In this document: one piece after another, positions 1-64,000 of the stretch
Numbering within the stretch: the stretch's first letter is position 1
Layout of the letters: each line of letters opens with the position of its first letter
Assembly: GCA_965231815.1 (NCBI GenBank)
Contig: OZ246890.1
Location: forward strand, 1,799,469 to 1,863,468
Direction of reading: 5' to 3'
Length of the DNA stretch: 64,000 nucleotides
Source of the DNA: Acidimicrobiia bacterium
GTDB taxonomy: Bacteria > Actinomycetota > Acidimicrobiia > Spongiisociales > Spongiisociaceae
Notes under the pieces: generated by a model
The model's database searches: none
What the model was told of the DNA's origin: nothing
The model's input: only the letters and a program-made list of their open reading frames with translations
Translations under genes and position numbers: made by a program

Positions 1-63
1 ATTCTCCGACGGGCGATCACCTCACGGAACTCCATGTCTACCGTCGGCTACCGGAAACGGGGA

Positions 64-1110
64 TCAGGCTTCGGCGACCGCCGCGGCGATGCGGTCCCCG
101 AGTTGCTCGGTAGTGGCGCCCATGTCCGGCCCGCCCATCGCCTTGATCGTGGGTAGGACGTTAGCCACCCCCTGCTCCACAATGGCTGCCGAGTCAGGCT
201 CACCCAGATGGGCCAGGCACATGGCGACCGTCAATACGGCCGCCACCGGGTTGGCCCATCCCCGCCCGGCGATGTCCGGCGCCGAACCGTGGACCGGTTC
301 GAATAGAGACGGGAACCGGCCGTCGGGGTTCAGGTTCCCGCTGGCAGCGAGACCCATACCTCCCTGGATGGCAGCGCCGAGGTCGGTGACGATATCTCCG
401 AAAAGGTTGTCGGTAACCACCACATCGAACCGTTCCGGCGAGGTAACCATGTACAGGCACATGGCATCTACATGCACGTAGTCGGTCGCGACCTGCGGGT
501 ATTGTTCGGCTAAGTCGTTGAGGGTCCGGTACCAGAGGTCCCCGGCGTAGGTGAGGACGTTTGTCTTGTGACAGAGTGTCAGGTGCCCTCGTCGTGCGGC
601 GGCCTGCTCGAATGCGAACCGGGTGACCCTTTCCACTCCGAGGCGGGTGTTGATCGACTCCTGCAGCGCAACCTCGTGGGGAGTACCCTTGCGGATGGTT
701 CCGCCCGAACCGGTGTAGGCCCCTTCGGTGTTCTCGCGGGCGATCAACATGTCACAATGCTCCGGTAGGAGTCCGGCGATGGGAGTGGGGACACCGGGTA
801 TCAGCTTTACCGGCCGCAGGTTCACGTAGAGGTCGAAGTCGAACCTGAGTTTAAGGAGCAGGCCGCGCTCCAAGATTCCCGGCGGAACATCAGGTGTGCC
901 GACGGCGCCCAGCAGGATGGCGTCGTGTTCAGCCAACTCGGCCTGGACAGCGGGTGGGAGCACCTCACCGGTCCGTAGATAACGAGTGCCACCCAGATCG
1001 TAATGGTTGGTCTCGACCGTGAATCCACCCCGGTCGGCGGCCGCCGCCAGGGCTTTCAGACCCTGGTCGGTGACCTCAGGGCCGATTCCGTCACCGCCGA
1101 TCACCGCCAT
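64..1110 (-). CDS. leuB: 3-isopropylmalate dehydrogenase
   Basis: N-terminal [12 protein letters not shown] motif and typical LeuB body; start placed at Met before AVIGG, ORF extends to 1140. Confidence 0.9.
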
Positions 1111-1123
1111 GCGGTAGCGCCGA

Positions 1124-2647
1124 TCAGCCATTGACAGCACTTACGGCGCGGTTGAGGGCTTCGACGAAAGCGTGACCAGAACCTTCGACCACGTCGGTGG
1201 ACACCCCCCGTCCGCTATGGGTGGATCCGCCAACCTGTACTACCACGTTTACCTCCGCCATGGCGTCGGCGCCGGCCGTTACCGGAACCACACGATAGTC
1301 CAGCAGGCTGACGTCAAGGCCGAAAGCCTGCTTGAGAGCGTCAAAAGTGGCGTCAACCATTCCGCCGCCGGTTCCGGTGAACTCCTCGGTCTTGTGGCTA
1401 TCGCCGCTCTCGATAGTGACCGTCGAGGTGGGCGTGGTGTGGCTTCCCCCGCTCACGCTTATGGAAACCATCCGTACCGAGCCATCGGCTTGTGCATACC
1501 CCTGGCTGATGATCGCTCGCAGTTCTCGTTCGTTTATCTCGATCTTCCGGTCGGCCACGTTCTTGAATCGCCGGAAGGCTGCCGCGAACTCCTCGTCCTC
1601 CAACACGATGCCCAGCTTGGAGAGCGCATCTGCGAACCCGGCCCGCCCGGAGTGTTTCCCCAGGACGATCTGGCTGGTTGCTCCGACCGAGATGGGATCG
1701 ATGATTTCGTATGTTTCCCGATCCCGCAGCACCCCGTGCTGATGGATGCCCGACTCGTGGGCGAAGGCGTTCCGACCGACCACCGCCTTATTGAATTGAA
1801 CCGGATAGCCCGTTAGGCGGGATACCAGCCTGCTGGTAGGGACGATCTCTTCCGTGTTGGCGTCGACATCAACCCCGAAGTGGTCCCTCCGGGTTCGGAC
1901 GGCCATGATTATCTCCTCGGTGGAGGTGTTGCCCGCTCGCTCTCCTATACCGTTGATGGCGCCTTCGATCTGGCGGGCGCCCGCGTGGATCGCGGAGAGG
2001 GAGTTGGCGACGGCCAGACCAAGGTCGTTATGGCAATGGGTGGAGACGATAACGTCATCCCTACCCCCTAAAACCTCGTCGTATACCCGGCGTAGCAACT
2101 CCACGTAGTCCTCAGGTGTGGCGAACCCGACAGTGTCTGGGATGTTGATGGTGGTGGCGCCCTCCCGTACCGCGGCATGGCAGCACGCGATCATGAAGTC
2201 AGGGTCGGATCGGGTGGCGTCCTGAGGTGAGAACTCCACGTCGTGGGTGTAGCCGCGAGCTCGACGGACTGACTCGATGATCGAGTTCATAACCTCTCGG
2301 GGGGTCATCCGCAGCATCCGTTCCATGTGGATGGGAGAGGTGCTCTGAAAGACATGGATCCTGTGCCGCTCCGCATGACGCACCGCGTCGTAGGCGCGGT
2401 CGATGTCGTCGGGGTGGCACCGGGCCAGGGAAGCGATTACCGGACCCTTCACCTTTTTCGCGATCTGGGAAACACCGTAGAAGTCACCGTCGGATGCGGC
2501 GGCGAAACCGGCTTCGATGATATCTACTCGGAGCTTGGCCAACTGACGGGCGATGACGAGTTTCTCATCCGGGGTCAGCGCGATTCCCGGCGCTTGTTCG
2601 CCATCGCGAAGGGTGGTGTCGAAGATGATCAGCTTGTCTTGTGGCAT
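1124..2647 (-). CDS. leuA: 2-isopropylmalate synthase / citramalate synthase family (short form)
   Basis: [11 protein letters not shown] and [13 protein letters not shown] motifs; start taken at [15 protein letters not shown] extends to 2710; LeuA versus CimA not resolved. Confidence 0.85.
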
Positions 2648-2770
2648 GGGACTGCTCCGGTCTGCGTGTGGTCTGGAAGTCGGGCGGGATGGGGGAGGGT
2701 ACGCCTCCACAGCCCCTAACGGAGGCCGTGGAGGCCTGTTAGTGCCAGCAACTCGCGCAGAATCGGTCGA

Positions 2771-2886
2771 GGAGGGTGCTGAGAAACCCCGTACAAAGGG
2801 GTTCGCCGGCTAATCAAAGCACCCTGACCAGGTAGTTTCACCATACAGCCAACCCCGCTGGATTCGTTTTTCAGCATTCTCCTAGC
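2771..2886 (+). repeat. Interspersed repeat family A copy A1 (diverged, hybrid core)
   Basis: GGAGGGTGCTGAGAAACCCCGTACAAAGGGGTTC ... GTTTTTCAGCATTCTCCTAG with imperfect terminal inverted repeats; intergenic between ilvC and leuA. Confidence 0.7.
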
Positions 2887-2933
2887 AGAGGCGGAGAACC
2901 TGTGCCCTACCGCAGGCTTGGTGGAAGAAACCA

Positions 2934-3944
2934 TTAGCCGGGCGCCTTCGGAGTGAGGAACGGCATCAAGTCACGGAGCCGGGCGCCGACCTGCTCGATC
3001 TCATGGCTTCGTTCCCGTGCTCTGGTGTCGAGAAGCCGCGGAGCGCCTGCGCGGGCCTCGGTCATCCAGTTGCGAGCGAAAGTTCCGGACCGGATATCCT
3101 CCAGAACGTCCTTCATGACCTTGCGCGTCTCATCGGTAATGATACGGGGACCGGTGGAATAGTCTCCCCATTCGGCGGTGTCGGACACCGAATAGCGCAT
3201 CCACGTCAAGCCGCCCTCGTAGAGGAGGTCAACGATCAACTTCAACTCGTGAAGGGTCTCGAAGTAGGCGGACTCGGGTTGGTACCCGCCCTCGACCAGC
3301 GTCTCGTAAGACGCTTTGATCAACTCGGACAGACCACCGCACAGGATGACCTGCTCCCCGAACAGGTCGGTTTCGGTTTCTTCTTTGAAGGTGGTCTCCA
3401 GCACTCCGGCTCTGGCGCCGCCTATCGCCCATGCGTAGGAGAGGCCGAGTTCATGGCAGGCGCCGGATGAGTCTTGATGCACGGCTAGCAGGCACGGTAC
3501 GCCGGAACCTTCCGTGTAGGTGCGGCGCACTAGGTGTCCCGGACCTTTCGGGGCGACCATCAGAACGTCGAGATCTTTGTCGGGGCTGATCTCACCGAAG
3601 TGGATGTTGAACCCGTGGGCAAACATCAGGGCGTCGCCGTTTTGGAGGTGGGGGGCGATCTCCGCGTGGTATAGGTCGGCGGCGTGCTGGTCAGGTACCA
3701 GGACCATGACTACGTTCGCCCATTCGGAAACCTCCGCTACCGAGGCGACCGCGAGACCTTCGCCCTCGGCTTCCAACCGTCGCCGGGACGTCTCTCTGAG
3801 GCCGACCTTGACCTCCACGCCGGACTCCCGGAGGTTGAGAGCATGCGCATGGCCTTGGCTTCCGTACCCGATTACGGCCACCCGGCGGCTTGATATTACG
3901 GCCGGATCCGCATCGTGGTCGTAGTAGATGGAAGCCATGCTCAC
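2934..3944 (-). CDS. ilvC: Ketol-acid reductoisomerase
   Basis: [17 protein letters not shown] Rossmann motif and IlvC body. Confidence 0.9.
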
Positions 3945-3996
3945 CTTTCCCTGGTAGTCGAGCGAATACGGACTATGGAAACCGACTCGGCGGGCG

Positions 3997-4500
3997 TCAT
4001 CCCACCGCTTTCAGTTTCCGGACTTTGGGTTCACGGCGGATCCCGATACGTCCTGACTTGACCAGTTCCATGATGCCGAACGGGCGTACCAGATCCAGGA
4101 AGTCGTTGAGTTTGGAGGGTTTGCCCGCCATCAGCAGCGTGATCGAGTTGACGGCCACATCGACCGGAGTGGCGTTGAAGATCGAGGCGAGATCTATCAC
4201 TTCCCCGCGGCGGCCGGGAGTGGCGTTGATCTTGACCAGCATGATCTCGCGCTCGATTGAGGTGGCGGGATCGAGTTCGGTTATCTTCACCACGTTGACC
4301 AGTTTGTGGAGTTGTTTCTTGACCTGTTCGAGTTCCGCGGCCATGACTACGATGGTCATCGTCGATAGGCCGGCATCAGCGGTCGGGCCGACTGCCAGGG
4401 AATGGATATTGAAACCCCTCCGTGCCAGCAGCGACGCGACCCGGGCGAGGACGCCGGGTTTATCCTCCACCAGCACGCTCAGCACCCGATGATCCCTCAT
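3997..4500 (-). CDS. ilvN: Acetolactate synthase small (regulatory) subunit
   Basis: ACT-domain N-terminus [16 protein letters not shown]; position between ilvB and ilvC. Confidence 0.85.
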
Positions 4501-6197
4501 AGGTCTTCAGGTCCCGTTAGCACGACGTCGTTGGATCCTCCGGCGGGCACCATCGGGAATACCATCTCATCGCGATCCACCTCGAACTCCACGACCACCG
4601 ATCGGTCTTCGATCTCGAGCATCCGCTTGATCGTGTCGTCGACATCCTCGGGACGGTCGGCCCGCAGCCCCACGCATCCCATAGCTTCAGCAAGCTTGAC
4701 GTAATCAGGGAGGTGTCTGCCTAGGTCGGAGGATGAGAACCGTTCGTTGTAGAACAGGCGTTGCCATTGTCTGACCATGCCATGGGCGCTGTTGTTGAAT
4801 ACGGCTACCTTGATGGGGATCTTCTCTACCGAGGCGGTGATCAGCTCCTGAACGGTCATCTGGAAACACCCGTCACCGTCCACGGCTATCACCTGTTTAT
4901 CAGGTCTACCGGCCTTGGCGCCGATGGCTGCCGGGACTGCGAAGCCCATAGTGCCCAGACCTCCGGAGTTGATCCAGTGCCGAGGTTTGTCGAATCCCCA
5001 GTACTGCGAAGCCCACATCTGATGCTGGCCGACCCCCGAGACTACGATGGAATCCTTGTCGGCCAGTTCCCGCAGGCGGGTAAGCACGAACTGAGGTTTG
5101 ATCGGACCGTCCGGTTCCTGCTCGAACCGGAGAGGATGCGTGTCCTGCCATTCCCGGATGGTTCGCCACCATTTCCGTAGCCTTGGCTTCGGGGTATCAC
5201 CCCAGCGCTCGCAGAATGCTTCCAGTATGCGGCCCGCATCTCCTACGATCGGTACCTCCGGAGTACGCACCTTGCCTATTTCGGCCGGGTCTACGTCCCC
5301 GTGAATCACCTTGGCGAAAGGGGCGAAGGAGTTCGGATCGCCCGTGACCCGATCGTCGAAACGAACCCCGACCGCCACCAGCACGTCCGACTTTTGTATC
5401 GCTGTCGTTGCCGCGTATAGCCCGTGCATGCCGGGCATCCCGAGCGTATTCGGATGGCTGTCGGGAATGGCGCCTCTTCCCATCAGGGTGGTCACGACGG
5501 GCATATTGGTCATTTCGGCGAAGGCCAGGAGAGCAGCCGACGCGTTGGCCTTGATGATCCCACCCCCCACGTACAGGACGGGTTGCTCAGCGCCCTGGAT
5601 CATCCGGACGGCTTCTGCGATCCGGCGCGGATGCGGGTTGACGGTGGGGCGGTAACCGGGCATGGATACCGGACCGGGATCGCTCCACTGCAGGGAGGCG
5701 TTCAGTATGTCCTTCGGTAGGTCGACCAGGACGGGTCCGGGCCGCCCTGTCGAGGCGACATGAAACGCTTCGGCCAAGACCTGTGGAATCTCGTCGGGAT
5801 CGGAGACGAAGTAGTTGTGTTTGGTGGCCGGCATGGTGATACCGGTGGTGTACGCCTCCTGGAAAGCGTCATTTCCCACTGCGTTGGTCGGAACCTGTCC
5901 GGTGATAGCCACCATAGGAACCGAGTCCATCAGCGCATCGGCGAGTGGAGTCACGAGGTTGGTGGCGCCCGGCCCCGACGTGGCGATCGTCACCCCGACT
6001 TTGCCCGTTGCCCAAGCATATCCCTCCGCCATGTGTCCGGCACCCTGTTCGTGACGGGCCAGGATATGGCGAAAACCGGCCTCCAGCATCGGATCGTAGG
6101 CGGGCAGGATGGCGCCGCCGGGAATACCGAACGCTACCTCGACATCCAGGTATTCCAGAGCCTTGATCAGTGCTCCTGCACCGGTGATTGTGCTCAT
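4497..6197 (-). CDS. ilvB: Acetolactate synthase large subunit (TPP-dependent)
   Basis: 566-aa TPP enzyme with typical ALS N-terminus; 4-bp overlap with ilvN start. Confidence 0.9.
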   Translation of the reverse strand: MSTITGAGALIKALEYLDVEVAFGIPGGAILPAYDPMLEAGFRHILARHEQGAGHMAEGYAWATGKVGVTIATSGPGATNLVTPLADALMDSVPMVAITGQVPTNAVGNDAFQEAYTTGITMPATKHNYFVSDPDEIPQVLAEAFHVASTGRPGPVLVDLPKDILNASLQWSDPGPVSMPGYRPTVNPHPRRIAEAVRMIQGAEQPVLYVGGGIIKANASAALLAFAEMTNMPVVTTLMGRGAIPDSHPNTLGMPGMHGLYAATTAIQKSDVLVAVGVRFDDRVTGDPNSFAPFAKVIHGDVDPAEIGKVRTPEVPIVGDAGRILEAFCERWGDTPKPRLRKWWRTIREWQDTHPLRFEQEPDGPIKPQFVLTRLRELADKDSIVVSGVGQHQMWASQYWGFDKPRHWINSGGLGTMGFAVPAAIGAKAGRPDKQVIAVDGDGCFQMTVQELITASVEKIPIKVAVFNNSAHGMVRQWQRLFYNERFSSSDLGRHLPDYVKLAEAMGCVGLRADRPEDVDDTIKRMLEIEDRSVVVEFEVDRDEMVFPMVPAGGSNDVVLTGPEDL

Positions 6198-6248
6198 GGC
6201 AAGTTCCTTACGTGCTGGTTGCTGTGATCGGGACCTGGTTCGTCCTAG

Positions 6249-6341
6249 AAAAAAGCCCTCCGGTATGGAGGGCTTCTAGCGCACATGCCGCGGAGCGACG
6301 GTGCGCTACATAAGTACTAGAACGTGGCGGCCAACAGTCAT
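6249..6341 (-). promoter_or_regulatory. Candidate ilvB leader-peptide attenuator: 11-codon Val/Leu-rich leader ORF (6306-6341) plus GC hairpin and U6 terminator (6249-6273)
   Basis: On the minus strand, ATG ACT GTT GGC CGC CAC GTT CTA GTA CTT ATG TAG (MTVGRHVLVLM) is followed by GCCCTCC-ATACC-GGAGGGC and TTTTTT, ~50 nt upstream of the ilvB ATG. Confidence 0.45.
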
Positions 6342-6529
6342 GATTGGCGCGATTATGGAGGAAATGAGCCGAAATGTCAACCTGCTCGATTCCGTCAATG
6401 ACCAGCCGGGACGGCCATTCGGTCCGCTGCCGCCCTTAGAACGGGATCCCGACCCTGGGTCGGCTACGGGAATCTGCACAGCTTGGGCCGGTGTAGAACC
6501 ATCGAGCAGGATCGCTTTACGATAAGGCA

Positions 6530-7756
6530 ATGCAAACATGCAGGCGCGAAGACCTGACCCGAGTGGTCGACCTCGCGAGAAAGGTTCTGGCCGATCTGGA
6601 TCCCGACCAGGTTCCCGGCCGCCTGGCCGGAATTGTCGCACAAACCAGACCTGCGCTAGTGATACCGATGCAAAATCGATTGATTAACGAGGTTGACGGT
6701 AACGAGTGGCTTCGCAGGCGGATCGCAGAGGAGTTCGACGGGGGGGTAGATGCGGAAGACCCGCTGGAAAGAGCGGCATATCTGTTTCTCCACCGGCCCG
6801 ATGGTTGGTCGGATGACCTACGAGAGATATCCCAACGTTCACAGCTGGCGGAGCAAGCCACCCGCATCGAAGAGATGGCCAATTGCATCAACGACCTGAA
6901 GACGGAGCTGGAAGATTGGCGGAACCAAGCCAAGCGCAACCGGAAGCTGGCTAACGAGGCGGCTGCCGAGGCTGAGGCCAATCGTCGGGTGGCGGCCGCC
7001 CGGGCCGAAGCTCTCCGGCGTCAGGATGAGGGAAGTATCACGGCGCTGCGACGGGATAATAGGGTTCTCCGGGGAGACCTGGAAGCGTCGAGAACCGAGC
7101 AACTCGCGCTACGAGGTCGTCTGGATGAGGTCCGGGCTGAGCTTCAGCGAGAACGGCGAGCACCGCGATTGATCGATCGTCCGGCGGCGCCCAGTGCATG
7201 GGCGAGTTTGGATCTCGTCGACTCTGCGCGCTTCCTCGACGATATGGTGGAATCGTTTTCACCGGAGTCGTCCTTTAGCGAAACGACCGGGTCTGTTGAA
7301 GAACCGCTCGATCTCCCATCGGGGGTCTCCCCCGATGACCGCTCTGCGATCGAATGGCTGCTGACCATCGAACGTGATTTCGTGCTGCTGGTGGACGGCT
7401 ACAACGTAGGCTATCACCTGGATAACTCACGGTTCAGCTCACCTGATATCCGCCGACGGCTGGAGAACGACATAGCCAGGTTCAAGAACCTCGCGCGGGG
7501 AAGGCCCCGGGTGGTTCTCGTTTATGACTCCGATCAGACCGGTGTGACGACGCGCGATCCCGGGCCGTCAGGTATCGAGATTCGGTTTACACATACCGGC
7601 CATAGCGCCGACGACGAGATCCTGGCGGAGGCTGCGGACCTGGGTACGGCTGCGGTGGTGGTCTCGACCGATCGTCGGGTGCGGGAGGGTGCGGAGGAGT
7701 TCGGTTCTCTCGGGTTATGGAGTGAGTCCATGGCCGAGTGGATCCGCAACTCCTGA
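6530..7756 (+). CDS. NYN/YacP-like PIN-fold nuclease-domain protein with central coiled coil
   Basis: C-terminal LLVDGYNVG ... VVLVYD ... ADDEILAEA ... VVVSTDRRVRE matches the YacP/NYN pattern; Arg/Glu-rich coiled-coil middle. Confidence 0.6.
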   Translation: MQTCRREDLTRVVDLARKVLADLDPDQVPGRLAGIVAQTRPALVIPMQNRLINEVDGNEWLRRRIAEEFDGGVDAEDPLERAAYLFLHRPDGWSDDLREISQRSQLAEQATRIEEMANCINDLKTELEDWRNQAKRNRKLANEAAAEAEANRRVAAARAEALRRQDEGSITALRRDNRVLRGDLEASRTEQLALRGRLDEVRAELQRERRAPRLIDRPAAPSAWASLDLVDSARFLDDMVESFSPESSFSETTGSVEEPLDLPSGVSPDDRSAIEWLLTIERDFVLLVDGYNVGYHLDNSRFSSPDIRRRLENDIARFKNLARGRPRVVLVYDSDQTGVTTRDPGPSGIEIRFTHTGHSADDEILAEAADLGTAAVVVSTDRRVREGAEEFGSLGLWSESMAEWIRNS

Positions 7757-7820
7757 ACGTCAGGACCCATTCCGGGTCACCAGGGCATATTCGGGTAGAC
7801 GGGTAACGTCAGAGTGACTC

Positions 7821-8042
7821 TTACCCCCTAAAATACCGGTCTAGAAGGTTGACGAGCAACGTGATGACAACGCTCACAATCACCATTGATGTGATGGGAA
7901 CGAATACCGCCGACCGCTCTCCGACCCGGCGGATATCACCCGGAAGGTTGCCGAACCACGACAGCAAACCGAATCGGGTCGCCAAACCGACCAGAATAGC
8001 CACCGCGCCCGCCAGGATAAGTAGGTTGCTCAGTTGCCTCAA
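7821..8042 (-). CDS. Small membrane protein, DUF2905-like
   Basis: 73 aa, two TM helices flanking an LPGDIRR motif. Confidence 0.5.
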   Translation of the reverse strand: MRQLSNLLILAGAVAILVGLATRFGLLSWFGNLPGDIRRVGERSAVFVPITSMVIVSVVITLLVNLLDRYFRG

Positions 8043-8058
8043 TGGATCCCCCTGATGT

Positions 8059-9741
8059 TCAGCCGTCTGTCACGCATCCCAAGCTGGCTGATGACACGGT
8101 TCGGACGTACTTGGCGAGGGTTCCTCTCGTAGCCTTCGACGGGGGCGCCGTCCAGGCTGATCGCCTTCCGGCGAGTTCGGCGTCCGGTACGTGGAGGGTG
8201 ATGGTGCGGGCTGTGGCGTCGATCGAGATCCGGTCGCCCTGCTCTACCAGTGCCAGCGGGCCACCTTCCTGAGCTTCGGGGCTCACATGTCCCATGATGA
8301 ATCCATGGGACCCGCCGGAGAACCGGCCATCCGTGATCAGGGCGACGTCTTGGCCCAGTCCGGCGCCCATGATGGCCGAGGTGGGGGTGAGCATCTCCGG
8401 CATTCCCGGACCACCTTTGGGGCCCTCGTAGCGGATCAGGATCACTGAGCCGGGGGTGATCTCGCCCCGCTCGAGTGCTTCCAGCATGTCCTCCTCGCTG
8501 TCGTAGGGCAGGGCGACGCCGCTGAAGGACAGACCTTCCTTGCCGGTGATCTTGGCTACGGCGCCCTCGGGGGCGAGGTTCCCGCGGAGTATCTGGATGT
8601 GCCCTGAATCCTTGATCGGGCTATCCCAATCGGCGACCACCTGCTGACCCTCGGAGAGTGCAGGTAGGTCGGAAAGATTCTCGCGCAAGGTCCGTCCGGT
8701 GACGGTCATGCAGTCACCGTCAATGGCGCCCCGCTCCAGGAGCATGCGGAGCACCGCAGGCGTACCTCCCACCGTGTGAAGATCGGCCATTACATACTTC
8801 CCGGAGGGCTTGAGGTCGGCCAGGTAGGGAGTGCGGTCGCTGACAGCTTGGAAGTCCTCGATGTGTAGCTCCACACCGGCGGAGTGCGCCATGGCAATCA
8901 GGTGCAGGACCGCATTGGTGGAGCCGCCTAGGACCATGGTGACCGTCATGGCGTTCTCGAAAGCGGCTCGGGTCATGATGTCGCTCGGCTTGATGTCCTC
9001 CTCCATTAGCCGCCGCACCGCCGCTCCGGCCGCCAGACATTCGGCTGCCTTGCCGTCATCGAGCGCAGGCGTGGAGGAACTGTAGGGAAGGGACATGCCC
9101 AGTGTCTCGATCGCTACCGCCATCGTGTTGGCGGTGTACATCCCTCCGCAAGCGCCGGCCCCCGGGCACGCATTGCGGACGATATCGAGGCGGTCCGCCT
9201 CGTCTAGTCGTCCGGCGATGTATTCACCGTACGACTGGAAGGCCGAAACTATGTCGATCGGATTACCGTGACGGTCGGTTCCGGGCTGAATGGTTCCACC
9301 GTAGATCATCACCGACGGCCGGTTCAATCGGGACATCGCCATCACCGCTCCGGGCATGTTCTTGTCACAGCCCGGAATGGAGATGTTGGCGTCATACCAC
9401 TGGGCGCTCATTACCGTCTCGATCGAATCCGCGATCAGATCCCGTGACTGGAGCGAGTAGGACATGCCTTCGGTCCCCATCGACATGCCATCGGAGACCC
9501 CGATGGTATTGAAGCGCATGCCTACCAGCCCGGCCCGGGTAACCCCTTCCTTGACCAGGGAAGCCAGATGGTCGAGGTGCATGTTGCAGCTGTTCCCCTC
9601 GTACCACATGGAAGCGATTCCCACCTGGGCTTTGGACATGTCCTCCGTGGTGAGGCCGGATGCGTAAAGCATCGCTTGGGATCCGCCCTGCGATCTTTCC
9701 TGAGTTATACGTCTGCTGATGAGGTTGATGGGTTGTGGCAT
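8059..9741 (-). CDS. ilvD: Dihydroxy-acid dehydratase
   Basis: IlvD/EDD family N-terminus and full-length body. Confidence 0.9.
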
Positions 9742-9754
9742 GCTCCGATCTTAG

Positions 9755-9962
9755 CCCCGATTATTCATGGATGGAGGTTTGGGGGATGAGTGGAGTAGAA
9801 CCATATTCGCACCCTGACCAGGCAATACAGCTATCGGAGTTCCCCATTCGGGTCCGGTGTAGAGATTCACCTGTCGGGTGAACGGCGGGTTTCTCCTGAT
9901 ACTCGGGTTGAACAGGCGCTACATGCCTCGGTGTGTGGGAAACCTGAATAATCAGGGCTAGA
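9755..9962 (+). repeat. Interspersed repeat family B copy B1
   Basis: CCCCGATTATTCATGGATGGAGG ... GGTGTGTGGGAAACCTGAATAATCAGGGCTAG; near-identical copies at 43626 and 44975 and a reverse copy at 54099. Confidence 0.7.
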
Positions 9963-10250
9963 GCGTGCGGGGAATGGTCGGGACTGTCGCCCCGACCGTG
10001 TCGAGTAACGGCTCGGGAGAGTCTTCGGGCGGGCCGGAGTTCCCGACGGGTTACTCTGCTGGGGATGTGTACCGCACACCTGGATCGTTTTCGCTACTCC
10101 TGCCGGGGTTGTGGATGCGTGCCTATATGGTGACGTCGGTGAGAGCCGGATTCCTCCTTCAGCCCGACGTTCCTCATCCCTCATCGATCCGTCTGAAGTC
10201 TGTAGTGCCCGGGGCTAGCCTTTCCTCTGACCTTTGAGCTTTGTGAGATT

Positions 10251-13200
10251 GTGAAGGGAATGCGTGTGGTCGATATTCCCAAGTGCCCAAGATGTGACCA
10301 CGAGATGGTCTTGCGTACGGCGCGGAAAGGCGCGAGGGCCGGGAGCCGGTTTTGGGGGTGTAGCACTTTCCCGCGGTGCAGAGGAACGCGGAAGTATATC
10401 GGCAATGGTCGCGCGCATCCCCGGCGTGGTGTGAAGGTTGGGGTCGCTGGTCCGACCTCAACCTCAGATCAATCTCGCGAGACGTTCGTCCGGCGTTGCG
10501 GTTCGGGGTGTCCTGTACATGTGGCTTCCGAGGGGTTGGCTAATTCGCTGCGGAAGGCTCGTGTGGATTGGTCAGACGGCACCACATCGACCTATCGGAA
10601 GCTGGGGTGGAGCGCTGAGTACGCGACGGCGGGGGCTTCTCTACGATCGATAGGCCTCAACGGTGTGGCTGCCTTGTCCAACTGCTGGTTGGCGAGCGAC
10701 CGCGCCGGTAGTCTTCCGGATGAGGACTCTCTGCGCGTGCTGGGCGTGATGGGGAAACTCTTGCGCCGTGGCGTTGCGCCACCTCTACATCCTGAATCCG
10801 AACGGACATTGCTTAGTTCTGTCGGGCTAGACGATCTTCTCATATCCGGCCCCCTGCCGGGCGACGTGTCTCCCACACTCCGATCCGCGCACCGTGTGGA
10901 TCGAGCGGCATTCGACGCCATTCAAGGAGACCAGGTTGAGGTAGAGCGCGGCTTGGTCGAGTCTGCGGATGAGGAACGTCTGGTCAGTTGGATGATTGAG
11001 CATCACGCGTGGGCGGCACGCTGGCTGGTGCCGCAGGCCTCGTTCGACCGTTTACTACAGGCGGGAGGACATAGGAAAACGGGAAACCGTAGGTGCGACT
11101 TCCTCTGGGCGCCGCCCGGTGTTTCTCCAGTAGTGATCGAGGTAGACGGCGCTCAGCACGAACAGCAAGTGTTGGCTGATACAGAGAGGGACCGGCTCCT
11201 GCGGTCGATTGGTATTCGTACGATTCGTGTTCCTACTAGCGAGCTTCAGGATGGACACGGCCATGCCCTTGATCGGGTGTCGACCGTGGTTTCCCGTATC
11301 GGAGGACCAGCCACTAGACGGTATATGCCCGCCTCGGACACCGATGTGCGTCTGGTTTGGGGCGCGATCCAGGTCCATCGTTTCGTTCTGGGTTTGTGCG
11401 AGTCGCTACGACGGGGATTCCTACGCGGAGATACTTGGGTCGTCGAGGTCGAGGATCCCACGGGTACGGCTGTGGATCTGGTCGCCCCTTACTTGGAGAC
11501 TCTTTACGCGCTTGATCGCCTCTGGGCTACCAGTTCGGTAGCGCCTGAGCGGGTCCTGCTCACTACGCCCACCGGACCGATCCTCTTGCAGCGCACATCC
11601 GAGGGTCGATATGAACGTACAACGGTCGGGACGGAGGATCGGGCGAGAAGGCCGCAGGTGCGGATGCTTCTCCAATGCGACCTCACCTCTTGCCAGCCGA
11701 TTCCTGACGCAGATGTCACACCGACGGTTGTGCTCAGATCCACCGGTGTGCCCTTTCTGATGTCCGACCCGGGGACAGTCGCTACTAGGCGAGATCGTGT
11801 CAGCCTGGAGGGCGAAGGGGTGCGGGACGCCATGACGGCTCTCCTCCGGGCAGTGTTCGCCAAGCGCGACTTCCGTGAAGGACAGTACGAAGCGATCTGC
11901 GAGGTGATGGCGGGAAGGGACTGCGCCGTGCTTCTTCCGACCGGTGCCGGCAAGAGCCTCGTCTACCAGTTCGCCGGGCTGTTTCTTCCCGGCCGGTGTC
12001 TGGTGGTCGATCCCCTGGTAGCGCTCATCGAGGACCAAGTCGAAGGGCTACACCGCTACGGAATCGACCGTGTCGAGGGCATCACACACGACATAGTCAG
12101 CAGAGGTGACGCAAGTACAATAATGAAAGCGATCGCAGAAGCTGACGTGTACTTCATGCTGGTCGCGCCTGAACGTCTGCAGATACCGGACTTTCGCGAG
12201 ACGTTGCGGGAACTAGCGGCTGGGACACCGGTCAACCTAGCCGTTGTAGATGAAGCCCATTGCGTGTCCGAGTGGGGACATGACTATCGCCACTCGTATC
12301 TCAGCCTGGGCCGGGTCTTGCGTGTTTTGTGTGAGGACTCAGCCAAAGAGCCCCCACCGTTGCTTGCGCTCACGGGGACCGCCTCGCGGGCTGTGCTAAG
12401 AGATGTGCTGTTTCAGCTCGAGATTCGGCAGGTGTCGGACAACTCCATAGTACGACCTGAGACGTTCGACCGTCCTGAACTCAACTATCACGTAGTGTCC
12501 ATCGACGTCAACTACCGTATGCCTCGGCTTCGTAGTGAATTACGGAGGCTACCGGCTCTCTTCGGGGAGCCTAGGTCCGCGTTCTTCGAGCCGGCGGGCA
12601 AGAACACCTTCCCCGGTCTGGTCTTTGTACCGACCGTCAACGGCTTCCCTTCACTCGAGAAGATCACCAAACTGACGGAAGAGGTCATTCCCTCGGTCAG
12701 GATGTTCTCGGGTAAGGTGCCGCGGGGTTTCAATCAGACGCGGTATAAGTCCGAGAAGCGGAGGAATGCCCGTCTATTCATGAACAACTCATCTGTAGCA
12801 CTCGTGTCCACGAAAGCCTTCGGTATGGGCATCGACAAACCGGACATTCGCTGGGTGGTGCACCACATGCTTCCCGGTTCTATCGAGTCCTACTACCAGG
12901 AGGTCGGACGAGCCGGCCGTAATGGAGACCCGGCGCATTGTGTGTTGATGATTAGCGAGTACGACCCGAGTCGTAACCGACAACTGCTGGCCGAGGACCG
13001 CTCTTTGGAGTCTGCACGTGAACGGCACGGCCGCATTCGGCGGTCTGAGCGTGACGATGTGACCACTGCCCTGTTTTTCCATCTATCCAATTTCGCAGGG
13101 ATAGACACCGAAGTGTCCGTTCTCGTGGAGGTAGCGGCTGCGCTAGCGCCCGGGGCGGAACGCCGAAATATCGAGCTACCTTTCAAAGGGGATCGATCAA

Positions 13201-14102
13201 AGCGGGAACGAGCCCTTCACCGTCTCTCGATTCTGGGTGTGGTGAGCGACTATCTCGTCAGATTCAGAGCAGAGACCTTTGTAGTAACCGTTGCCGGAGT
13301 TAGGCCCGACACGGTCGGCGAAGCGTTGGAAGAGTTCGTCAGGCGTAGCCAGCCTGGACTGTTGACTGAGATCAAAGACCGCGTCGGACGGCACGACGAC
13401 CTCATGACTGCAATCGAGGGCTGTGGGCGTGAACTGATCAAGTTCGTATACCGCACCGTCGAGCAAACACGCCGCCGCTCCCTCAGAGAGATGTGGCTAG
13501 CCGCACACGCCGCCGCGCGGAGCAACAATCCCAACCGAGAGCTCCGCCGTCGAATACTCGACTACATGACCGAAGGTGATGTCACCCCTGTCATGCTCCG
13601 CCTGGCGGAAGAGTCCCATTTCAGGTTTTCCGACTGGGTATCGGCGTGGGAATCAATGGAGGGCGACTCAGACGCCCGGGAGTGGCGAGCCGCGGCAGCC
13701 CGTCTGCTCGGCTCCTACCCAACTCATCCCGGCCTGCTGGTGTCGCGGGCCCTACCCGAAGTTCTGTTGGACGACGGTGACCCGAATGAGTTCGAGTCGA
13801 ACCTGCGAGAAGCGTTTCAGTCGGCCAAGAGTGAGTATCAGGCAGACGAAGCAGACACTGTCGGCGCCGTCCGCCTGATTCTCGAACGCGTAATGGAGGA
13901 GCGCCCACTCTGGGGATCTGCCGTGGCCGGCGCGGCTTACTACGCCGGAGTGTCCGACGCAGACGATACCGACTCGTCGGCAACGACCCACACCTCGCGT
14001 GAGAGTTGGCCGATCGCGGCCTTCACTCTCGCCGAAGGCGTTGAGGTTGCTATCTCACTTACACGGGCAGTCCTGGACATCTATAGAGAGGACCGACAGT
14101 GA
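10251..14102 (+). CDS. Multidomain protein: topoisomerase-type C4 zinc finger + DUF559 (Vsr-like PD-(D/E)xK endonuclease) + RecQ-family SF2 helicase + unassigned C-terminal region
   Basis: N-terminal CPRCDHEM ... CSTFPRC; central PVVIEVDGAQHE ... DRLLRSIGIRTIRV (DUF559); helicase motifs LLPTGAGKSL, VVDEAHCVSEWGHDYR, VSTKAFGMGIDKPDIRWVVHHMLPGSIESYYQEVGRAGRNG; GTG start. Confidence 0.8.
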   Translation: MKGMRVVDIPKCPRCDHEMVLRTARKGARAGSRFWGCSTFPRCRGTRKYIGNGRAHPRRGVKVGVAGPTSTSDQSRETFVRRCGSGCPVHVASEGLANSLRKARVDWSDGTTSTYRKLGWSAEYATAGASLRSIGLNGVAALSNCWLASDRAGSLPDEDSLRVLGVMGKLLRRGVAPPLHPESERTLLSSVGLDDLLISGPLPGDVSPTLRSAHRVDRAAFDAIQGDQVEVERGLVESADEERLVSWMIEHHAWAARWLVPQASFDRLLQAGGHRKTGNRRCDFLWAPPGVSPVVIEVDGAQHEQQVLADTERDRLLRSIGIRTIRVPTSELQDGHGHALDRVSTVVSRIGGPATRRYMPASDTDVRLVWGAIQVHRFVLGLCESLRRGFLRGDTWVVEVEDPTGTAVDLVAPYLETLYALDRLWATSSVAPERVLLTTPTGPILLQRTSEGRYERTTVGTEDRARRPQVRMLLQCDLTSCQPIPDADVTPTVVLRSTGVPFLMSDPGTVATRRDRVSLEGEGVRDAMTALLRAVFAKRDFREGQYEAICEVMAGRDCAVLLPTGAGKSLVYQFAGLFLPGRCLVVDPLVALIEDQVEGLHRYGIDRVEGITHDIVSRGDASTIMKAIAEADVYFMLVAPERLQIPDFRETLRELAAGTPVNLAVVDEAHCVSEWGHDYRHSYLSLGRVLRVLCEDSAKEPPPLLALTGTASRAVLRDVLFQLEIRQVSDNSIVRPETFDRPELNYHVVSIDVNYRMPRLRSELRRLPALFGEPRSAFFEPAGKNTFPGLVFVPTVNGFPSLEKITKLTEEVIPSVRMFSGKVPRGFNQTRYKSEKRRNARLFMNNSSVALVSTKAFGMGIDKPDIRWVVHHMLPGSIESYYQEVGRAGRNGDPAHCVLMISEYDPSRNRQLLAEDRSLESARERHGRIRRSERDDVTTALFFHLSNFAGIDTEVSVLVEVAAALAPGAERRNIELPFKGDRSKRERALHRLSILGVVSDYLVRFRAETFVVTVAGVRPDTVGEALEEFVRRSQPGLLTEIKDRVGRHDDLMTAIEGCGRELIKFVYRTVEQTRRRSLREMWLAAHAAARSNNPNRELRRRILDYMTEGDVTPVMLRLAEESHFRFSDWVSAWESMEGDSDAREWRAAAARLLGSYPTHPGLLVSRALPEVLLDDGDPNEFESNLREAFQSAKSEYQADEADTVGAVRLILERVMEERPLWGSAVAGAAYYAGVSDADDTDSSATTHTSRESWPIAAFTLAEGVEVAISLTRAVLDIYREDRQ

Positions 14103-14674
14103 CCGATGGCAACATTGTCGAATTCGAAACCGTACACCGCCGCTTCGGGGAGGCCGTCGAAGCTCTCAAGCAGCTGTCCGAGCTGATGGGTGGGCTACGC
14201 CAGGCCGAAAAGGTGAAAGCGCGAACCGCGGCGACTATGTCCGACGCCTCCGATCGCCTTCGAGAAACGTCCGCAACCCTAGCGTCGTATTGCGAACTCT
14301 TGCGCTCGGCGTTGGCTTCAACGATTCAAGCCCTGCAGTCCGCCGAGAATCTAGCGACCGGGGCTGAGCTATCAGCGATCCGAACCGAGGTGGCCTCCAA
14401 TAAGGCAGCCCTTGCGCACCTAGTCGAGGCCGAAGATTCTCGCAACGTCAAGCTTGCCGACTTGGCTAACCGACAGAACACGATCGCCGACACAGTCGAG
14501 ACAATCCAGAATAGGATCGACGGAGCTCTCTCTCAGGCGCAACAATCTCGAGACAATGCCCTCTCCGAACTCACGGAAACCAAGAACCGACTCGAGATAC
14601 TCGAAATCCGCCTCAGCGGACTACCGCCCAAAATCCGCCGCAAGTACGACCTAGACAACCTTTCACCCTCCTAA
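14099..14674 (+). CDS. Coiled-coil protein, translationally coupled to the upstream helicase gene
   Basis: GTG start overlaps the upstream TGA (GTGA); 191 aa, heptad-like Ala/Leu/Glu/Arg-rich sequence, no catalytic motif recognised. Confidence 0.6.
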   Translation: MTDGNIVEFETVHRRFGEAVEALKQLSELMGGLRQAEKVKARTAATMSDASDRLRETSATLASYCELLRSALASTIQALQSAENLATGAELSAIRTEVASNKAALAHLVEAEDSRNVKLADLANRQNTIADTVETIQNRIDGALSQAQQSRDNALSELTETKNRLEILEIRLSGLPPKIRRKYDLDNLSPS

Positions 14675-14678
14675 CCCG

Positions 14679-15437
14679 ATGCTGATCGTCAGCGACGTTC
14701 ATGCCGCCTTCGCCGAGTTGGCCGCGGTGGCAGGCCTGGGAGAGCCGCTGCTGGTTTTGGGTGATCTGCTCAACTTCGTCGACTACCGCACCGGCGCCGG
14801 CATTGTTGGCGACGTATACGGGCGCGATCATGTGACGGAGTTCATCCGGAATCGCAAGAAAGGTGATTGGGATGCAAACCGACGCTTGTGGCGGAGGACG
14901 ACCGCCGGAAGGTCCGCGGAACTAGCGGCTCGAACCCGTGAGAGGGTGCTCGAGCAGTACGCAGCCGCTCGGCGTGCGCTGGACGGCGCCGACGCCTACG
15001 TAACGTTCGGGAACGTGGACTGGCCTGACGAGATGAGGGCGTGCTTGTCGAACGTCGCCCGGATAGTCGACGGTGAGGTGGTCGAGATCGAGGGTTACTC
15101 GGTGGGTTTTGCGGGCGGCGGGGTACCGACACCCGCCAACGCGCGGGGAGAGGTGTCACACGAGGCAATGGCCGAAAAGTTGGAGGGACTGGGTGCGGTC
15201 GACATACTCTGTACCCACGTAGCCCCTTCGATTGCTCCCTTGCAGCGAGACGTCATCACCGGTGTTCTGGAGCGATCGTCAACGGCGGTACTGGAGTACC
15301 TGCTCGCCTACCAACCGTCTTTCCACTACTTCGGAGACGTACACCAACCACAGGCGAACATGTGGAGGGTGGGCAGGACGCTATGCCGCAACGTGGGGTA
15401 TTTCCGCGCCACCGCCCGTCCGGTACGCCACGGCTAG
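14679..15437 (+). CDS. Calcineurin-like metallophosphoesterase
   Basis: DVH, GDLLN, GNVD, CTHVAP and GDVH metal-binding motifs; starts 5 nt after the previous stop. Confidence 0.75.
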   Translation: MLIVSDVHAAFAELAAVAGLGEPLLVLGDLLNFVDYRTGAGIVGDVYGRDHVTEFIRNRKKGDWDANRRLWRRTTAGRSAELAARTRERVLEQYAAARRALDGADAYVTFGNVDWPDEMRACLSNVARIVDGEVVEIEGYSVGFAGGGVPTPANARGEVSHEAMAEKLEGLGAVDILCTHVAPSIAPLQRDVITGVLERSSTAVLEYLLAYQPSFHYFGDVHQPQANMWRVGRTLCRNVGYFRATARPVRHG

Positions 15438-15763
15438 CCGCAGCCGCAGCCACCCCCGCCGCCGGCCGGGTTCTGGTTTATCACGCTGAATCCTTCACCC
15501 TGAGCGGTCTGGACGAAGTCGATTTCCACGCCGCGGACCGTTTCCCGAGCGGTGTTGGCCACGGCTACCTTGACGCCGTGGGCCTCTTCCACCTCGTAGG
15601 CGTCGTCGACCTCGGGCAGGAAGGCCAGACCGTAGACGGTTCGGCAGCATCCCTGGCCGGCCGGATAGACGTGCAGGTAAGAGCGGTCGACTTCCCCATC
15701 GGCAATCTCCAATACTTTCTCGGCTGCGGTAGAAGACAACGCCACCAGCGCTCCGTTACCCAT
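15434..15763 (-). CDS. erpA: Fe-S cluster insertion protein (HesB/IscA/ErpA family)
   Basis: LSSTAAEKVLEI ... GQGCCRTVYGLAF ... C-terminal GCGCG; start taken at MGNGAL. Confidence 0.8.
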   Translation of the reverse strand: MGNGALVALSSTAAEKVLEIADGEVDRSYLHVYPAGQGCCRTVYGLAFLPEVDDAYEVEEAHGVKVAVANTARETVRGVEIDFVQTAQGEGFSVINQNPAGGGGGCGCG

Positions 15764-15826
15764 TTCTAATCCCTTCCTTGGCGGTCTCGACGATCCTAGG
15801 ATATCTAAGCCGCCCATATTGACCCC

Positions 15827-16258
15827 GTGGCCTTACAGCCCATGTACTTCGAGCCCCGACAGATACTGAACTCCCAAGGCTATGCCGACCCTCCCGGTCC
15901 CGATAAGGGGGTTCTTCGCACCAGGTACATCGCCTTGGTGGAGGCCCGTCTTTACGATCGCAATGCTTCTGCCTTACAGCGCCAAGGGAGGCTGGCAACC
16001 TACGCACCATACGAGGGCCAGGAAGCGATCCAGATCGGAGCGGTAGCGCAGCTCCAGCCCGCGTGGCACCCCGATCATTCCTACGGTACGTCCGCCATCC
16101 TGTCGGTGGGGCGTTCCCATCCGAGACCGGTCGTAAGGGACGGTGCGGTTGCGATCGCTCACCAGTTTCCTCTGAGCCTTTCCTACGACCACCGCATAAT
16201 CGACGGAGCCGAGGGGCGCCGGTTCATGGCAGCGGTCACCGATGCATTGGAGAGCTAG
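15827..16258 (+). pseudogene. Deletion scar of a 2-oxoacid (branched-chain keto-acid/pyruvate) dehydrogenase operon: E1-alpha N-terminal fragment fused in frame to the E2 C-terminal ~50 aa
   Basis: ARLYDRNASALQRQGRLATYAPYEGQEAIQIGA (E1-alpha TPP region) followed by AILSVGRSHPRPVVRDGAVAIAHQFPLSLSYDHRIIDGAEGRRFM (E2 catalytic C-terminus) in a 143-aa ORF. Confidence 0.6.
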
Positions 16259-16260
16259 GA

Positions 16261-16372
16261 GGGTCCTGAAAAACGAATCTTACGGGGTTCGGCGGTTGGC
16301 AAACTGCCTGGTCATGGAGTTGTGGGTTAGCGGCCGAACCCCTTTGTGCGGGGTTTCTCAGCACCCTCCTAG
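16261..16372 (-). repeat. Interspersed repeat family A copy A2 (reverse orientation)
   Basis: Reverse complement matches A3/A4 almost exactly. Confidence 0.75.
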
Positions 16373-16439
16373 TTCCTCCGGTTGAGCGGTACCTCTTCGG
16401 AGGGCTCGAGGACGTTCCCGGATATCTATCCTTGCCGAC

Positions 16440-17477
16440 GTGAAGGTAGGGGTACGCAGATCAAGCAATGCCGGACGTAGGCCGAAGGATCCGTGGGCTC
16501 GGTTCAAAGCAGGGGTCGGTCTGCTGGCGCTGGTGCTGGCAGTGGGCACGGGCGGGTACATGGCGCTCGGACTCGGACTGCTCGATGCCCTCTACCAGAC
16601 GGTAATCACCATCTCGACGGTAGGTTATAGGGAGATAGGGGAGGTCGCGGAGCGGTACAAGGTGTTCACCGTCCTCCTGATCCTATTCGGTACCGGTACC
16701 AGTTTGTATACGTTAGGGGTGCTGATCGAGACCATGTTCGAAGGACGATTGGATAACCAGTTTCGGACACGCCGAATGCAGCGCAAGATCGATCGGCTGA
16801 GCGGCCATGTGGTCCTGTGTGGTTACGGTCAGGTGGGCAGGGCCATCGAGGGCGAGTTGCTCGACGCCGGGGAGGCCGTGGTGGCGGTGGATTCTCGTGA
16901 GCCCGAGTATCAGCAGTTTCCCGAAGACCACCGGATGGTCTTGGGAGACGCCACCGAGGACTCGATCCTCCTCCAAGCCGGCCTTGATCGCGCCAAGGTC
17001 TTGGTGGTGGCCCTGAACTCCGATGTCGATAACCTATTCATAACTCTTACCGCGCGGGCCATCAACCCGGAACTCTTCATAGTTGCCCGGGCCAATGAAT
17101 CGCTCACGCACCCGAAGCTGAGGAGAGCAGGCGCCGATCGAGTGGTTAATCCGCACCAGATCGGGGGTACGCGTATGGCGGCCCTCGTTTCCCATCCCGA
17201 GGTGGCGGAGTTTCTCGATGTGGTCATGCAGGATGGTGAATTCAAGGTACGGCTTGCTGAAGTTCCGATCACCGACGATTCACCGTTGGCTAATCGTTCG
17301 CTCGCGGAATGCAGGATCCGCACCAAGACCGGCGCTTCGGTGTTGTCGGTGCAGAGAGAGCAGAGTTATTTGACCAATCCAGACGGATCATTCGTTTTCG
17401 CGCCGGGGGACCTGCTTATTTCGTTGGGAACGGATGCGCAGTTGATCGCTCTTCGCGCTCAGGCGCGTGCAACTTGA
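16440..17477 (+). CDS. Potassium-channel family protein with RCK/TrkA-N and TrkA-C domains (MthK-like), non-canonical filter
   Basis: Pore helix and filter TISTVGYRE (canonical TVGYGD); Rossmann VVLCGYGQVGR. Confidence 0.8.
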   Translation: MKVGVRRSSNAGRRPKDPWARFKAGVGLLALVLAVGTGGYMALGLGLLDALYQTVITISTVGYREIGEVAERYKVFTVLLILFGTGTSLYTLGVLIETMFEGRLDNQFRTRRMQRKIDRLSGHVVLCGYGQVGRAIEGELLDAGEAVVAVDSREPEYQQFPEDHRMVLGDATEDSILLQAGLDRAKVLVVALNSDVDNLFITLTARAINPELFIVARANESLTHPKLRRAGADRVVNPHQIGGTRMAALVSHPEVAEFLDVVMQDGEFKVRLAEVPITDDSPLANRSLAECRIRTKTGASVLSVQREQSYLTNPDGSFVFAPGDLLISLGTDAQLIALRAQARAT

Positions 17478-17497
17478 GTCGTCCTGCTGAGCGGCGC

Positions 17498-18145
17498 TTG
17501 ACGGAGCGGGATCCCGGCCGAGTGCTATGGGCTCTTTGTCGGCCCCCGGTGCGATTACTTGCAGCCTGGCTCCCGTACTCCTCGGTCAGGAGGTGCCCAC
17601 CACCGGCAGGGGCGTATGTCGCAGTTATCAACCACCTTTCGCATCTGGATCCGCCGGTTGTCGCGCTGGCGCTTCGGCGTCCGATCAGATTCCTGGCGCT
17701 CGACGAACTCTGGGGTAATTCGGCAATGCTGGATTGGGTCTTGAATACCTTCGGGGCGGTTCCTTTCCCACGAGAAGGTAGGTATCCGGTCGGGGCACTC
17801 AGGCAAGCCGTCAAACACCTCCGATCCGGGCAAATCGTCGGAGTGTTCCCGGAAGGTCGAAGGGTGCGCGACTGGGGAGATGCGCCGATCACCAAGGGAG
17901 CGGCCTGGCTGGCGTTGCAGGCGAACGTCCCTCTGGTACCGGTCGCAATCCGGGGTACCCAGCATGCCATGCCGCTGGATAAGGTACGGATACGCCGAGC
18001 ACCGGTACGGGTAGTGGTCGGATGTCCCCTAGAGCCGATCCGGTTTGCGGATCTCCCGGATCCGGTAGCGGCCCTTACCCGGGCCGCGGCCTCAGCCCTC
18101 GATCAGGAGCTGCGCCTAATACGGGGAGGTGTTGTCGGCGACTAG
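17498..18145 (+). CDS. plsC: 1-acyl-sn-glycerol-3-phosphate acyltransferase
   Basis: NHLSHLDP and FPEGRR acyltransferase motifs; start uncertain (TTG 17498 or GTG 17522). Confidence 0.75.
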   Translation: MTERDPGRVLWALCRPPVRLLAAWLPYSSVRRCPPPAGAYVAVINHLSHLDPPVVALALRRPIRFLALDELWGNSAMLDWVLNTFGAVPFPREGRYPVGALRQAVKHLRSGQIVGVFPEGRRVRDWGDAPITKGAAWLALQANVPLVPVAIRGTQHAMPLDKVRIRRAPVRVVVGCPLEPIRFADLPDPVAALTRAAASALDQELRLIRGGVVGD

Positions 18146-18220
18146 TCCGTCCCGTTGGTTTCAGGTGGAGGGGATGCCCGAACGTCGGTGGGAGTGGTCA
18201 TTGCTATTATCAAGAATCGC

Positions 18221-18293
18221 GCCGGGGTAGCTCAGTCGGCAGAGCGGCTCATTCGTAATGAGCAGGTCAGGGGTTCGATTCCCCTCTCCGGCT
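18221..18293 (+). tRNA. tRNA-Thr (anticodon CGT)
   Basis: Cloverleaf folded by hand: acceptor GCCGGGG/CTCCGGC, anticodon stem GCTCA/TGAGC, loop TTCGTAA, T-arm AGGGG-TTCGATT-CCCCT. Confidence 0.9.
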
Positions 18294-18389
18294 CCGTACT
18301 ACTTCGGATTCGTCGTGATCTCGCGCCGTTTATCGTATGAATCGGCGGGGTATCAGAAGGGTGGGTGCAGTCGACCATGGCGCAGGACG

Positions 18390-18974
18390 ATGGCTGATAG
18401 GCAGAACTTTGAAAGGGATGCCTTGGTGCACGCCCATAGGCTCTATTCGGCGGCGCTGAGGATGACCCGGAACCGGGCCGATGCCGAGGATCTGGTACAG
18501 GAGACCTTCCTGAAGGCTTACCGTGGCTACGACGGGTTCACGGAAGGGACGAACCTCCGAGCCTGGCTCTACCGGATACTCACCAATACCTTCATCAACC
18601 GCTACCGGAAAGGTCAGCGCAGGCCTAAGGAGGTCGAACTCGACGAGGTGGAGGATCTCTATCTCTACCGAAGGTTGGCGCCCACGGTGTCCAACCGGGT
18701 GGCCCGTTCAGCGGAGGATCAGGTCTTCGAGTCGCTGGAGGGGGCGGATGTCAGGGACGCTATCGATAAGCTTCCGGGTCCGTACCGGATGCCGTTGCTG
18801 CTAGTAGGTTTGGAGGGATTCTCATACAAGGAGACCGCCGCCATGCTGGATATTCCCATCGGTACGGTCATGTCCCGGTTGCATCGCGGAAGAAAGATGC
18901 TGCAGAGGCTATTGTGGGAGCAGGCGAAGGAATACGGGATCGCCACTCCGACCGAGGACGCCGATGAAGGATAA
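18390..18974 (+). CDS. ECF (sigma-70 group 4) RNA polymerase sigma factor, SigR/SigH/SigE-like
   Basis: Region 2 [12 protein letters not shown] and region 4 [23 protein letters not shown]; followed by a ZAS anti-sigma gene. Confidence 0.85.
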
Positions 18975-19206
18975 GGACAGATGTATCCGGGCGCTCACAC
19001 GCGTCTATTCCTACCTGGACGGAGAGATCCGGACCATGCGCAGGGTGCGAATACGGCTGCACCTGCGGAATTGCATCAACTGCGAGCGGGTTTACGAGTT
19101 CGAGCGACGCTTTATGGGTTTCGTTCGTGAGCGTATCCGGGTTGAGGCGCCGCCGGAGGTCGTTGAGCGTATCCGGGTATCCATCCGCGACTTGAGACGT
19201 CGCTGA
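18964..19206 (+). CDS. Zinc-binding anti-sigma factor (ZAS family, RsrA/RshA-like)
   Basis: 80 aa with C7 ... HLRNCINC (H-x3-C-x2-C); overlaps the sigma gene end. Confidence 0.75.
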
Positions 19207-19215
19207 TCCGATAGC

Positions 19216-20157
19216 TTGATGAACCGGGTGGTTACCGCCCTTCGCGCCGGGATACGATCATCAACCACCGGGCTGTTCAGCCATGTCCCCTATCCGTTGC
19301 AAAATACCTTGGAGTACCAGGGAGATCACGGGGTGTGCGGTCCAGATTCGGCGTCGTGGCCGATCATCGGTGATGTTGCTGCGTTCATCGGCGGGATCCG
19401 TGCCTTGCTCGTGCAAAGCGCCCATCCTGAAGTGGTAGCCGGAGTCGCGGATCATTCCAACTATCGAGTGGATCCGTTAGGTCGTCTGTCCCGGACGGCG
19501 GCGTACGTCACCGCCACCACCTTCGGCGCCCTGCCTGAAGTGTGTGAGGCTATCGATCGGGTCAAGGTCGCGCACGCCGGCGTGGCGGGCAGGTCACATC
19601 GTGGGCGACCGTACGCGGCGTCCGTTCCCGCCCTCTCCGCCTGGGTTCACAACGTGCTTACGGATTCGTTCCTGGCGGCGTACCAGGCCTACGGCCCTCA
19701 ACCCCTCGCGACGGGCCAGGCAGACCGCTTCGTTCGTGAACAGGCCGTGATCGGTAGAATGCTCGATTCCCTTCCCGTTCCGGAGGATGCTCCCTCATTG
19801 AGTGCATGGGTGGAGGACCATCCCGACCTAGGCTCATCGCCGGGGATGGCGGCAACCGTGGAGTTCTTGAGGAATCCTCCGCTCGATCCGGTCCAGAAGG
19901 TGGGATACCGACTTCTCTATACGGGAGCGGTCGCGATACTCCCGGACCGGATCCGGCGAATCCTCGGACGGAAAGATCTTCCCGGATCCGCAACCGCCGC
20001 CCTGGTCACGGTCAGGTTCCTGAGATGGGCGATGGGTTCATCTCCGTCATGGAGGCTGGCGCTCATCAGAACGGGAAGAGAGGTTCCACCGGGCCTGTTC
20101 CGCAGGTCGGTTCCTCCGGCGATCGGTCGGGATGCCCGATTTCAGGGAGTTCCATGA
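19216..20157 (+). CDS. MpaB/DUF2236-family oxygenase-like protein
   Basis: Pattern resembles DUF2236 (IGDVAAFIGGIRALLVQSAHPEV). Confidence 0.6.
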   Translation: MMNRVVTALRAGIRSSTTGLFSHVPYPLQNTLEYQGDHGVCGPDSASWPIIGDVAAFIGGIRALLVQSAHPEVVAGVADHSNYRVDPLGRLSRTAAYVTATTFGALPEVCEAIDRVKVAHAGVAGRSHRGRPYAASVPALSAWVHNVLTDSFLAAYQAYGPQPLATGQADRFVREQAVIGRMLDSLPVPEDAPSLSAWVEDHPDLGSSPGMAATVEFLRNPPLDPVQKVGYRLLYTGAVAILPDRIRRILGRKDLPGSATAALVTVRFLRWAMGSSPSWRLALIRTGREVPPGLFRRSVPPAIGRDARFQGVP

Positions 20158-20249
20158 CGCGACCTCGACTTCGGGGGATTCACCCATCGCAGGGGCCGGT
20201 GATCTCAACCTACTTTCGGGCTCGATCCCGGCGATGGTACAGTTGAGTC

Positions 20250-20570
20250 ATGTCACGCGCGATCCGATCCCGGGAACACAACGCCGTGCTCATGCGGTGG
20301 CTGTTTGCCGTCCTCCTATTGATGTGGTTGGGCGCCTTGTCGGTTGCCCCTGCTTTCGGCCAGGAGGAGGAACCGGTCCCGCAACCGGTTGCCGAGGTTC
20401 CTGAGCCGGCAGTACCGGCGCCGGCGGAGCCCCCTGCCCAGCCTGATCCGGAATGGTCCTATAGATTCCTTGTCCCGGCCACGATGGTTCTCGGCGCGGG
20501 GGCTGTTGTGGGCGCCATAATCATGTACTTCGTGAGGGTCACCAAGAACCGTTACCGCGTTATCAGGTGA
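20250..20570 (+). CDS. Small secreted/membrane-anchored Pro-rich protein
   Basis: Signal-peptide-like LFAVLLLMWLGALSVAPAFG, Pro/Glu/Val-rich spacer, C-terminal TM. Confidence 0.35.
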   Translation: MSRAIRSREHNAVLMRWLFAVLLLMWLGALSVAPAFGQEEEPVPQPVAEVPEPAVPAPAEPPAQPDPEWSYRFLVPATMVLGAGAVVGAIIMYFVRVTKNRYRVIR

Positions 20571-20622
20571 GCCCGGACGGCGTACTCCGCTGCGCCTTGA
20601 TCAGACCGAACGGGTCCGAGCC

Positions 20623-21660
20623 ATGATCGAGGGCCGGTACCTGGAGCAGGCGATACGCACCGCCGGATGGCTGGTCGGTTCATACCCGCTCGCCGATGGC
20701 TACCACCGTCGGGTCATCGAGCAGGACGCTCCGACCATGCTGAGACGAGCTATCGGCATGGTGGAGGAGGAGACGGGCCTCACGGGGGTGGTCGAACCGA
20801 GAGTGGCGGTTATCGACCGGCTTCGATGGGTGGAGCGAAACCTGGCTTCCTTTGCCGTGCTCCTAGCGCCGACCGAGGCCGGGGTGGAAAAGAAACTGAT
20901 CGAGTCGGGGATGGGTGACCGGATATCCAAACGTATCGTGGCCTTGGAGTTCGGTGTGTTGCTAGGACTACTTTCTCACCGGGTACTCGGGCAGTACGAG
21001 CTGATGATCGTCTCCCCGGAAGCCGGCGATGAGGTCTGCTTACCGGCGCCCAACATTCTGGAGTTTGAACGCAGATTCCAGCTTCGGCCCAGCGAGTTCC
21101 GGTTCTGGGTCATCCTGCACGAGGCCACCCATCTGCTCCAGTTCGTGGGCGTACCCTGGCTGAGGTCCTACTTCCTCGAGCTCGCTTCTTCCCTGGTGTC
21201 CTCGGCCGAACCCGACGAATCGCGCATGTCGGTATTGCTCGGGCGCTTGCAGGAGTCCGGTCTCGGAGGAGTGCTCTCGCTTGACGAGAGCGGGCTTCCG
21301 GGTCTCATGGCAACTCCGGCCGAGTTGGATCGCTTGGACAGGGTACAGGCTCTCATGTCCTTGCTCGAGGGTCACGGGCACGTTGTGATGGACCGGATAG
21401 CATCCCGTCATCTTGTGTCTTGGCGCAGGATGTCCGCGTTGGTGATGCAGCGCAGGAATAGTCCGAGGGTGGCCGCTCTGCTGCGGCTAACCGGTCTTGA
21501 GATGAAGGTACGGCAATACGAAGAGGGACGGAGCTTCATTCTCGAGGTCGAGAAACGAGCCGGCTGGTCGGCGGTGAATCTGGCGTGGCAATCACCGGAG
21601 ACCCTTCCCACCAGGTCCGAGATACGAGCCCCCGAGTCTTGGTTGGCTCGCGTAGGCTGA
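20623..21660 (+). CDS. Zincin-like metallopeptidase-family protein (HEATH motif), conserved actinobacterial neighbour of tilS
   Basis: WVILHEATHLLQF zinc-binding motif. Confidence 0.6.
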   Translation: MIEGRYLEQAIRTAGWLVGSYPLADGYHRRVIEQDAPTMLRRAIGMVEEETGLTGVVEPRVAVIDRLRWVERNLASFAVLLAPTEAGVEKKLIESGMGDRISKRIVALEFGVLLGLLSHRVLGQYELMIVSPEAGDEVCLPAPNILEFERRFQLRPSEFRFWVILHEATHLLQFVGVPWLRSYFLELASSLVSSAEPDESRMSVLLGRLQESGLGGVLSLDESGLPGLMATPAELDRLDRVQALMSLLEGHGHVVMDRIASRHLVSWRRMSALVMQRRNSPRVAALLRLTGLEMKVRQYEEGRSFILEVEKRAGWSAVNLAWQSPETLPTRSEIRAPESWLARVG

Positions 21661-21689
21661 CCCATCTCGGGTCTTCGGTCGCCGAACGG

Positions 21690-22988
21690 GTAGATACCTG
21701 CCTGGGTGACCCGCACCTTCCGGTAATGGTGGCATTGAGCGGGGGCGCCGACAGTGCGGTGCTTGCATGGGCGATCCGGCAAACCGGTCGGCTAACCCGT
21801 GCCCTCCATGTGCATCACGGTTGGTCGGGGTCGGATCAGATGGAATCCGCCGCTCTCGGAGTGGCTTCCGAGCTCGGCCTCGAGGTCCAAACCGTGCGGG
21901 TTGACGCGACCGGTTCCGGTTCACCCGAGGACGAAGCCAGGCGAGTGCGCTACGAAGCCTTGCAAAGGGCGGTCGATGAGGGTGAGTTGATCGCCACGGG
22001 CCACACCCTCACCGACCAGGCCGAAACGGTGCTCGGCAACCTGATCTGGGGTACCGGTCTGGATGGGTTGAGAGGGATCCACCGGCGACGTAACAACCTG
22101 GTGCGTCCTCTCATCGGCGTTAGCAGAGCGGAAACCAGAGAGTTGGGATGCCTGCTGGGCCTTCCGTTCAGCGATGATCCGGCCAACCTCGATCATGCTT
22201 TCCGGCGGGTTCGGATACGGCAGGCGCTCGCGTCCTGGGAGAGGCGACTAACTCCCGGTATCACTGCGAGGCTTGCCGGCATGGCGAGCCTCGTCGAAGG
22301 GGACATCGAGTTGCTGGATCAACTGGCCGGCGAAGTCCGGATCGAACAACAGGCCGGCGCGGTACGCATTCCGGCCTCACTGCTCCGGACCCTCCCGCCT
22401 GCGCTGGCGGCGCGGGTGGTACGGCGGGCGCTCCGGATCCTGACCGCTGGATATCCGGGCTCCGGAAGTGACGTGGGGGCGGTGATGAGGACGGCTCGGG
22501 AGGGAATACCCGGCTGGGTCAGCGGCGCCAATCGGGTCACCCGGTCCGGCTCCTACGTGCAGATCGGCGGATCCCCGGCAGAGGATGACCGAGAGAGGGC
22601 TTGGGACATGACCGGCCCGGTTCGATGGGGAGAATGGACATGGGAGGCCAGGGAGATACCGCACCGTCCCGATGTTTTCCCGCTCTCGTCTTGGCGCCAG
22701 GTCTTCGACGGGAATCTGTTCATCGACGCCCAACCGGTGATCCGAAGAATCCTGCCCGATGACCGCTTGGCCATGAGCAGAGGTCACAAACGAGCCCTGA
22801 AGGCCCTAGCGGAGGTCGGCATACCTGTGGAGGACCGGTCGATCTGGCCCGTCCTGGAGGTGGATGGGCGCGTATTGTGGATTCCCGGAGTGCGAAGAGC
22901 CTACACAGGGTGGGTCACTTCCGATACCATGCGCTATGTTCTCATCTCAGCCATGCGGGAGACAAGGTGGAGGCCGGTCGGGTACTGA
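21690..22988 (+). CDS. tilS: tRNA(Ile)-lysidine synthetase
   Basis: PP-loop VALSGGADSAVLAW; upstream of hpt and ftsH; start approximate. Confidence 0.8.
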   Translation, partial: VDTCLGDPHLPVMVALSGGADSAVLAWAIRQTGRLTRALHVHHGWSGSDQMESAALGVASELGLEVQTVRVDATGSGSPEDEARRVRYEALQRAVDEGELIATGHTLTDQAETVLGNLIWGTGLDGLRGIHRRRNNLVRPLIGVSRAETRELGCLLGLPFSDDPANLDHAFRRVRIRQALASWERRLTPGITARLAGMASLVEGDIELLDQLAGEVRIEQQAGAVRIPASLLRTLPPALAARVVRRALRILTAGYPGSGSDVGAVMRTAREGIPGWVSGANRVTRSGSYVQIGGSPAEDDRERAWDMTGPVRWGEWTWEAREIPHRPDVFPLSSWRQVFDGNLFIDAQPVIRRILPDDRLAMSRGHKRALKALAEVGIPVEDRSIWPVLEVDGRVLWIPGVRRAYTGWVTSDTMRYVLISAMRETRWRPVGY

Positions 22989-23494
22989 TCAGCGAGGAAG
23001 ATATCGCGCAGCGGTTGCGTGGGATGGGTGAACAGATCAGCCGGGACTACGACGGTGAGTCCCTACTCGTGGTCGGTATTCTGAGGGGGGCCTTTATGGT
23101 GATGGCCGACCTTGCTCGACACATACGGGTACCGGCGGAGTTCGACTTCATGGCTGTCTCTTCGTACGGGTCGGCCACCAAGACATCGGGTGTCGTGCGG
23201 ATTCTCAAGGATCTTGATGAGGAGATAGCCGGTCGTCACGTTCTTCTGGTTGAGGACATCGTCGATTCCGGACTTACCCTCCACTACCTTCTCGAGACCC
23301 TTAAACTTCGTAGACCTGCTTCCATCGAGGTGGCGACCCTACTCCTCAAGCGAGACATGCAGCGTGTGTCATTGGATGTTCGATACATCGCCTTCACGAT
23401 CGGCCCCGAATTCGTGGTGGGCTACGGACTTGACTTCGATCAGAAGTATCGCAACCTTCCGTACGTAGGGGTTTTGGACCAGCACTCCGTGTAG
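22967..23494 (+). CDS. hpt: Hypoxanthine-guanine phosphoribosyltransferase
   Basis: PRPP-binding HVLLVEDIVDSGLTL; start approximate (GTG). Confidence 0.85.
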   Translation: MEAGRVLISEEDIAQRLRGMGEQISRDYDGESLLVVGILRGAFMVMADLARHIRVPAEFDFMAVSSYGSATKTSGVVRILKDLDEEIAGRHVLLVEDIVDSGLTLHYLLETLKLRRPASIEVATLLLKRDMQRVSLDVRYIAFTIGPEFVVGYGLDFDQKYRNLPYVGVLDQHSV

Positions 23495-23729
23495 CTAGTC
23501 CTGATGGTTCACGTTTCCGACCAACCGACTTATAGAAAGAGGTCCTTAACTAGCGTTACAATGACGTTCGGCACACTAATCGATACTATTAGTGGGACAA
23601 GTAAGGGTAGGCGACTATTAACCCGGCCAACTCACCGGGTCGTCATGATAGGCTCGACGGGCTCGTAAGATTGTGACTGAAGGACGCCGGTCTTTCTTCT
23701 CGGAGTTTCGCGCGTAACAGGACGAGAGC

Positions 23730-25676
23730 ATGAGGAATAGAACATTGAACAAGACCACCCGTACCATCATCGTCTACGGGCTCGTGGTTATGGCGTTGGT
23801 CCTGATGGGGCAACGTTTCCTGGGCCAGGCCAACGAGGCGGAGGAGATCGATCTGACGGTCTTCGATGAGGTGGTCAGGTCCGGAGCGGTAGCTGAGGTA
23901 TTGATCCTGGACCGATCCAACGTTATCGAGGGCAAGCTGGAACCGGGCGCCTCGTCACCCGGAATACCGGCCGAGTTCCGCGTGCGGTATACCGAGGAAT
24001 ACGAGGGGATCCTCACGGAGTTGTTGCTATCCAGCGAGGTAAAGGTTCTGATCGATCCCGAACCGCCGGGGTTCTGGGACCTGATTCTGGGCCTTCTTCC
24101 CTGGTTGCTGATCTTCGGGTTCATGATCTTCGTCATCCTGCAGATGCAGAGCGGGGGAAGTCGGATCATGCAGTTCGGCAAGGCGAAGGCCAAACAGGTT
24201 TCAAAGGACCAGCCTAAAGTCACTTTCGAGGATGTGGCCGGTCTCGAGGAGGCCATCGAGGAACTGGGGGAAATCAAAGACTTCTTGCAATCGCCCCAGA
24301 AGTTCCGGGCGATGGGGGCCAAAATCCCGAAAGGGGTCTTGCTGTACGGCTCTCCCGGAACCGGCAAGACCCTACTTTCTCGGGCAGTGGCAGGTGAAGC
24401 GGGGGTTCCGTTCTTCTCGATTTCGGGGTCCGACTTCGTAGAGATGTTCGTAGGAGTTGGCGCAAGTCGGGTACGTGATCTGTTCGAGCAGGCCAAGACG
24501 GCGGCGCCGGCCATCATCTTTATCGATGAGATCGACGCGGTGGGTCGGCACCGGGGGGCCGGATTGGGTGGAGGCCACGATGAAAGGGAGCAAACTCTCA
24601 ATCAGCTACTGGTCGAACTGGACGGTTTCGACGTCTCAAGCGGTGTGATCGTCGTTGCCGGCACCAACCGTCCTGACATCCTGGATCCTGCCCTGCTCCG
24701 CCCGGGACGCTTCGACCGCCAGATCGTAGTGGATAGGCCTGATCTCAGGGGTCGCCGAGCGATCCTCGATGTGCACGCCAAGGGAAAACCCATTTCCGAC
24801 GACGTTGACATGGAGGTGATAGCGCGGCAGACCCCCGGATTTACCGGGGCTGATCTCGCCAACCTGATCAACGAAGCAGCCCTCCTCGCCGCCCGACGAG
24901 ACAAGGAGCAAGTGGGGCCGCCGGAACTCGAGGAGGCGATCGAGAGGGTGATCGCCGGGCCCGAACGTAAGAGCCGGGTAATGACGGACAAGGAGAGGAA
25001 GGTCACCGCCTACCACGAGGGAGGACACGCGTTGGTGGGATTCGCTCTGCCGAACGCCGATCCCATCCACAAGGTCACGATTATTCCCCGCGGCCGGGCA
25101 GGCGGTTACACGCTCGCCCTCCCGACGGAGGACCGTAACTACCTGCGAAGGTCCGAACTCACCGACCAACTTGCCATGCTCATGGGTGGCCGAGCCGCCG
25201 AGGAGCTGATCTTTGCGGATCCGACCACCGGTGCTTCCAACGATATCGAAAAGGCCACCGAGCAGGCTCGCCGCATGGTGATGGAGTACGGCATGAGTGA
25301 CCATCTAGGCCCGATGAAGTACGGGAAGAGCCACGGTGAGGTATTCCTCGGGAGGGACTATTCGAGCCAGCAGGACTATTCCGACGAGGTAGCGGCCGCT
25401 ATCGACGATGAAGTGCGCGCCCTTCTCAACCAGGCTCATGAAGAGGCCAAGCGGATCTTGACCACCCACATCGATTCCCTGCATCGGATGGCTGGCCGCC
25501 TGCTTGACGTGGAGACCCTTAAGGCAGAGGAAATCACGGCTGTCCTACACGACGTACCGAAATGGGAGACCGTGGAGGGGGCCGGTCCACGCATCAAGGC
25601 CCCCCAACTAAGCCCTCTAGCCGTTGCCGAGGGAGTTGCCGCGGCGCGAGCTTCCGACTCTTCGCATTCCGGCTAG
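23730..25676 (+). CDS. ftsH: ATP-dependent zinc metalloprotease FtsH
   Basis: Walker [14 protein letters not shown] body, HEGGHAL zinc motif. Confidence 0.95.
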
Positions 25677-25678
25677 CA

Positions 25679-26262
25679 CCTTGCGCGGCTGGGAGATCGA
25701 CCAGCAAGCGATCGCGGATGCCATGCGCCGGATCCTGGAGGCGATCGGTGAAGATCCGGGTAGGGAGGGTCTTGCGGAGACACCGGAACGGGTGGCGCGT
25801 ATGTACGCGGAGATCTTCGCCGGAATGCATCGTGATCCTCAGGAGCACTTGTATCGGGTCTTCGTGGCCGACGAACATCAGGAGATGGTGCTGGTTCGTG
25901 ACGTGGTGTTCTATTCGATGTGTGAACACCACTTCCTACCCTTCCACGGCAGGACTCATGTCGCCTACGTTCCCGATGGTCGAGTTACCGGTCTTTCCAA
26001 GCTGGCCCGTCTGGTAGAGGGCTTTGCCCGTCGACCTCAGATGCAGGAAAGGTTGACCACACAGGTGGCTGATGCCCTGGTGGAGGTGCTGTCACCGCGC
26101 GGGGTCCTGGTAGTTGTGGAAGCGCGCCACCTGTGCATGGAGATGCGCGGGGTCAAGAAACCCGGCGCCATCACCCAGACCTCAGCGGTCCGAGGTCAGT
26201 TCCGCAAGAGTCATGCAACCCGGGCGGAAGCCTTGGCCTTGATAAACCGGGGGTGGGCTTGA
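25679..26262 (+). CDS. folE: GTP cyclohydrolase I
   Basis: [14 protein letters not shown] and [10 protein letters not shown] motifs; TTG start assumed. Confidence 0.9.
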
Positions 26263-26321
26263 GGCGGCCACGCTGGCATATCCGTGGAGCTGTCCTGGAT
26301 CCAAACCGGGAAACAATCATC

Positions 26322-27143
26322 ATGGGGATCGTCAACGCTACCCCTGACTCCTTCTCGGACGGGGGCCGATTCATGGAGGAGGAGGCTGCTGTCGCCCATG
26401 GCATACGGCTCTTCGAGGAGGGCGCTCATATCGTGGACGTTGGAGGGGAATCCACTCGACCAGGTTCCGCGCCGGTTCCCGAGGAGATCGAGTTGCGCCG
26501 GGTGATCGGGGTGGTGGCCCGTCTAGCCCGATCCGGAGTGCCGGTGTCGATCAACACGTCGAAGCCGAAGGTGGCGGCCGAGGCTGTCGAGGTGGGCGCC
26601 GCGGTGGTGAACGATGTCGAGGCGCTCGAACGGGAGGGTATGGTCGAGATATGTGCCTCTACCGGGGTGGGGGTCGTGTTGATGCACATGCAAGGCGCCC
26701 CTCGGACTATGCAGAGCAATCCTCACTACGACGACGTGGTAGCGGAGGTAGGGGATTACCTCGTAAGACGGATTAGAGTTGCGGAGGCTTCCGGCATCGA
26801 CCGCAAATCGTTGGCCATCGATCCCGGCATCGGATTCGGGAAGACGCTCACCCACAACTTGGCCCTCCTCAACGGTCTAAAGACGCTGGCGGCGGGAGGA
26901 GTGCCGGTTCTGGTAGGCGCTTCCCGCAAAGCGTTTCTCGGCGCCTTGACCGGGCGACCGGTGGAAGAGCGAGACGCCGTAACAGCGGTAGCCTCAGGGA
27001 TTTGTGTGATAAACGGAGCGTCGATCGTTAGGGTTCACGATGCTCGACTTACCCGCGACGCGGTTGCGCTCGCGGACGCGATGGAGCGAGCAAGGGAAGG
27101 AGACAATGAAGACCGGAATGAAGACCGGCTTGCAACCGCGTGA
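26322..27143 (+). CDS. folP: Dihydropteroate synthase
   Basis: MGIVNATPDSFSDGG ... DVGGESTRPG. Confidence 0.9.
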   Translation: MGIVNATPDSFSDGGRFMEEEAAVAHGIRLFEEGAHIVDVGGESTRPGSAPVPEEIELRRVIGVVARLARSGVPVSINTSKPKVAAEAVEVGAAVVNDVEALEREGMVEICASTGVGVVLMHMQGAPRTMQSNPHYDDVVAEVGDYLVRRIRVAEASGIDRKSLAIDPGIGFGKTLTHNLALLNGLKTLAAGGVPVLVGASRKAFLGALTGRPVEERDAVTAVASGICVINGASIVRVHDARLTRDAVALADAMERAREGDNEDRNEDRLATA

Positions 27144-27594
27144 CTTCGCCTGGGTGATCAAGGACAGGCTGGCCACCTCGGCGCGTCCGGGTGGGCAGGG
27201 CTTTCGGCACCGACGGGTACGTCGCCAGGAGGAAATCTCCTGGCTCCTCCAGAACGGGTTCACGTCGGTGGTGTCGCTGCTACCCGGCTCCCAGAATGTA
27301 AAGAACTACGAGGATGCCGGGCTTGGTGTATTCCGAGCGCCGGTCGATGCGGACTCCGAGCCGGAAGAGGTCGAACAGTCCTTCCACACGATCAACAATA
27401 TCCTATCCGTACCCAATTCTCGAGTGCTGGTGCATCGAGACTACGTCGACGACACGGTATCCGGTGTTCTGGCTGGTTATCTGGTCTATTCGGGACTCGT
27501 GAAGGATCAGAGGTTGGCGGCAATCGTTGTTCAAGAGATCGTCGGGCGACCTCTCGGACCCAACGCGCGGTCGCTCATACCGGAGCCCGACTAA
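27106..27594 (+). CDS. Dual-specificity-phosphatase-fold protein lacking the CX5R catalytic loop, inside the folate operon
   Basis: Fold-like pattern VLVHRDYVDDTVSGVLAGYL where DSPs have VHCxAGxxRSG; sits between folP and folB. Confidence 0.5.
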   Translation: MKTGMKTGLQPRDFAWVIKDRLATSARPGGQGFRHRRVRRQEEISWLLQNGFTSVVSLLPGSQNVKNYEDAGLGVFRAPVDADSEPEEVEQSFHTINNILSVPNSRVLVHRDYVDDTVSGVLAGYLVYSGLVKDQRLAAIVVQEIVGRPLGPNARSLIPEPD

Positions 27595-27609
27595 ACAGAG
27601 CGCCTTTCC

Positions 27610-27981
27610 ATGGTTGAAGACTCCATCACGCTTCTGGGGCTACGCATCCCGGCTCACCACGGGTTGCTGCCGGAAGAGCGGGTCGAGGGCCAGACCTTTC
27701 TGGTGGATGTGACGGCTTGGCTGGATCTCGCGGAGGCGGGTAAGACCGATGATCTCTCCCACACGCTCGACTACGGATCCTTGGCCGAAGCTATTCACCG
27801 GCGGGTGTCGGGCGAGCGATGGAATCTCATCGAGCGGGTAGCGACGCGGGTGTCTGATCTGGTGCTCGAGGATTGCCGGGTCAGTCGGGTGGAGGTCACG
27901 GTTCACAAACCGGAGGCGCCCATCGCGGTAGGGTTCGAGGACGTGGCGGTGACCATCGTCCGGAGCGCGCCACGAGCCTGA
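27610..27981 (+). CDS. folB: Dihydroneopterin aldolase
   Basis: ITLLGLRIPAHHGLLPEER ... TFLVDV. Confidence 0.85.
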   Translation: MVEDSITLLGLRIPAHHGLLPEERVEGQTFLVDVTAWLDLAEAGKTDDLSHTLDYGSLAEAIHRRVSGERWNLIERVATRVSDLVLEDCRVSRVEVTVHKPEAPIAVGFEDVAVTIVRSAPRA

Positions 27982-27988
27982 GGTCTGC

Positions 27989-28504
27989 GTGGTCCGGGCC
28001 GCTGTGTCGCTGGGTTCCAACATGGGAGACCGCCGCGCCGTCCTGGCTCGGGCGCTCAGCAGCCTTGAAGAGTTGGGCAGGCTGATCTCCGTCTCCGATC
28101 TGTACGAAACCGATCCGGTCGGGCCGATCGATCAGGCGTCCTTTTTAAACGCGGTGGCGGTAATGGAGACCGCTCTAGACGCCGAGACGCTGGTCGAGCG
28201 CCTCTTAGACATCGAGGTGCGGCTGGGCCGAGTCAGGGGTCGCCGCTGGGGGCCGAGGATTATCGATCTGGATCTGATCCTGCATGGCGACACCGTCATC
28301 ACGACGGAGACCGTATCGGTGCCCCATCCCCGCTACCGGGAACGGCGTTTTGTTCTGGAACCGTTGGTAGCGACCTGGCCGGACGCACGCGACCCCGACG
28401 GCACGCCGCTCGCCGATCTGCTGGCCTCGGTAGCCGACCAGAGGGTGGTAGTTCACAAAGGCGACGGTTACCAACTATCCGACTCCACCAAACCTAAGAT
28501 GTAG
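27989..28504 (+). CDS. folK: 2-amino-4-hydroxy-6-hydroxymethyldihydropteridine pyrophosphokinase
   Basis: VSLGSNMGDR ... IIDLDLILHGD ... PHPRYRERRFVLEPL. Confidence 0.85.
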   Translation: MVRAAVSLGSNMGDRRAVLARALSSLEELGRLISVSDLYETDPVGPIDQASFLNAVAVMETALDAETLVERLLDIEVRLGRVRGRRWGPRIIDLDLILHGDTVITTETVSVPHPRYRERRFVLEPLVATWPDARDPDGTPLADLLASVADQRVVVHKGDGYQLSDSTKPKM

Positions 28505-28513
28505 TGTTCAGGG

Positions 28514-30262
28514 ATGAACTTGACCAGCAGCAACATCGAGCGCCGACTGCACCTCGGCGAAGACAGCCGTTGGGAGTTCAAAGCGATTGTCTTCACCGGG
28601 ACAGCGGTCAAAGGCCCACGCCAGCAGGATCTTGCGGATGAATTGTCGGCGTTCGCCAACGGACGAGGAGGGTTCCTTCTGTGCGGCGTAACGGATGACG
28701 GCCGAGTGCAGGGGATGACGCGAGCGCAGATGGACGCTCTGGAGCGGGTGCTGGTCGAAGCGTGCATCTCGTCGGTAAAGCCCTCTATCGACGTGGAGAT
28801 ATCTCGAATGGAGGCTGGTGGCGGGTCGCTCTTGGTGGTTGAAGTTCCGCCGGGGTACGCCCAGCACGACAGCCCGGGCGGCTGCTACCGCCGGGTGGGC
28901 AGTTCCAAACGCAGGATGACCAGCGACCAGTGTCTCCGGCTCGCTCAACAGAGAGGACAGGCCCGGTTTGTATGGTTTGATCGGCAGCCGGTGCCCGGCA
29001 CGGGGATCGAAACCCTGACCCATAGGCTGTGGAAACCATTGATCAGCGCGACAGGCGCCGCGGACACCCTGACGGCTCTCCAAAACCTGCGCCTGCTGGT
29101 CGGAGACGACGGTGACGTGTTGCGGGCGACGGTAGCAGGGATACTGCTGTGTACCGATGATCCGCAACGTTGGTTCCCTAATGCGTCCATAATGGCCACT
29201 CTCTACTCGGGCCGTGATCGAGCCTCCGGGCAGCACGACGCGCAGGAGATCACCGGTCCGCTCCATGAGCAGATCGCCGGGGCGGTACGGTTCGTGTTGC
29301 GCAACATGCGAGTGGCTGCTCGCAAGACACCCGGACGGGTTGACATACCTCAATACAGTATCGAGGCGGTATTCGAGGCCGTGGTGAACGCGGTGGCGCA
29401 CCGCGACTATTCCGTTCAGGGACAACGGATCAGGCTGTCGATGTTCGCGGATCGGCTGGAGATCGACTCACCGGGCGCTCTTCCCAACGGCATGACCATT
29501 GAGAACATGGAGGTCAGCCAATCCACACGAAACGACGTCATTGCGTCGGTCTTCGGGCGGGTTGCCGTAGCCGGCATCCCCGGTTCGCAGAACCGTCAAT
29601 TCCTCATGGAACGCCGAGGTGACGGGGTGGCCGTCATTCTTAGGCGAACCCGGGAGACATCCGGTCGGGATCCGGTTTACCGGCTGATCGACGAGTCCAA
29701 CCTCGGGCTGACTATCCCGGCCGCCTCCCTCGAGTTTGTCCCGGCCCATGCCACCGTCTCGGTTCGATCCTCGGCCGGTCCTCTCCCCGGCGCTGATGTC
29801 CTGATCCTATTCCCGAACAACACCTGGAAACGGGCCGTGACCGGCGAGAACGGGGAGACCACCGTCGCGCTGTACACGACGCATCTGCCCATGAGGGTGT
29901 TCGTAGCAGCCACCGGCTACTCGGCGCATGTGGGTAAGGAATGGATTCCCGGCCGGGGTGGGATGGTTGTTGAGCTTGATGATCTCCCCGCCGGCGGGGC
30001 GGTAATCTTTCCGGAGGGAACCGGATATGTTCCGGGATTGGCAGGGCGATTGAACCCAATCCGCGATGGCCATGACAGAACCTACCTGTACGCGTCCAAC
30101 GTCGCAATCGAGCGGGGACGCCCGCAGCCGGCCCATTTCGTACTCGGGGAAGAACTAAGCCTCACCGACGCCGAAGGCCGGGAGGTGTTGGTTCGTATGG
30201 TTGACATAGCCGGTAGCTCGGCGCTGCTTGAGTACCGGTTTCCGGTTGCTAGCCCTGATTAA
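28514..30262 (+). CDS. Schlafen-like AlbA_2 (divergent AAA) + HATPase_c_4 domain protein with ~190-aa extra C-terminal region
   Basis: N-terminal EFK ... ELSAFANGRGGFLLCGVTDDG; central NAVAHRDYSVQGQRIRLSMFADRLEIDSPGALPNGMT. Confidence 0.7.
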   Translation: MNLTSSNIERRLHLGEDSRWEFKAIVFTGTAVKGPRQQDLADELSAFANGRGGFLLCGVTDDGRVQGMTRAQMDALERVLVEACISSVKPSIDVEISRMEAGGGSLLVVEVPPGYAQHDSPGGCYRRVGSSKRRMTSDQCLRLAQQRGQARFVWFDRQPVPGTGIETLTHRLWKPLISATGAADTLTALQNLRLLVGDDGDVLRATVAGILLCTDDPQRWFPNASIMATLYSGRDRASGQHDAQEITGPLHEQIAGAVRFVLRNMRVAARKTPGRVDIPQYSIEAVFEAVVNAVAHRDYSVQGQRIRLSMFADRLEIDSPGALPNGMTIENMEVSQSTRNDVIASVFGRVAVAGIPGSQNRQFLMERRGDGVAVILRRTRETSGRDPVYRLIDESNLGLTIPAASLEFVPAHATVSVRSSAGPLPGADVLILFPNNTWKRAVTGENGETTVALYTTHLPMRVFVAATGYSAHVGKEWIPGRGGMVVELDDLPAGGAVIFPEGTGYVPGLAGRLNPIRDGHDRTYLYASNVAIERGRPQPAHFVLGEELSLTDAEGREVLVRMVDIAGSSALLEYRFPVASPD

Positions 30263-30287
30263 ACAGGGCTAGCAAGCAGGGGTACGA

Positions 30288-31100
30288 GTGCGAATAGTTG
30301 TCGTAGGGCCCGGGCGGGCCGGAGGCTCGGTGGCGGTGGCGGCCCGGATGGCCGGTCACGATGTGGTCGGGGTATACGCCCGGAGAAAAGACGCCACCGA
30401 TGTCGCCGATCACCTCGGATTGACCACCACGCTGGTGGGAGAGACCATGCCGGAGGCCGATCTCATCGTGGTGGCGGTGTCCGATGACGCCATCCGGCCG
30501 GTGGCGAAGGAAATCTCGCCGGGTGCGGCGGCGGTCCCGAGGGCGGTGCATCTGTCGGGTCTCGCTTCCCTGGAAGTTCTGGATCCCTTGCGGCGGATAG
30601 GCTTGCAAGTCGGCGCCTTCCATCCTCTCCAAACCCTTCCCGATTGGCGCACCGGCGGCGCCTCCCTGAGCGGATCCTTCGTAGGAATAACGGCGGAAGA
30701 TGATCTTGCGGAGTTTCTCGATCGGTTGGCGGTCTCGCTCGGATGTAGCCCCGTGCGGATCTCCGAGGAGATGAAGCCCCTGTATCACGCGGCGTCGGCG
30801 GCGGCTTCCTACTACGTCGCTACGGCTCTGGCTATCTCCGAGGCGCTCTACTCGAAAGCAGGCGTGAACTTGGAAGTGGCCCGGCCCCTGACCGGGCACG
30901 CAGTGGGGAACGCGTTCGACTTGGGCGCTACGCATTCTTTGACCGGCCCGATTGTCAGGGGAGACATCGGCACGGTACGCGATCAATTGGAAGCTGTAGA
31001 CCAGCATGCGCCTCATCTGTCGGAGGCCTTCCGGGCCTTCGCTCGCGCCACGGCGGGGTTGGTAAGCACCGACGAGTTATTGAAGGATGTACTGGCATGA
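30288..31100 (+). CDS. Rossmann-fold DUF2520-like protein, conserved neighbour of panC
   Basis: MRIVVVGPGRAGGSVAVAA NAD(P)-binding N-terminus. Confidence 0.6.
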   Translation: MRIVVVGPGRAGGSVAVAARMAGHDVVGVYARRKDATDVADHLGLTTTLVGETMPEADLIVVAVSDDAIRPVAKEISPGAAAVPRAVHLSGLASLEVLDPLRRIGLQVGAFHPLQTLPDWRTGGASLSGSFVGITAEDDLAEFLDRLAVSLGCSPVRISEEMKPLYHAASAAASYYVATALAISEALYSKAGVNLEVARPLTGHAVGNAFDLGATHSLTGPIVRGDIGTVRDQLEAVDQHAPHLSEAFRAFARATAGLVSTDELLKDVLA

Positions 31101-31127
31101 AGGTGGTCAGGACCATGGCGGAGGCTA

Positions 31128-31243
31128 GGAGGGTGCTGAGAAACCCCGTACAAAGGGGTTCACCCGCTAACCCACAACTCCATGACCAGGCGGTTTGCCG
31201 ACCACCGAACCCCGTAAGATTCGTTTTTCAGGACTCTCCTAGG
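31128..31243 (+). repeat. Interspersed repeat family A copy A3
   Basis: CTAGGAGGGTGCTGAGAAACCCCGTACAAAGGGGTTCACCCGCTAACCCACAACTCCATGACCAGGCGGTTTGCC ... TTTTTCAGGACTCTCCTAG; between DUF2520 gene and panC. Confidence 0.75.
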
Positions 31244-31258
31244 GCTGAGAGGAGGGGA

Positions 31259-32092
31259 GTGGTCGGTCTGGTTCCGACCATGGGCTTCTTTCATGAAGGC
31301 CATCTCTCGCTCATGGAGAGGTCGGTGAGTCAATGCGACCTGACCCTGGTCACCATATATGTCAATCCGTTGCAGTTCGACGATCCGGGAGACCTGGCGC
31401 GATACCCCGTCGACCATGATCGGGATCTGGCTCTGGCCGATCAGGTAGGCGTAGATGTGGTGGTGGTTCCCGATGCGGACGAGATGTTTGCCGCCGCTCC
31501 GCTTACACAGGTGTCGGTGGCCGGTATCGGGAGTCGCTTGGAGAGTCGCTTCCGGCCCGGTCACATGACCGGGGTAGCGACGGTGGTCACCAGATTGTTT
31601 GCCGGGTTGCAGCCCGATGTCGCCTACTTCGGTCGAAAGGATGCGCAGCAACTGGCTATGGTGACCCGGCTGGGTTCTGACTTGGGCTTCCCCATACGGG
31701 TGGTCGGCTGCCCACTCATCCGGGAGCCTGACGGTCTGGCCCTATCGTCACGAAACATCCTGCTGGGAGATCGTCGAGAGGAGGCACTCGGTCTGTCGCG
31801 TGCTCTTATGAAGGCGGCCGCGATGTTCGAGGCCGGGGAACGAAGAGCCGAGTTCATCGAAGAGGCGGTACGAAGCTATCTCGATCCCACCGCGCTCGAC
31901 TACGTGGAGGCCTGTGACGCAAATACCATGGAGCGGGTAGCAAACGCCGAAGGGGAGGTCGTTCTAGCGATGGCTGCCCGGGTCGGTTCCATCCGCCTGA
32001 TCGACAATGTACGACTTCGCGCCGAGGGGAACTCGCTCGAAGCAGATCGCGGAGTGTGGTTGGACAGCCCTAGCGTGCTCTACAGTGCGTGA
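31259..32092 (+). CDS. panC: Pantoate--beta-alanine ligase
   Basis: VGLVPTMGFFHEGHLSLM; the listed ORF start at 31097 reads through repeat A3, so a GTG start after the repeat is assumed. Confidence 0.85.
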   Translation: MVGLVPTMGFFHEGHLSLMERSVSQCDLTLVTIYVNPLQFDDPGDLARYPVDHDRDLALADQVGVDVVVVPDADEMFAAAPLTQVSVAGIGSRLESRFRPGHMTGVATVVTRLFAGLQPDVAYFGRKDAQQLAMVTRLGSDLGFPIRVVGCPLIREPDGLALSSRNILLGDRREEALGLSRALMKAAAMFEAGERRAEFIEEAVRSYLDPTALDYVEACDANTMERVANAEGEVVLAMAARVGSIRLIDNVRLRAEGNSLEADRGVWLDSPSVLYSA

Positions 32093-32140
32093 GCAGGCTC
32101 CGGTGTCACCGGATAGCCGAGGTGTCCATATGGAGAATCG

Positions 32141-32920
32141 ATGTTTCTAGCGGTTGACGTCGGTAACACCCAAACCGTTATAGGGGTATTCGAGGGCACG
32201 CGGGTAGTGAGACAATGGCGGCTGTCCAGCGGTCGGGAACGCACCAGGGATGAGTTCTCGATCCTGTTGGGGGGGCTGCTGGCCACAGGCGGTTACCGGG
32301 CGGAGGATTTTGACGGAGCGGCGATGTCCTCAGTCGTGCCCCCGGTGGCTGCTGCGCTGCGGTTATCTCTCGAGGGCTTGGTAGGGACGAGGGTCCTGGC
32401 GGTGGGGCCGGGTATCAGGACCGGGATGGCGATACAGATCGACAATCCTAGAGAGGTCGGCGCTGATCGAGTGGTTAACTCGGTGGCGGTCAAGGAGCGT
32501 TACGGGACGCCGGCCGCGGTGGTCGACTTCGGTACCGCTACCACCTTTGATGTGGTCGACCGGGATGGCTGTTATATCGGGGGAGCTATCGCTCCGGGCC
32601 TCGAAGTGTCACTGGAGGCTCTGGTAAGCGCCACCGCAACTCTCCGAAGAGTCGATCTGGTCGAACCGAGGTCGGTGGTGGGGCGGAACACCGTCGAGGC
32701 CATCCAGAGTGGTCTCCTTTTCGGGTATGCGGGTCTGGTAGATGGCATTCTGGGTCGGATAATCGAGGAAATCGGCGGAGGTTCACCGGAAGAGAGCCCT
32801 TCCGTCGTTGCCACCGGTGGTATCGCGCCTGTGATCGTTCCGTACTGCAAGCTTGTCTCCACCCTGGATGAGACCCTTACTCTTGACGGTCTGCGTCTTA
32901 TCTGGGAGCGGAACCGGTGA
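32141..32920 (+). CDS. coaX: Type III pantothenate kinase
   Basis: MFLAVDVGNTQTVIGVF. Confidence 0.85.
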   Translation: MFLAVDVGNTQTVIGVFEGTRVVRQWRLSSGRERTRDEFSILLGGLLATGGYRAEDFDGAAMSSVVPPVAAALRLSLEGLVGTRVLAVGPGIRTGMAIQIDNPREVGADRVVNSVAVKERYGTPAAVVDFGTATTFDVVDRDGCYIGGAIAPGLEVSLEALVSATATLRRVDLVEPRSVVGRNTVEAIQSGLLFGYAGLVDGILGRIIEEIGGGSPEESPSVVATGGIAPVIVPYCKLVSTLDETLTLDGLRLIWERNR

Positions 32921-32951
32921 TCCGGCTCGACTGCGGTACCCTGCGACGGTC

Positions 32952-34481
32952 ATGAGCGATTCCTCGGGTATGCCGAATCAAGAACCAACAACGGGCTCGG
33001 AGCTAGCCGATCATCCCTTAACGTCCCAGCGCCTCGAAAAAGTGGCGCGACTGCGGGCTGAAGGGATTGATCCCTATCCGCTCGGGTATCAACGGGACGC
33101 CACCGCTACCGCGCTTCACGAACGATTCGCCGAGCTTGAACCCGATTCCCGCACAGGACATGTCGTGCAGGTAGCGGGCAGGCTGATGAACATCCGGAGG
33201 CTAGGGAGATTGCTGTTCGGCGTCATCCAAGACTATTCGGGCCGGATCCAGCTGTTCGTAGATCGGAGAGGATTGCGGGAGGCGGGATTCTCCGCATTCG
33301 GCGACCTTGACCAGGGTGATTGGATCTGGGCCAAGGGTGAGGTTATGACCACCCGCCGTGGTGAACTCAGCATCCACCTCGAAGGCTTTGCGCTTCTGGC
33401 GAAGGGCCTACGGCCTCTACCCGACAAGTGGCACGGGCTCCGAGACAAGGAACGCCGCTTCCGGAGACGGGAGCTCGACCTGCTGGTCAACCCGGAAGCC
33501 AGGCGCATAGCCGAGGCCCGTTCCGCCGTCGTGTCCGAGTTGCGACACCAGTTCGAAAGGCGAGGGTTTACCGAGGTGGAGACACCCGTATTGCAGGTAC
33601 TGGCCGGCGGCGCCCTGGCTCGACCCTTCCAGACCTATCACAATGCGCTAGGCATCGACATGTACCTGCGGATAGCTACCGAACTGCATTTGAAGCGGCT
33701 GGTGGTCGGGGGCATGGAGAGGGTGTTCGAATTGGGCAGGGTGTTTCGCAACGAGGGAATCGATTCCCGGCACAATCCGGAGTTCACCACCCTAGAGGCC
33801 TACCAGGCGCTGGCGGACTACCACGACATCATGCGGCTTATGGAGGAGATTATCCCGGCGGTGTCCGAGCGGGTGTTGGGTGACGCCCTTTTGGTATACC
33901 AGGGCCGTCAACTCGATCTCCGTCCGCCCTACCCTCGTCTTCCCTTGCTGGAGTTGGTCGGCCGAGCCTTAGGCATCGAGGTTGTGCCCACCATGGCGAC
34001 ACAGGACCTCCAGGATGCCGCTGCCCGCGCCGGGATAGAAGTCGACGGCCATCCGGGGTTCGGCAAGTTGGTGGAGCAGGTGTTCGATACCCTGGTTGCT
34101 CCCGGACTGTGGAACCCGACGTTCGTGATCGATCATCCGGTCGACATATCCCCTCTGGCACGCCGCCATCGTTCGGAAGACGGCCTCGTCGAGCGGTTCG
34201 AGCTCTACATCGCGGGAAGCGAATACGTGGACGCGTTCACCGAACTCAACGATCCTGTGGACCAGCGAGACCGGTTCGAGGCGCAGGCTGCGGCGCGGAG
34301 TGCGGGTGATCACTCGGCCCATCCCGTCGACCAGGATTTCCTACGCGCGTTGGAGGTGGGAATGCCCCCCACGGGAGGTCTCGGTATCGGTGTCGATAGG
34401 CTTGTAATGCTGCTCACCGACCAGACCACCTTACGAGAGGTGGTTCTCTTCCCGCATCTGAGGCCTGAGGCTTTGAGTTGA
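32952..34481 (+). CDS. lysS: Lysine--tRNA ligase (class II)
   Basis: OB-fold region VQVAGRLMNIRRLGRLLFGVIQD and class II core; start at MSDSS. Confidence 0.9.
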   Translation: MSDSSGMPNQEPTTGSELADHPLTSQRLEKVARLRAEGIDPYPLGYQRDATATALHERFAELEPDSRTGHVVQVAGRLMNIRRLGRLLFGVIQDYSGRIQLFVDRRGLREAGFSAFGDLDQGDWIWAKGEVMTTRRGELSIHLEGFALLAKGLRPLPDKWHGLRDKERRFRRRELDLLVNPEARRIAEARSAVVSELRHQFERRGFTEVETPVLQVLAGGALARPFQTYHNALGIDMYLRIATELHLKRLVVGGMERVFELGRVFRNEGIDSRHNPEFTTLEAYQALADYHDIMRLMEEIIPAVSERVLGDALLVYQGRQLDLRPPYPRLPLLELVGRALGIEVVPTMATQDLQDAAARAGIEVDGHPGFGKLVEQVFDTLVAPGLWNPTFVIDHPVDISPLARRHRSEDGLVERFELYIAGSEYVDAFTELNDPVDQRDRFEAQAAARSAGDHSAHPVDQDFLRALEVGMPPTGGLGIGVDRLVMLLTDQTTLREVVLFPHLRPEALS

Positions 34482-34598
34482 GCGCATGGCGCAGGAAAGG
34501 AGTCATGAGACCCCCGATCTTCACCGAAACCAAGAGCGCCGCATGACCCTCCGGGCGTTAGATGGAACCCGCGGAGGCGTTACGTTCCGTGTCGAGAG

Positions 34599-35510
34599 AT
34601 GGCCGTCTCCGTGTTGACGGTCGATTGCCACCTCCATCTGACCGAATCCGCCGAGCAGGCGCCCATCTGGTGGATGGAGGAACTGTACCGCCCGTACGGC
34701 GGCGACTACGTCTGGACGGACGGGGCGGCGATCGTTCGCATTCTGGACCGGGCGGGGGCCGACATCGGAATGGTCCAGGGTTCCGACATCCGCCGCACCA
34801 CCTTCCATCCCGACTTTCCGGATCAGCGTAATGTGTACGTGCCGAATGATTACACGGCCCGGCAGGTGGCCCGGTTTCCCGACCGGCTGATCGGTGTCGC
34901 CAACATCGACCCTTTGAGGGACGTACGAGCCGGAGTCATCGAGCAGCGTCGTTGCGTGGAAGAGTTGGGCTTCAAGTCCTCGAAGTTTTTGCCTACCTAC
35001 CAGAACTACTACATCGACGATCCGGCTGTGGCCCCCATGTTCGAAAGTTGCCTGGAACTCGACATAGTCGCCCATGTGAACACCGGTTACTCGCCGACGA
35101 TCACCGCGGCCCTCCGGTACGGACACCCGGAACGCCTCGACCGGATCGGGATTCGCTACCGCGACCTGCGGGTTCTCGTCTACGTCAATTTCCCGTATGT
35201 AGATGAGGGGATCGCGGTAGTGGCTCGCCATCCCAACTTCTACGCCGACATCGCCTACTTCGTCGGCGCCGGACCGGAGTCCCTCTTCGACGCCCTCGAC
35301 AAACTTCGGGGCTTGGATGCGCTCGATCGGGTGGTCTACGGCTCGGACAACAACGACAAGGACCGGACCGGAGGTGGGCAGAGGATCGGAACCCACCTGT
35401 TGGACGAGCTAAACGGAGTGGCCGAGCGCAGGGACCGAGAGCCTTTCGTGGCGGCGCAGATCGAGGGCATCGTGGGCGGTAACGCGCGGCGTCTTTACAA
35501 ACTGGACTGA
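34599..35510 (+). CDS. Amidohydrolase-2 family (TIM-barrel metal-dependent hydrolase/decarboxylase-like) protein, paralogue 1
   Basis: HxH motif VDCHLHL; close paralogue immediately downstream. Confidence 0.7.
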   Translation: MAVSVLTVDCHLHLTESAEQAPIWWMEELYRPYGGDYVWTDGAAIVRILDRAGADIGMVQGSDIRRTTFHPDFPDQRNVYVPNDYTARQVARFPDRLIGVANIDPLRDVRAGVIEQRRCVEELGFKSSKFLPTYQNYYIDDPAVAPMFESCLELDIVAHVNTGYSPTITAALRYGHPERLDRIGIRYRDLRVLVYVNFPYVDEGIAVVARHPNFYADIAYFVGAGPESLFDALDKLRGLDALDRVVYGSDNNDKDRTGGGQRIGTHLLDELNGVAERRDREPFVAAQIEGIVGGNARRLYKLD

Positions 35511-35514
35511 GCCG

Positions 35515-36435
35515 ATGCCCACCGTCGACGTTCTGCTGTACCTGACCGAAGCCCCTCGCCATGCGCCCGTATGGTGGATGGAGGAGCTCTACCGTCCGTA
35601 TGGAGGGGAATACCGCTGGACCGACGGCGCGACTCTGGTGGATCTTCTCGATCAGGCCGGAATCGAAGTAGGTCTGGCGCATGGTTCGGACATACGTCGC
35701 ACCACTTTCCATCCGAGCTTTCCGGACGAACACGATGTGCACGTGCCCAACGACTACACCGCAGCCCAGTGCGCCGCCTATCCGGGGCGGCTCTACGGAG
35801 TGGTGTGTGTGGATCCGTTGCGCGACGTTCGCCGGGCCACGGAGGAGATCGATCGTTGCGTTCGAGAATACGGGTTCCGCATGATGAAGCTCCTACCCAC
35901 CTATCACCATCACGATCCCGATGACCGGAGGCTGGCGCCCGTCTACGAGAAGTGTTTGGAACTCGACATTCCGATCCATACCCATTCGGGGTTCACACCG
36001 ATCATCAACGCTCCTATGCACCATGCCCGCCCGGTTCTGCTCGACGAACTCGGGATCCGCTACCGGGAGCTCAAAGTGATTGTCTATCTGGCATTTCCCT
36101 ACGTGGACGAAGGTATCGCGGTGGTGGCTCGCCATCCCAACTTCTATGCCGATCTGTCCTACTACGCCGGAGGGGATCCCCGCGATCTCTATGGGGTACT
36201 GAACAAACTAAGGAGCCTAGGAGCCCTGGATCGGGCGGTCTACGGGTCCGATAACAACGACAAACAGAAATCCGGCCCCGGCGGAGTGGCGTCCGGCATT
36301 TTCCGCAACGTGAACCGGGTAGCCCGTCAGGTGGGGGGTTCCGAACTCAGCGCCGCCGAACTCAAGGCCATCATGGGCGGCACGGCCTCCCGTCTCCTGA
36401 GAATCCCGGACCGCGTTTCCGCTACGGTTGAATGA
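35515..36435 (+). CDS. Amidohydrolase-2 family protein, paralogue 2
   Basis: Long collinear similarity to 34599-35510 (WWMEELYRPYGG ... FPYVDEGIAVVARHPNFYAD ... VYGSDNNDK). Confidence 0.7.
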   Translation: MPTVDVLLYLTEAPRHAPVWWMEELYRPYGGEYRWTDGATLVDLLDQAGIEVGLAHGSDIRRTTFHPSFPDEHDVHVPNDYTAAQCAAYPGRLYGVVCVDPLRDVRRATEEIDRCVREYGFRMMKLLPTYHHHDPDDRRLAPVYEKCLELDIPIHTHSGFTPIINAPMHHARPVLLDELGIRYRELKVIVYLAFPYVDEGIAVVARHPNFYADLSYYAGGDPRDLYGVLNKLRSLGALDRAVYGSDNNDKQKSGPGGVASGIFRNVNRVARQVGGSELSAAELKAIMGGTASRLLRIPDRVSATVE

Positions 36436-36455
36436 GTGTCTTATTACCCACGGGT

Positions 36456-37775
36456 CTATCTCGACGGGGTCGGCAAGACATCGAAAACCGTCGGTTCTGA
36501 CACGTTCGCTTCCAGAGCGGTGAGAGCGGTTTCCACCACCCGCCGTCGATGCTCGAGTTCGTCGGCCTCGTCGAGGCTCGGATCGCCGAAGGGGTGGGTA
36601 ACGGCGTTGCCCTGGACGATCCGCAGCACTCCGACCGATTCGGCGAGCGGAACCAGCGCGGTGACCAAGGCGGCCGGGATACCCTGATTCTCGATTGACT
36701 TTGCCAGCGTAGACCCGCTACGCGTGCCCGTTCCTCAGGTAGAGCCCACGATCACCGCCTGCACCCCGTCGTCAATCAGAGAGCGTCCCATCTCGGCGCC
36801 TATCCGGGTCATGTCCCGAAGGGATCCCATATTGCCGGTGGTGCTCAGCAGGTCGCCATGCAGGGTAAAGCGGCCCTGTTCTTCCAGCGAGCGGGCTGCA
36901 TCGAGCGGAACCTGACGGTCGGGGTCGAGGTTGGCGAAACTGGTGTCGATGCCGCCGTGTACCGACTCGAACTCACCTTCCCTGAACCCATCCTTATCGT
37001 GGATCGGGTAGGCATACCACTTGGTAGCCCATCCCGAAGGCAGCCGGTCGGGGTTGCCGGTCGGAACGATCCCCGCTTCGGTCACCAGCGCCAGCCGGAA
37101 GGGCGCGCCCGCCACGATGGGGTCGGACGGCTCGGCCGGCCCGTACCGGGGAAGGGGCCATTCTGTCTCGTACGGCGCCCCGCGCATCTTGGCGAGCAGC
37201 ATCTCGATCGCCCTCGTTGACCCTCTAACGGATTCGAACGTGTTGCGCCGGAAGCCTTTGGTGAGGGTTCCCTCCTCCTGTGCGGCGCCGAGGCGCCGGC
37301 CGCGGCCCAGTTTGGCCACCAGCCGCGCGAGCCCCTGCAGTGCGGCCCCCATACCGGCGGCGGTCTCGGCGGTGGAAAGAACGGGAACCGAGGCCCGGTA
37401 CTCGACGGCGCCCGGGCTATCGGCATGGAGCCCGGTCACGGACGGTATTCCGAGCCGGTCGGTCACGGCTTTGCAGACTGCGCCGCAGGCAAGACCGTAC
37501 CTACCGGATCCGAATCCCGGACCCGCCACCACGATATGGGGCTCGAATCCGGCTATCAGGTCTACCACCTCGTCTACCGCGGCCTCCCCGCGCTCGGCCA
37601 TGTAGTTGTCGCCGCAGATAACCGTGCCCACGATCCGCTCGTCATCTTCCAGCAGGCGGTCCAGGCCCCTACCCGTACCTACCGGTCCCGGTTGAGAGAC
37701 CGGTCCGCTCCCGGCACGGTCCTCCCCGCCGACCCCACCGAAGAACTGGTTTAGATAGTGGACGATCCTGATCAT
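36456..37775 (-). CDS. grdB: Glycine/sarcosine/betaine reductase selenoprotein B family, with in-frame UGA (Sec) at 36735-36737
   Basis: Motifs flanking the UGA AVIVGST-U-GTGTRSG and downstream GIPAALVTALVP ... RIVQGNAVTHPFGDPSL are conserved; two listed ORFs (36735-37775, 36456-36668) are collinear through TGA. Confidence 0.8.
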
Positions 37776-37782
37776 GGTCCTA

Positions 37783-39117
37783 TCAGTACTCCTCGCCGCG
37801 AATGCATGTGTGTCCGAACTGGTGCGTGCTTGCCAGCACGACCGCTAGCGGGGCTTCGAAGGCCCCCGCAGGATCGTTCTCGATCTGGATCAGGCGTTCT
37901 CCGCCGATAACTCGCTCCACGGACTCGAAAAGGACAGTCTCCTCGTAGTTCCCGGTGCTAACTATGGCATCCGCTTCCGGTACGAAGTGGACGAAGCCCG
38001 ACTCTCCCGGATTGGCGGCCATCTCCATCGACAGCATCGTTGTCGCTACTCCGCGTCGTTCTAGATTCCGGCAAACCATCATGGCATCGACCGCCGGATG
38101 TCCTCCCCCGGCGTAGTTGATCAGCGCCCCTTCCGCTCCCATCATTATCGCCAGGTTGGAGGCATGGTTGGCAAGTCGTTCCTTGGCGGCCCGCGTGTCG
38201 CCGTTGGTGAACAGCACCACTCCCCGGAATTCGATGTCCTTACCGTGACGAGCGTACAGATCCTCGATGATGGCGTGGTTCTGCACCGTATAGGTCAGTT
38301 CCCTCATGCAGGCGATAGCGTTCCAGCCGCACACCAGCGCCCCGTCGAGCAACTCGTTCGGATGGATCGGTGTGGGGAGATGTGCGCTGCCACCGATTGC
38401 GCCGGCGCCGGGGGCGATCTCGCCATGCAGAAAGGGGATGGCAAGTTGGTAAAGGTAGACGACTGCAGGCAGGTCTCGCACCCCTGAAGGAGCCAGATCG
38501 AAGGTGTCTACCCGGTCGGGTGTCTGACCGAGGGTGGCGGACGCCAAGTGCCTGGCGGCCTTTAGGCCGGCCAACCTGACCGCCCGATTGTATTCCACCG
38601 CCTCCGGAGTTCCCTCGAAGATGTTGTCAGGCCGGTCGCCGCTCTCGAGAAGGGAGCGGGTCGGTTCGCACGACACCACCACGTTGATGAGTTCGGAGAA
38701 GGGAGAGTACCTGGCGGTGGGGCCCGCCATGTCGAAGATCGCCTCTCGCCAGTAGCGGGGCTCTCCCGGCACCGGACGCGCCGTCTCGACGACCGATACC
38801 CCCTTGAGAGCATAGGTGGCGCCGGACCCGACCGGTCGGGGGCCGGTAAGGAGGCCCGAGAAGTCGGCGCCTTCCGGATCCACCTTGATCCGCGGCTCGA
38901 CCGCGTCGATGGCGTTTATGACCCTTACCGGGTCTCCCGGTCTGACGATACTTACCGATACAGAAGCAAAGTTGGGGTCGTCGGCCAGTATTTCCTCAAG
39001 TGCGTCTATGTCGATGGTGAGCACCCCGCCGGCCAACTCCGTGTGGGAGCCTTCCCTGACCTCGGTGACCTGGAAGGAGCCGATATCCAGTACCTGGCGG
39101 AGCGGGCCCGAGTTCAC
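37783..39117 (-). CDS. grdE: Glycine reductase proprotein GrdE-like (PrdA/GrdE family)
   Basis: DGALVCGWNAIACMRELTYTVQNHAIIEDLYARHGKDIE follows the proprotein family pattern. Confidence 0.75.
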   Translation of the reverse strand: MNSGPLRQVLDIGSFQVTEVREGSHTELAGGVLTIDIDALEEILADDPNFASVSVSIVRPGDPVRVINAIDAVEPRIKVDPEGADFSGLLTGPRPVGSGATYALKGVSVVETARPVPGEPRYWREAIFDMAGPTARYSPFSELINVVVSCEPTRSLLESGDRPDNIFEGTPEAVEYNRAVRLAGLKAARHLASATLGQTPDRVDTFDLAPSGVRDLPAVVYLYQLAIPFLHGEIAPGAGAIGGSAHLPTPIHPNELLDGALVCGWNAIACMRELTYTVQNHAIIEDLYARHGKDIEFRGVVLFTNGDTRAAKERLANHASNLAIMMGAEGALINYAGGGHPAVDAMMVCRNLERRGVATTMLSMEMAANPGESGFVHFVPEADAIVSTGNYEETVLFESVERVIGGERLIQIENDPAGAFEAPLAVVLASTHQFGHTCIRGEEY

Positions 39118-39175
39118 CGTGACGATCCCTTCACGACCAGGCGGTGGTCGGGACGTTCCGTGTAGACGACGCGCC

Positions 39176-40165
39176 TCATATAACCTGTGGCAGTCCGAGC
39201 ATCCGGCGTGCCTGAGCGGGGGTGGCGATCTCGCGGTTCATCTCTTCGGCGACGCGACGTATCCGGCTCACCAACTGCCCGTTGCCGCTGGCCTTTTCTC
39301 CCCGCCGGAAGTAGATGTTGTCTTCCAGTCCTACCCGCACATGGCCGCCGAGGAGGATTCCCAGGACGTTCATCGGGATCTGAAAGGGTCCGGTCCCGAT
39401 GACCGAGAAAAGGGCGCCGGACGGCAACTCGTTGATGAGCGACATGAGGTTGGCAGGGGTCGGGAAGGACGCCGTCTGCGCGCCGAGGACGAACTGGACC
39501 ATGTATGGAGGGGTGACATTCTCGTTGTATATGAGGTCTCGAAGTACCCAGTACTGGCCCGGGTCGTAGATCTCGAGTTCAGGCTTCATACCCCGTTCCA
39601 CGATTATGGACGCGTAGTGGTTGATCTCGCCGTAGGTTGTCCCGCTGCACATGTCGTATTCGATCGGCCCGCGGGGGTGCGGTAGGTGGGCGGGACGCTC
39701 CGGCATGGTGAAACTTGACACGAATGGACCGAGGTTGAGAGTCGCCACGTCGGGCGCCGGGTCGGAGAACAACGGGGAGTAGCGTTCTTCGGTGGTCAGA
39801 GTCGGACCACCACCGGTGCTGTTGTTGATTATCACGTCGGGGCACTGCTCGCGGATCATCCGGTTCACGCGCCCGTAGTCCTCCGGGTTCCCGCTGCACT
39901 GGCTCCAGTCCTGCGGGTCCCTGACGTGCACATGGATCTGTGAAGCTCCTGCTTCGTATGCCTGGCGCGCTTCCTCGGCTTGCTCCTCGGGTGTCTCCGG
40001 TAGGGCGGGATTCGACTCCTTGCCGTGGCCGCCTCCGCTTATGGCAGCGGTGATGATCAAGGGCGGAAACGCGCTACGGGCTGTTTTCCGCATCCAGAGA
40101 TACGGGTCACGAAAGTCCCAGGTTGCTTCGATTTCACCCATGTTGTCCCTTTTCGCGCCAATCAA
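39176..40165 (-). CDS. 3-keto-5-aminohexanoate cleavage enzyme family (BKACE/DUF849)
   Basis: PLIITAAISGG ... IHVHVRDP ... GLEDN TIM-barrel signature; start may be the internal Met at 40141. Confidence 0.7.
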   Translation of the reverse strand: MIGAKRDNMGEIEATWDFRDPYLWMRKTARSAFPPLIITAAISGGGHGKESNPALPETPEEQAEEARQAYEAGASQIHVHVRDPQDWSQCSGNPEDYGRVNRMIREQCPDVIINNSTGGGPTLTTEERYSPLFSDPAPDVATLNLGPFVSSFTMPERPAHLPHPRGPIEYDMCSGTTYGEINHYASIIVERGMKPELEIYDPGQYWVLRDLIYNENVTPPYMVQFVLGAQTASFPTPANLMSLINELPSGALFSVIGTGPFQIPMNVLGILLGGHVRVGLEDNIYFRRGEKASGNGQLVSRIRRVAEEMNREIATPAQARRMLGLPQVI

Positions 40166-40261
40166 CCGTCCGACCGGCTCCGTACGGTTTCGAGGAGTCG
40201 CCGACCGATCCGGTACATAACCTACCCTATTTCTTAGACCTTACCTGTCACGACGGGCTGG

Positions 40262-40621
40262 CTAGGAGGCGAGTGGTTCCAGCTTGGACAGCAGGTCCGA
40301 GACGTGCGCCAGGTAGTCCTCGACGGTTTCGCCGGGCAGCCAGCCTTCATAGAGGTTGGTGTGTAGGGCGCCTGCCAGGCCGAACGCGGTCCGAATGTCC
40401 CGGTCTCCGGTCTCGTCCGCTAGGCGGTTGACCACGCGCCATAGCTGGTGATGTCCACCGTGGGGCCATCCTCGGGCCTCGGCGATGCTCTTGACCATCT
40501 GAGCAGCGGCGCCCTAGCCCTTCTCGGAGGCTTGCAGCAGGTCGCCCTCGGCTAGGTAGGTCCGGGCTCTGGCCAGAAACTCCCGTCCGGTAGTGTTGTA
40601 GTATCTTGTCTTAGTAGTCAT
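40262..40621 (-). pseudogene. HEPN-like small protein disrupted by an in-frame TAG (probable TGG to TAG nonsense mutation)
   Basis: Minus-strand reading MTTKTRYYNTTGREFLARARTYLAEGDLLQASEKG-TAG-GAAAQMVKSIAEARGWPHGGHH; both halves in one frame separated only by the stop at 40514-40516. Confidence 0.45.
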
Positions 40622-41063
40622 GGGGATATCATATCGTAATTGTGGGTAAATGAAGCAGCCGGGCGACGGTGTTTCTCAACAGGTCGGCCGTCTCGTCTTC
40701 AGCCACGACCAGCGCGCCATAGCGCTCCATGTCGAGCCGGTTGGGCGCGTGGTGAGGGAACCGGGAACCGCATGTCGGTGTTGATGATGGGGGTCATTCC
40801 GGTGAAGAAGTGAACCGGGATGTCGAGTTTCCAAGGCCTTCTCGTAGATAGGATCGAGTCTACGGTCACTCTTGTGGTGCTCGCCGCGGCAGTCATCGAC
40901 CCGGAGCGCACCCGCCGCTGATCACGGGAACCAGTCGCATGGCGACCGTCCGGCGATTCGAGACCGGGCCGCACCTCGGTTGCGACTACCCTCCATACTT
41001 CGAGAAAATATGCGGACCCCCGTTGTGCTGCGGGTCCGGTCAGCCTGGAGACTGCAAGAGTTT

Positions 41064-42488
41064 ATGCGGGAACCCGCCATCCTCAATAGCGCCTACGCGC
41101 TGGCCCACGCTCCCGAACTGGTGCGTTATGGATCGAAACCCGTTCGCGAGATCCGTCGTGATCCGTCTCTCCTGCCGTCGATGACCGAGGGGCTGCGGCC
41201 CTGGAATGAGGTGATCGGGTATCCACCCAACCAGGTTTTCATCGGCAATCTGCAACCTCGCGACCTTGTTTCGATCCCTCGACCCTGGTACAGGAACCGG
41301 GTCGAGCATGCCGTCCCTTCCGGGCCTTTCGGGCGGATGATCACCCAAGCCGCGCTCTACGGGCTCATGAAGTTGTGTGATGACTTCGATCTGTTGACTA
41401 TCGACGAGAAGCTTGCCGAACAGGCCAGGCTGGAACTCATCGAGTTCGATCACCGTAGGGACCGGATCGTCGGCGCCGATCCGGCCGAGTTGAAGGAACT
41501 CCTCGACGGGGGTAGCGGTCTTCCGCTCTACCACGGCACTCGCGTCGCGGGTTTCATTCGTACGGCCCATGAACAGGACGCCTCGCTGGCGGCATCGGTC
41601 TTGCTCGAGAACCTGGCGTGCAAGGCGACCGCGGTCCTAGCGGTTTCCGATCTTCTGAGGTACGGCAGCCTTGCGCCCTCTCGGGTCGATTACCTGTTCA
41701 ACAGCGGTGAGGAGGCGGTCGGAGACCGCTACCAGCGGGGGGGCGGGAGCCTCTCGAAGGCGATCGGCGAAGTGGTGGGATGCGTGAACGCCACCGGGTC
41801 CGACCTCAAGGCGTTCTGTGCCGCTCCCGTCCACGCCCTTATCGCGAGCGGGGCGATGGTTGCCGCGGGACTCTACGATCACGTCGTGGTCCTCGGCGGC
41901 GGCTCGCTGGCCAAACTAGGTATGAAGTTCGCAGCCCACCTTCGCAACGGGGTACCGGTCATGGAGGACTGTCTGGCTTCCATGGCTTTCCTGGTAGGAC
42001 TCGCCGACGGAGACGCAATGCGGTTGCGGCTCGACCTGACGGGCAAGCATCCGATCGGCGCCGGGTCGTCCCCCCGCGCGGTATACGAGGCGTTGGTGAT
42101 CGAACCGTTGGCCAGGGTCGGTCTTGGCATCACCGACGTCGACAGGTACGCGGTGGAGATGCATAACCCGGAGATCACCGAACCGGGAGGGAGCGGCGAC
42201 GTTCCCAGAACCAACTACCGTACTCTCGGAGCGATGGCGGTGCTGCAGGGAGAGATCGGGAGAAGCGACATCAATCGTTTCGTGGCTGAACACGGAATGC
42301 CGGGCTTCGCTCCCACACAAGGCCACATTCCCGCCGGAGTACCCTATCTGGGCCATGCTCAGCAGGCTATGGATCGGCAGGAACTGGACAGGGCGATGAT
42401 CGTCGCCAAGGGAAGCCTGTTCCTGGGACGGATGACGCAGTTGGTGGACGGGGTCTCTTTCGTGGTTGAAAAGGAACGCCGTCCGTGA
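41064..42488 (+). CDS. GrdC-like protein (glycine reductase protein C component, PlsX/FA_synthesis fold), tentative
   Basis: ~475 aa, HVVVLGGGSLAKLGMKF pattern; sits directly upstream of grdA; start uncertain (ORF begins at 40872). Confidence 0.45.
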   Translation: MREPAILNSAYALAHAPELVRYGSKPVREIRRDPSLLPSMTEGLRPWNEVIGYPPNQVFIGNLQPRDLVSIPRPWYRNRVEHAVPSGPFGRMITQAALYGLMKLCDDFDLLTIDEKLAEQARLELIEFDHRRDRIVGADPAELKELLDGGSGLPLYHGTRVAGFIRTAHEQDASLAASVLLENLACKATAVLAVSDLLRYGSLAPSRVDYLFNSGEEAVGDRYQRGGGSLSKAIGEVVGCVNATGSDLKAFCAAPVHALIASGAMVAAGLYDHVVVLGGGSLAKLGMKFAAHLRNGVPVMEDCLASMAFLVGLADGDAMRLRLDLTGKHPIGAGSSPRAVYEALVIEPLARVGLGITDVDRYAVEMHNPEITEPGGSGDVPRTNYRTLGAMAVLQGEIGRSDINRFVAEHGMPGFAPTQGHIPAGVPYLGHAQQAMDRQELDRAMIVAKGSLFLGRMTQLVDGVSFVVEKERRP

Positions 42489-42526
42489 AGGCCGTAACGA
42501 CCGATGAGATGAAAGGAGTCCGACAC

Positions 42527-42979
42527 ATGGACTTGAAGGGCAAGAGCGTGGTGGCGATCGGTGAGCGGGAGGGGGTCAACGGACCCAGCCTCAAGCTGCT
42601 GGCCGAATCCGCCGGCGCCGATGTGGTGTTCAGCGTTACCCAGTGCTTCGTCTGAACGGCGGGGGGCGCCATGGACCTGGAGGATCAGGCGAACGTCAAC
42701 CGCCTGGCCGAGACCTCCGTCGGTGACGAGATGGTCGTGTTGCTCGGGCAACCGGACGCCAACAGCGCCGGTCTCTTCGCAGAGACGGTAACGAGTGGCG
42801 ATCCGACCTGGGCTGGTCCTTTGGCCGGAGTCCCGTTGGGACTTCCTGTTTATCACATACTGGAGCCGGAGATCAAAGAACAGATCGATGAAGAACTCTA
42901 TGACGAGCACGTTGGCCTGATGGAGTTGTCGGCCGATGTGGATGAGATAATCCACTGGGTGGCGATCTGCAGAGATTGA
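42527..42979 (+). CDS. grdA: Glycine reductase complex selenoprotein A, in-frame UGA (Sec) at 42653-42655
   Basis: SD AAAGGAG 8 nt upstream of the ATG; MDLKGKSVVAIGEREGVNGPS ... VVFSVTQCFV-U-TAGGAMDLEDQ ... GDPTWAGPLAGVPLGLPVYHILEPE. Confidence 0.85.
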
Positions 42980-43130
42980 GACCGTACTTCCTTCGATGCT
43001 CCGGCCCGCCTGCCCCGGCGTAGGCAGGGCAGCAGGCTAAGTGCCTTACCCGGCCCCGGGTTCCGGTGCCCGAACGTGTGCGGGACCCGCGGAGGATGAT
43101 CGAAGCTGTATTACCTGGTCAGGACGTGAC

Positions 43131-43246
43131 TAGGAGGTGCTGAGAAACCCCGTACAAAGGGGTTCAGCCGCTAACCCACAACTCCATGACCAGGCGGTTT
43201 GCCGACCACCGAACCCCGTGAGATTCGTTTTTGAGCACCCTCCCAG
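43131..43246 (+). repeat. Interspersed repeat family A copy A4
   Basis: Near-identical to A3; preceded at ~43105-43125 by an inverted fragment of the family B core. Confidence 0.75.
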
Positions 43247-43625
43247 TGTCCCGAGTCGGAAGTTCCGTGCACATCGCGAGTAACCACCCGGCCTGCTTCC
43301 GGCACAGACCCGGGTTAAGATCGCGAAAACCGAACTACCCGGATGGGACCCCTCTCAGTGGGACCCACCCCCGGCCGCCGCCTCCTCAGCGTCGAAACGC
43401 GTCCCGCTAACCCCTCGCCTTGCCAAACAGAGGCAAGGCAGAAGAAAACAAGCAAGATGATCCCAACCCCGGTCCGGTCGGTACCTGACCCAACCGTCGG
43501 TGCTTTACGGTTACCCACCAGTATGCAGACCGGGTATGACAGATTTCCCCGGCCGTCGGGTTACGCCCGTCGGAAAGATTTCGCGGTCTCCCGAACACAA
43601 GCGAAACAACGATTCACGACACTAG

Positions 43626-43832
43626 GCCCGATTATTCATGGATGGAGGTTTGGAGGATGAGTGGAGTAGACCATATTCGCGCCCTGACCAGGCAATACAG
43701 CTATCGGCGTTTCCCATCCCGGTCCTATTTAGAGATTCACCTATCGGGTGAACGGTGGGTAGCCCCCCAAAACTCGGGTGGAACTGGCGTAACATGCCTC
43801 GGTGTGTGGGAAACCTGAATAATCAGGGCTAG
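43626..43832 (+). repeat. Interspersed repeat family B copy B2
   Basis: Full-length B copy just downstream of the polyprenyl synthase gene. Confidence 0.7.
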
Positions 43833-43887
43833 GCCGCTTTGCCATTCATCGGCATAACCCCTGCCCCATGAAGGATCGGGGCCTGCC

Positions 43888-44883
43888 TCATCCGCTCGCC
43901 TGGTGGACCCGGTCGACCAGATAGGCGCCCATAGTCCGCAGCACGGAACGGGCGGTGACGTCAGGTAGGGAATCGATTGCTTCCGAGGCGGTATCGAGGC
44001 GCCGAACACACTGCTCCAGCACCCTGTCGATGTAACCACCCTCCCGGACCAGACCGATTACTTCTTCGACTGCACGATCCGAGTACGGCACGCCTTCCTC
44101 TAGGAGCTCGCGGACTCGGGCCCCGGTCGGACCTTCCAAGGCATAGAGAACCGGAAGGGTGTAGACCCCTTGACGAATGTCGCTTCCGGCGGGTTTGCCG
44201 ATTTGTTCATCGGTGGCTACCAGGTCGAGCGCATCGTCGGTTATCTGGAAGACCATTCCCAATTCCCAGGTGGCGGTTGATAGGGCCTCCACGAACTCCC
44301 GTGGAGCGTCGGCGGCGATCGCTCCCATCCGCGCGGCGGTCCTGATCAGGCTCGCGGTCTTGCCCTCCATGATCCGGTAGTGCTCGGCAGGGCCGTGTGC
44401 CAGGTCTCCGGTCAGGTGCAGCTCGAGTGCTTGTCCCTCCACTAGTTCCGTGTAGGTCCGCGCCAATAGCGCGACCGTCTCCAGGCCCAGGGTATCCGCT
44501 GCGAGCTCGGAGGCCTTGGCGATGAGGAAGTCTCCGGCCAGGATGGCCTGGGAGTTCTTCCATCTAACGTTCACCGAGAGGGTTCCCCGCCGGGTCTCAG
44601 CCTCGTCTATCACGTCATCGTGGTACAGCGATCCGACATGGATGAGTTCAACCGCCGCTCCGGCATCGACCAAGCGGTGGTCGTGGGAGGGTCCGAATTC
44701 CCCTGCGAGTTGGGTAAGGATAGGTCGAAAGCGTTTCCCGCCCGCCACCAGCAAGTGTTGGGTGATCTCGGTCAGGTAGGGATCGCCGGCGGCCGACACC
44801 TCTAGGAGGCGTTCCTCGACCAGTCCGATTCGATCCCACACCTCGGGTAGGTCGATAAGGTCCGGGAGAGTCAGGGTGGCCAT
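43888..44883 (-). CDS. Polyprenyl (geranylgeranyl/farnesyl) diphosphate synthase
   Basis: First Asp-rich motif LYHDDVID and second QITDDALD; start at MATLTLPDL; the listed ORF extension to 45189 runs into repeat B3. Confidence 0.8.
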   Translation of the reverse strand: MATLTLPDLIDLPEVWDRIGLVEERLLEVSAAGDPYLTEITQHLLVAGGKRFRPILTQLAGEFGPSHDHRLVDAGAAVELIHVGSLYHDDVIDEAETRRGTLSVNVRWKNSQAILAGDFLIAKASELAADTLGLETVALLARTYTELVEGQALELHLTGDLAHGPAEHYRIMEGKTASLIRTAARMGAIAADAPREFVEALSTATWELGMVFQITDDALDLVATDEQIGKPAGSDIRQGVYTLPVLYALEGPTGARVRELLEEGVPYSDRAVEEVIGLVREGGYIDRVLEQCVRRLDTASEAIDSLPDVTARSVLRTMGAYLVDRVHQASG

Positions 44884-44974
44884 TTCGTTTGCTCCGCCTC
44901 GGGAAAAGGTCTTCCCTATGCTAAAGACATGTGCATTGATCGCCACCATCGTCGGGTCGATCCACTTTGGCGTA

Positions 44975-45184
44975 ACCCCTATTTTTGATGGATGGGGGTT
45001 TGGGTATGGGTGGAGGAAGCCACAATAGCGTCCTGACCAGGCAATACACCTATCGGCGTTTCCCGTCCCGGTCCGGTGTGGAGATGCACCCGCCGGGTGA
45101 AACCGGTCGGTTCCTACTAAATAATCAGGTTGAACCGGCGATACATGCCGCGGTGTGTGGGAAACCCGAACGATCAGGGTTAAA
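44975..45184 (+). repeat. Interspersed repeat family B copy B3
   Basis: Full-length B copy between the polyprenyl synthase start and clpC. Confidence 0.7.
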
Positions 45185-45262
45185 GTCACTAATAGGAATC
45201 AGGAGGGCTTAAGCTTGTATCCTCGGAGGGGTAGAGTCATGGGTCCGGGGAGGTGTTAGGTA

Positions 45263-47752
45263 ATGTTTGAGCGTTTCACCGACCGGGCGCGCCGAGTGGT
45301 TGTCCTAGCCCAGGAAGAAGCCCGGTTGCTCAACCACAACTACATCGGCACCGAGCACATTCTCCTCGGGCTGATACATGAAGGTGAGGGCGTGGCGGCA
45401 CGGAGCCTTCAGAGTTTGGGCATCCGGCTGGACTCGGTACGTAGCCAGGTTGTGGAGACCATCGGACAGGGCCACCAATCTCCATCCGGACATATACCGT
45501 TCACACCTAGGGCCAAGAAAGTTCTCGAACTGAGCCTGCGTGAGGCTCTGCAGCTGGGACATAACTACATCGGCACCGAACACATCCTGCTGGGTTTGAT
45601 CCGGGAAGGTGACGGGGTAGCGGCACAGGTATTGGAGAAGCTGGGCGCCGATCTCCCCAAGGTTCGCCAGACGGTCATCCAGTTGCTATCGGGAGGGTCA
45701 TCCGACGAACCCACCCCGGCCGGCACGGCGCCCTCCACGAGAGGCTCCGCGGTATCCGGATCCACGGTTCTCGATCAGTTCGGTAGGAACCTCACCCAGT
45801 TGGCCGGGGAGCATGAACTCGACCCGGTGATCGGCCGGCACACGGAAATCCGACGTGTCATGCAGATACTCTCCCGGCGATCCAAGAACAACCCGGTCCT
45901 GATCGGCGAACCAGGTGTCGGCAAGACCGCCATCGTTGAGGGATTGGCCCAGCAGATCGTAGGGGGAGAGGTTCCGGACACCCTCACCTCAAAGCAGATA
46001 TACACCCTTGACCTAGGGGCTCTGGTCGCAGGCTCCCGCTATCGGGGTGACTTCGAGGAACGGCTCAAGAAAGTTCTCAAAGAGATAAACAGCCGAGGGG
46101 ATGTCATCCTGTTCATAGATGAGATCCATACCCTGGTGGGGGCCGGCGCCGCCGAAGGGGCTATCGACGCCGCCAGCATCCTCAAACCCATGCTGGCGCG
46201 AGGAGAACTACAAACGGTGGGCGCCACCACCCTCGAGGAGTACCGCAAGTACCTGGAGAAGGACTCGGCTCTCGAACGCCGCTTCCAACCCATTCACGTA
46301 GAGGAACCCACCGTGGCCGAAACAGTCCTGATACTGCATGGCCTGAAGGATCGTTACGAGGTCCATCATTCGGTCCGCTTCACAGATGACGCCATCAAGA
46401 TGGCCGCCAGCCTCGCCGATCGATATATATCCGACCGGTTCCTCCCCGACAAGGCGATCGACCTGATAGACGAAGCGGGTAGCAGGAATCGTATCTTCCG
46501 GCGGAGTTCAAGCCCGCAGCTCAAGCAGATCGACGACCAGCTGAGCGCAGTTCGTAACGACAAACTCAAAGCGGTCTCCGCCCAGCAGTTCGAGCAGGCG
46601 GCCAAGCTGCGAGATCAGGAGCGGGCGTTGCTCTCCGACCGGGTCCGTCGGAGCTCCGAGCTGGGAATCAGCACCAAGACCGACGACTGGGTGATCGACG
46701 AGGACGAGATCGCCGATGTTCTCGCCCAATGGACCGGGATACCGGTTCAACGCCTGACCGAGGAGGAGACTGCCCGTCTGGTCCATATGGAAGAGGAAAT
46801 GCACAAGCGGATCATCGGTCAACATGACGGGATTTCGGCGGTTAGCAGGGCGATCCGACGGACCCGGGCGGGCCTCAAGGATCCCAAGCGGCCCAGCGGT
46901 TCCTTCATTTTCCTCGGTCCCTCCGGGGTAGGTAAGACGGAGACGGCCAAGGCCTTGGCCGAGTTCCTATTCGGTGACGAGGACTCTCTAGTGCAGCTCG
47001 ACATGTCCGAATACATGGAGAAGCACACGGTGAGCCGACTGGTGGGGTCCCCCCCCGGCTACGTGGGGTATGACGAGGGCGGCCAACTAACCGAAGCTGT
47101 ACGCCGCAAGCCCTTCTCGGTCGTGCTCTTCGACGAGATCGAGAAGGCACACCCCGACGTTTTCAATACTCTGTTGCAGATTCTCGAGGACGGACGCCTC
47201 ACCGACGCGCAGGGAAGGACCGTGGATTTCAAGAACACGGTGATCATCATGACCTCGAACCTGGGTTCTCAGTCGCTTCGCAAGCGCGCGGTCGGTTTCC
47301 AGCATGAGAACGACGAGGTCGGTTACGAAAAGATGAAACAGAAGCTGACCGACGACTTGAAGCGCCATTTCCGCCCTGAGTTTCTCAACCGGATTGATGA
47401 AGTGATCGTTTTCCACCGGCTGACCGAGGATGAGGTCAAGCAGATCGTCGATCTGCTCCTGGTTCGGGACAGGGAGCAGTTAGCTACCCAAGCTCTCGAC
47501 TTGGTACTGAGCGACGCCGCCAAGAAGTTCCTGGTACGGAAGGGATACGATCGGGAACTGGGCGCCCGGCCCCTGAGACGCGCTATCCAGCGCTACCTGG
47601 AGGATCCTCTGGCCGAACAGGTGTTGTTGGGCGATTACCCGTCCGGCACCACCATCGTGGTTGATGCTAATCCGGAAGGCGAGAGCCTTATCTTCGAGAT
47701 GGTGGACACCCCGGACACGCCGCCGGTCGATCTGGTCGAATCCGAGTCATAG
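45263..47752 (+). CDS. clpC: ATP-dependent Clp protease ATP-binding subunit ClpC
   Basis: Duplicated Clp-N repeats, two AAA modules ([30 protein letters not shown]), UVR-like linker. Confidence 0.95.
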
Positions 47753-47865
47753 ACGTTCCGCATTGCGATTTACCGGCCCGCTCGCTTCTGCCCTGGTTCA
47801 GAACGCGGTAGACTGACCGGCACCTAGTATCCCTGTGGCGGGGTTCGATGAGGAGGAAGGGCACC

Positions 47866-48966
47866 ATGTTGTACACGAGAAACAGGCTGTTGATCTTGTT
47901 GATGGCTCTCGGGCTGCTGGTTACGGCATGCGGTGGCGATGATGATCCGAGTGTCCTCACCGCAACCCAAGTGACCTCCGACTCGCCCGACGCTCCTCCC
48001 CCTCCTGCTGCTGGTGAGGCGATCAGGGTTGGTTTGGTGTATGACATCGGTGGTAGGGGTGATCAGTCGTTCAATGATGCGGCAGCGATTGGTTTGGATC
48101 GTGCGGCGTCTGAGTTGGGTATTGAGTTCTCGGAGGCTTCGGCTAACGAGGATGGGACGAATCGTGAGGAGTTGTTGGCGCTGCAAGCTTCCGAAGGCGC
48201 TGACCTGGTGATCGGGGTGGGTTTCTTGTTCGGTGAGCCGATGGCCAATGTGGCGTCCGAGTTTCCCGATACGCACTTTGCGATTGTGGATTCGACGGTT
48301 GATTCTCCCAATGTGGCGGGGTTGATCTTTGCTGAGGAGCAGGGTTCGTTTCTGGTGGGTGTGGCTGCGGCTCTCAAGACCCGGAATGAGACTGTCGGTT
48401 TCATCGGTGGTGTGAACATTCCGTTGATCCATGCGTTCGAGGCGGGGTTCCTGGCTGGTGTCCAAGCTGTCAATCCGGATATCACGATCCTTTCGCAGTA
48501 CGTGACGGAGCCGCCGGATTTTGATGGTTTTAACGATCCTGCGGCGGGCCGGGTGGTTGCCCAGTCGATGTTCGAGCAGGGCGCCGATGTGATTTATCAC
48601 GCGGCGGGTGGTACCGGTGGTGGTTTGTTCCAGGCTGCGAAGGACTTTTCGGAGGCCAACGACACTCATGTGTGGGCTATAGGGGTTGACTCGGACCAGT
48701 ACTTGACCGCCGGTGACTTCCAGTCGTACATCCTGACTTCGATGCTCAAGCGGGTGGATGTGGCGGTGTTCAACACCATCCAGGCTGTCCAGAACGGTAC
48801 GTTCAATGCGGGCCCACAGGTTTTCGATCTCTCGGTCGACGGGGTCGGCTATTCCACGTCGGGCGGGTTCGTTGACGATATTGCTGCCGAACTTGAGGAC
48901 TATAAGCAGCAGATCGTGTCCGGGACGATTAACGTGAGTCCAGACCCGGCTGATTACCAGGGCTGA
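47866..48966 (+). CDS. BMP-family (PnrA-like) ABC transporter substrate-binding lipoprotein, probably nucleoside-binding
   Basis: Lipobox LLVTAC; SD GGAGG 9 nt upstream of the ATG; mature domain has G/T-rich codon usage. Confidence 0.85.
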   Translation: MLYTRNRLLILLMALGLLVTACGGDDDPSVLTATQVTSDSPDAPPPPAAGEAIRVGLVYDIGGRGDQSFNDAAAIGLDRAASELGIEFSEASANEDGTNREELLALQASEGADLVIGVGFLFGEPMANVASEFPDTHFAIVDSTVDSPNVAGLIFAEEQGSFLVGVAAALKTRNETVGFIGGVNIPLIHAFEAGFLAGVQAVNPDITILSQYVTEPPDFDGFNDPAAGRVVAQSMFEQGADVIYHAAGGTGGGLFQAAKDFSEANDTHVWAIGVDSDQYLTAGDFQSYILTSMLKRVDVAVFNTIQAVQNGTFNAGPQVFDLSVDGVGYSTSGGFVDDIAAELEDYKQQIVSGTINVSPDPADYQG

Positions 48967-49005
48967 TGATCAGGAGGATCCGGTGGATGTTCGACCGGTG
49001 AACGT

Positions 49006-50517
49006 ATGACCCTTGCTGTACACCTTGAAGGGATAACCAAGCGCTTTCCCGGGGTAGTGGCGAACGACAGAGTCAACTTGACGGTCGAATCCGGCGAGAT
49101 CCACGCCATATGCGGGGAGAACGGCGCGGGCAAGTCAACCCTGATGAAGATCATCTACGGGATGCAACCCCCTGACGAGGGCCGGATTGAGATTTTCGGG
49201 GAGGAGCGGCACTTCGGCTCCCCGAAGGAAGCCATCGACGCGGGTATCGGCATGGTCCATCAGCATTTCATGCTGGCGGACAACCTTACCGTCCTCGAGA
49301 ACGTCATCCTCGGAGCGGAGCCGTCCAAGGGGTCGCTGATAGATTTCTTGACCGCCCGAACCCGGCTCCGCGAGCTGGGAGATGCCTACGGGCTGGAGCT
49401 GGATCTCGACGATACGGTCGAGACTTTGGAAGTCGGCGAACGTCAACGCATCGAGATCATCAAGATCCTCTACCGCGGCGCCCGGATTCTGATCCTCGAC
49501 GAGCCCACCGCGGTGCTCGTACCTCAGGAAGTCGAAGAGCTGTTCCGCAACATGCGGGAACTCAAGGCGGAAGGCCACACGATCATCTTCATCGACCACA
49601 AGCTGGACGAGGTGTTGGAGATCGCCGATTCGATCACGGTTCTCCGTCATGGTCGCTCGGTGGCTACCGCTGATCCCGCCGACGTGACCGCACAGGATCT
49701 GGCCGAGTTGATGGTCGGTTCGGAACTCCCGACGCCGGGCGTACGCGTCTCGACGGTCACCGATCAGAGCGTGATCGAGGTGCGGGGCATCTCGGCGACT
49801 GACGAGGTCGGGGCGCCAAGACTGCGCCATGTGGACTTTTCCTTGCATAGCGGCGAGATCGTCGGCATCGCGGGTGTGGAGGGAAACGGTCAGGCCGAGT
49901 TGGTCGAGGCGATCCTAGGGATCTCGCCACTCACCTCCGGGTCGATCCGTATGCATGGTGAGGATGTGACGGAGTGGTCGGTACGCCAGAGGCGGGAGGC
50001 CGGTCTGGGTTACATTCCCGAGGACCGGCACCGGAGGGGTCTATTGTTACCGGCGCCGGTTTGGGAGAACAGTATTCTGGGCCATCAGACCAGGGAACGT
50101 TTCCTGAGTTCAGGATTGTGGATCGACGAGGATGCCTCCAAGGGACACGCGGCCGAGGTGGTCGAGCGCTTCGATGTGCGCACACCGGGCGTCACGACAC
50201 CCATTCACGCTCTGTCAGGGGGCAACCAGCAGAAGTTGATCGTCGGTCGGGAGATGTCGACCAAGTGCAATCCCCTGATCGCCGCTCACCCCACCCGAGG
50301 TATTGATGTGGGGTCGCAGGCGGCAATCTGGGAGGAACTTCGCCGAGCGCGAGGGGAGGGCCTGGGTGTGCTCCTGATCTCGGCCGACCTTGAGGAGTTG
50401 ATAGGGTTGAGTGACACGTTACTGGTCATGTTGCGCGGCGAGATCGTGGCCCGGCTCGATCCTGCGGAGGTCAGCCCGCGTGAGCTCGGGGCCTATATGA
50501 CCGGAGCCGCCGTATGA
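49006..50517 (+). CDS. ABC transporter ATP-binding protein with duplicated ATPase domains
   Basis: Two Walker A/ABC signature sets (GENGAGKST, LSGGNQQK). Confidence 0.85.
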   Translation: MTLAVHLEGITKRFPGVVANDRVNLTVESGEIHAICGENGAGKSTLMKIIYGMQPPDEGRIEIFGEERHFGSPKEAIDAGIGMVHQHFMLADNLTVLENVILGAEPSKGSLIDFLTARTRLRELGDAYGLELDLDDTVETLEVGERQRIEIIKILYRGARILILDEPTAVLVPQEVEELFRNMRELKAEGHTIIFIDHKLDEVLEIADSITVLRHGRSVATADPADVTAQDLAELMVGSELPTPGVRVSTVTDQSVIEVRGISATDEVGAPRLRHVDFSLHSGEIVGIAGVEGNGQAELVEAILGISPLTSGSIRMHGEDVTEWSVRQRREAGLGYIPEDRHRRGLLLPAPVWENSILGHQTRERFLSSGLWIDEDASKGHAAEVVERFDVRTPGVTTPIHALSGGNQQKLIVGREMSTKCNPLIAAHPTRGIDVGSQAAIWEELRRARGEGLGVLLISADLEELIGLSDTLLVMLRGEIVARLDPAEVSPRELGAYMTGAAV

Positions 50518-51644
50518 GCCGGATGCGGGCGATCCGAAGGGTCATGGGTCCGCCGGTGGGCGCCGTGCTGCTCGCACTCATTGTCGCCTCGGTGATCCTG
50601 TTCGTCTCCGGTGCGAACCCCTTTGTCGCGTTCGGCAACGTGATCGAGTACGGCACACGGTTGGAAACCCTCGTCGAGTCTTTCAACCGGGCTACGCCGC
50701 TTTACCTGTCCGGTATCGCGTTCGCCATCGCTATGAGGATGAACCTCTTCCAGATCGGTGTAGAGGGACAATACATCCTGGCTGCTTTCGTTGCCGCCTA
50801 CGTGGGGGCCGGCGTGGGTTCGTTGTTCCCTCCGCTGCATGTCCTGATAATCCTTGTCGTGGCGATGCTGGTGGGAGCGGCGTGGGCCGGTCTGGCCGGA
50901 TGGATGAAAGTGACCCGCAACGTCCACGAAGTGATATCGACTATCATGCTCAACGCCATAGCGGTGGGCGGCGTAGTGTCCTTCCTCTTGGGCCGGTGGA
51001 GTATCGAGAGTGCCTCCCTGGATACCCGTCTGGGAGACATTGCCACCACCGGCTGGTTCCCGAGCCTCAACCCCATCCTTGAGTTGGTCACCAGGGAAAT
51101 AAGACGCGTGGAGTTGACCGGCTTCATCCTTGTGGCGGCTGCGGTCGGTATCGGCTACCACCTCCTCGTCAACCGGACCCGGCTCGGGTTCGATCTCCGG
51201 GCTACCGGGACCAATCCATGGGCTGCCGAAGCCAGCGGGGTGCCACCCAAACGGACGATCGTTCTGGCGATGCTTCTCAGCGGTGCGGCGGCGGGCTTGG
51301 TGGGGATGGCCGACCTGCTCGGAGATCAGCATTTCTACAGTCTCCGGTTCCCTCAAGGTCTCGGTTTCGCCGGCATAGCGGTGGCTCTTCTAGGTCGCAA
51401 CCACGCGGTAGGGGCAGCCATCGCGGCGGTTGCCTTCGGCTGGCTCGAACGAGCCTCAGGGATACTGGAGGTCAGGGGTGATGCCCCGAGGGAGATAGTC
51501 ACCATAATGGTGGGTGTAATCATCCTGTTCGCGGTTATCGCCTACGCATTGGCGCAGCGCCGGGGACGGATCGAGGCAGCCGCGGCAGCCGCTGCACAGG
51601 TGACGGAAGCGTCAGGGCCGGATGCTGAGGAGGCCGACACATGA
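50514..51644 (+). CDS. ABC transporter permease
   Basis: Multi-TM protein; overlaps the ATPase stop. Confidence 0.8.
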   Translation: MSRMRAIRRVMGPPVGAVLLALIVASVILFVSGANPFVAFGNVIEYGTRLETLVESFNRATPLYLSGIAFAIAMRMNLFQIGVEGQYILAAFVAAYVGAGVGSLFPPLHVLIILVVAMLVGAAWAGLAGWMKVTRNVHEVISTIMLNAIAVGGVVSFLLGRWSIESASLDTRLGDIATTGWFPSLNPILELVTREIRRVELTGFILVAAAVGIGYHLLVNRTRLGFDLRATGTNPWAAEASGVPPKRTIVLAMLLSGAAAGLVGMADLLGDQHFYSLRFPQGLGFAGIAVALLGRNHAVGAAIAAVAFGWLERASGILEVRGDAPREIVTIMVGVIILFAVIAYALAQRRGRIEAAAAAAAQVTEASGPDAEEADT

Positions 51645-52924
51645 GTACAGTGCGCGAGCCGCCGCTGATCACCCTGCGGGACAACGTCATGCAGGGGAGG
51701 CGGCGATGGCTCGTATTCGGTCTTGGCGCCGTGCTGCTCTTGGCGGCCACTCAGATGTTTGCCAAGCAGGCTACCGACGATCTGACCTCGAGCGGGACTT
51801 GGGCCATAGCTCTTGCCTGGTCGGTTCCGATCCTCATGGCCGGACTGGGGGGCGTGTTCTCCGAGCGGGCCGGGGTGGTCAACATCGGCCTTGAGGGCAT
51901 GCTGATCCTGGGGACCTGGTTCGGGGCATTCGGCACGATGATCGGTGGGCCATGGTTCGGGATGCTCTTGGCGGCGGTCGCCGGTGGTGTGGGCGGTTTG
52001 ATAATGGCGACGGCCGCGGTCGGCTTCAACGTGGACCACATCGTTGCCGGGGTGGCCGTAAACCTCATGGCGCCCGGGCTGACCCGCTTTTTGTCCGACC
52101 TGCATTTCTCCGACCGGGGCGGATCGATCACGCAGTCGCCCAACATCAGTGGTGTCAGCAGCTTCAGCTTGCCGATCCTGGCGGGTGGAACCGTATTCGG
52201 GTGGAAGAGCCCTGATGTCCTGGGATCGATCGAGAATGCCGAGGTGTTCTGGTTATCGGATCTAGCCGGAATAGCGAGGGGTTTCGTATTCCAGATGTCC
52301 TGGTTGACGTTGATCGCGTTTCTCATACTGCCACTGTCGATTGTCCTGCTCTGGCGGACCCGCTTCGGTCTGCGGTTGCGGAGTTGCGGGGAGCACCCTC
52401 ACGCAGCCGACTCTTTAGGTGTGAACGTTTACAAGTACAAGTACTACGGGGTCGTGATCAGCGGAGCCTTAGCCGGGTTCGGTGGCGGGTTCCTCGCCAT
52501 ACAGCTATCCGGCCTGTACAAGGAAGGCCAAACCCAGGGCAAAGGGTATATCGGACTGGCCACCATGATCTTTGGGAATTGGAATCCGATCGGAACCGCC
52601 CGCGGCGCCATCCTCTTCGGCTTCACAGAGACGCTGCGACTGCGAGACGAGAGCGCCGCCCACGCGCTGCTCCTGCTGGTCGCTATCGCCGTCGGTCTGC
52701 TCCTTATCTGGCGCATTCTTCGCCGGAGTGGACGGCTGGGTACCGTGCAGTTGGCAATCGTCGCGGTAGCTGTCGGCTACTGGTATGCAAACTCGACCGG
52801 CGTACCTAACCAACTCCCCGCTATCACTCCCCACATAGCGGTGTTGGTGGTGCTCTTGTTCGCCACTTCACGTCTCCGGCCTCCTGCTGCTGACGGTCTT
52901 CCATTCCGTAAGAGCGACCATTAA
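51641..52924 (+). CDS. ABC transporter permease (second)
   Basis: Multi-TM protein; overlaps the previous stop. Confidence 0.8.
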   Translation: MSTVREPPLITLRDNVMQGRRRWLVFGLGAVLLLAATQMFAKQATDDLTSSGTWAIALAWSVPILMAGLGGVFSERAGVVNIGLEGMLILGTWFGAFGTMIGGPWFGMLLAAVAGGVGGLIMATAAVGFNVDHIVAGVAVNLMAPGLTRFLSDLHFSDRGGSITQSPNISGVSSFSLPILAGGTVFGWKSPDVLGSIENAEVFWLSDLAGIARGFVFQMSWLTLIAFLILPLSIVLLWRTRFGLRLRSCGEHPHAADSLGVNVYKYKYYGVVISGALAGFGGGFLAIQLSGLYKEGQTQGKGYIGLATMIFGNWNPIGTARGAILFGFTETLRLRDESAAHALLLLVAIAVGLLLIWRILRRSGRLGTVQLAIVAVAVGYWYANSTGVPNQLPAITPHIAVLVVLLFATSRLRPPAADGLPFRKSDH

Positions 52925-53053
52925 GGCCATCAGTTTCCAGTTTCTGGTTACAGGTTGCCAAGATATATTGCACGGCGTTGGACGGCGATAGTAAGTGCGG
53001 TGCCGTCGGCTTCCGGTCATGTTCCTCGGAAGCCGGCACCCGGCAACTGACAA

Positions 53054-53989
53054 CTATCCGGTAGTGGCGGTCTCGAACACCATCTGCTTGAAGCGGTGGT
53101 TGTCGATGGACCGAATCACCTCAACGTTGGGCGGTTCGCCGGTCACGTCCAGCGAGTCAACCACCGACATGCCCCGCGTAAGGGGGCTATCGGCCTCCAC
53201 CTCCACGTAGTGGCGGCTGGCTTCGGTTACCACGCCGTCCCTGTCCAGCGCGACGGCCATCGCTGCCGGATCGGGGAGTTCCATCCGGTCGGTGCCCGAC
53301 TGCCGCCGGGCGGCTGCCATGGCGGAGGTGTTGCAGTCCACGAAGAAGTGGGCGAGCGGGGTATCAAGGCGCTTCAGGTCCTTCCTTTCACGATGGTCGA
53401 ATCCGGCTTCACCCCGGCACAACTCCCAGGGCGCCAGCTCGATTGGAAGCCCCGAGGCGAAGACCCCGCGAGCGGCGTGTGGATCGAACCACAGGTTGAA
53501 CTCCGCGGCCGGGGTTACGTTGCCTACCGCGTTGACTGTTCCCCCCATCACCACGCACCTTCCGACAAGTTCCACGAGATCAGGTGCTTGCCGCAGCGCC
53601 ATCAGCAGGTTGGTCAGCGGACCCAAGGTCACCAATGTGCATCCCGGGTTATCTCTGATGGTGGTAACCAGAGCGGCTACTGCATCCACGGTTTCGGGTT
53701 TCCGAACGGGAGGGGGGTACCCCTGGTCGCCAAGTCCGTCCCGACCGTGGAACCAGGTGGCGAACCGGGCCTCGACAAGCAAGGGTTCCGCCGCACCCTG
53801 GAACACGGGTACGTTGGATCCGCACAACTCGGCGGTGAACAGGGCGTTGCGGGTGGCTTGTTCAACGGGACAGTTGCCGGCCACCGTGGTTAGGGCTAGC
53901 ACCTCGACATCGGGGTGTCGCAAGGCCATGGCCAGCGCCACCGCATCGTCTGATGCAGTGTCGGTATCGATGATCATTCGCACTTTCAC
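53054..53989 (-). CDS. Nucleoside hydrolase (inosine/uridine-preferring family)
   Basis: N-terminal IIDTDTASDDAVAL aspartate cluster. Confidence 0.85.
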   Translation of the reverse strand: MKVRMIIDTDTASDDAVALAMALRHPDVEVLALTTVAGNCPVEQATRNALFTAELCGSNVPVFQGAAEPLLVEARFATWFHGRDGLGDQGYPPPVRKPETVDAVAALVTTIRDNPGCTLVTLGPLTNLLMALRQAPDLVELVGRCVVMGGTVNAVGNVTPAAEFNLWFDPHAARGVFASGLPIELAPWELCRGEAGFDHRERKDLKRLDTPLAHFFVDCNTSAMAAARRQSGTDRMELPDPAAMAVALDRDGVVTEASRHYVEVEADSPLTRGMSVVDSLDVTGEPPNVEVIRSIDNHRFKQMVFETATTG

Positions 53990-54098
53990 CGGATTCTCCC
54001 TTCCCTGTTGACAGGATTCCGGCGGGTCAGCTCGACAATCCGGTGCTTCACCGCTCTTGTCAACCCGAACGTCACGAAACGGTTCGAGCCGACCACTC

Positions 54099-54304
54099 CT
54101 AGCCCTGATTATTCAGGTTTCCCGCACACCGAGGCATGTAACACCAGTTCCAACCCGAGTATACGGCGAAACCCACCATTCACCCGGAGGTGAATCTCTG
54201 CACCGGCCCGGGATGGGAGACACCGATAGTTGTATTGCCTGGTCAGGGGCGTGATTACGGCGTAATCGACTCATCTGTCAAACCCCCATCCATGAATAAT
54301 CGGG
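54099..54304 (-). repeat. Interspersed repeat family B copy B4 (reverse orientation)
   Basis: CTAGCCCTGATTATTCAGGTTTCCCGCACACCGAGGCATG ... CCATCCATGAATAATCGGGG. Confidence 0.7.
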
Positions 54305-54332
54305 GCTGAAGTAGGACTGATGGTTATCGTTC

Positions 54333-55550
54333 TCACCCGGATGGTGAGAGATCAACCCGCTCGTAGCCCCGGATCACAAATCCGTCCTCCCGCTCGGGTT
54401 CGGTAAGAAGAGCGAGGCGAGGCATGGCGATGGCGAGCCGTCCCAACGCGACCTCCAGTTCGAGCCGAGCCAGCGGCGCCCCCAAGCAGTAGTGAACCCC
54501 GCCGCCGAAGGATATGTGGTCGGAGTTTCCGCGGTCGATCCTGAACCGGTCAGGTATGTCAAATCGGCGGGGGTCGCGGTTAGCCGACCCGAATAGCAGC
54601 GCGATCTTGTCACCGGGTGGGATCTTCGTTCCGGCGATTTCGATTCCGTCGGCGATAGCGTAACGCTCGAACATCTGTAAGGGGGGATCGAAACGCAGCA
54701 TCTCCTCGATTGCCACGGCCGATGTCACGGCGCCGCCGGTGAGACGCAGCCACTCTCCTCCGTTCATCGCCGCGACTATCCCATTTCCCAGAGTGTTGAC
54801 TGTGGCTTCGTGTCCTGCATTGAGAAGAAGGACGATGGTCGAGATAATCTCGGGATCGGACAGCTTACCTTGCGCGGTCTCCGCGAAGCAGAGCGCGGTA
54901 ATCAGATCATCCCGGGGCTCTGCTCGCCGGGTGGCGATCAGCTCGGAAGCCCACTCCGAAAACTCTCGCGATGCGTTGACGGCCTCCCGGGCCTGGGAAT
55001 GCGTGGTATGTAGTTCGTACATCTTGACTATGGCGTGCGACCATTCCAGAAGCAGGTCGGCGTCGTCGAGGGGGGCGCCCAGCAGGGTGGCTATCACCCG
55101 AACCGAGTAGGGCTGCGCGTAGTCGGCCAACAGGTCGAAACGATCCCGGTCACGAAGTTCTACCAACAGGGAGTCCGCAATCTCGGTTATCGGGCCTCTT
55201 AGCGCTCTAACCCGCCGGGGGGTGAAGGCTCGGTTTACCAGGGATCGAATCCGGGTGTGCTCGGGCGGTTCGAGCATCAACAATGAGTGTCGCTCAACTT
55301 GGTAGTAGGGTTCCCAACCTTGCAGGTCCAGTTCCCTTATAGGCCGCAGATCGGAAGGGAGCGCGTGTCCCTGCCGGACCCGGCCGAGCCGACGATCCAG
55401 TTGAGCGGCGCGCACGTCCCGATGACGAGTAACCAACCATAGGTTCCATGCGTGGTCATAGTGGATCGGTCCTCTCTCGCGCAGGTCGTTGAGGATCGGG
55501 TAGGGGTCTCGGATGAAATCCGGATCGGCTGGATTGAAGAAGTCAGCCAT
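54333..55550 (-). CDS. Cytochrome P450
   Basis: Heme-binding FGGGVHYCLGAPLARLE, EXXR helix; start at MADFFNP. Confidence 0.85.
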   Translation of the reverse strand: MADFFNPADPDFIRDPYPILNDLRERGPIHYDHAWNLWLVTRHRDVRAAQLDRRLGRVRQGHALPSDLRPIRELDLQGWEPYYQVERHSLLMLEPPEHTRIRSLVNRAFTPRRVRALRGPITEIADSLLVELRDRDRFDLLADYAQPYSVRVIATLLGAPLDDADLLLEWSHAIVKMYELHTTHSQAREAVNASREFSEWASELIATRRAEPRDDLITALCFAETAQGKLSDPEIISTIVLLLNAGHEATVNTLGNGIVAAMNGGEWLRLTGGAVTSAVAIEEMLRFDPPLQMFERYAIADGIEIAGTKIPPGDKIALLFGSANRDPRRFDIPDRFRIDRGNSDHISFGGGVHYCLGAPLARLELEVALGRLAIAMPRLALLTEPEREDGFVIRGYERVDLSPSG

Positions 55551-56452
55551 TAACCGTTCGTGCCGACGGTCTCCAGCGTCGCCGCTTCTTGTACCCGTCC
55601 CCAAAAATACAGTTCTTCGATGGCCAACTCATCAAATGCCTGTTCCCCTCCGAGCGATTCCGACGCATAGGTAGCTGTCACGCGGATGGTGAGCTCCAGT
55701 GTGTGGTTAGTAGACGTCGTGATAGGCAGGGGTCGCTCATTGGTGTTGTCGATCTCGGCGACAAACGGAACCCCTGGTAGGTCATCGGTCTCGATCTCCA
55801 CTGCCCTCACCCGGTAGTTCCTGAGGAACTTCTCCTCGTTGCGGACGTTCTGGATCTGGACCGATTCGAGAGCCACCGGGCTCACAAAGGTGATGTCGAT
55901 CCAGGCATCTTCTCCTTTTAGGCCTGCGTCGTTCCAGTAGGTGTCCCTGTTGTCGATGAGGTTCTCGCATGCAAGGTTGGCGTTGTATTCGCTGGAACAG
56001 GTGATCGAGATCGGTGTGATCCGCTCCAGCGGTCCGATTGCTCGGGTAGTCGGAGTGGTGCTGGATCCGGTCGTTGCCGCATCTTCGGCGACGCTTTCAG
56101 GTGGTTCTTCATCGCCGCGAATCGCCTGGATAACCAAGGCTGCGACCACAACTAGGGCGATGACTACTACGATGATGCCCAGTGCTCGGCCACCGGCGGT
56201 AACCGATCGGAGGGGAGGGGCCGCTACGGCGATCTGTTGCTGTCCTAGCCTGGCGCCGCACTGTTCGCAATGGCGGTTCGAACTCCTCTGGTCCTCTCCA
56301 CAGGACGGGCAGGTCAGATAAGATTCCGCGGAAGACTGCACCGCCGCGTCGTCGGCGCCTTCCCAATCGTCGGGTTCCGTTAGTTCGAACTCCTCGAAGT
56401 CGATGCCCTCCAGCGGGTCGTCCCAGGAACCGTCCCCTCGGCCGTTGCTCAT
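55550..56452 (-). CDS. Membrane protein with N-terminal zinc ribbon, one TM segment and extracytoplasmic beta-sandwich-like domain
   Basis: CPSCG ... CEQCGARL then IIVVVIALVVVAALVI TM segment. Confidence 0.5.
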   Translation of the reverse strand: MSNGRGDGSWDDPLEGIDFEEFELTEPDDWEGADDAAVQSSAESYLTCPSCGEDQRSSNRHCEQCGARLGQQQIAVAAPPLRSVTAGGRALGIIVVVIALVVVAALVIQAIRGDEEPPESVAEDAATTGSSTTPTTRAIGPLERITPISITCSSEYNANLACENLIDNRDTYWNDAGLKGEDAWIDITFVSPVALESVQIQNVRNEEKFLRNYRVRAVEIETDDLPGVPFVAEIDNTNERPLPITTSTNHTLELTIRVTATYASESLGGEQAFDELAIEELYFWGRVQEAATLETVGTNG

Positions 56453-56756
56453 CGAATACCCATCTTTGCCGCTAATCTCCTCGCTGATGATAGTTGCAGG
56501 AGGGCGAGGATGATAGTTGCGACCATCAGTTCCGCGGCGTCATTCTCCGAGGGCATCAGGGTTGCAGAGCCATGGACGATCAGGTCCGAGTTGGGCGCCG
56601 TCGCGCTTCTCGTTCTTCTGGCTATCGGCCTGTGGCGACTGTTCCGGTCGGAGAAACGGTGACATCCCCGGTCCGTCAACGAAGATGTGTGGATAACTCT
56701 TGGATCTACCAGGATTTGGTTCGTCCGAGCCTCCGGCCATCTAGAATCATGCACCG

Positions 56757-57815
56757 ATGACCGAACGCGTTTCCCTGCTACGAATCCTTTCTCGGCTGGC
56801 TCCGGGCACCGCTCTGCGGACCGCGGTCGAGCGCATAATCCAGCAGGGCAACGGAGCTCTGGTGATACTGGGCTCGACCGCCGATATCGAAGCTGTTGCG
56901 TACGGAGGGTTCGTGCTTCGGGATTCCGAGTTCAGCCCTGCCCGGCTGGCGGAACTAGCCAAAATGGATGGAGCGACCATCCTTGATGACAGCGGGAGTT
57001 GGATATTGCGGGCTAACGCCCACCTACTCCCCGATCCGTCCATCAGAACCGATGAGACAGGCGCCCGCTTCCGTACCGCCGAGCGGATGGCCAAGATGTC
57101 CGAACGGCCGGTACTGGCCATCAGTGAGGAACGGGGTCAGTGCTTCGTATTCTACGGGGATCGTAAGCAGCGCCTCAGCAGTCCCTCCGAGTTGCTGGCC
57201 CGTATCAACCAGGAGTTCCAGACTCTGGAACACTTCAGGCGCCGGATGGTCCAGGCAAAAGAGAGGCTTACGCGATTGGAAGTCAATGACGAGGTGACCC
57301 TCGGAGATGCGATCGTGGTGCTACAGAGAACCGAGTTGGTTCGGCGCCTTGGTGAACGGGTAGAGCGTCTGGCTGTGGACCTGGGTGAGGAGGGTCACAT
57401 GGTCGACCTGCAACAGGCCGATCTGGTGACCGGTGTAGAGGAGTTGCGCGAGTTGGTGGCGAGGGACTATTTCCAGGAGAACGGAGATCGCGGGATGAGG
57501 GTCCTCAAGGTATTGGAGGATCGTCCATTGCAGGACATCTACGATACCGAGCGGGTCTGCAGGTTGTTAGAGGTGGAGGGCATCGGCACGCGAACACGAC
57601 CTGCGGGCTACCGGTTTGTGAATGGCATCCCCGGTATCCCACCGTCCGTCCACCAGGGTCTGGTGGACAACTTTCACGAACCGGGTAAGCTCATGCTGGC
57701 CTCTGAGACAGAGTTGAGCTCGGTGTCCGGAGTAGGGGAGACGATGGCGGCGACCATACGTCGCCATCTAGATCAGGTAGCGCGCCAGTACCGGCATACC
57801 GGAACCAACCATTAG
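56757..57815 (+). CDS. disA: DNA integrity scanning protein DisA (diadenylate cyclase family) with variant RHR motif
   Basis: DAC domain with DGATILDD; expected GTRHRTAER is TGARFRTAER; C-terminal HhH region. Confidence 0.8.
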   Translation: MTERVSLLRILSRLAPGTALRTAVERIIQQGNGALVILGSTADIEAVAYGGFVLRDSEFSPARLAELAKMDGATILDDSGSWILRANAHLLPDPSIRTDETGARFRTAERMAKMSERPVLAISEERGQCFVFYGDRKQRLSSPSELLARINQEFQTLEHFRRRMVQAKERLTRLEVNDEVTLGDAIVVLQRTELVRRLGERVERLAVDLGEEGHMVDLQQADLVTGVEELRELVARDYFQENGDRGMRVLKVLEDRPLQDIYDTERVCRLLEVEGIGTRTRPAGYRFVNGIPGIPPSVHQGLVDNFHEPGKLMLASETELSSVSGVGETMAATIRRHLDQVARQYRHTGTNH

Positions 57816-57889
57816 CCCTGATTGAGGTCGGCTCAACTTGTCGCCACGGGCGGCAATATAGATTCCTCTCGGGAGTTAGGATCAGATAG

Positions 57890-58774
57890 ATGATTGAAAC
57901 GCGGGTTGTTCGTAGTTCCGATGCCGCTGGTGGGTCGGATGGATCGGAGGGTGGTTTGGAAGAGACCGGAGAGGTGTCGGTTGCTCCGGCCCGTCAGGTT
58001 CCCAAGAAGGCAGCCGCTAAGAAAGCTGCCGCTAAGAAAGCTGCCGCTAAGAAGGCACCTGCCAAGAAGGCTGCCGCTAAGAAGGCACCTGCCAAGAAGG
58101 CTGCCGCTAAGAAGGCTGCCGCTAAGAGGGCTCCCGCCAAGAAGGCTGCCCCTAAGAAAGCTGCCGCCAAGAGGGCTCCCGCCAAGAAAGCGCCCGTGAG
58201 GAGGGCCCCACCCAAGCGCCGGAATCCGCGGTCACGCAAAGCTTCCCGGAAGTCGTCTTCAACCAATAGGCGGAAGATTTCATTCAAAGTAGGCGACAAG
58301 GTAGTCCATCCTCATCACGGAGCTGCGTTGATCACCAGACAAGTTGAACAGGAGGTCGTGGGCGAGAGTCGTTCCTACTTCGAACTCCAAGTTGCAACCG
58401 AACAACTCACCGTGTTCGTGCCGGTAACGTCGATGGATCAGATTATCCGGCCGGTGATCTCCAAGACCGCCGCTACCAAAGTGATGCGCATCTTCAAGGA
58501 AGACCCTCAGTCATCGGGAAACAACTGGAGTCGATGGTACAAGGTGCTCAACGAGAAGATGACCTCCGGCGACATCTACCAAGTGGCGGAGGTGGTCAGG
58601 GATCTGACCTATTCCCAGCACACCAAAGGTATTTCCCCGGCCCTCAAACGCATGCTGTCACGGGCACGGGTAACGCTGACCAGTGAACTCGCCTATGCCC
58701 TCAGTATCAGCACGGAAGAGGCGGTCGAGCGTCTTGATCGGGCTCTCCCCGATGCGGAGTCCGTAGGCGTTTAG
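57890..58774 (+). CDS. carD: CarD/CdnL-family RNA polymerase-binding regulator with ~130-aa N-terminal Lys/Ala-repeat extension
   Basis: [21 protein letters not shown]-interacting domain and [28 protein letters not shown]; N-terminal [10 protein letters not shown] repeats; followed by ispD-ispF-cysS as in mycobacteria. Confidence 0.8.
58005..58195 (+). repeat. Tandem 15-bp coding repeat (GCCGCTAAGAAAGCT-like, AAKKA pentapeptide) inside carD
   Basis: About 12 consecutive near-identical 15-nt units. Confidence 0.7.
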
Positions 58775-59056
58775 GGCTTGATCGTTCATGTTTCCGGCTC
58801 CCTTGTGTCCTGAGTCGGAGATTCATTGACGATCGCGATAACCATCCGGGTGCACCGGCAGGTTCGGGGGTCCGAGAACGCGAAAAACGCCGGAACGGTG
58901 ACCTCCAAACAGGGCCCGCCCCCGCCTCCACCTCCGAGGTCTCCTGAACGCGATCCGCTGAACCCCGTCGTCGGGGGAGACGGTCGAATTGTCCGCATTT
59001 TGATGATCCCTGCCCCGGTTCGTTCGGTACCGAACAACCCGAACCGGCGGTGTTTA

Positions 59057-59263
59057 ACCCCGATTTTTCATGCGAGGCGTTTGCCCCGGCGATTTGGCAG
59101 CCTGAATGGGCTCCTGACCTGGGATTACGGTGGACTTGACAGGCTCGTCGGGTTGACCGCGACCGTCACCCATGAGCTGTATACGAATGGAGCACGTAAA
59201 ACGGGCTTGACCTGGCGGTTTATGGGTGGGTGTGTCTGGAAACATGAAGAATCAGGGTTAAGG
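59057..59263 (+). repeat. Degenerate family B copy B5
   Basis: Ends CCCCGATTTTTCATG ... GGAAACATGAAGAATCAGGGTTAAGG match B termini at B-like length; interior strongly diverged. Confidence 0.5.
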
Positions 59264-59408
59264 CTATCCACCATTATGCAAACAGGGGGGGACACTTCCG
59301 GAATCCGACACCCGGAATCCGCGACCCAATCCGGAACACACCGGCTGGTCGGATCGATCCTTCCCCCGAGACGAGGCTTCCCGCAACACAAGCGAATAGG
59401 TACGTGCA

Positions 59409-60146
59409 GTGTCTGACCGGCGGATCGAGCGCGTTTGGGGTGTTGTGGTGGCTGCGGGAAGAGGTCGACGCTTCGGAGCGCCCAAACACACCATCCGCTT
59501 CAAGGGCAAGGCTTTGTGGGAATGGGCTCGCGATGCTCTCCTGCAAAGCGGGGCCGATCAGGTGGTCGTGGTGGGACCGGTGCCCGGCGGGGTAGAGGGT
59601 GGTCCGGAACGTCACATTTCGGTTGCCCGCGGCGTAGATGAAGTCGATCTGGCGGCAACCATCGTGGCCGTGCACGATGCAGCCCGACCATTCGCTCCGG
59701 CTCGTATGATCGCCCGCATGTATACCGTGATGAGGGAAGCACGAGCCGATGGTGTTATACCCGTTGTGACCATTCCCGATGCCTTAAAGCATGTCGACGG
59801 GGAGAGCGGTCGGGTAGTGAAGACCCTGAGCAGAGGCAGGGTCTTCGCGGCCCAGACACCCCAGGTGTTCCGTCCTGATGTTCTCCGGCGAGCGCACGCC
59901 CATTACGCCGGGTTGGACTATCCCGACCCGGCGCCCGATGACGCGGCCATGGTCGAGAGGATCGGAGGCCGGGTGGTTACCGTACCCGGTGACCGGTTAG
60001 CCATGAAGATCACCTATCCGGAGGACCTGCTGCTAGCCCGAACCCTGCTCGCCCGGAGTTCCCGACCCGCCGTTGGAGGAGGACAAGATGGGGAAGCTGA
60101 AGTGGATTGTCTTGGCGGAATCCATGTCCGAACCCCAGCTCCGTGA
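59409..60146 (+). CDS. ispD: 2-C-methyl-D-erythritol 4-phosphate cytidylyltransferase
   Basis: VVAAGRGRRFG N-terminal motif. Confidence 0.85.
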   Translation: MSDRRIERVWGVVVAAGRGRRFGAPKHTIRFKGKALWEWARDALLQSGADQVVVVGPVPGGVEGGPERHISVARGVDEVDLAATIVAVHDAARPFAPARMIARMYTVMREARADGVIPVVTIPDALKHVDGESGRVVKTLSRGRVFAAQTPQVFRPDVLRRAHAHYAGLDYPDPAPDDAAMVERIGGRVVTVPGDRLAMKITYPEDLLLARTLLARSSRPAVGGGQDGEAEVDCLGGIHVRTPAP

Positions 60147-60203
60147 GGGAATCCGGATAGAGAGGATGCTCGTGCCATCTAGATCCGCGGTCGATCGGAG
60201 GCC

Positions 60204-60710
60204 GTGATGGGAGCAGCCGTTCGGATCGGTTCGGGGTTTGACTCCCACCGGATCGGAGGAGCCCCACCCTTGAAGTTGGCCGGAGTCGTTGTGGACCGGA
60301 ACCAGGGGCTGGTCGCGACATCCGATGGAGATGTGGTTGCCCACGCCGTTGCCGACGCTCTACTAGGAGGGGCTGCTCTCGGTGATGTGGGAATGCTCTT
60401 CCCGTCCGGGGACGAGCGATGGCGCGGCGCCGACAGCATGGAGCTACTGGCCCGAGTGGTCGATAGTCTCGCCGCCGAGGGAATGGCGATCGGCAACCTC
60501 GATGTCACGGTGATTGCCGAACTGGTCCGGGTAGCTCCCCACCGAGAGTTGATGCGAAGTCGTCTCGCTTCCGTATTGAGAACGGATGTAGACCGGATAT
60601 CGGTCAAAGCCACCACTACCGACGGAATGGGCTCCATAGGTCGTGGGGAAGGCATCGCGGCCTCTGCGGTGGCGCTCCTCGTATCGGTCCCGACGGACGG
60701 CTCGTCTTAG
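60204..60710 (+). CDS. ispF: 2-C-methyl-D-erythritol 2,4-cyclodiphosphate synthase
   Basis: RIGSGFDSHRIG ... DGDVVAHAVADALLGA. Confidence 0.9.
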   Translation: MMGAAVRIGSGFDSHRIGGAPPLKLAGVVVDRNQGLVATSDGDVVAHAVADALLGGAALGDVGMLFPSGDERWRGADSMELLARVVDSLAAEGMAIGNLDVTVIAELVRVAPHRELMRSRLASVLRTDVDRISVKATTTDGMGSIGRGEGIAASAVALLVSVPTDGSS

Positions 60711-60840
60711 CAATACCCGCACCGGCGGGTAACCTTCTCCCAGTGATCCGATATGCCTGTTCCGAAACGCCCGTCCCACCTGCCGTACCCATGTTTGCAG
60801 GCGCCGTTACCATCACGGACAACGGAAGCGTGGGGGCCCG

Positions 60841-62244
60841 GTGACGACTTTCTATAACACCCTCGGTCGGCGACACCAGAGTTTCGAGCCCTTGGAGAAA
60901 GGTCGGGTCACTCTCTACGTGTGCGGGCCAACCGTTCAGTCTGCCCCCCATCTGGGGCACGGACGGAGCGCGGTCGCCTTCGACGTAGTCCGGCGTTACC
61001 TGGTCTGGAGAGGCTGGAAGGTTCAATACGTTCGCAACATCACGGACGTGGACGACAAGATCATCGCCAATGCCTCCCGTCTCGGAGTATCCACCGAGTC
61101 ATTGGCCCGGGACATGGCTGCCCGTTTCCGGGACGCCTACCGGCGGCTTAACGTTCTCGATCCGGACGTGGAGCCGGCGGCGACCGACCACATTCCTGAG
61201 ATGATCGAGATGATTTCCCGGCTGATAAGTCGAGGTTTCGCTTACAAGGGCGGTAAAGATGTCTACTTCCGGGTCCGGGCTCTCGACGGCTACGGGAAGC
61301 TATCGGGTCGGAACGTAGACGAGTTGAGGGCGGGTACGCGGATCGAACCGGGAGTGGACAAGGAAGATCCTCTTGACTTTGCTCTTTGGAAAGCCGCCAA
61401 GCCGGGTGAACCGTTCTGGCCTTCTCCGTGGGGTCCGGGGAGGCCGGGATGGCACATCGAGTGCTCGGCGATGTCCGCCAAGTATCTAGGCACACCGTTC
61501 GATATTCACGCCGGTGGCGCCGACCTGATCTTCCCTCATCATGAGAACGAGATAGCACAGACGGAGGGGGCATCCGGGCGAGGCTTGGCCCGCTACTGGT
61601 TACACAACGGAATGGTCAATCTGGGGGGAGCGAAGCTTTCCAAATCAACCGGACATGTGATCGACTTGGCCGAAGCCATAGCAACGTACGGAGGTCCGGT
61701 AGTTCGCCTGTTCTACCTACGGGCTTCCTACCGTTCTCCCCTGGAGTTCTCGACCGGGTTTCTCGAGGAGGCGGCGATCGGCCTGGAGCGGATCCGGTCC
61801 CTTCTACGGAGAGCGTCGCCGGTCACGGAACCCGGCGATGAGGCGACCCTGGAGCGCTTCGTGGCGGCTATGGATGATGACTTCAATACGGCTGAGGCGT
61901 TGGGAGTGCTCTTCGACGCGGTGCGGGAAGGGAACGCGGTGCTTGACCGCGGGCGGAAGGCCGATCCGTGGGCGTCCGCGGTGCGGGAAATGTGTGACGT
62001 ACTGGGAATTGATCTAGCCGAGGAAGGTCTGGAGGACTTGGAGGTACCTCTTGTCGAGCTCGCCTCCTCCTACGGATTTGCCACTGTGGACTCTTCGATC
62101 GCCCTCGATAACCTGCTCGGCTTGAGGGATAGGGCCAGAAGGGATCGGGACTGGGCACAGGCCGACGCCGTGCGCGATGGCTTGGCGGCGATCGGGATCC
62201 TGTTAGAGGATTCAGCCGATGGCACCCGCTGGTATCGGCGCTAG
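60841..62244 (+). CDS. cysS: Cysteine--tRNA ligase
   Basis: YVCGPTVQSAPHLGHGRS (HIGH) and KLSKSTGH (KMSKS). Confidence 0.9.
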   Translation: MTTFYNTLGRRHQSFEPLEKGRVTLYVCGPTVQSAPHLGHGRSAVAFDVVRRYLVWRGWKVQYVRNITDVDDKIIANASRLGVSTESLARDMAARFRDAYRRLNVLDPDVEPAATDHIPEMIEMISRLISRGFAYKGGKDVYFRVRALDGYGKLSGRNVDELRAGTRIEPGVDKEDPLDFALWKAAKPGEPFWPSPWGPGRPGWHIECSAMSAKYLGTPFDIHAGGADLIFPHHENEIAQTEGASGRGLARYWLHNGMVNLGGAKLSKSTGHVIDLAEAIATYGGPVVRLFYLRASYRSPLEFSTGFLEEAAIGLERIRSLLRRASPVTEPGDEATLERFVAAMDDDFNTAEALGVLFDAVREGNAVLDRGRKADPWASAVREMCDVLGIDLAEEGLEDLEVPLVELASSYGFATVDSSIALDNLLGLRDRARRDRDWAQADAVRDGLAAIGILLEDSADGTRWYRR

Positions 62245-62962
62245 GGTCGAAGGCGTTCACGCGGTCAGGGCGGCGCTGTCCGCCGAGCGGGTGACGCTGC
62301 TCTATGTGGAGCGCGGACGCCGCGATGCGGAGGTCTACGTCGAGGAGGCAAGGCGAACGGGTGCTCAGGCCAAGTTGGTGGACTCGGTCAAGAACCTGGC
62401 GGAAACGGACTCTCCTCAAGGCCTGGTAGCGAAAGCGCGGCCGATCCGGTTCCGGTCCCTTGATCGGATGCTGGCTGTGCAAGCGGGCCGGGTTTTGCCC
62501 GCTCTGCTCGTGCTCGACCATCTCCAGGACCCGAGGAATGTGGGAGCGATAGCGCGTTCCGCGTTCGGCGCCGGTATGACGGGAATGGTAGTCCCGCGCC
62601 GCCGCGCCGCTCCGGTCTCGGCGCTGGCTTTCAAGGCGGCGGCCGGCTCGTTCGAACGGCTCCCGGTGGCCTCCGTGTCCTCGGTGGCGGGAGTCGCCGA
62701 TCGGGCGTCCGGCGCAGGGGTGTGGACGGTAGGTCTAGCCCCGTCGGCTGACGTTCCCCTGTTCGGTCTGAGCCTCCTGGCCGAACCGGTGGCCATTTTC
62801 GTGGGATCCGAGGGCCGAGGTCTTGGCCGCCTGGTCGGCAAACGTCTCGATACCCTGGTCTCTATTCCGATGGCGGCCAGCGCCGCAAGCCTTAACGCAT
62901 CGGTGGCCGCCGCCCTCGCCTGTTTCGAGTTGGCTCGGATTCGAGAACGGTTCGGCGACTAA
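62219..62962 (+). CDS. rlmB: SpoU/TrmH-family 23S rRNA 2'-O-methyltransferase
   Basis: VLDHLQDPRNVGAIARSA and IFVGSEGRGL SPOUT motifs. Confidence 0.8.
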   Translation: MAPAGIGARVEGVHAVRAALSAERVTLLYVERGRRDAEVYVEEARRTGAQAKLVDSVKNLAETDSPQGLVAKARPIRFRSLDRMLAVQAGRVLPALLVLDHLQDPRNVGAIARSAFGAGMTGMVVPRRRAAPVSALAFKAAAGSFERLPVASVSSVAGVADRASGAGVWTVGLAPSADVPLFGLSLLAEPVAIFVGSEGRGLGRLVGKRLDTLVSIPMAASAASLNASVAAALACFELARIRERFGD

Positions 62963-63120
62963 CCGGCGACTGGCGACTGGCCGAGAAGACATCCGGTTTC
63001 AAATGTGTCCGAAGGACAGCAGAACGGCCAATCACGGCTAATCTAGATAGTGCATTGGTGAACCGACTGCAATCTGAACCGGTTCCGGTCCGGATGATCG
63101 GTTATCGGGAGGGAGAGAAG

Positions 63121-64000
63121 ATGCGAAAGCTAGCAATGTTGATCATGTGCCTTGCCTTGGTAGTGGTCTCCTGCGGAGATGGAGAGCAAGAATCGCAACA
63201 GACAACCACGCAGCCGGCTGAGGCCGTGACGACTACCGCGGCGTCCGGCGAGGGCGCATCTTTCGAAGCCGGCCCGTTGGGTGTGGTGGAGGTTGGTGTT
63301 GGTGAGGAGATTCAGGTTCGGTCGTTGAATGCTATTTCGGGGGATGTGGCGTTTTTGGGTCTTCCGAATCAGCGTGGGGTGGAGTTGGCTATTGCTGATT
63401 ATGGGCTGATTGCGGGTCGTTCGGTGTCGTTGGGTACGGGTTTGGATGATTTGTGTTCGCCTGAGGGTGGTCAGGCGTCTGCGCAGTCGGTGGTGGCGGA
63501 TCCGTCTGTGGTGGGTGTGATCGGTACTTCGTGTTCGGGTGCGGCGGTGGCGGCGGCGCCGTTGATTTCGGATGCGGGGATGGTGATGATTTCTCCGTCT
63601 AATACGTCGCCGGCGTTGACGTCGGATTTGGCTGGGACGCCGGGTTCGGCTTATCAGCCGGGGTATTTCCGGACGGCTCATAATGATTTGTTTCAGGGTC
63701 GGGCGGTTGCGTTGTTCGTTCGTAATGAGTTGGGTTTGAACAGGGCGGCGGCTATTCATGATGGTGATCCGTATACGCAGGGTTTGGCGCAGGCGTTTGC
63801 GGATGCGTTTGTGGAGTTGGGTGGTGAGGTTACGACGTTTACGGCGGTTAATAAGGGTGATACGGATATGACCGCGGTGTTGACTGAGGTGTCGTCGGGT
63901 GGTCCTCAGGCGGTGTTTTTCCCGATTTTCATGCCGGAGGGTGGTTTCATCGTTCAGCAGGTGGGTGGTGTGTCTGGTCTTGATGGGGTGGCGTTGATCG
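63121..64000 (+). CDS. Branched-chain amino-acid (LivK/LivJ-family) ABC transporter substrate-binding lipoprotein, 3'-truncated by window end
   Basis: SD GGGAGGGAG upstream of the ATG; lipobox VVVSCG; not in the ORF track because no stop falls within the window. Confidence 0.75.
   Translation, partial: MRKLAMLIMCLALVVVSCGDGEQESQQTTTQPAEAVTTTAASGEGASFEAGPLGVVEVGVGEEIQVRSLNAISGDVAFLGLPNQRGVELAIADYGLIAGRSVSLGTGLDDLCSPEGGQASAQSVVADPSVVGVIGTSCSGAAVAAAPLISDAGMVMISPSNTSPALTSDLAGTPGSAYQPGYFRTAHNDLFQGRAVALFVRNELGLNRAAAIHDGDPYTQGLAQAFADAFVELGGEVTTFTAVNKGDTDMTAVLTEVSSGGPQAVFFPIFMPEGGFIVQQVGGVSGLDGVALI

Follow-up and report, generated by a model that had tools for sequence, protein, structure and literature searches.

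Family A, a short repeat found at four places in the 64-kb stretch of DNA analysed here (the window), is, as judged by sequence comparison, a mobile non-autonomous DNA transposon (MITE), and one of its copies lies in frame within panC. It is a previously undescribed family of a well-known kind, most likely the IS5 type, and has been recently active in sponge-associated Acidimicrobiia. That an IS5-family transposase moves it in trans into CTAG is a reading we hold with good confidence. The MITE character had been suggested by the first-pass annotation and is borne out by terminal inverted repeats (TIRs), lack of coding capacity, insertion in both orientations, CTAG flanks and the filled and empty sites of close relatives. 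Only the clean in-frame panC insertion is above the ordinary, and no new mechanism is revealed.

A repeat finder and a family HMM both give four copies, and no fifth, in the window. The boundaries given here count the flanking CTAGs.

2768-2885, plus strand: copy A1, in the ilvC-leuA spacer, antisense to the operon, with left flank CGAG and right flank CTAG
16255-16372, minus strand: copy A2, upstream of a TrkA-type K+ channel gene
31125-31242, plus strand: copy A3, an in-frame insert that separates panC codon 10 from codon 11, flanked left and right by CTAG
43130-43246, plus strand: copy A4, 150 nt past the grdA stop codon

The unit measures 117-118 nt with the CTAGs and the element proper about 110-112 bp. 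Its 27-nt core occurs four times in the window against 0.00 times expected from 100 shuffles. Relative to the host genes, two copies are sense and two antisense. The four copies and their strands agree with the first-pass annotation, whose boundaries were 1-6 nt off (A2 begins 6 nt earlier), and three of its contexts were right: the ilvC-leuA spacer, a deletion scar directly 3' of the stop of an E1/E2 fusion remnant, and the region downstream of grdA. The fourth context, a spacer between the DUF2520 gene and panC, was wrong, as A3 sits within the panC reading frame. An assembly artefact, the outcome that would have undone the annotation, is excluded by the presence of the family in independent assemblies.

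Copies A2, A3 and A4 are pairwise 89-94% identical and A1 is 75-81% identical to those three. A1 is a diverged sub-family member (nhmmer E=1.9e-30) that groups with its closest relative, the copy in a Ca. Spongiisociaceae MAG (L005), at 82% identity. The sister genome has no insertion at the A1 site, so the divergence of A1 is due to a different source sub-family and not to long residence there. In A4, the 5' TIR has a 1-nt deletion and the 3' flank is mutated to CCAG; a conserved segment (C segment) and then a copy of a second repeat, family B copy B2, follow on its 3' side.

By the alignment of the four window copies, family A reads CTAGGAGGGTGCTGAGAAACCCCGTACAAAGGGGTTC ... GAACCCCGTAAGATTCGTTTTTCAGGACYCTCCTAG. 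Its TIRs, of the form GGAGGGTSCTGARAAAC and 19-20 nt long, are CTAGGAGGGTGCTGAGAAAC and CTAGGAGGGTCCTGAAAAAC, the latter being the reverse complement of GTTTTTCAGGACCCTCCTAG. The consensus ends quoted earlier and the imperfect nature of the inverted repeats were correct by the alignment and a TIR scan. The scan places the TIRs of A3 as follows.

31125-31144, plus strand: 5' TIR, CTAGGAGGGTGCTGAGAAAC
31223-31242, minus strand: 3' TIR, reverse complement CTAGGAGAGTCCTGAAAAAC

Among 13 full-length copies, the TIR is invariant or nearly so and CTAG stands at both ends in nearly all. No variation occurs in the first 37 nt, not even in A1 and L005, the diverged copies, and the centre is variable. 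A second inverted pair, GGGGTTC/GAACCCC, lies about 10 nt inward of each TIR. The internal hairpin reported earlier is present, but its arms are AACCCC/GGGGTT and 6 bp long, since the sequence is GGGGTTC and not GGGGTTT.

Family A is non-coding. The frame equivalent to that of panC contains stops in 8 of the 13 full-length copies, and the net length is not a multiple of 3 in 5 of them. Only three copies are both stop-free and of in-frame length, and the remaining frames nearly all contain stops. Thus, the family as a whole is neither kept open nor adapted to coding insertions.

Filled and empty sites in close relatives demonstrate the mobility. A3 is a clean 114-nt addition when compared with L013, L014 and L015, which are all empty. 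The A1 site is empty in L023, L024, L026 and L027, which comprise the sister genome (OY760694.1, L023), two Logan contigs and more distant relatives. A2 is absent from the ...GGAGAGCTAG site of the relative L029, where the same flanks enclose about 150 nt of unrelated sequence; that this spacer might be a family B copy was rejected, as the family B HMM had no match in it.

Conversely, L014 carries insertions that neither the window nor L013 has. One A-type copy replaces the last hpt codons, changing LDQHSV* to LGRC*, and another lies directly on the TAG stop codon of clpC. Moreover, the L003 and L010 copies of OY760694.1 are 100% identical to each other and the L008 copy is 97.5% identical to both. 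Family A copies are cheap presence/absence markers at the strain and species level.

CTAG bounds nearly every copy on both sides, one L014 copy lying at TTAG. The empty sites of relatives read CTCG or CCAG in panC and CGAG between ilvC and leuA, each one base off CTAG. The ancestral target in the lineage of the window was presumably CTAG, although the left flank of A1 is still CGAG. The net gain upon insertion is 114 bp. CTAG being palindromic, duplication of all 4 bp (IS5-like) and of the inner TA only (2 bp, IS630-like) look alike and give the same gain.

In the proposed mechanism, a DDE transposase encoded elsewhere would move family A in trans by cut-and-paste. It would recognise the 19-20-bp TIRs and insert the element at 5'-CTAG-3' (YTAR) sites. 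A staggered cut, once filled in, would leave CTAG on both sides and lengthen the site by 114 bp. Both the TIR shape and the target point to an IS5-family transposase. We infer the identity of the transposase, the duplication size (4 versus 2 bp) and any effect of the hairpin (roughly -45 to -55 kcal/mol) on host mRNAs.

The terminal repeats of family A resemble the IS5 type (GGAAGGTGC / GAGGGTG type). Its ends GGAGGGTCCTGAAAAAC / GGAGGGTGCTGAGAAAC were compared with the E. coli IS5 ends, GGAAGGTGCGAAYAAG, as read from E. coli K-12, and with the MITEPsy1 and ISPsy19 TIRs; 12-15 of 16-18 positions match the IS5-family ends by eye. The IS5 repeat starts with GGAAGGTGC and that of family A with GGAGGGTGC, and IS5 duplicates its 4-bp target 5'-YTAR-3' (PMC5009759). 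They differ in that IS5 is 1.2 kb long and encodes the transposase InsH, whereas family A encodes nothing.

Among described elements, MITEPsy1 of Pseudomonas syringae pv. phaseolicola comes closest to family A. It measures 100 nt, carries the TIR GGAAGGTCTGAAAAAGCC, duplicates 4 nt of target (CTAG or YTAA), has been attributed to the IS5-family ISPsy2 and was trapped transposing in vivo; another IS5-family element, ISPsy19, has the TIR GAGGGTGTAGACAAAAT (PMC3189936). Both MITEPsy1 and family A (about 110-114 nt) are non-coding, have TIRs of 18-20 nt that are very similar in sequence (GGAAGGTCTGAAAAAGCC versus GGAGGGTCCTGAAAAACG), show the tetranucleotide of a CTAG/YTAA target on both sides, and lie in spacers, genes and other mobile elements.

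Outside the TIR, however, the two are not similar, and their hosts are Pseudomonadota and Actinomycetota sponge symbionts, respectively. MITEPsy1 shifts the frame by its 104 added nt, whereas the 114 nt of a family A insertion can leave the frame intact. For MITEPsy1, entrapment has demonstrated transposition and a parent IS is known, while mobility of family A is deduced from comparative genomics with no parent found.

No full-length IS bounded by family A TIRs was found in about 376 kb of loci, and the loci scanned contain no TIR pairs 0.8-2.5 kb apart. By Pfam, the ORFs beside truncated copies in L008 and L011 are unrelated genes except for one DDE_Tnp_1/DUF772 transposase. This is an IS5/IS1182-like protein of 522 aa (DDE_Tnp_1 / DDE_Tnp_1_6 / DUF772; L008 364-1932, minus strand, OY760694.1). 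A distance of 170 nt separates its gene from an A copy, which itself adjoins a family B end, and neither A- nor B-type TIRs surround it.

An unlikely alternative assigns the same MITE to an IS630/Tc1-mariner-type transposase, with the TA in CTAG as the target and only TA duplicated. A TA duplication would account equally well for the 114 bp gained and for the CTAG at either end. Tenzen and Ohtsubo (1991, as cited in PMC2170065) reportedly described a preference of IS630 for TA in 5'-CTAG-3'. What disfavours such an enzyme is the TIR start GGAGGGTG, which resembles the ends of IS5, ISPsy2/MITEPsy1 and ISPsy19, and no IS630-type transposase was seen in the loci examined, in a search that was not systematic.

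The foldability of family A raises a further alternative, that it is a structured ncRNA, or an mRNA element regulating in cis (as attenuator, stabiliser or RNase III site, the last for instance a domesticated REP/ERIC-like hairpin), kept by selection on the transcript. The whole unit folds into one long imperfect hairpin from either strand at -42 to -59 kcal/mol with z of -0.9 to -5.0. The invariant first 37 nt would suit such an element, and one-sided changes in the outer stem mostly retain G-U pairs on the plus strand. Transposase binding sites, however, would also look like conserved ends. The asymmetry of G-U versus A-C was tried as a strand indicator and, with 4 A-C mismatch cells beside 8 G-U ones, was not convincing.

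Compensatory changes are essentially absent: the covariation term of the family alignment amounts to -0.07 kcal/mol, and a double change is seen in just 1 of 25 pairs. Being too young a family, with arms conserved as such, it gives no covariation signal. The first-pass annotation had proposed an Rfam comparison, in which no family matches family A. The sole match at the gathering score in the whole window is a tRNA, and searches of A3 and the A4-C-B region at E<=10 or E<=1 bring up nothing relevant. Promoter and terminator scans find no such site inside the element. Moreover, the copies take both orientations relative to transcription, one of them is in a coding frame, and their presence or absence between close relatives makes them dispensable. 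Selection on an RNA is thus very improbable.

REPs are palindromes of 20-40 nt with a GTAG-type head, and have neither target duplication nor TIR-bounded ends. A REP/REPIN-type palindrome spread by a RAYT (IS200/IS605-like Y1) transposase is the least credible reading, as family A, though an extragenic palindromic repeat in operon spacers with a TnpB/IS605-type gene in one related locus (L030), has a unit of 118 nt, 20-nt TIRs, CTAG flanks and clean insertions of 114 bp, with no RAYT seen nearby and no Y1 transposase adjoining any family A copy. That TnpB-type gene (OrfB_IS605 + Cas12f1-like_TNB) lies at 1746-3089 (minus strand) of L030 and L031 in GCA_964516495.1 and interrupts a short-chain dehydrogenase gene.

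With family A taken as a MITE of the IS5 type, its panC copy can be examined as an insertion into a gene. The panC ORF containing A3 is as follows.

31097-32092, plus strand: panC, whose ATG overlaps the DUF2520 stop codon (ATGA) and whose frame reads through the element

The insert adds 38 codons (114 nt net) to panC after codon 10. Only one of the six frames through A3 is stop-free and it is the panC frame. Twelve PanC homologues, the closest being 91% identical, lack the insert and read MKVVGTMAEA followed directly by RAERRGVVGLVPTMG (RAERRG after the junction), while PanC of the window reads MKVVRTMAEA-RRVLRNPVQRGSPANPQLHDQAVCRPPNPVRFVFQDSP-RAERRGVVGLVPTMG. At the DNA level, the empty sites of L013, L014 and L015 have GCGGAGG followed by CTCGGGCC or CCAGGGCC, and the window has GCGGAGG-CTAG-(element)-CTAG-GGCT.

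Pseudogenisation of panC was considered and shows no sign of decay, as the dN/dS of 0.21 against L013 with the insert removed is ordinary here (0.05-0.43 in neighbouring genes), but this value averages the time before the insertion. In an AlphaFold model (48 sequences, mean pLDDT 89.7), strand 2-4 and the entire PanC fold are retained with high confidence, and residues about 16-47 form a low-confidence loop. Solved PanC structures align only from query residue about 48-56 on. Both dN/dS and the predicted structure are compatible with a tolerated insertion, without proof of function.

A3 is the sole in-gene case among about 19 family A copies examined, the rest being intergenic or at gene ends. 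An intragenic copy can survive only if its orientation and reading frame are the single combination free of stops, as in panC. Hence, from its sequence context, A3 looks like a survivor of selection on panC.

Tentatively, we go one step further: A3 may be translated through to give a working pantothenate synthetase with a 38-residue surface loop, and the family and its sub-families may be exchanged horizontally among co-resident Acidimicrobiia. For the latter, the copy of 82-85% identity in the Ca. Spongiisociaceae MAG is a hint; among the best 120 matches of IlvC and PanC (lowest identities 72% and 51%), none is attributable to that MAG. For the former, the parallel is with the Rickettsia palindromic elements (RPEs), which Ogata et al. 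are said to have described in 2000 as selfish DNA in protein-coding genes.

Like RPEs, A3 is a short palindromic repeat in frame within an otherwise intact housekeeping gene, and its peptide forms a loop at the surface in the model. Regular in-gene copies as in RPEs are not seen for family A, with 1 of about 19 being intragenic, and we know of no CTAG-bounded TIRs reported for RPEs. If A3 is translated, it would be selfish DNA within an essential gene of a sponge-symbiont actinomycete. A3 is also a natural experiment on the tolerance of a Rossmann-fold enzyme to 38 inserted residues. In annotation, taking the element as a spacer would misplace the panC start or make the gene appear broken.

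Several other gene ends, now using the TAG or TGA of the element, can likewise be misread. The terminal CTAG, or a TGA four codons into the TIR, ends upstream frames at A2, at L008 5159-5162, where two convergent ORFs end at a family A copy, and at hpt and clpC of L014. At A2, the terminal CTAG provides the TAG stop of the E1/E2 fusion remnant, ORF 15827-16258. The TIR halts translation within five codons in two of the three forward frames (C-TAG; CTA GGA GGG TGC TGA). In panC, the element introduces no stop and the frame reads through.

The simple explanation of these terminal stops is that a gene's own TAG stop codon frequently forms part of the CTAG used as target. With TAG in the target, copies often land on or beside stop codons or in spacers. 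The earlier suggestion that the termini preserve stop and re-initiation signals in the manner of MIRUs is supported for the use of stop codons, but not for re-initiation at GGAGG. GGAGG stands at the upstream end of the element in both orientations, at a distance of about 110 nt from the gene that follows. At the downstream end the sequence is CCTCCTAG, so the downstream gene receives no Shine-Dalgarno sequence from the element.

MIRUs form tandem arrays (VNTRs) of 40-100-bp units with small overlapping ORFs. Family A resembles them in occupying operon spacers and in its interplay with the stop codons of adjacent genes, but differs in being dispersed as TIR-bounded single copies without a start codon or Shine-Dalgarno sequence downstream. 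Correia of Neisseria, RUP of Streptococcus pneumoniae and the ERIC-type MITEs have 100-150 bp, TIRs, co-transcription with operons and long hairpins. Correia and RUP target TA, and promoter, IHF-site and RNase III functions occur in this group. Their terminal sequences and targets differ from those of family A, which has no promoter or terminator signal.

An exact-pattern scan of 185,579 species genomes, not including the genome of the window, returned 12 loci. Ten are in one chromosome-level MAG, Acidimicrobiia bacterium OY760694.1 (4.14 Mb). One is the full-length copy in the Ca. Spongiisociaceae MAG, which belongs to the class Acidimicrobiia; its identity to the other copies is 77-85%. The last is a match to the 27-nt pattern only in a Succinivibrio contig, and is probably due to chance. 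No homologue of the element was found by blastn against 72,556 plasmids.

The OY760694.1 loci contain at least 12 full or partial family A copies, and the family occurs also in three further assemblies. A metagenome scan with the TIR revealed a second sub-family of about 107 nt, which has the same TIR with a different core and is present in GCA_964516495.1 (L014 2162-2268) and in metagenome contigs. The family HMM found diverged copies at L010 2196-2311 and L014 17440-17543.

The window is collinear with the Logan contig L013 over 21 kb at 92-93% identity, and the IlvC proteins of the window and OY760694.1 share 97% identity. Hence, the window comes from a sister species of OY760694.1. The window copies have CCATGACC in common, where the OY760694.1 copies have CTCTGACC, which suggests that amplification was separate in each lineage.

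Family B is also MITE-like, with about 210 nt, the TIR TAGCCCYGATTATTCAKG and YTAR-like tetranucleotide flanks. The window has five copies, of which the fifth is diverged and copy B3 is absent in L014.

9750-9963: family B copy
43621-43833: family B copy
44971-45184: family B copy
54098-54309, minus strand: family B copy
59054-59262: family B copy

In OY760694.1, family B is more abundant than family A, with three copies in the 21-kb locus L023. The two families together mark recent transposon activity in chromosome-level MAGs of sponge-associated Acidimicrobiia. A family B-like core had been noted in A1; the shared word is real but occurs in every A copy, as TGACCAGG, and so does not set A1 apart. 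Its counterpart in family B is CCCTGACCAGGC. The common word of 8-11 nt is TGACCAGG, extended to CCCTGACCAGG in A1 and to CTGACCAGGC in the OY760694.1 copies. By a rough estimate, two such consensus sequences share a 10-mer by chance in about 4% of cases, so kinship of A and B on this word is suggestive and short of proof. A and B copies abut via a shared CTAG in L008 and L019/L022, which fits a common target preference.

A perfect palindrome of 22-24 nt, CTAGCCCTGATTAAACAGGGCTAG, lies at 30249-30272 of the window and at L013 8877-8898, between SLFN_AlbA-like and DUF2520 genes. It amounts to a head-to-head pair of family B TIRs, is shared with the sister genome by conservation and may be a minimal element or an excision footprint.

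The C segment spans about 376 nt between A4 and B2 (window 43247-43622) and has a counterpart at L007 3032-3407. It is 92-95% identical to this OY760694.1 stretch, whose locus is otherwise not syntenic, and abuts an A copy in both genomes, with the A copy in opposite orientation. Rfam gives no match for the segment, whose fold has z of -1.5 on the plus strand and -2.7 on the minus strand. A third repeat and a conserved non-coding RNA are both conceivable.

The A4-C-B2 repeat cluster forms the right edge of an amidohydrolase and glycine-reductase (grd) block at 34.5-43.1 kb of the window, which is present also in L013. In L014, lysS is directly joined to the polyprenyl synthase gene without this block. 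Within it, grdA (42500-42979, glycine reductase selenoprotein A) has an in-frame TGA at 42653-42655 in TQCFV-TGA-TAAG. This TGA is, as read from the sequence, the expected selenocysteine codon, and the Pfam GRDA model matches both halves of the gene.

The fusion remnant beside A2 joins an E1-alpha N-terminus to an E2 acyltransferase C-terminus. As E1a-E1b-E2 are intact in L023 and L029, the 2-oxoacid dehydrogenase operon of the window has a deletion of about 2.7 kb. AAKKA-type stretches are found in the histone-like tails of actinobacterial DNA-binding proteins. One such Ala/Lys-rich stretch is encoded by a 15-nt tandem repeat at 57972-58226 of the window.

Follow-up and report, generated by a model that had tools for sequence, protein, structure and literature searches.

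A conserved leader peptide, hairpin and terminator upstream of ilvB in Acidimicrobiia: a probable ribosome-mediated attenuator without an RNA anti-terminator

The 64,000-nt stretch of Acidimicrobiia DNA analysed here, called the window throughout, carries a branched-chain amino acid operon on its minus strand. Delineated from open reading frames and Pfam matches, the operon ilvBNC-leuAB, the predicted target of control, spans 64..6197 (-) and contains: ilvB (4497-6197), with the domains of a TPP enzyme; ilvN (3997-4500), the AHAS small subunit; ilvC (2934-3944), a KARI; a leuA-like gene (1124-2710) for a LeuA-type synthase; and leuB (64-1140). The ilvB ATG at 6197 is preceded by a Shine-Dalgarno sequence, AAGGAA (6204..6209, minus strand), 6 nt away. 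Further upstream lie a divergent gene for an NYN-domain protein, with its start at 6530, and ilvD (8059-9741).

Ahead of ilvB, the minus strand can be read directly as a short leader ORF (6306..6341) encoding MTVGRHVLVLM. Its codons run ATG (6341-6339), ACT GTT GGC CGC CAC GTT CTA GTA CTT ATG, and end at TAG (6308-6306). A first-pass annotation had already placed this ORF correctly; its count of five Val/Leu among the last seven codons needs amending to four of the last five sense codons, or five of the last nine. The candidate regulatory codons, picked out by conservation of I/L/V and by codon usage, are GUU CUA GUA CUU (Val-Leu-Val-Leu; 6312..6323, minus strand). In the window's own genes, GUU and GUA make up 16% and 15.6% of Val codons, and CUA and CUU 8% and 10% of Leu codons, so all four sensed codons are minor. 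The sensed codons of enterobacterial leaders are likewise minor. Across both strands of the 64-kb window, exactly one ATG ORF has the form M-x(2-14)-[ILV]4-x-stop, and it adjoins the terminator hairpin. A 111-aa ORF at 6306-6641 is the same leader frame, mechanically open upstream to 6641; because that frame crosses the promoter and runs antisense to the divergent gene, the longer ORF is regarded as an artefact.

The leader is preceded by a promoter with a -35 hexamer TTGACA (6375..6380, minus strand) and a -10 hexamer CATAAT (6352..6357, minus strand), identified by a promoter scan and conserved in relatives. The combination TTGACA-17-CATAAT at 6380-6352 matches at 11 of 12 positions and is the sole promoter-like site in the 2 kb scanned. 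A TTGACA-like/CATAMT pair is conserved in 55 distinct upstream regions and scores at least 9/12 in 38 of them. Since the -10 hexamer ends 10 nt before the leader ATG, the transcription start is predicted at ~6345-6344, which would leave a 5' UTR of ~3-4 nt. Most of the 55 regions place the -10 hexamer 7-13 nt from the ATG (median 10). One of them contains an SD-like 4-mer, and the leader here is without a Shine-Dalgarno sequence. The short distance and the near-absence of SD motifs together suggest that translation of the leader is leaderless or nearly so. The promoter, like the hairpin P1 described below and the upstream openness of the leader frame, was absent from the first-pass annotation.

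The stop codon leads into two hairpins. The first, P1 (6277..6308, minus strand), has a lower stem UAGCGCAC/GUGCGCUA and an upper stem GUCGC/GCGGC. Its lower stem takes in the TAG, after which the minus-strand letters run CGCAC CGTCGCTCCGCGGCAT GTGCGCTA through 6277. The second is the intrinsic terminator T (6249..6276, minus strand), GAAGCCCUCC-AUACC-GGAGGGCUUU, or in DNA letters GAAGCCCTCC ATACC GGAGGGCTTTTTT (6276-6249), and the spacer between P1 and T is 0 nt in the window. The GC-rich hairpin GCCCTCC/GGAGGGC that had been noticed after the stop is indeed perfect over 7 bp (6273-6267 paired with 6261-6255), and this core extends to a 10-bp stem, GAAGCCCUCC/GGAGGGCUUU (6276-6252), closed by the loop AUACC. 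The accompanying U6 run, described earlier as ending about 50 nt before the ilvB ATG, lies at 6254-6249, with 51 nt between its end and the ATG. Terminators were sought, in the window and in the homologues, with our own scan for a hairpin followed by a T-run; on both strands of the 64-kb window, a perfect GC-rich hairpin of at least 7 bp with a T-run occurs exactly once. An automated terminator scan did not report T, having extended the stem into the U-run and so counted too few T. Folding of 6345-6198 yields two adjacent hairpins at -54.6 kcal/mol (z = -3.55), a value that none of 200 shuffled sequences equalled.

Conservation was followed through 80 retrieved ilvB loci, all from Acidimicrobiia or from bins mislabelled otherwise. 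Sponge-associated MAGs that bear the label Ca. Spongiisociaceae or Acidimicrobiia supply the closest IlvB relatives (92-81% identity), and Ca. Actinomarina the most distant, at 60%. Leaving out L023, which has no upstream DNA, and L034, whose leader is masked by N, 78 loci are informative. The element is present upstream of ilvB in 75 of these; L064, L065 and L074 gave no covariance-model match. The 75 carrier genomes span 92-60% IlvB identity and 39-67% GC in the element, and they share one order of features: a sigma-70-type promoter; an ATG ORF of 8-16 codons; a run of I/L/V codons; one further codon; the stop; P1; a spacer of 0-7 nt; a CCUCC/GGAGG hairpin with 4-9 U; and ilvB, 20-100 nt further on. 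The association with ilvB is exclusive. A covariance model, built from a 12-sequence seed with a hand-specified structure to which the homologues were realigned, finds exactly one full-length match per locus in the 75 loci, each just upstream of ilvB. In the window, the match covers 6248-6323 (-) with 40 bits and E = 4e-9, and the same search returned no second copy of the element in the 64 kb.

Public metagenomes, scanned for the 14-base core GTACTTNNNTAGCGCAC, returned 120 matches, most of them by chance. Nine carry the full element. In eight of the nine, an IlvB homologue starts 86-180 nt past the leader stop, and the ninth contig ends 142 nt past it; no IlvB was found near the remaining 111 matches. 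Conservation in relatives, put forward as a check when the locus was first annotated, thus amounts to 75 of 78 Acidimicrobiia loci and nine metagenome contigs. A full-text literature search combining Acidimicrobiia with attenuator gave no match.

The pattern of change within the leader is that of a protein-coding sequence. All 56 distinct leaders have I/L/V at positions -5 to -2, and the codons vary synonymously: at -4, Leu appears as CUC, CUA, CUG, UUA or CUU, and -5 varies among AUC, AUU, GUC, GUA and GUG. Codon preference is strong at the two following positions, with GUA for 36 of 43 Val at -3 and CUU for 38 of 47 Leu at -2. Position -1 is I/L/V in none of the 56, and positions upstream of -5 are free, as in the homologous peptides MTSSILVLP, MQAINTVLVLT, MRNIHLLLVLE and MKKSVNLISLLVLVLM. 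The homologous ORFs have 8-16 codons and start with ATG in 75 of 76 elements (GTG in L041), and the stop is TAG in 53 of the 56 distinct leaders. Judged by this conservation of its peptide, the leader ORF is a coding feature.

Both helices are conserved as structures. When 68 distinct sequences were aligned to the model, pairing held in 97.9% of cells, a percentage that leans towards the structure to which the alignment was fitted. Sliding the partner columns as a control lowers pairing to 40-58%. Changes on both sides occur in 15 of 19 pairs, and 0 of 500 shuffles reach the observed values. For P1, all 11 modelled pairs vary, ten of them with changes on both sides. Compensatory variants can be read from the raw sequences, among them GCGCAC/GUGCGC, GCGCUCA/UGAGCGC, GACACACACG/CGUGUGUGUC and GGCGCAUACG/CGUAUGCGCC. 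The T stem is paired in 97% of cells around a nearly invariant CCUCC/GGAGG core, and three C-G pairs of T never vary across homologues. RNAalifold on a MAFFT alignment of all 58 sequences, in which the stems were misaligned, returned no structure.

The spacing of these parts is narrowly set. In 71 of 74 elements, the stop follows the final I/L/V codon at a distance of 6 nt, and nearly all homologues have the first base of P1 at the A or G of the stop codon. In the exceptional L051 and L057, four codons follow the I/L/V run, the base of P1 is shifted upstream into the ORF, and it again lies 7-9 nt from the run. This shift indicates that P1 tracks the sensed codons, not the stop codon. Measured without flanking context, which adds spurious outer pairs, the distance from the last sensed codon to a P1 anchored in the stop codon is 7-8 nt. 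The P1-T spacer is 0-7 nt in the 74 elements, never more, and zero in 31 of them. P1 is the more stable of the two hairpins in 71 of 74 elements, with a median of -20.3 against -15.2 kcal/mol for T.

Together, the conserved ORF, its I/L/V codons, the terminator and the coding pattern strongly support the proposal of the first-pass annotation that a leader peptide and terminator attenuate ilvBNC. Most probably, the element belongs to the actinobacterial IlvL type and is a ribosome-mediated attenuator of ilvBNC-leuAB, sensing charged Val/Leu/Ile tRNA; its response to starvation, like termination at T, is predicted from these sequences. Two features of the IlvL type are found here: the site lies upstream of ilvB, once per locus, and an I-L-V-L run is followed by hairpins and a U-tract.

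Control may instead have little to do with ribosome stalling. A protein or small molecule would then bind P1 (GCGCAC/GUGCGC) or the CCUCC/GGAGG stem, or T would be a constitutive partial terminator, with the small ORF mainly affecting 5'-end stability or polymerase pausing. Such schemes would account for stem sequences that are more conserved than pairing requires, including the three invariant C-G pairs of T, and they accommodate the lack of an anti-terminator described below. They would also fit the ilvB leader of S. coelicolor, where replacement of candidate regulatory codons reportedly had no regulatory effect, according to the summary of Craster 1999 in PMC1262725; this result also speaks against the attenuator interpretation. 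However, conservation in the Acidimicrobiia leaders acts on codons: I/L/V is maintained at four positions despite synonymous changes that include CUN to UUA, the next codon is never I/L/V, and the spacing to P1 stays constant even where the stop has moved. An RNA that binds a protein or ligand does not predict codon-level features, and neither P1 nor T is more than a plain hairpin with a variable loop. Control of this kind is therefore considered unlikely.

Ribosome stalling in the textbook form involves four segments, as in trp, leu and ilvGMEDA: the stall releases a stretch of RNA that then base-pairs with the terminator's 5' arm. The layout of leader ORF and terminator fits such an arrangement, which had at first been called classical here, and an anti-terminator between the P1 loop and the 3' shoulder of P2 has been modelled for Corynebacterium ilvB-II (PMC10272879). 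In all, 58-60 distinct homologues were folded free or under a 28-nt ribosome mask with the A site on Leu1, Val, Leu2 or the stop. No fold competing with T was found at any modelled ribosome position in the window or in the 58-60 homologues. T remains in the MFE structure in every modelled state of all folded homologues, the outlier L049 using an alternative register with a second copy of CCCUCC as the 5' arm. The median pair probability of T is 0.98 (free, A site on Leu2, A site on stop), and blocking it costs ~10 kcal/mol.

Because the 5' arm of T consists of pyrimidines throughout and the 3' arm of purines, neither can pair with the arms of P1; and a ribosome stalled on an ORF so short (9-11 codons), and predicted to be leaderless, would cover the RNA 5' of P1, leaving nothing to serve as segment 2. 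On these models the classical 2:3 anti-terminator is absent. The pairing of leader codons with the 5' half of the hairpin that had been suggested as a check was thus looked for in the window and 60 homologues with a negative outcome, and the label "classical" is not borne out. Of the hallmarks of a four-segment attenuator, a leader ORF with pathway codons and a terminator are present, and the anti-terminator is missing. A classical mechanism is accordingly given very little credence, and the modelling indicates that the mechanism of the element differs from it. The attenuator interpretation itself stands, since the first-pass annotation would have had it fall on two findings combined, no anti-terminator and relatives lacking the leader ORF, and the relatives retain the ORF.

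A riboswitch or another ligand-sensing RNA, for example of the ppGpp type found in some ilvB leaders, has a precedent in lineages where ilvB is riboswitch-controlled (PMC10272879). No Rfam 15 family reached threshold, whether in the window or in 19+5 related loci, the searches being run at gathering threshold for 19 loci and at E <= 1 for L016 and L068. The sole sub-threshold hit, Phe_leader (RF01859) in the window with 26.9 bits against a gathering threshold of 55, aligns to the terminator only. The element has no conserved multi-helix junction or loop, and it bears a coding signature, making a ligand-sensing RNA highly improbable. Chance co-occurrence is effectively excluded: short ORFs are common in any sequence, but here ORF and hairpin are each single in the window and adjacent, their arrangement is kept in 75 genomes, and the helices covary.

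Three further mechanisms were considered and set aside. A programmed +1/-1 frameshift at a hungry CUU, carrying ribosomes through T, was rejected, as the shifted frames are no more open than the zero-frame control: they are open in 49/60 and 39/60 homologues against 57/60 for the control, and close early in AT-rich homologues. A family-wide helix between leader codons and the sequence after the U-tract was also rejected. In the window, a post-terminator box CUAGGACG (6241..6248, minus strand) can pair with leader codons CGUUCUAG (6324-6317) in the MFE structure, and the CUAGGACG/CGUUCUAG duplex is worth -8.7 kcal/mol against a shuffle mean of -4.7, a clade-specific signal. Across the family, cognate pairs average -3.9 kcal/mol, equal to shuffles at -3.9, with non-cognate pairs at -4.3; the signal is confined to the window's own clade. 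Finally, pairing between the anti-Shine-Dalgarno of the stalled ribosome and the GGAGG arm is disfavoured, and its geometry is also implausible. The varying position in the 3' arm of T is an A, with UA in 56 sequences and UG in 10, and this variation fits drift via a G-U intermediate better than selection on GGAGG.

How, then, might a ribosome stalled in the leader of this probable attenuator allow transcription to continue? One tentative answer, which we hold to be possible rather than probable, is that the stalled ribosome itself blocks T, with P1 as a position-sensitive tether and no RNA anti-terminator. With no anti-terminator found, the readthrough step of this model rests on a steric argument. 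To our knowledge, a hairpin acting to shorten a tether has no direct precedent.

In this tether model, transcription would begin ~3-4 nt before the AUG, the 11-codon leader would be translated without a Shine-Dalgarno sequence, and by default T would end transcription 51 nt before ilvB. P1 may also be a pause hairpin, giving the first ribosome time to load. The E. coli ribosome no longer admits duplex RNA at about +11/+12. With the last I/L/V codon hungry in the A site, the base of P1 would be positioned +11/+12 from the first P-site nucleotide, right at the mRNA entrance of the ribosome, and P1 would stay closed. Closed P1 would pull T to within 0-7 nt of the ribosome. With P1 and T both folded and the polymerase ~8 nt into the U-tract, the unpaired path between the P site and the RNA 3' end would be about 3 + 8 + (0-7) + 8 = 19-26 nt, shorter than the 34 nt that a collided ribosome-polymerase complex needs; T could then not close, and the polymerase would read through. 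The entrance position (+11/+12) and the 34 nt are E. coli values applied by analogy to a host in the Acidimicrobiia. For the longest spacers, or for stalls on upstream I/L/V codons, the path would near 34 nt, and the steric block would be weak.

When the codons are read normally, the ribosome would reach the stop two codons on, where it would unwind at least 6 bp of P1 or leave. Opening of P1 at the stop would release ~30 nt and lengthen the path to ~43-50 nt, so that T could fold and transcription end. If no ribosome is present, both hairpins would fold and T would terminate. A 6-nt shift in ribosome position would thereby become a 25-30-nt difference in spacing.

Published work describes the elements of the steric argument. 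A terminator is repressed when a ribosome stands within a few bases of it, termination requiring 10-15 nt of free RNA, and a ribosome a few nt from tR2 abolishes termination in vivo (PMC4824070). In the collided expressome, 34 nt separate the P site from the active site (bioRxiv 10.1101/2020.03.01.971028), and the collided ribosome-polymerase complex has been described as incompatible with pause and termination hairpins (PMC7858274).

Leader-peptide attenuators of ilvB were already known from Corynebacterium and Streptomyces. What is new is the extension of the class to Acidimicrobiia, from sponge symbionts to marine Actinomarina, with an element that is absent from Rfam. Since 2005 it has been unclear by what means actinobacterial ilvB leaders overcome termination, and mutational work in Streptomyces gave paradoxical results. 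More than 60 natural variants of strict geometry offer a testable alternative to the textbook anti-terminator model. For annotators, the element supplies a signature ready for covariance models and a small translated ORF that gene callers miss. No surprise in itself, it is a natural test bed for ribosome-proximity control of termination. If true, the tether logic might also explain leaders of the kind "leader peptide with terminator, mechanism unclear" in other Actinobacteria.

Among known systems, the classical enterobacterial leaders (ilvBN, ilvGMEDA, leu, trp, his) share with the Acidimicrobiia element a peptide rich in cognate codons, the use of rare codons and an intrinsic terminator. They differ in having an SD-led ORF and mutually exclusive 1:2, 2:3 and 3:4 pairings. 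In ribosome-proximity repression of terminators, as in the tR2 series in E. coli and in pyrBI-type cases, a nearby ribosome likewise blocks closing of the hairpin. There, however, proximity is linear, with a stop a few nt from the hairpin or an ORF running through it, whereas the linear distance in the Acidimicrobiia element is 25-43 nt and proximity would be made and cancelled by the closing and opening of P1.

The nearest counterparts are actinobacterial. In other Actinobacteria, Seliverstov et al. 2005 described "candidate leader peptides with terminators" before ilvB and considered their mode of regulation unclear (PMC1262725); the absence of a 2:3 anti-terminator agrees with this. The leaderless ORF of Streptomyces IlvL, MRTRILVLGKRVG, has hairpins and a U-rich tract after it (PMC8079986). 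Like the Acidimicrobiia leader, for which a leaderless start is predicted, it is a short ORF upstream of ilvB (ilvBHC in S. lividans and S. coelicolor) with an I-L-V-L core, a likeness drawn from the peptide and the published description. In IlvL, five codons follow ILVL; in the Acidimicrobiia element exactly one does, and the stop lies within P1.

Corynebacterium ilvB-II, or the C. glutamicum ilvB leader, also has two hairpins, of which the second is a terminator with a U-tract. Its uORF leader is rich in I/L/V and its reporter is repressed in rich medium, and ilvB-II occurs once per genome, always upstream of ilvB (PMC10272879). In ilvB-II, the uORF has 15-17 codons and runs through most of P1, and the modelled anti-terminator joins the P1 loop to the 3' shoulder of P2a (PMC10272879); in the Acidimicrobiia element, compared by description only, the base of P1 marks the end of the ORF, and folding revealed no competing pairing. 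The predicted leaderless start matches reports for both C. glutamicum and Streptomyces IlvL. The Acidimicrobiia element is probably related to the Streptomyces IlvL leaders and to Corynebacterium ilvB-II.

When both strands of the window (1-64000) were scanned for GC-rich hairpins with a perfect stem of 7 bp or more and a T-run after it, there was a single match, the ilvB leader terminator at 6275-6253 on the minus strand. Because this is the only such combination in 64 kb, canonical intrinsic terminators seem to be rare in this genome, and the apparent rarity therefore makes the ilvB leader terminator stand out as regulatory. On its upstream side, a 111-aa ORF in the leader frame (6306-6641, minus strand) overlaps the promoter and was rejected as a mechanical artefact. 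The real neighbour is a divergent gene of 408 aa on the plus strand (6530-7756), which carries a C-terminal YacP-like NYN (RNase-type) domain.

In the MFE structure, the leader codons also have a partner beyond the terminator: CGUUCUAG (6324-6317, minus strand) is able to pair with CUAGGACG (6248-6241, minus strand), which lies directly 3' of the U-tract. The resulting helix encloses both P1, the hairpin that starts in the leader stop codon, and the terminator T, forming a three-way junction. Such a helix could form only in readthrough transcripts. Similar pairing is present in the closest relatives (L001-L004 and L011) and was not found family-wide.

Among the relatives, the leaders of L049 and L053 contain an extra copy of CCCUCC at the 3' end of P1. 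Folding indicates that, when P1 is opened, these leaders adopt an alternative version of the terminator with a larger loop; this partial overlap between P1 and T was observed only in the small L049/L053 clade. At L034 (CP070681.1), the genome collection record holds a run of about 100 nt of N at the expected leader site, just upstream of ilvB, and readable sequence restarts at TTTTTTGTAGGCGGAGGAACCCATG. In one relative, L070, a SAM riboswitch (RF00162, 84 bits) was observed at 418-525 on the minus strand, ~2.5 kb upstream of ilvB.

The 14-base search core also occurs in an unrelated conserved element, in which (GTAA)n repeats are followed by GTGTACTTNTATAGCGCACAAAATCATAGTCACAATGCGCTGTGATTTCTAAAAAA. 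This element was found repeatedly, in several metagenomes (contigs L084, L093, L099, L115, L126, L149, L172, L185, L186, L191, L193 and L199), and IlvB was near it in none of these 12 contigs.

Three ilvB-like genes of ~64% identity, at L064, L065 and L074, are without the leader. Their upstream regions (~2850-3000, ~890-1040 and ~2850-3000, respectively) gave zero Rfam matches at E <= 1. All three share a different conserved motif, GGCAUAGCAUCCAAUAAGUUGA, positioned 3' of a hairpin and T-run. The ilvB-like gene of these loci may be a paralogue with a separate leader of its own.

Follow-up and report, generated by a model that had tools for sequence, protein, structure and literature searches.

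The segment between ilvD and a K+ channel gene of an uncultured Acidimicrobiia genome (positions 9742-16440 of the 64-kb window, the window being the whole stretch of DNA analysed) has a repeat at either end and a pseudogene near the right one, raising the question of whether the entire 6.7 kb was acquired as one island with the repeats as its ends, as the original prediction proposed. The segment is a patchwork and not a single imported island framed by repeats (Table 1), with only 10192-14674 being foreign. Its history is read with reasonable confidence as a mosaic from four unrelated events, one of them the arrival of a two-gene cassette that would encode a two-component conflict system.

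Table 1. Features of the segment between ilvD and the K+ channel gene, with the predicted domains of the 1280-aa protein given in residues.
Feature	Position	Strand	Remarks
MITE family B, copy B1	9752-9960		element 9754-9958; TA at 9752-9753 and 9959-9960
Spacer, 231 nt	9961-10191		conserved in L083 and L111
Cassette leader, 68 nt, conserved	10192-10259	+	left border of homology with copies at other loci
Multidomain protein, 1280 aa	10260-14102	+	alternative GTG start at 10251
Top1-type zinc ribbon	residues 8-48
Alpha/beta domain	residues about 92-250		no known family
Vsr/DUF559-like nuclease	residues about 255-350
Further domain	residues about 360-500		no known family
RecQ-family helicase core	residues about 525-930
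Small winged-helix-like unit and all-alpha TPR-like domain	residues about 930-1280
Coiled-coil partner, 191 aa	14099-14674	+	start overlaps helicase stop by 4 nt
Metallophosphoesterase, 252 aa	14679-15437	+	native, outside cassette; ancestral ilvD neighbour
IscA/HesB-type iron-sulfur assembly gene	15434-15763	-	convergent with metallophosphoesterase gene, 4-nt overlap
Fusion pseudogene (2-oxoacid dehydrogenase)	15842-16258	+	E1-alpha residues 1-73 fused to E2 residues 312-368
MITE family A, copy A2	16256-16371		element 16258-16369; TA at 16256-16257 and 16370-16371

The repeats predicted at 9755-9962 and 16261-16372 proved to be real, the former (copy B1) being an element of 205 nt and the latter (copy A2) one of 112 nt. 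Each belongs to a family with four copies scattered through the window, eight in total, with matches far beyond chance. The other family B copies lie at 43625-43831, 44975-45180 and 54100-54314 (inverted), identity over about 210 nt being 67-96% depending on the block, while those of family A lie at about 2772-2881, 31128-31239 and 43136-43243, with three of the family A copies sharing 92-95% identity; more copies of these elements are present in the related genomes L083 and L111. The elements end in terminal inverted repeats (GCCCCGATTATTCA / TGAATAATCAGGGC for family B, GGAGGGTGCTGAGAAA / TTTCTCAGCACCCTCC for family A and GGAGGGTCCTGA / TCAGCACCCTCC at copy A2) with TA on both sides in seven of the eight copies. 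Comparison of filled and empty sites revealed duplication of the TA, the empty window site CCGT-TA-GGTCG being filled in L083, and the site of window copy A1 is empty in L083. Both families, being short, non-coding and multi-copy with terminal inverted repeats and TA duplications, are MITEs. They are like IS630 / Tc1-mariner-type MITEs in their short (112 and 205 nt) non-coding form, inverted repeats and TA duplications, as well as in their many copies and in insertions that are polymorphic between close relatives, and the TA duplication, taken by itself, suggests a transposase of this type. No autonomous parent transposon with matching ends was found within the 64-kb window.

B1 occupies its site in L083 and L111 as well, whereas A2, which inserted at the TA within the stop codon (TAG) of E2, is absent from both, such that B1 is old and shared while A2 is recent and private to the window genome. 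Because one repeat is shared with these two syntenic relatives and the other is found only in the window genome, the repeats do not frame an acquired unit, contrary to what had been proposed, and the two MITE families inserted independently, with other copies likewise present or absent independently. The acquisition of the whole B1-to-A2 stretch as one island is thereby made scarcely credible: the repeats do stand at both ends, with the pseudogene near one of them and a slightly low GC3 in the helicase gene, but they belong to different MITE families of different ages, and at eight copies per 64 kb two inside 6.7 kb are no notable excess. With no integrase within 9742-16440 the segment does not qualify as a classical genomic island; no tRNA attachment site was found at its borders, the nearest tRNA (18221-18295) lying outside.

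The gene content at the right-hand end likewise argues against a single import. The deletion-scar pseudogene predicted there was confirmed, with intact E1-alpha, E1-beta and E2 genes at the same spot in two relatives. Most of this three-gene 2-oxoacid dehydrogenase operon was lost in a deletion of about 2.7 kb whose junction shows a GCG microhomology (16061-16063). A further 1-nt loss 18 nt downstream of the junction keeps the pseudogene frame open, and the 2.7-kb deletion is private to the window genome. From iscA through the dehydrogenase remnant to the K+ channel gene, the DNA is a block shared with the relatives; those without A2 have iscA, the dehydrogenase operon and the channel gene side by side, all intact. 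In comparison with L088, L089 and L091 synteny breaks at iscA, these genomes having a UvrD/HRDC helicase gene there instead; the break, an older one, lies just past the metallophosphoesterase gene.

The metallophosphoesterase gene had been counted as the third member of a three-gene module; only the first two genes travel together across contexts. The third is native, with more than 1400 homologues in Acidimicrobiia (named metallophosphoesterase or Icc-related) with a smooth gradient of identity. In keeping with this, it adjoins ilvD in the cassette-free relatives L088 and L089/L090, again at odds with a single island, and its codon usage is native. The Pfam Metallophos match to the 252-aa protein is sub-threshold (14.7 bits against a cutoff of 21.5, E = 0.043), while several of its close homologues carry a precomputed PF00149 match and the name metallophosphoesterase, and the motifs DVH, GD, GNVD, THV and GDVH are readable in the protein itself.

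What remains between ilvD and this gene is the cassette, which was inserted directly before the metallophosphoesterase gene. The empty site is seen in L088 and L089/L090, in which ilvD is followed by the metallophosphoesterase gene after a spacer of 265-270 nt; the homology between the window and L088 runs to 9754 and resumes at 14676, the two points being only 265 nt apart in L088. Homology of the cassette to copies at other loci begins at TCTGAAGTCTG (position 10192), with the right border at the end of the partner gene (14674), and in L081 and L082 homology is confined to 10192-14670 (87.6% and 84.6% identity, respectively), limits that again do not fit an island reaching from B1 to A2. The spacer to the left of this border has no homology to cassette copies in other genomes, no significant RNA fold and no Rfam match. 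It is similar in length to the 265-270 nt intergenic regions of the cassette-free L088 and L089, with which it is not alignable, and is probably what is left of the native intergenic region between ilvD and the metallophosphoesterase gene. No recombinase was found in the cassette and no repeats at its borders. The original claim of horizontal acquisition thus holds for part of the segment, there being relatives that lack the cassette and others that have it at unrelated loci, with the unit being 10192-14674 rather than 9742-16440. The idea of a hotspot drew some support from a Ca. Spongiisocius genome, in which a different, integrase-bearing island lies directly upstream of the same metallophosphoesterase gene.

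Acquisition of the cassette was not recent. L083 and L111 are both collinear with the window (92% identity), and the divergence profile is even along the region. The condition that the original prediction set for its own refutation gave a mixed outcome, gene order being identical in these two closest relatives and different in more distant ones. Since the third-codon-position divergence of the helicase gene from L083 (0.128) is comparable to that of the ilv genes (0.10-0.17), the cassette predates the split of the window genome from L083 and L111 and has been inherited vertically since. The A/T-ending codons that had been remarked on in all three genes were only partly borne out. GC3 is slightly low in the helicase (0.655) and partner (0.668) genes and 0.741 in the third, set against a window mean of 0.712 (sd 0.044) and values of 0.769, 0.731 and 0.740 for ilvD, ftsH and clpC. 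After correction for length, the deviation from window codon usage is z = +4.5 for the helicase, +2.4 (weak) for the partner and +0.1 for the third gene, a shift that is small in absolute terms, with several other ORFs in the window having a GC3 equally low or lower.

The cassette is found at unrelated loci in other genomes, the helicase-partner pair occurring in seven different contexts, and it is horizontally mobile. In L084 and L087 the cassette has a GC of 0.58-0.61 between flanks of 0.67-0.70, while in the window lineage its GC equals that of the host. The GC contrast and the contexts, rather than a phylogeny, suggest that the cassette, with its copies in L081, L082, L084 and L087, has been transferred between lineages. 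The L081 copy lies in a defence island with RosmerTA directly upstream, a PLD nuclease downstream and CARF and PRTase genes nearby; a defence context is clear for this one of the seven close contexts, four others being among metabolic genes, in what is a small sample. More distant relatives occupy plasmid or IS-rich contexts, with plasmid-borne versions in Rhodothermus and Klebsiella, the latter fused or linked to ShosT/ShosA-like parts. No full-length relative was found in the phage or viral collections searched.

An ancestral, vertically inherited DNA-repair module, lost differentially in L088, L089 and L091 and without any role in conflict, would explain the host-like GC, the occurrence at one and the same position in three genomes and the several contexts among housekeeping genes, as well as synonymous divergence on a par with the core genes nearby. 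Membership of the RecQ family would also fit, as RecQ-like repair helicases of a non-canonical type, RqlH among them, are known from Actinobacteria (PMC3378886). This explanation is nonetheless quite improbable given that the family is rare and patchy: a word search yielded about 55 full-length relatives and the N-terminal region matched 373 clusters out of 1.84 billion representatives, as against more than 1400 homologues for the adjacent native gene. No two of the non-syntenic contexts are alike, the borders are abrupt at 85-88% DNA identity, the GC mismatch with the flanks in other hosts is strong, and relatives lie on plasmids and in a defence island. In addition, the protein sequence of the helicase evolves faster, with 0.058 differences at codon positions 1+2 where the neighbouring genes have 0.01-0.02.

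The first gene of the mobile cassette encodes a protein whose N-terminal half includes a Vsr / DUF559 PD-(D/E)xK nuclease, with a Pfam DUF559 match above cutoff, a Vsr-like fold and conserved acidic active-site residues, the invariant nuclease residues being D280, E294, D296, D307, R310, D311 and R323. Helicase motifs I to VI are invariant across homologues, and the active-site residues are invariant in more than 35 diverged homologues, from which the 1280-aa protein is predicted to be an active enzyme. The helicase core passes the NCBIfam RecQ subfamily model TIGR00614 (240 bits, cutoff 219.8), has all the motifs of canonical RecQ and matches the E. coli RecQ structure 1oyw at E = 3e-52. Identity with canonical RecQ was rejected, as the match to the equivalog TIGR01389 falls below cutoff (264.6 bits against 640.2), no RQC or HRDC match was found and the C-terminus is TPR-like, residues 921-1280 having no Pfam family and an all-alpha, TPR-like structure model. 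The cassette protein also differs from canonical RecQ in its 525-aa N-terminal extension with the nuclease and in its obligate small partner gene.

A homologous partner ORF follows the helicase gene in all seven close contexts, and a coiled-coil ORF does so in nine of ten distant family members and on both plasmids. The distant versions are coiled coils with a C-terminal transmembrane helix, whereas no transmembrane helix was found in the 191-aa partner of the window, which has a conserved N-terminus (VEFETVxRRF) and C-terminus (LPxxIRRKYDLDxL). Pfam, PADLOC and NCBIfam returned only coiled-coil noise for it, with a DprA_N match at E = 0.22.

No specific PADLOC system model matched the cassette, the only matches being to those parts of the DpdF and PsyrT models that represent the generic RecQ core. 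PsyrTA is an anti-phage system of a RecQ-like helicase toxin and a DprA-like antitoxin, and PsyrTA / RqlHI resembles the cassette as a patchily distributed accessory locus in which a two-gene operon is led by a large RecQ-family helicase with an extra effector domain and the smaller partner is thought to restrain the helicase. The PADLOC PsyrT model matches the helicase core at 230 bits, no better than ordinary RecQ (264 bits). PsyrT/RqlH is a protein of about 690 aa that has a tetracysteine zinc domain and owes its toxicity to a C-terminal phosphoribosyltransferase, whereas the cassette protein has its effector, the Vsr-like nuclease, at the N-terminus, no tetracysteine cluster after the helicase and an all-alpha, TPR-like C-terminus. 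Likewise, its coiled-coil partner has no homology to the DprA-like PsyrA / RqlI, and identity with PsyrTA / RqlHI was rejected for want of both the phosphoribosyltransferase domain and the DprA-like partner. Among PADLOC models the helicase core matched best those for DpdF (299 bits), a helicase of the Dpd 7-deazaguanine DNA modification-restriction island, and in the plasmid relative from Klebsiella one DpdF model, PDLC02868, runs nearly without a gap from the nuclease through the helicase to the C-terminal region. A Dpd system was rejected on the NCBIfam DpdF equivalog (147 bits, cutoff 550); no dpdA, dpdB, dpdC or other dpd genes lie near the cassette in the contexts examined. Hachiman couples a PD-(D/E)xK-type nuclease (HamA) to a superfamily-2 helicase (HamB) sensing DNA state (PMC12278908) and is conceptually similar, a resemblance of logic only. 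Hachiman divides nuclease and helicase between two proteins, its helicase does not resemble RecQ, and it has nothing corresponding to the coiled-coil partner. PADLOC gave no HamA or HamB match.

Taken with the contexts, this architecture suggests that the cassette is a two-component conflict system, acting in anti-phage or anti-plasmid defence or as a toxin-antitoxin-like module. The tight coupling of the two genes by a stop/start overlap, the likeness to the RecQ-like toxin logic of PsyrTA/RqlHI, the PhdYeFM antitoxin gene near the L082 copy and the toxin-antitoxin genes around the L081 copy would suit a purely selfish addiction module or the remnant of a larger, degraded mobile element, kept as a frozen accident of no benefit to the host. 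This is unlikely, since both genes are intact, their active-site residues are invariant among homologues and they have been kept throughout the divergence of three genomes, a sign of selection, although the same would be expected of an addiction module; moreover, no other mobile-element remnants flank the cassette.

Reading the cassette as a conflict system, the RecQ-type motor, driven by ATP in the 3'-5' direction, would load on DNA, perhaps aided by the zinc ribbon and winged-helix unit, and deliver the fused nuclease. The coiled-coil partner would restrain or localise the helicase protein, possibly with its conserved acidic C-terminus docked in the TPR-like domain, while in the wider family it would mostly be membrane-anchored by its tail. 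More specifically, and only tentatively, the cassette may be an undescribed two-component anti-phage/anti-plasmid system that combines zinc ribbon, Vsr-like nuclease, RecQ-type motor and TPR-like regulatory domain in one polypeptide, checked or positioned by a partner that is tail-anchored in most family members and soluble in this Acidimicrobiia subclade. In the window lineage, given the host-like GC and long stability, the cassette may have taken on a domesticated housekeeping role. If the proposal of an undescribed defence system is correct, the cassette would represent a defence module that is rare yet widespread, occurring in Actinomycetota, Rhodothermota and Pseudomonadota, in the last of these on plasmids, belonging to a family related to PsyrTA and Hachiman in logic, not in parts.

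In the window, which has a GC content of approximately 61%, the segment between ilvD and the K+ channel gene carries a cassette of two genes, encoding a large nuclease-helicase and a small coiled-coil partner. What the original prediction described is largely confirmed, and the horizontal acquisition that it proposed for this segment holds to the extent that an acquired element is present (10192-14674), with its extent, borders and age having been misjudged.

Features of the segment from ilvD to the K+ channel gene (window coordinates)
Feature	Coordinates	Strand	Remarks
ilvD	8059-9741	-	
Family B repeat (B1)	9752-9960		
Spacer, 231 nt	9961-10191		
1280-aa protein gene	10260-14102	+	Top1-type zinc ribbon, DUF559, DEAD and Helicase_C domains
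191-aa ORF (partner)	14099-14674	+	Overlaps preceding gene; without Pfam family
252-aa ORF (metallophosphoesterase)	14679-15437	+	
IscA/HesB gene	15434-15763	-	
E1-alpha/E2 chimeric ORF	15842-16258	+	N-terminus resembles pyruvate/2-oxoacid dehydrogenase E1-alpha, C-terminus E2 acyltransferase
Family A repeat (A2)	16256-16371		
TrkA-domain K+ channel gene	16440-17477	+	

The segment had been credited with a module of three genes, of which only the helicase and partner genes travel together. Homologues of the 252-aa protein number more than 1400, are named metallophosphoesterase and originate from Acidimicrobiia and Ca. Spongiisocius, with identity declining smoothly from 94% to below 60%; the gene for this protein is native, lying outside the cassette. 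Synteny was established through homologues of the helicase and of the metallophosphoesterase. The cassette lies at the same place in the relatives L083 and L111, while in L088 and L089/L090 ilvD adjoins the metallophosphoesterase gene, whose product is 84% (L088) or 79% (L089/L090) identical to that of the window, in the order leuB, leuA, ilvC, ilvN, ilvB, NYN-domain gene, small gene, ilvD, metallophosphoesterase, UvrD/HRDC helicase. Scanning GTDB genomes with ilvD was uninformative for synteny, the relatives among the matches listed being at most 74% identical and from other phyla, and an exact-sequence look-up of the window ilvD product returned no record.

Alignment of the window with L088 extends to 9754 and resumes at 14676, 265 nt in L088 corresponding to 4.9 kb in the window, such that the inserted material comprises B1 plus at most 9961-14675. 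At the unrelated loci L081 and L082 homology to the cassette is limited to the stretch from 10192, 68 nt 5′ of the ATG, through the partner stop codon, and on this comparison the cassette is taken as 10192-14674. The spacer probably represents the old ilvD/metallophosphoesterase intergenic region, its divergence from the intergenic region of cassette-free relatives being too great for an alignment. Insertion occurred directly 5′ of the metallophosphoesterase start codon and it is for this reason that the three genes resemble one operon. Comparison of window 14671-14678 with L083 14413-14443 showed that in both genomes a shifted stop codon makes the partner three residues (SPS) longer than in L081 and L082, with the window having lost 25 nt between the partner stop and the metallophosphoesterase start to leave 4 nt between the genes. 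The sole Rfam match over the window was a tRNA-Thr, the repeats and spacer matching no known RNA family, the 297-nt region 5′ of the helicase gene did not fold more stably than shuffled sequence (z = 0.42), and a promoter and terminator scan gave background levels.

At the Ca. Spongiisocius locus L091 (452-8724, on a 3.38-Mb circular contig) an unrelated mobile island with tyrosine integrase, IS110, AbiEii, PDDEXK_3 and HNH genes, and with no tRNA nearby, is located directly upstream of the orthologous metallophosphoesterase gene, which points to repeated insertion on the 5′ side of this gene. The hotspot originally proposed may therefore survive as a perhaps favoured site, with the role assigned to the repeats misjudged. 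On the 3′ side of the gene, synteny breaks at window 15437/15434, directly after the metallophosphoesterase gene (compared with L088 9930-12572, L089 and L091). Past the break L088, L089 and L091 carry UvrD/HRDC helicase, polyketide-cyclase-like, HSP20 and ROK genes, while in the window, L083 and L111 a convergent iscA gene (4-nt overlap) precedes a dehydrogenase operon and the K+ channel gene, and the 64-kb window lacks the UvrD/HRDC gene.

Repeats are found at both ends of the segment, as had been noted, and both are copies of miniature transposons (MITEs), with family B elements of 205 nt ending in GCCCCGATTATTCA and TGAATAATCAGGGC and family A elements of 112 nt ending in GGAGGGTGCTGAGAAA and TTTCTCAGCACCCTCC. 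The 64 kb hold eight copies, four of each family, such that two within 6.7 kb are unremarkable. Target-site duplications were found, with TA on both sides of seven of the eight copies, and filled and empty sites differ by a simple TA duplication. Site occupancy was compared in three syntenic genomes, the window genome being 92% identical both to L083 (4.02-Mb circular contig) and to L111, which are 97% identical to each other. B1, upstream of ilvD, is present in all three, A1, between leuA and ilvC, is absent only from L083, and A2, after the E2 stop codon, is confined to the window, while two family B copies are absent from the window, that opposite 19476-19480 being present in L083 alone and that opposite 20597/20598 in both L083 and L111. 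Belonging to different families and having inserted at different times, B1 and A2 cannot form the two ends of one acquired element and are not the borders of the segment that they had been thought to be. In L083, a family B MITE found only in that genome (L083 21985-22195) cuts an MpaB/Lcp-family oxygenase gene into ORFs of 95 and 205 aa (L083 21736-22872), the gene being uninterrupted in the window (19216-20157, 313 aa) and L111 (309 aa), and this disruption is a recent MITE insertion. The presence and absence of copies is direct evidence that two MITE families have recently been active in an uncultured Acidimicrobiia lineage.

Some of the eight copies lie close together. A repeat-dense intergenic region at window 42955-43888 has MITE A4 (43136-43243) beside MITE B2 (43625-43831), and MITE B3 (region 44973-45182) falls within the 5′ end of the called polyprenyl synthase ORF (43888-45189, minus strand). 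Since the Pfam domain begins only at residue 137 of this ORF, translation probably starts downstream of the MITE. In cassette-free L089, the ilvD/metallophosphoesterase intergenic region (approximately 8800-8830) contains CTCAGCACCCTCCTA, a match to the family A terminus that could represent part of a MITE in the corresponding intergenic position of this more distant relative. Repeats of another kind, 15-nt tandem repeats at 57972-58226, encode an N-terminal extension of approximately 125 aa with AAKKA-type, histone H1-like repeats in a CarD transcription factor gene (57890-58774).

The deletion-scar pseudogene noted at the right edge was confirmed. Between iscA and the K+ channel gene, L083 and L111 have complete genes for E1-alpha (345 aa), E1-beta (324 aa) and E2 (369-371 aa), where the window keeps only E1-alpha residues 1-73 and E2 residues 312-368. 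The junction falls at a GCG common to both sides (window 16061-16082 region), with approximately 2702 nt missing, a loss private to the window genome. On its own this loss would shift the frame, but one further nucleotide is missing, separately, 18 nt downstream (TTCC for TTCCC in L083), which restores the E2 frame such that the 139-codon chimeric ORF stays open; the restoration may reflect chance or a more complex event. The MITEs and this deletion are ordinary. The segment is a cautionary case: the unusual genes between two repeats proved not to be an island, and four separate events could be told apart once three relatives were compared.

The helicase core of the 1280-aa protein scores above the NCBIfam RecQ-subfamily cutoff and below the RecQ equivalog cutoff, and matches the structures of E. 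coli RecQ, BLM and WRN. In 51 homologues the acidic residues D280, E294, D296, D307 and D311 of the nuclease domain, together with R310 and R323, are invariant, as are helicase motifs I-VI. In the model of residues 901-1280 (pLDDT 90.1) a small winged-helix-like unit precedes an all-alpha solenoid that has generic TPR matches only. RQC, HRDC and PRTase domains are lacking from the protein, as is a tetracysteine zinc site. A homologous coiled-coil ORF lies 3′ of the helicase gene in all seven close contexts (27-96% identity), conserved at its N-terminus and at a C-terminal LPxxIRRKYDLDxL. A scan of JGI metagenomes with the family alignment was dominated by ordinary RecQ, approximately 11 of 80 loci being family members, and nine of ten such distant members have a coiled-coil ORF of 160-237 aa in the partner position; the same is true of a Rhodothermus marinus plasmid and of Klebsiella IncF plasmids. 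These distant and plasmid-borne ORFs end in a hydrophobic transmembrane-type helix; the partners of distant members escaped an HMM derived from the partner protein and were recognised by position, composition and the C-terminal hydrophobic helix.

The helicase family is rare, with approximately 55 full-length relatives found by word search and, for the N-terminal 530 residues, 373 clusters out of 1.84 billion representatives (E ≤ 1e-10), and a phage database and IMG/VR gave generic RecQ cores only, with no members of the cassette family. Every non-syntenic context is different. L081 (helicase identity 86%) lies in a defence island, with RosmerTA immediately upstream, a PLD nuclease downstream and CARF, PRTase, HigB and TacAT nearby; L082 (82%) is flanked by glycine-cleavage and amidase genes at one end and by a PhdYeFM gene at the opposite end; and L084 (57%), L085 (45%) and L087 (63%) lie among metabolic genes, cassette GC in L084 and L087 being 0.58-0.60 in flanks of 0.67-0.70. 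The two cassette genes are intact, conserved and translationally coupled, and as a pair they move between genomes; a purely selfish addiction module is an unlikely description of the cassette.

In the window lineage cassette GC equals that of the host. Helicase genes of the window and L083 differ at 12.8% of third codon positions, comparable to the 10-17% of the ilv genes, and divergence is uniform throughout the region. The cassette was therefore present already in the common ancestor of the window genome, L083 and L111. Codon usage against a resampling null deviates for the helicase (z = +4.5) and partner (z = +2.4) genes, and GC3 is slightly low in both (0.655 and 0.668; window mean 0.712 ± 0.044), so that the A/T-ending codons attributed to the whole three-gene module apply to these two and not to the metallophosphoesterase gene (GC3 0.741, z = +0.1). 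This agrees with an old, partly ameliorated import, the effect being small. The strongest codon deviation in the window, exceeding that of the helicase, belongs to a native-looking gene for a Bmp/PnrA-like ABC substrate-binding protein (47848-48966; z = +10, GC3 0.671). A cyanobacterial origin, prompted by GCGATCGC in the original prediction, was rejected, with only four such sites in 64 kb and homologues pointing to Acidimicrobiia. The partner gene differs from that of L083 at 4.2% of third codon positions, against 12.8% in the adjacent helicase gene, and no recombination tract that might account for this was found along the region. At codon positions 1 and 2 the helicase differs by 5.8%, against 1-2% in neighbours, indicating faster protein evolution despite which it is under purifying selection; domestication as a repair function seems improbable, slightly more so than an addiction module.

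The cassette encodes a nuclease site and RecQ motor, both conserved, together with an obligate small coiled-coil partner, and would constitute a conflict system, with defence as its possible, tentatively assigned function. The motor would track 3′-5′ on DNA, carrying the nuclease to its substrate, with the partner restraining, localising or activating the nuclease-helicase. It might be speculated that the extreme C-terminus of the partner docks peptide-in-groove in the helicase domain, since the former is acidic and the latter TPR-like. By analogy the cassette may work like PsyrTA/RqlHI and it resembles Hachiman in logic, yet it has neither the PRTase nor the DprA-like partner of PsyrTA, and it scores below the DpdF cutoff with no dpd neighbours. 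PADLOC detects only the RecQ core, via its DpdF and PsyrT models, and a literature search found no paper describing a DUF559-RecQ defence system. A three-gene locus between IS elements on a Klebsiella pneumoniae plasmid (NZ_CP058546.1, 144379-150466), encoding a ShosA/DprA-like protein, a 1558-aa protein (HAD, ShosT-like PRTase, DUF559, RecQ) and a 162-aa coiled coil with a transmembrane tail, links ShosTA/PsyrTA-type parts to the nuclease-RecQ family; other plasmids, from Klebsiella, Raoultella and E. coli, carry similar loci. Given the failed PsyrTA and Dpd assignments and the outcome of the literature search, the cassette is rated a variant of helicase-nuclease conflict modules, of an uncharacterised family. 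The analysis thus yields a sharply bounded, conserved and intact two-gene cassette of this nuclease-RecQ helicase family, which, with its borders, invariant catalytic residues, obligate partner, plasmid relatives and one defence-island context defined, is a ready candidate for testing as a defence or toxin-antitoxin system.

Follow-up and report, generated by a model that had tools for sequence, protein, structure and literature searches.

The window analysed here, a 64,000-nt stretch of Acidimicrobiia DNA, carries an interspersed repeat, family B, whose copies lie beside ilvD, a polyprenyl synthase gene and clpC, a nucleoside hydrolase gene and ispD. An initial annotation had described five copies of a non-coding interspersed repeat with short terminal inverted repeats, a description that holds, the repeat being of the MITE type. 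All five copies are real and had been placed correctly to within 1-6 nt, the ends given at the time taking in the flanking CTAG/TTAA. With the core bounds defined as CCCC to GGG, the window holds the following elements, the last being a sixth piece that had been overlooked:

9755-9957 (+): B1 core, flanked by TTAG (9751-9754) and CTAG (9958-9961); alignment and profile match
43626-43828 (+): B2 core, flanked by CTAG and CTAG; alignment and profile match; in a convergent context, 55-60 nt downstream of the polyprenyl synthase stop
44976-45179 (+): B3 core, flanked by GTAA and TTAA; alignment and profile match; an older copy with more mutations, lying between the polyprenyl synthase gene and clpC, which are divergent
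54103-54305 (-): B4 core, flanked by TCAG and CTAG (element orientation); alignment and profile match; between a P450 gene (3' end) and the nucleoside hydrolase gene (5' end)
59058-59257 (+): B5, a divergent relative that shares the termini (CCCCGATTTTTCA...TGAAGAATCAGGG) and has TTAA as both flanks
43104-43133 (-): 30 nt of the B core (CCTGACCAGGTAATAC), adjoining a family-A element at its left end; profile E=7.8e-4

In full-length alignments, B2, B4 and B3 are 88.6%, 83.9% and 79.5% identical to B1, respectively. B5 matches the B profile weakly but over its full length (nhmmer E=7.5e-9, model positions 2-212) and keeps both termini; no close copy of it was found among the sampled loci. The 16-nt core CCTGACCAGGCAATAC occurs eight times in the window at <=3 mismatches, against 0.47 expected from shuffled sequence, and the 28-nt right end four times against 0 expected, which excludes chance as the source of the repeat. 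The consensus ends and the short inverted repeat GATTATTCA/TGAATAATC reported before are correct, and the true repeat is longer, CTAGCCCCGATTATTCA versus TGAATAATCAGGGCTAG, with 16/17 positions complementary. The distances to neighbouring genes also stand: B1 ends 13 nt from the ilvD ATG (14 bp claimed), the B3 core lies ~83 nt from clpC (79 when counted from the flanking repeat) and ~92 nt from the polyprenyl synthase start (92 bp claimed), the B4 core ~113 nt from the nucleoside hydrolase gene (110 claimed) and the B5 core ~151 nt from ispD (146 claimed).

A second MITE-like family, A, of ~113 bp is also present:

2770-2885 (+): family A
16255-16372 (-): family A
31125-31242 (+): family A
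43136-43246 (+): family A

Its terminal inverted repeats read GGAGGGTGCTGAGAAA/TTTTCAGCACCCTCC, and a TAG flank is found in three of the four copies on each side. The centre of family A shares the 10-mer TGACCAGGCA with B, a coincidence with an estimated chance probability of ~0.04. Beyond the window, A-like sequence follows a truncated B in locus L014 (~3709) and, in L012, directly adjoins a B copy at its right end.

Across 63 full-length copies, the B core measures 198-205 bp (core ends CCCCGATTATTCA...TGAATAATCAGGG) with a mean pairwise identity of 86%. Conservation is high from CCCC to GGG plus four flanking nucleotides on each side and falls to background beyond. The terminal inverted repeat spans ~17 nt with one mismatch, and its terminal pairs are retained in 60-65 of 65 copies. 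A small coding ORF within B is ruled out by the length variation, by stops in all frames and by the lack of periodicity: indels shift the frame, and divergence amounts to 8.2%, 9.5% and 7.7% at the three codon positions. The earlier observation that the internal ORF is not conserved thus holds, given lengths of 198-205 nt, stops in every frame and no 3-nt periodicity. When the B consensus was compared by blastx with 120 IS630 transposases, no match had an E value below 3. We consider it very likely that family B is a non-coding MITE with ~17-nt terminal inverted repeats that is moved in trans by a transposase, most probably of the IS630/Tc1-mariner type. It is a new MITE family from an uncultured Acidimicrobiia lineage, and ordinary in kind; a text search of the literature returned nothing relevant on the B end sequences or on MITEs in Acidimicrobiia.

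Could the copies instead be structured non-coding RNA genes or cis-regulatory RNA modules under selection, for instance promoter cassettes or regulators within the 5'-UTR? A long hairpin can form between the termini (MFE -81 kcal/mol for the plus and -72 for the minus strand), B1 sits 13 nt from the ilvD start in three genomes, and the 10-mer TGACCAGGCA is common to B and the unrelated family A. Against this, z-scores for folding reach only -1.8 and -2.8, copies are found in either orientation and in every kind of intergenic context, their presence varies between close genomes, and the consensus holds no sigma-70-like promoter. The initial annotation had named a known structured RNA gene as one outcome that would speak against its reading; B matches no Rfam family at the gathering threshold, and at E<=10 the best match (E 0.82, 13 bits) does not rise above noise. 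(The only Rfam match in the window at the gathering threshold is a tRNA gene at 18221-18293.) A consensus fold of 65 copies (RNAalifold) retains the terminal stem only, and a conserved internal fold is rejected. In the MFE fold of the consensus, evaluated over the same 65 copies, pairs changed on both sides number 8 versus 12.7 in shuffles, and paired cells amount to 90.1% versus 89.6%. This absence of an excess of compensatory changes argues that the interior is decaying neutrally; the sole truly co-varying pair in B is the junction pair described below. We thus regard an RNA function under selection as very improbable.

Copy number and turnover of family B

A census beyond the window, as the initial annotation had proposed, revealed many further copies. 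We scanned one genome per species (185,579 GTDB species representatives) for a 25-nt core motif and obtained 54 exact matches in 49 blocks, all of them in the Acidimicrobiia MAG OY760694.1 (4.14 Mb); no other representative contained an exact match to this core. A profile made from full-length copies gave 77 strong matches in 0.46 Mb, that is, in the window and the 49 OY760694.1 blocks. Among bystander copies, found only by sharing a block with an exact-core copy, 10 of 29 carry the exact core, and from these we estimate roughly 150 B copies in OY760694.1 and, per genome, a copy number of order 10^2. The window stems from a different genome: its ilvD region alone matches OY760694.1, with an identity of 94%. 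B copies are also found in a third related genome, ERZ25069711 (4.02 Mb; ~91% nucleotide identity).

Since the three sampled genomes split, B has gained and lost copies, and some have been replaced. B3 occurs both in the window and in the related locus L050 (4965-5175), and L051 and L052 are empty at this site with alignable flanks. B2 is absent from the orthologous region of L050, and B4 from the orthologous site in both L050 and L051. Conversely, L050 has a copy of its own (13961-14172) on the other side of the nucleoside hydrolase gene, which the window does not have. The "empty" B4 site in L050 has no TA and is not clean; divergence of the intergenic DNA was too great for clean empty sites to be obtained for B4 and for the L050-specific copy. 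B provides strain-level markers, since its copies vary between genomes with ~91-94% nucleotide identity in the compared regions. It should also be masked or annotated in these Acidimicrobiia genomes, where it accounts for several over-long spurious ORFs and odd intergenic lengths.

When window positions 54090-54316 are set against L050 (15219-15238), the B4 insertion seems to have added 9 nt (CTACTTCAG) on one side and CTAG on the other. Either bases were lost in L050 or flanking bases moved with the element.

Other insertions involve the copies themselves. One B lies inside another B (L026 7155-7501), and in L006 a B copy is split by a 957-bp IS5-family element (L006 6284-7241) with a TAA duplication; this element encodes a 299-aa DDE_Tnp_1/DUF4096 transposase between inverted repeats GAGCGTCCGCGGGTAGG and sits at around position 152-156 of the B copy, the same internal spot that is used by the nested B in L026. 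Foldback relics of 16 bp, CCCTGAATAATCAGGG, which consist of the termini only, are found in L004 (1368-1383, flanked by CTA/CTAG) and in L014 (6580-6595, flanked by CTAA/TTAG). A 21-bp foldback relic, CCCCGATTATTATAATCGGGG, is present in only one of two paralogous copies in L075 (~4668-4692); the empty site there reads AACAAG, without a TA, yet the right junction of the relic is TTAA. In addition, a segment of at least 1.4 kb that carries a 369-aa ORF is duplicated between L002 (6489-7885) and L034 (1-1396) with 97.5% identity. In both loci the left tip of a B copy marks the exact end of the duplicate, and the flanks diverge at the base before TAG; the duplication may have arisen by recombination at the element or by mobilisation of flanking DNA.

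The ilvD site offers the closest view of this turnover. B1 lies 13 nt upstream of the ilvD ATG (9741, minus strand), just beyond the GGAG ribosome-binding site. The site is filled in the window, in OY760694.1 (L003 2226-2435) and in ERZ25069711 (L065), and empty in GCA_026710435.1 (L066), which reads ...CCCTC|CTAA|GATTGGGGCATG and has one CTAA, or TTAG when read in element orientation, immediately ahead of the ribosome-binding site. The three occupants are mutually 78-88% identical, their flanks are 92-100% identical, and each occupant has a 95.5-97% identical paralog elsewhere. Diverged copies between more similar flanks, with close paralogs at other positions, imply that the occupant was replaced, by re-insertion or by gene conversion. 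This re-occupation by different subfamily members points to recent activity. In a separate observation, a non-coding block upstream of ilvD, CACATCCCCAGCAGAGTAACCCGTCGG (window ~10040-10080), is kept in the window, in L003 and L065 and in the B-less L066; it may serve to regulate ilvD or the divergent helicase-like gene.

Junctions and target sites

We compared the junctions of 63 full-length copies. The left flank reads [T33 C20 G7 A3]-T-A-[G48 A14] and the right flank [C49 T13]-T-A-[G49 A13], with TA invariant on the left (61-63 of 63 copies) and on the right (57-62 of 63). If the junctions are written as x-T-A-N|CCCC (left) and GGG|N'-T-A-N (right), G accounts for 78% of N and A for ~21%, and x is T in 52% and C in 32%. 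The flanking TAG or TAA is identical on both sides in ~57/63 copies. The base between GGG and the right-hand TAN is the complement of N in ~56/63, and the right junction forms the palindrome CTAG or TTAA in as many (~56/63), with CTAG in 43/63. None of 300 permutations reached the mutual information that links the last base of the left flank to its counterpart in the right flank. The empty ilvD site holds one copy of TTAG.

These junctions fit no plain TA, 3-bp or 4-bp duplication. A plain TA duplication does not predict that the base adjoining B co-varies with the flank. A 4-bp duplication is excluded, since the fourth left base (x) matches the first right base at chance level (25/63 copies versus ~23 expected). 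The copies flanked by TAA/TTAA do not form one subfamily either: they are spread over at least eight sequence subfamilies, often as sister pairs, which means that the junction state changes with transposition, though not freely.

A true 3-bp duplication of TAG/TAA by an IS5/PIF-Harbinger-like enzyme, which would make B a MITE of another superfamily, agrees with the identity of TAR on both sides of most copies and with one 16-bp mini-relic, TAG|CCCTGATTATTCAGGG|TAG, without the extra base. An active IS5-family element in the same genome produces a 3-bp duplication of TAA, and one B copy has even been hit by it. We judge this origin unlikely: the G...C termini of B within CTAG mirror those of local IS630 elements, and the ends of the resident IS5 element, GAGCGTCCGCGGGTAGG, are unrelated to those of B. 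Typical 3-bp targets of the IS5/PIF groups, moreover, are TNA or TWA, not TAR. The IS5-family element in L006, examined as a potential partner of B, was rejected on the same ground of unrelated ends (GAGCGTCCGCGGGTAGG).

The asymmetry of the junctions is not predicted by a symmetric DDE reaction. Together with a right junction that is almost always CTAG/TTAA, an insertion orientation of ~24:1 relative to the TTAG target and the replacement in place of the ilvD-site copy, it would be compatible with a REP/REPIN-like or other host-maintained palindromic repeat (spread by a RAYT, an IS200/IS605-like enzyme, or by recombination) or with a site-specific recombinase acting on a CTAG/TTAA core. B is, however, a 203-bp unit with ~17-nt terminal inverted repeats and a flanking TAR direct repeat, features that REPINs, which are short palindromic units or doublets linked to a RAYT gene, and IS200/605 derivatives are not known to have, and in an unsystematic look no recombinase or RAYT gene was noticed beside any copy. 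The chance that B belongs to either of these classes appears remote.

We prefer to see B as a MITE mobilised by an IS630/Tc1-mariner-type enzyme. Its junctions follow a rule: the right side is almost always N'TAN, N is copied at the left, and CTAG and TTAA switch within close subfamilies. That this rule might reflect an asymmetric, target-dependent mechanism is a speculation to which we assign a low probability. Such a mechanism might involve base-pairing of the tip with the target, or re-templating of the tip from it; alternatively, only one of the two ends might pass through a hairpin or palindromic-addition step. If the rule were indeed mechanistic, the widespread CCCYGATTATTCA termini would be moved by an asymmetric enzyme with a target-dependent tip, a behaviour undescribed for IS630-type elements.

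The candidate transposase and comparable elements

The initial annotation had suggested a search for an autonomous partner sharing the termini. We found none in the ~0.55 Mb examined (the window, 0.39 Mb of OY760694.1 and related loci), nor in scans of JGI and IMG/VR data. Solo or distant inverted repeats in all the examined sequence comprised only B copies and the 16-bp mini-relics. A first JGI scan with the 22-nt left end gave nothing, a second with a gapped two-end pattern gave MITE-sized elements only, and the IMG/VR scan gave three unpaired matches. Paired B-type ends read CCCYGATTATTCA...TGAATAATCRGGG. On nine JGI metagenome contigs (37-52% GC), CCCYGATTATTCA termini bound elements of 190-215 bp whose interiors are unrelated to B; the unspecified bases are exactly CCCY in six contigs and one base off in two, and several elements are flanked by TAA/TAG. 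The occurrence of these termini on unrelated elements indicates a group wider than this lineage, which implies a widespread cognate enzyme.

Leads towards such an enzyme come from IS630-family elements of the same lineage. The only IS630-family transposase gene seen in OY760694.1 is a relic in L014, frameshifted and truncated at its 5' end, whose terminus coincides with the TA beside a B fragment; tblastn with this relic revealed no second copy. Intact relatives on other contigs encode HTH and DDE_3 domains and are bounded as C-TA-GTGTCCTGA...TCAGGACAC-TA-G at seven sites. G...C tips next to the TA in CTAG are common to B and these local elements. The right end of B shares CCTGATT with the IS630 ends at a 2-nt offset, with 13/24 positions matching overall, a weak similarity (shuffle p ~0.02, the best of 10 comparisons and uncorrected). 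The TA/CTAG flanks and the CCTGATT common to local IS630 ends are suggestive and favour an IS630-type enzyme for B.

The Acidimicrobiales IS630 elements (a 1.17-kb element in L053; P0173 in L055-L064) thus resemble B in their CTAG targets, in TA on both sides, in G...C termini, in CCTGATT/CCTGAG near the tip and in lineage, and in L014 one decayed copy lies directly against a B fragment. They differ in being autonomous, with a 364-aa HTH + DDE_3 transposase, in their termini, which read GTGTCCTGA against GCCCYGATTATTCA for B, and in being strictly CTAG/CTAG at all seven sites, whereas the left flank of B has T in 52% of copies. A peculiarity of these IS630-family elements (L053 2581-2595; gene ends in L055-L064) is that the transposase ORF crosses the right inverted repeat, its TAG stop being completed by the target TA and the flanking G.

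Among known systems, RUP, the repeat unit of pneumococcus, is a 107-bp MITE whose proposed mover, IS630-Spn1, was deduced from end similarity (PMC2229807). RUP and B are alike in being short, non-coding and intergenic, in numbering about a hundred copies and in having terminal inverted repeats and TA-containing targets (PMC2229807); the transposase of RUP is supplied in trans (PMC2229807), as would be the case for B. B differs in being twice as long and GC-rich, in residing in Acidimicrobiia, in sharing only a heptamer with a resident IS630 end, with no intact partner found, and in junctions made of a TAR repeat and a palindromic right junction instead of a plain TA. The Correia/NEMIS elements of Neisseria are gene-adjacent and co-transcribed, and some are known to alter the expression of their neighbours (PMC2229807). 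Like B, they are TA-flanked MITEs with long terminal inverted repeats that lie beside genes (PMC2229807). They have no sequence relationship to B, and an IHF site and documented promoter and RNase III functions are known from Correia elements but not from B.

As we picture it, a transposase encoded elsewhere would bind the ends of B and excise or copy the unit. Insertion would occur at TA-containing sites, mostly YTAG and less often NTAA, and flank the unit with TAG or TAA at either end; an enzyme of the IS630/Tc1-mariner type, the most probable one, would duplicate the TA inside CTAG-like targets. Insertions inside genes are not seen, and those exactly at gene ends would be tolerated and accumulate because the target trinucleotide is also a stop codon, which is regenerated on insertion.

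Gene context of family B copies

Gene calls in the loci were made with our own crude codon-usage caller. By these calls, 74 of 77 B copies are intergenic, overlapping no predicted gene by more than 30 nt. The 62 copies for which both neighbours were called divide into 20 in convergent, 18 in divergent and 24 in tandem contexts, the background being 57, 56 and 234; in tandem contexts, 16 copies have the same orientation and 8 the opposite one. In 17 of the 63 full-length copies (27%), the junction TAG/TAA is the stop codon of a predicted gene, eight times on the left and nine on the right. B occupies ~11% of TAG/TAA stops versus ~1.8% of other intergenic TAR trinucleotides, an association that could be due to target preference or to the survival of harmless insertions. 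As about a quarter of the genes next to a copy have B on their stop codon, a B hairpin probably forms the end of many mRNAs.

The proposal that copies often lie in 5' regions and may supply or modify promoters is not supported as a trend, judging from the 20 convergent versus 18 divergent contexts and the 17/63 copies on a stop codon. A sigma-70-like promoter was sought and found neither in B1 nor in the consensus; B3 has one marginal, copy-specific site. The promoter-proximal block GGCTTAAGCTTGTATCCT, which lies between B3 and clpC, is also conserved where relatives lack B3, which shows that B3 did not replace it.

At ilvD, an effect of B1 is plausible from the arrangement of the DNA. B1 separates the ilvD ribosome-binding site from the native upstream DNA in three genomes, and with the element wedged in this position the ilvD mRNA must either start inside B1 or run through it. 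Neighbouring genes might accordingly be affected in two ways, by displacement of the 5'-UTR or promoter at ilvD and, where a copy adjoins the stop codon of a gene, by a hairpin in the 3'-UTR.

Two further features were observed around B5. The carD-ispD spacer (window 58803-59398) is ~530 bp longer than in the 91%-identical L050, and B5 lies inside the extra DNA. This DNA starts with GTGTCCTGAGT, which matches the tip of local IS630-family elements, and its right end is not definable; it may be a decayed IS630-type element with B5 nested in it. Finally, a tandem 15-nt repeat at window 57972-58226 encodes an Ala/Lys/Pro-rich tail (AAKKA-type) at the N-terminus of CarD, and the L050 CarD ortholog gives weak HC2 matches in addition to its CarD Pfam matches.
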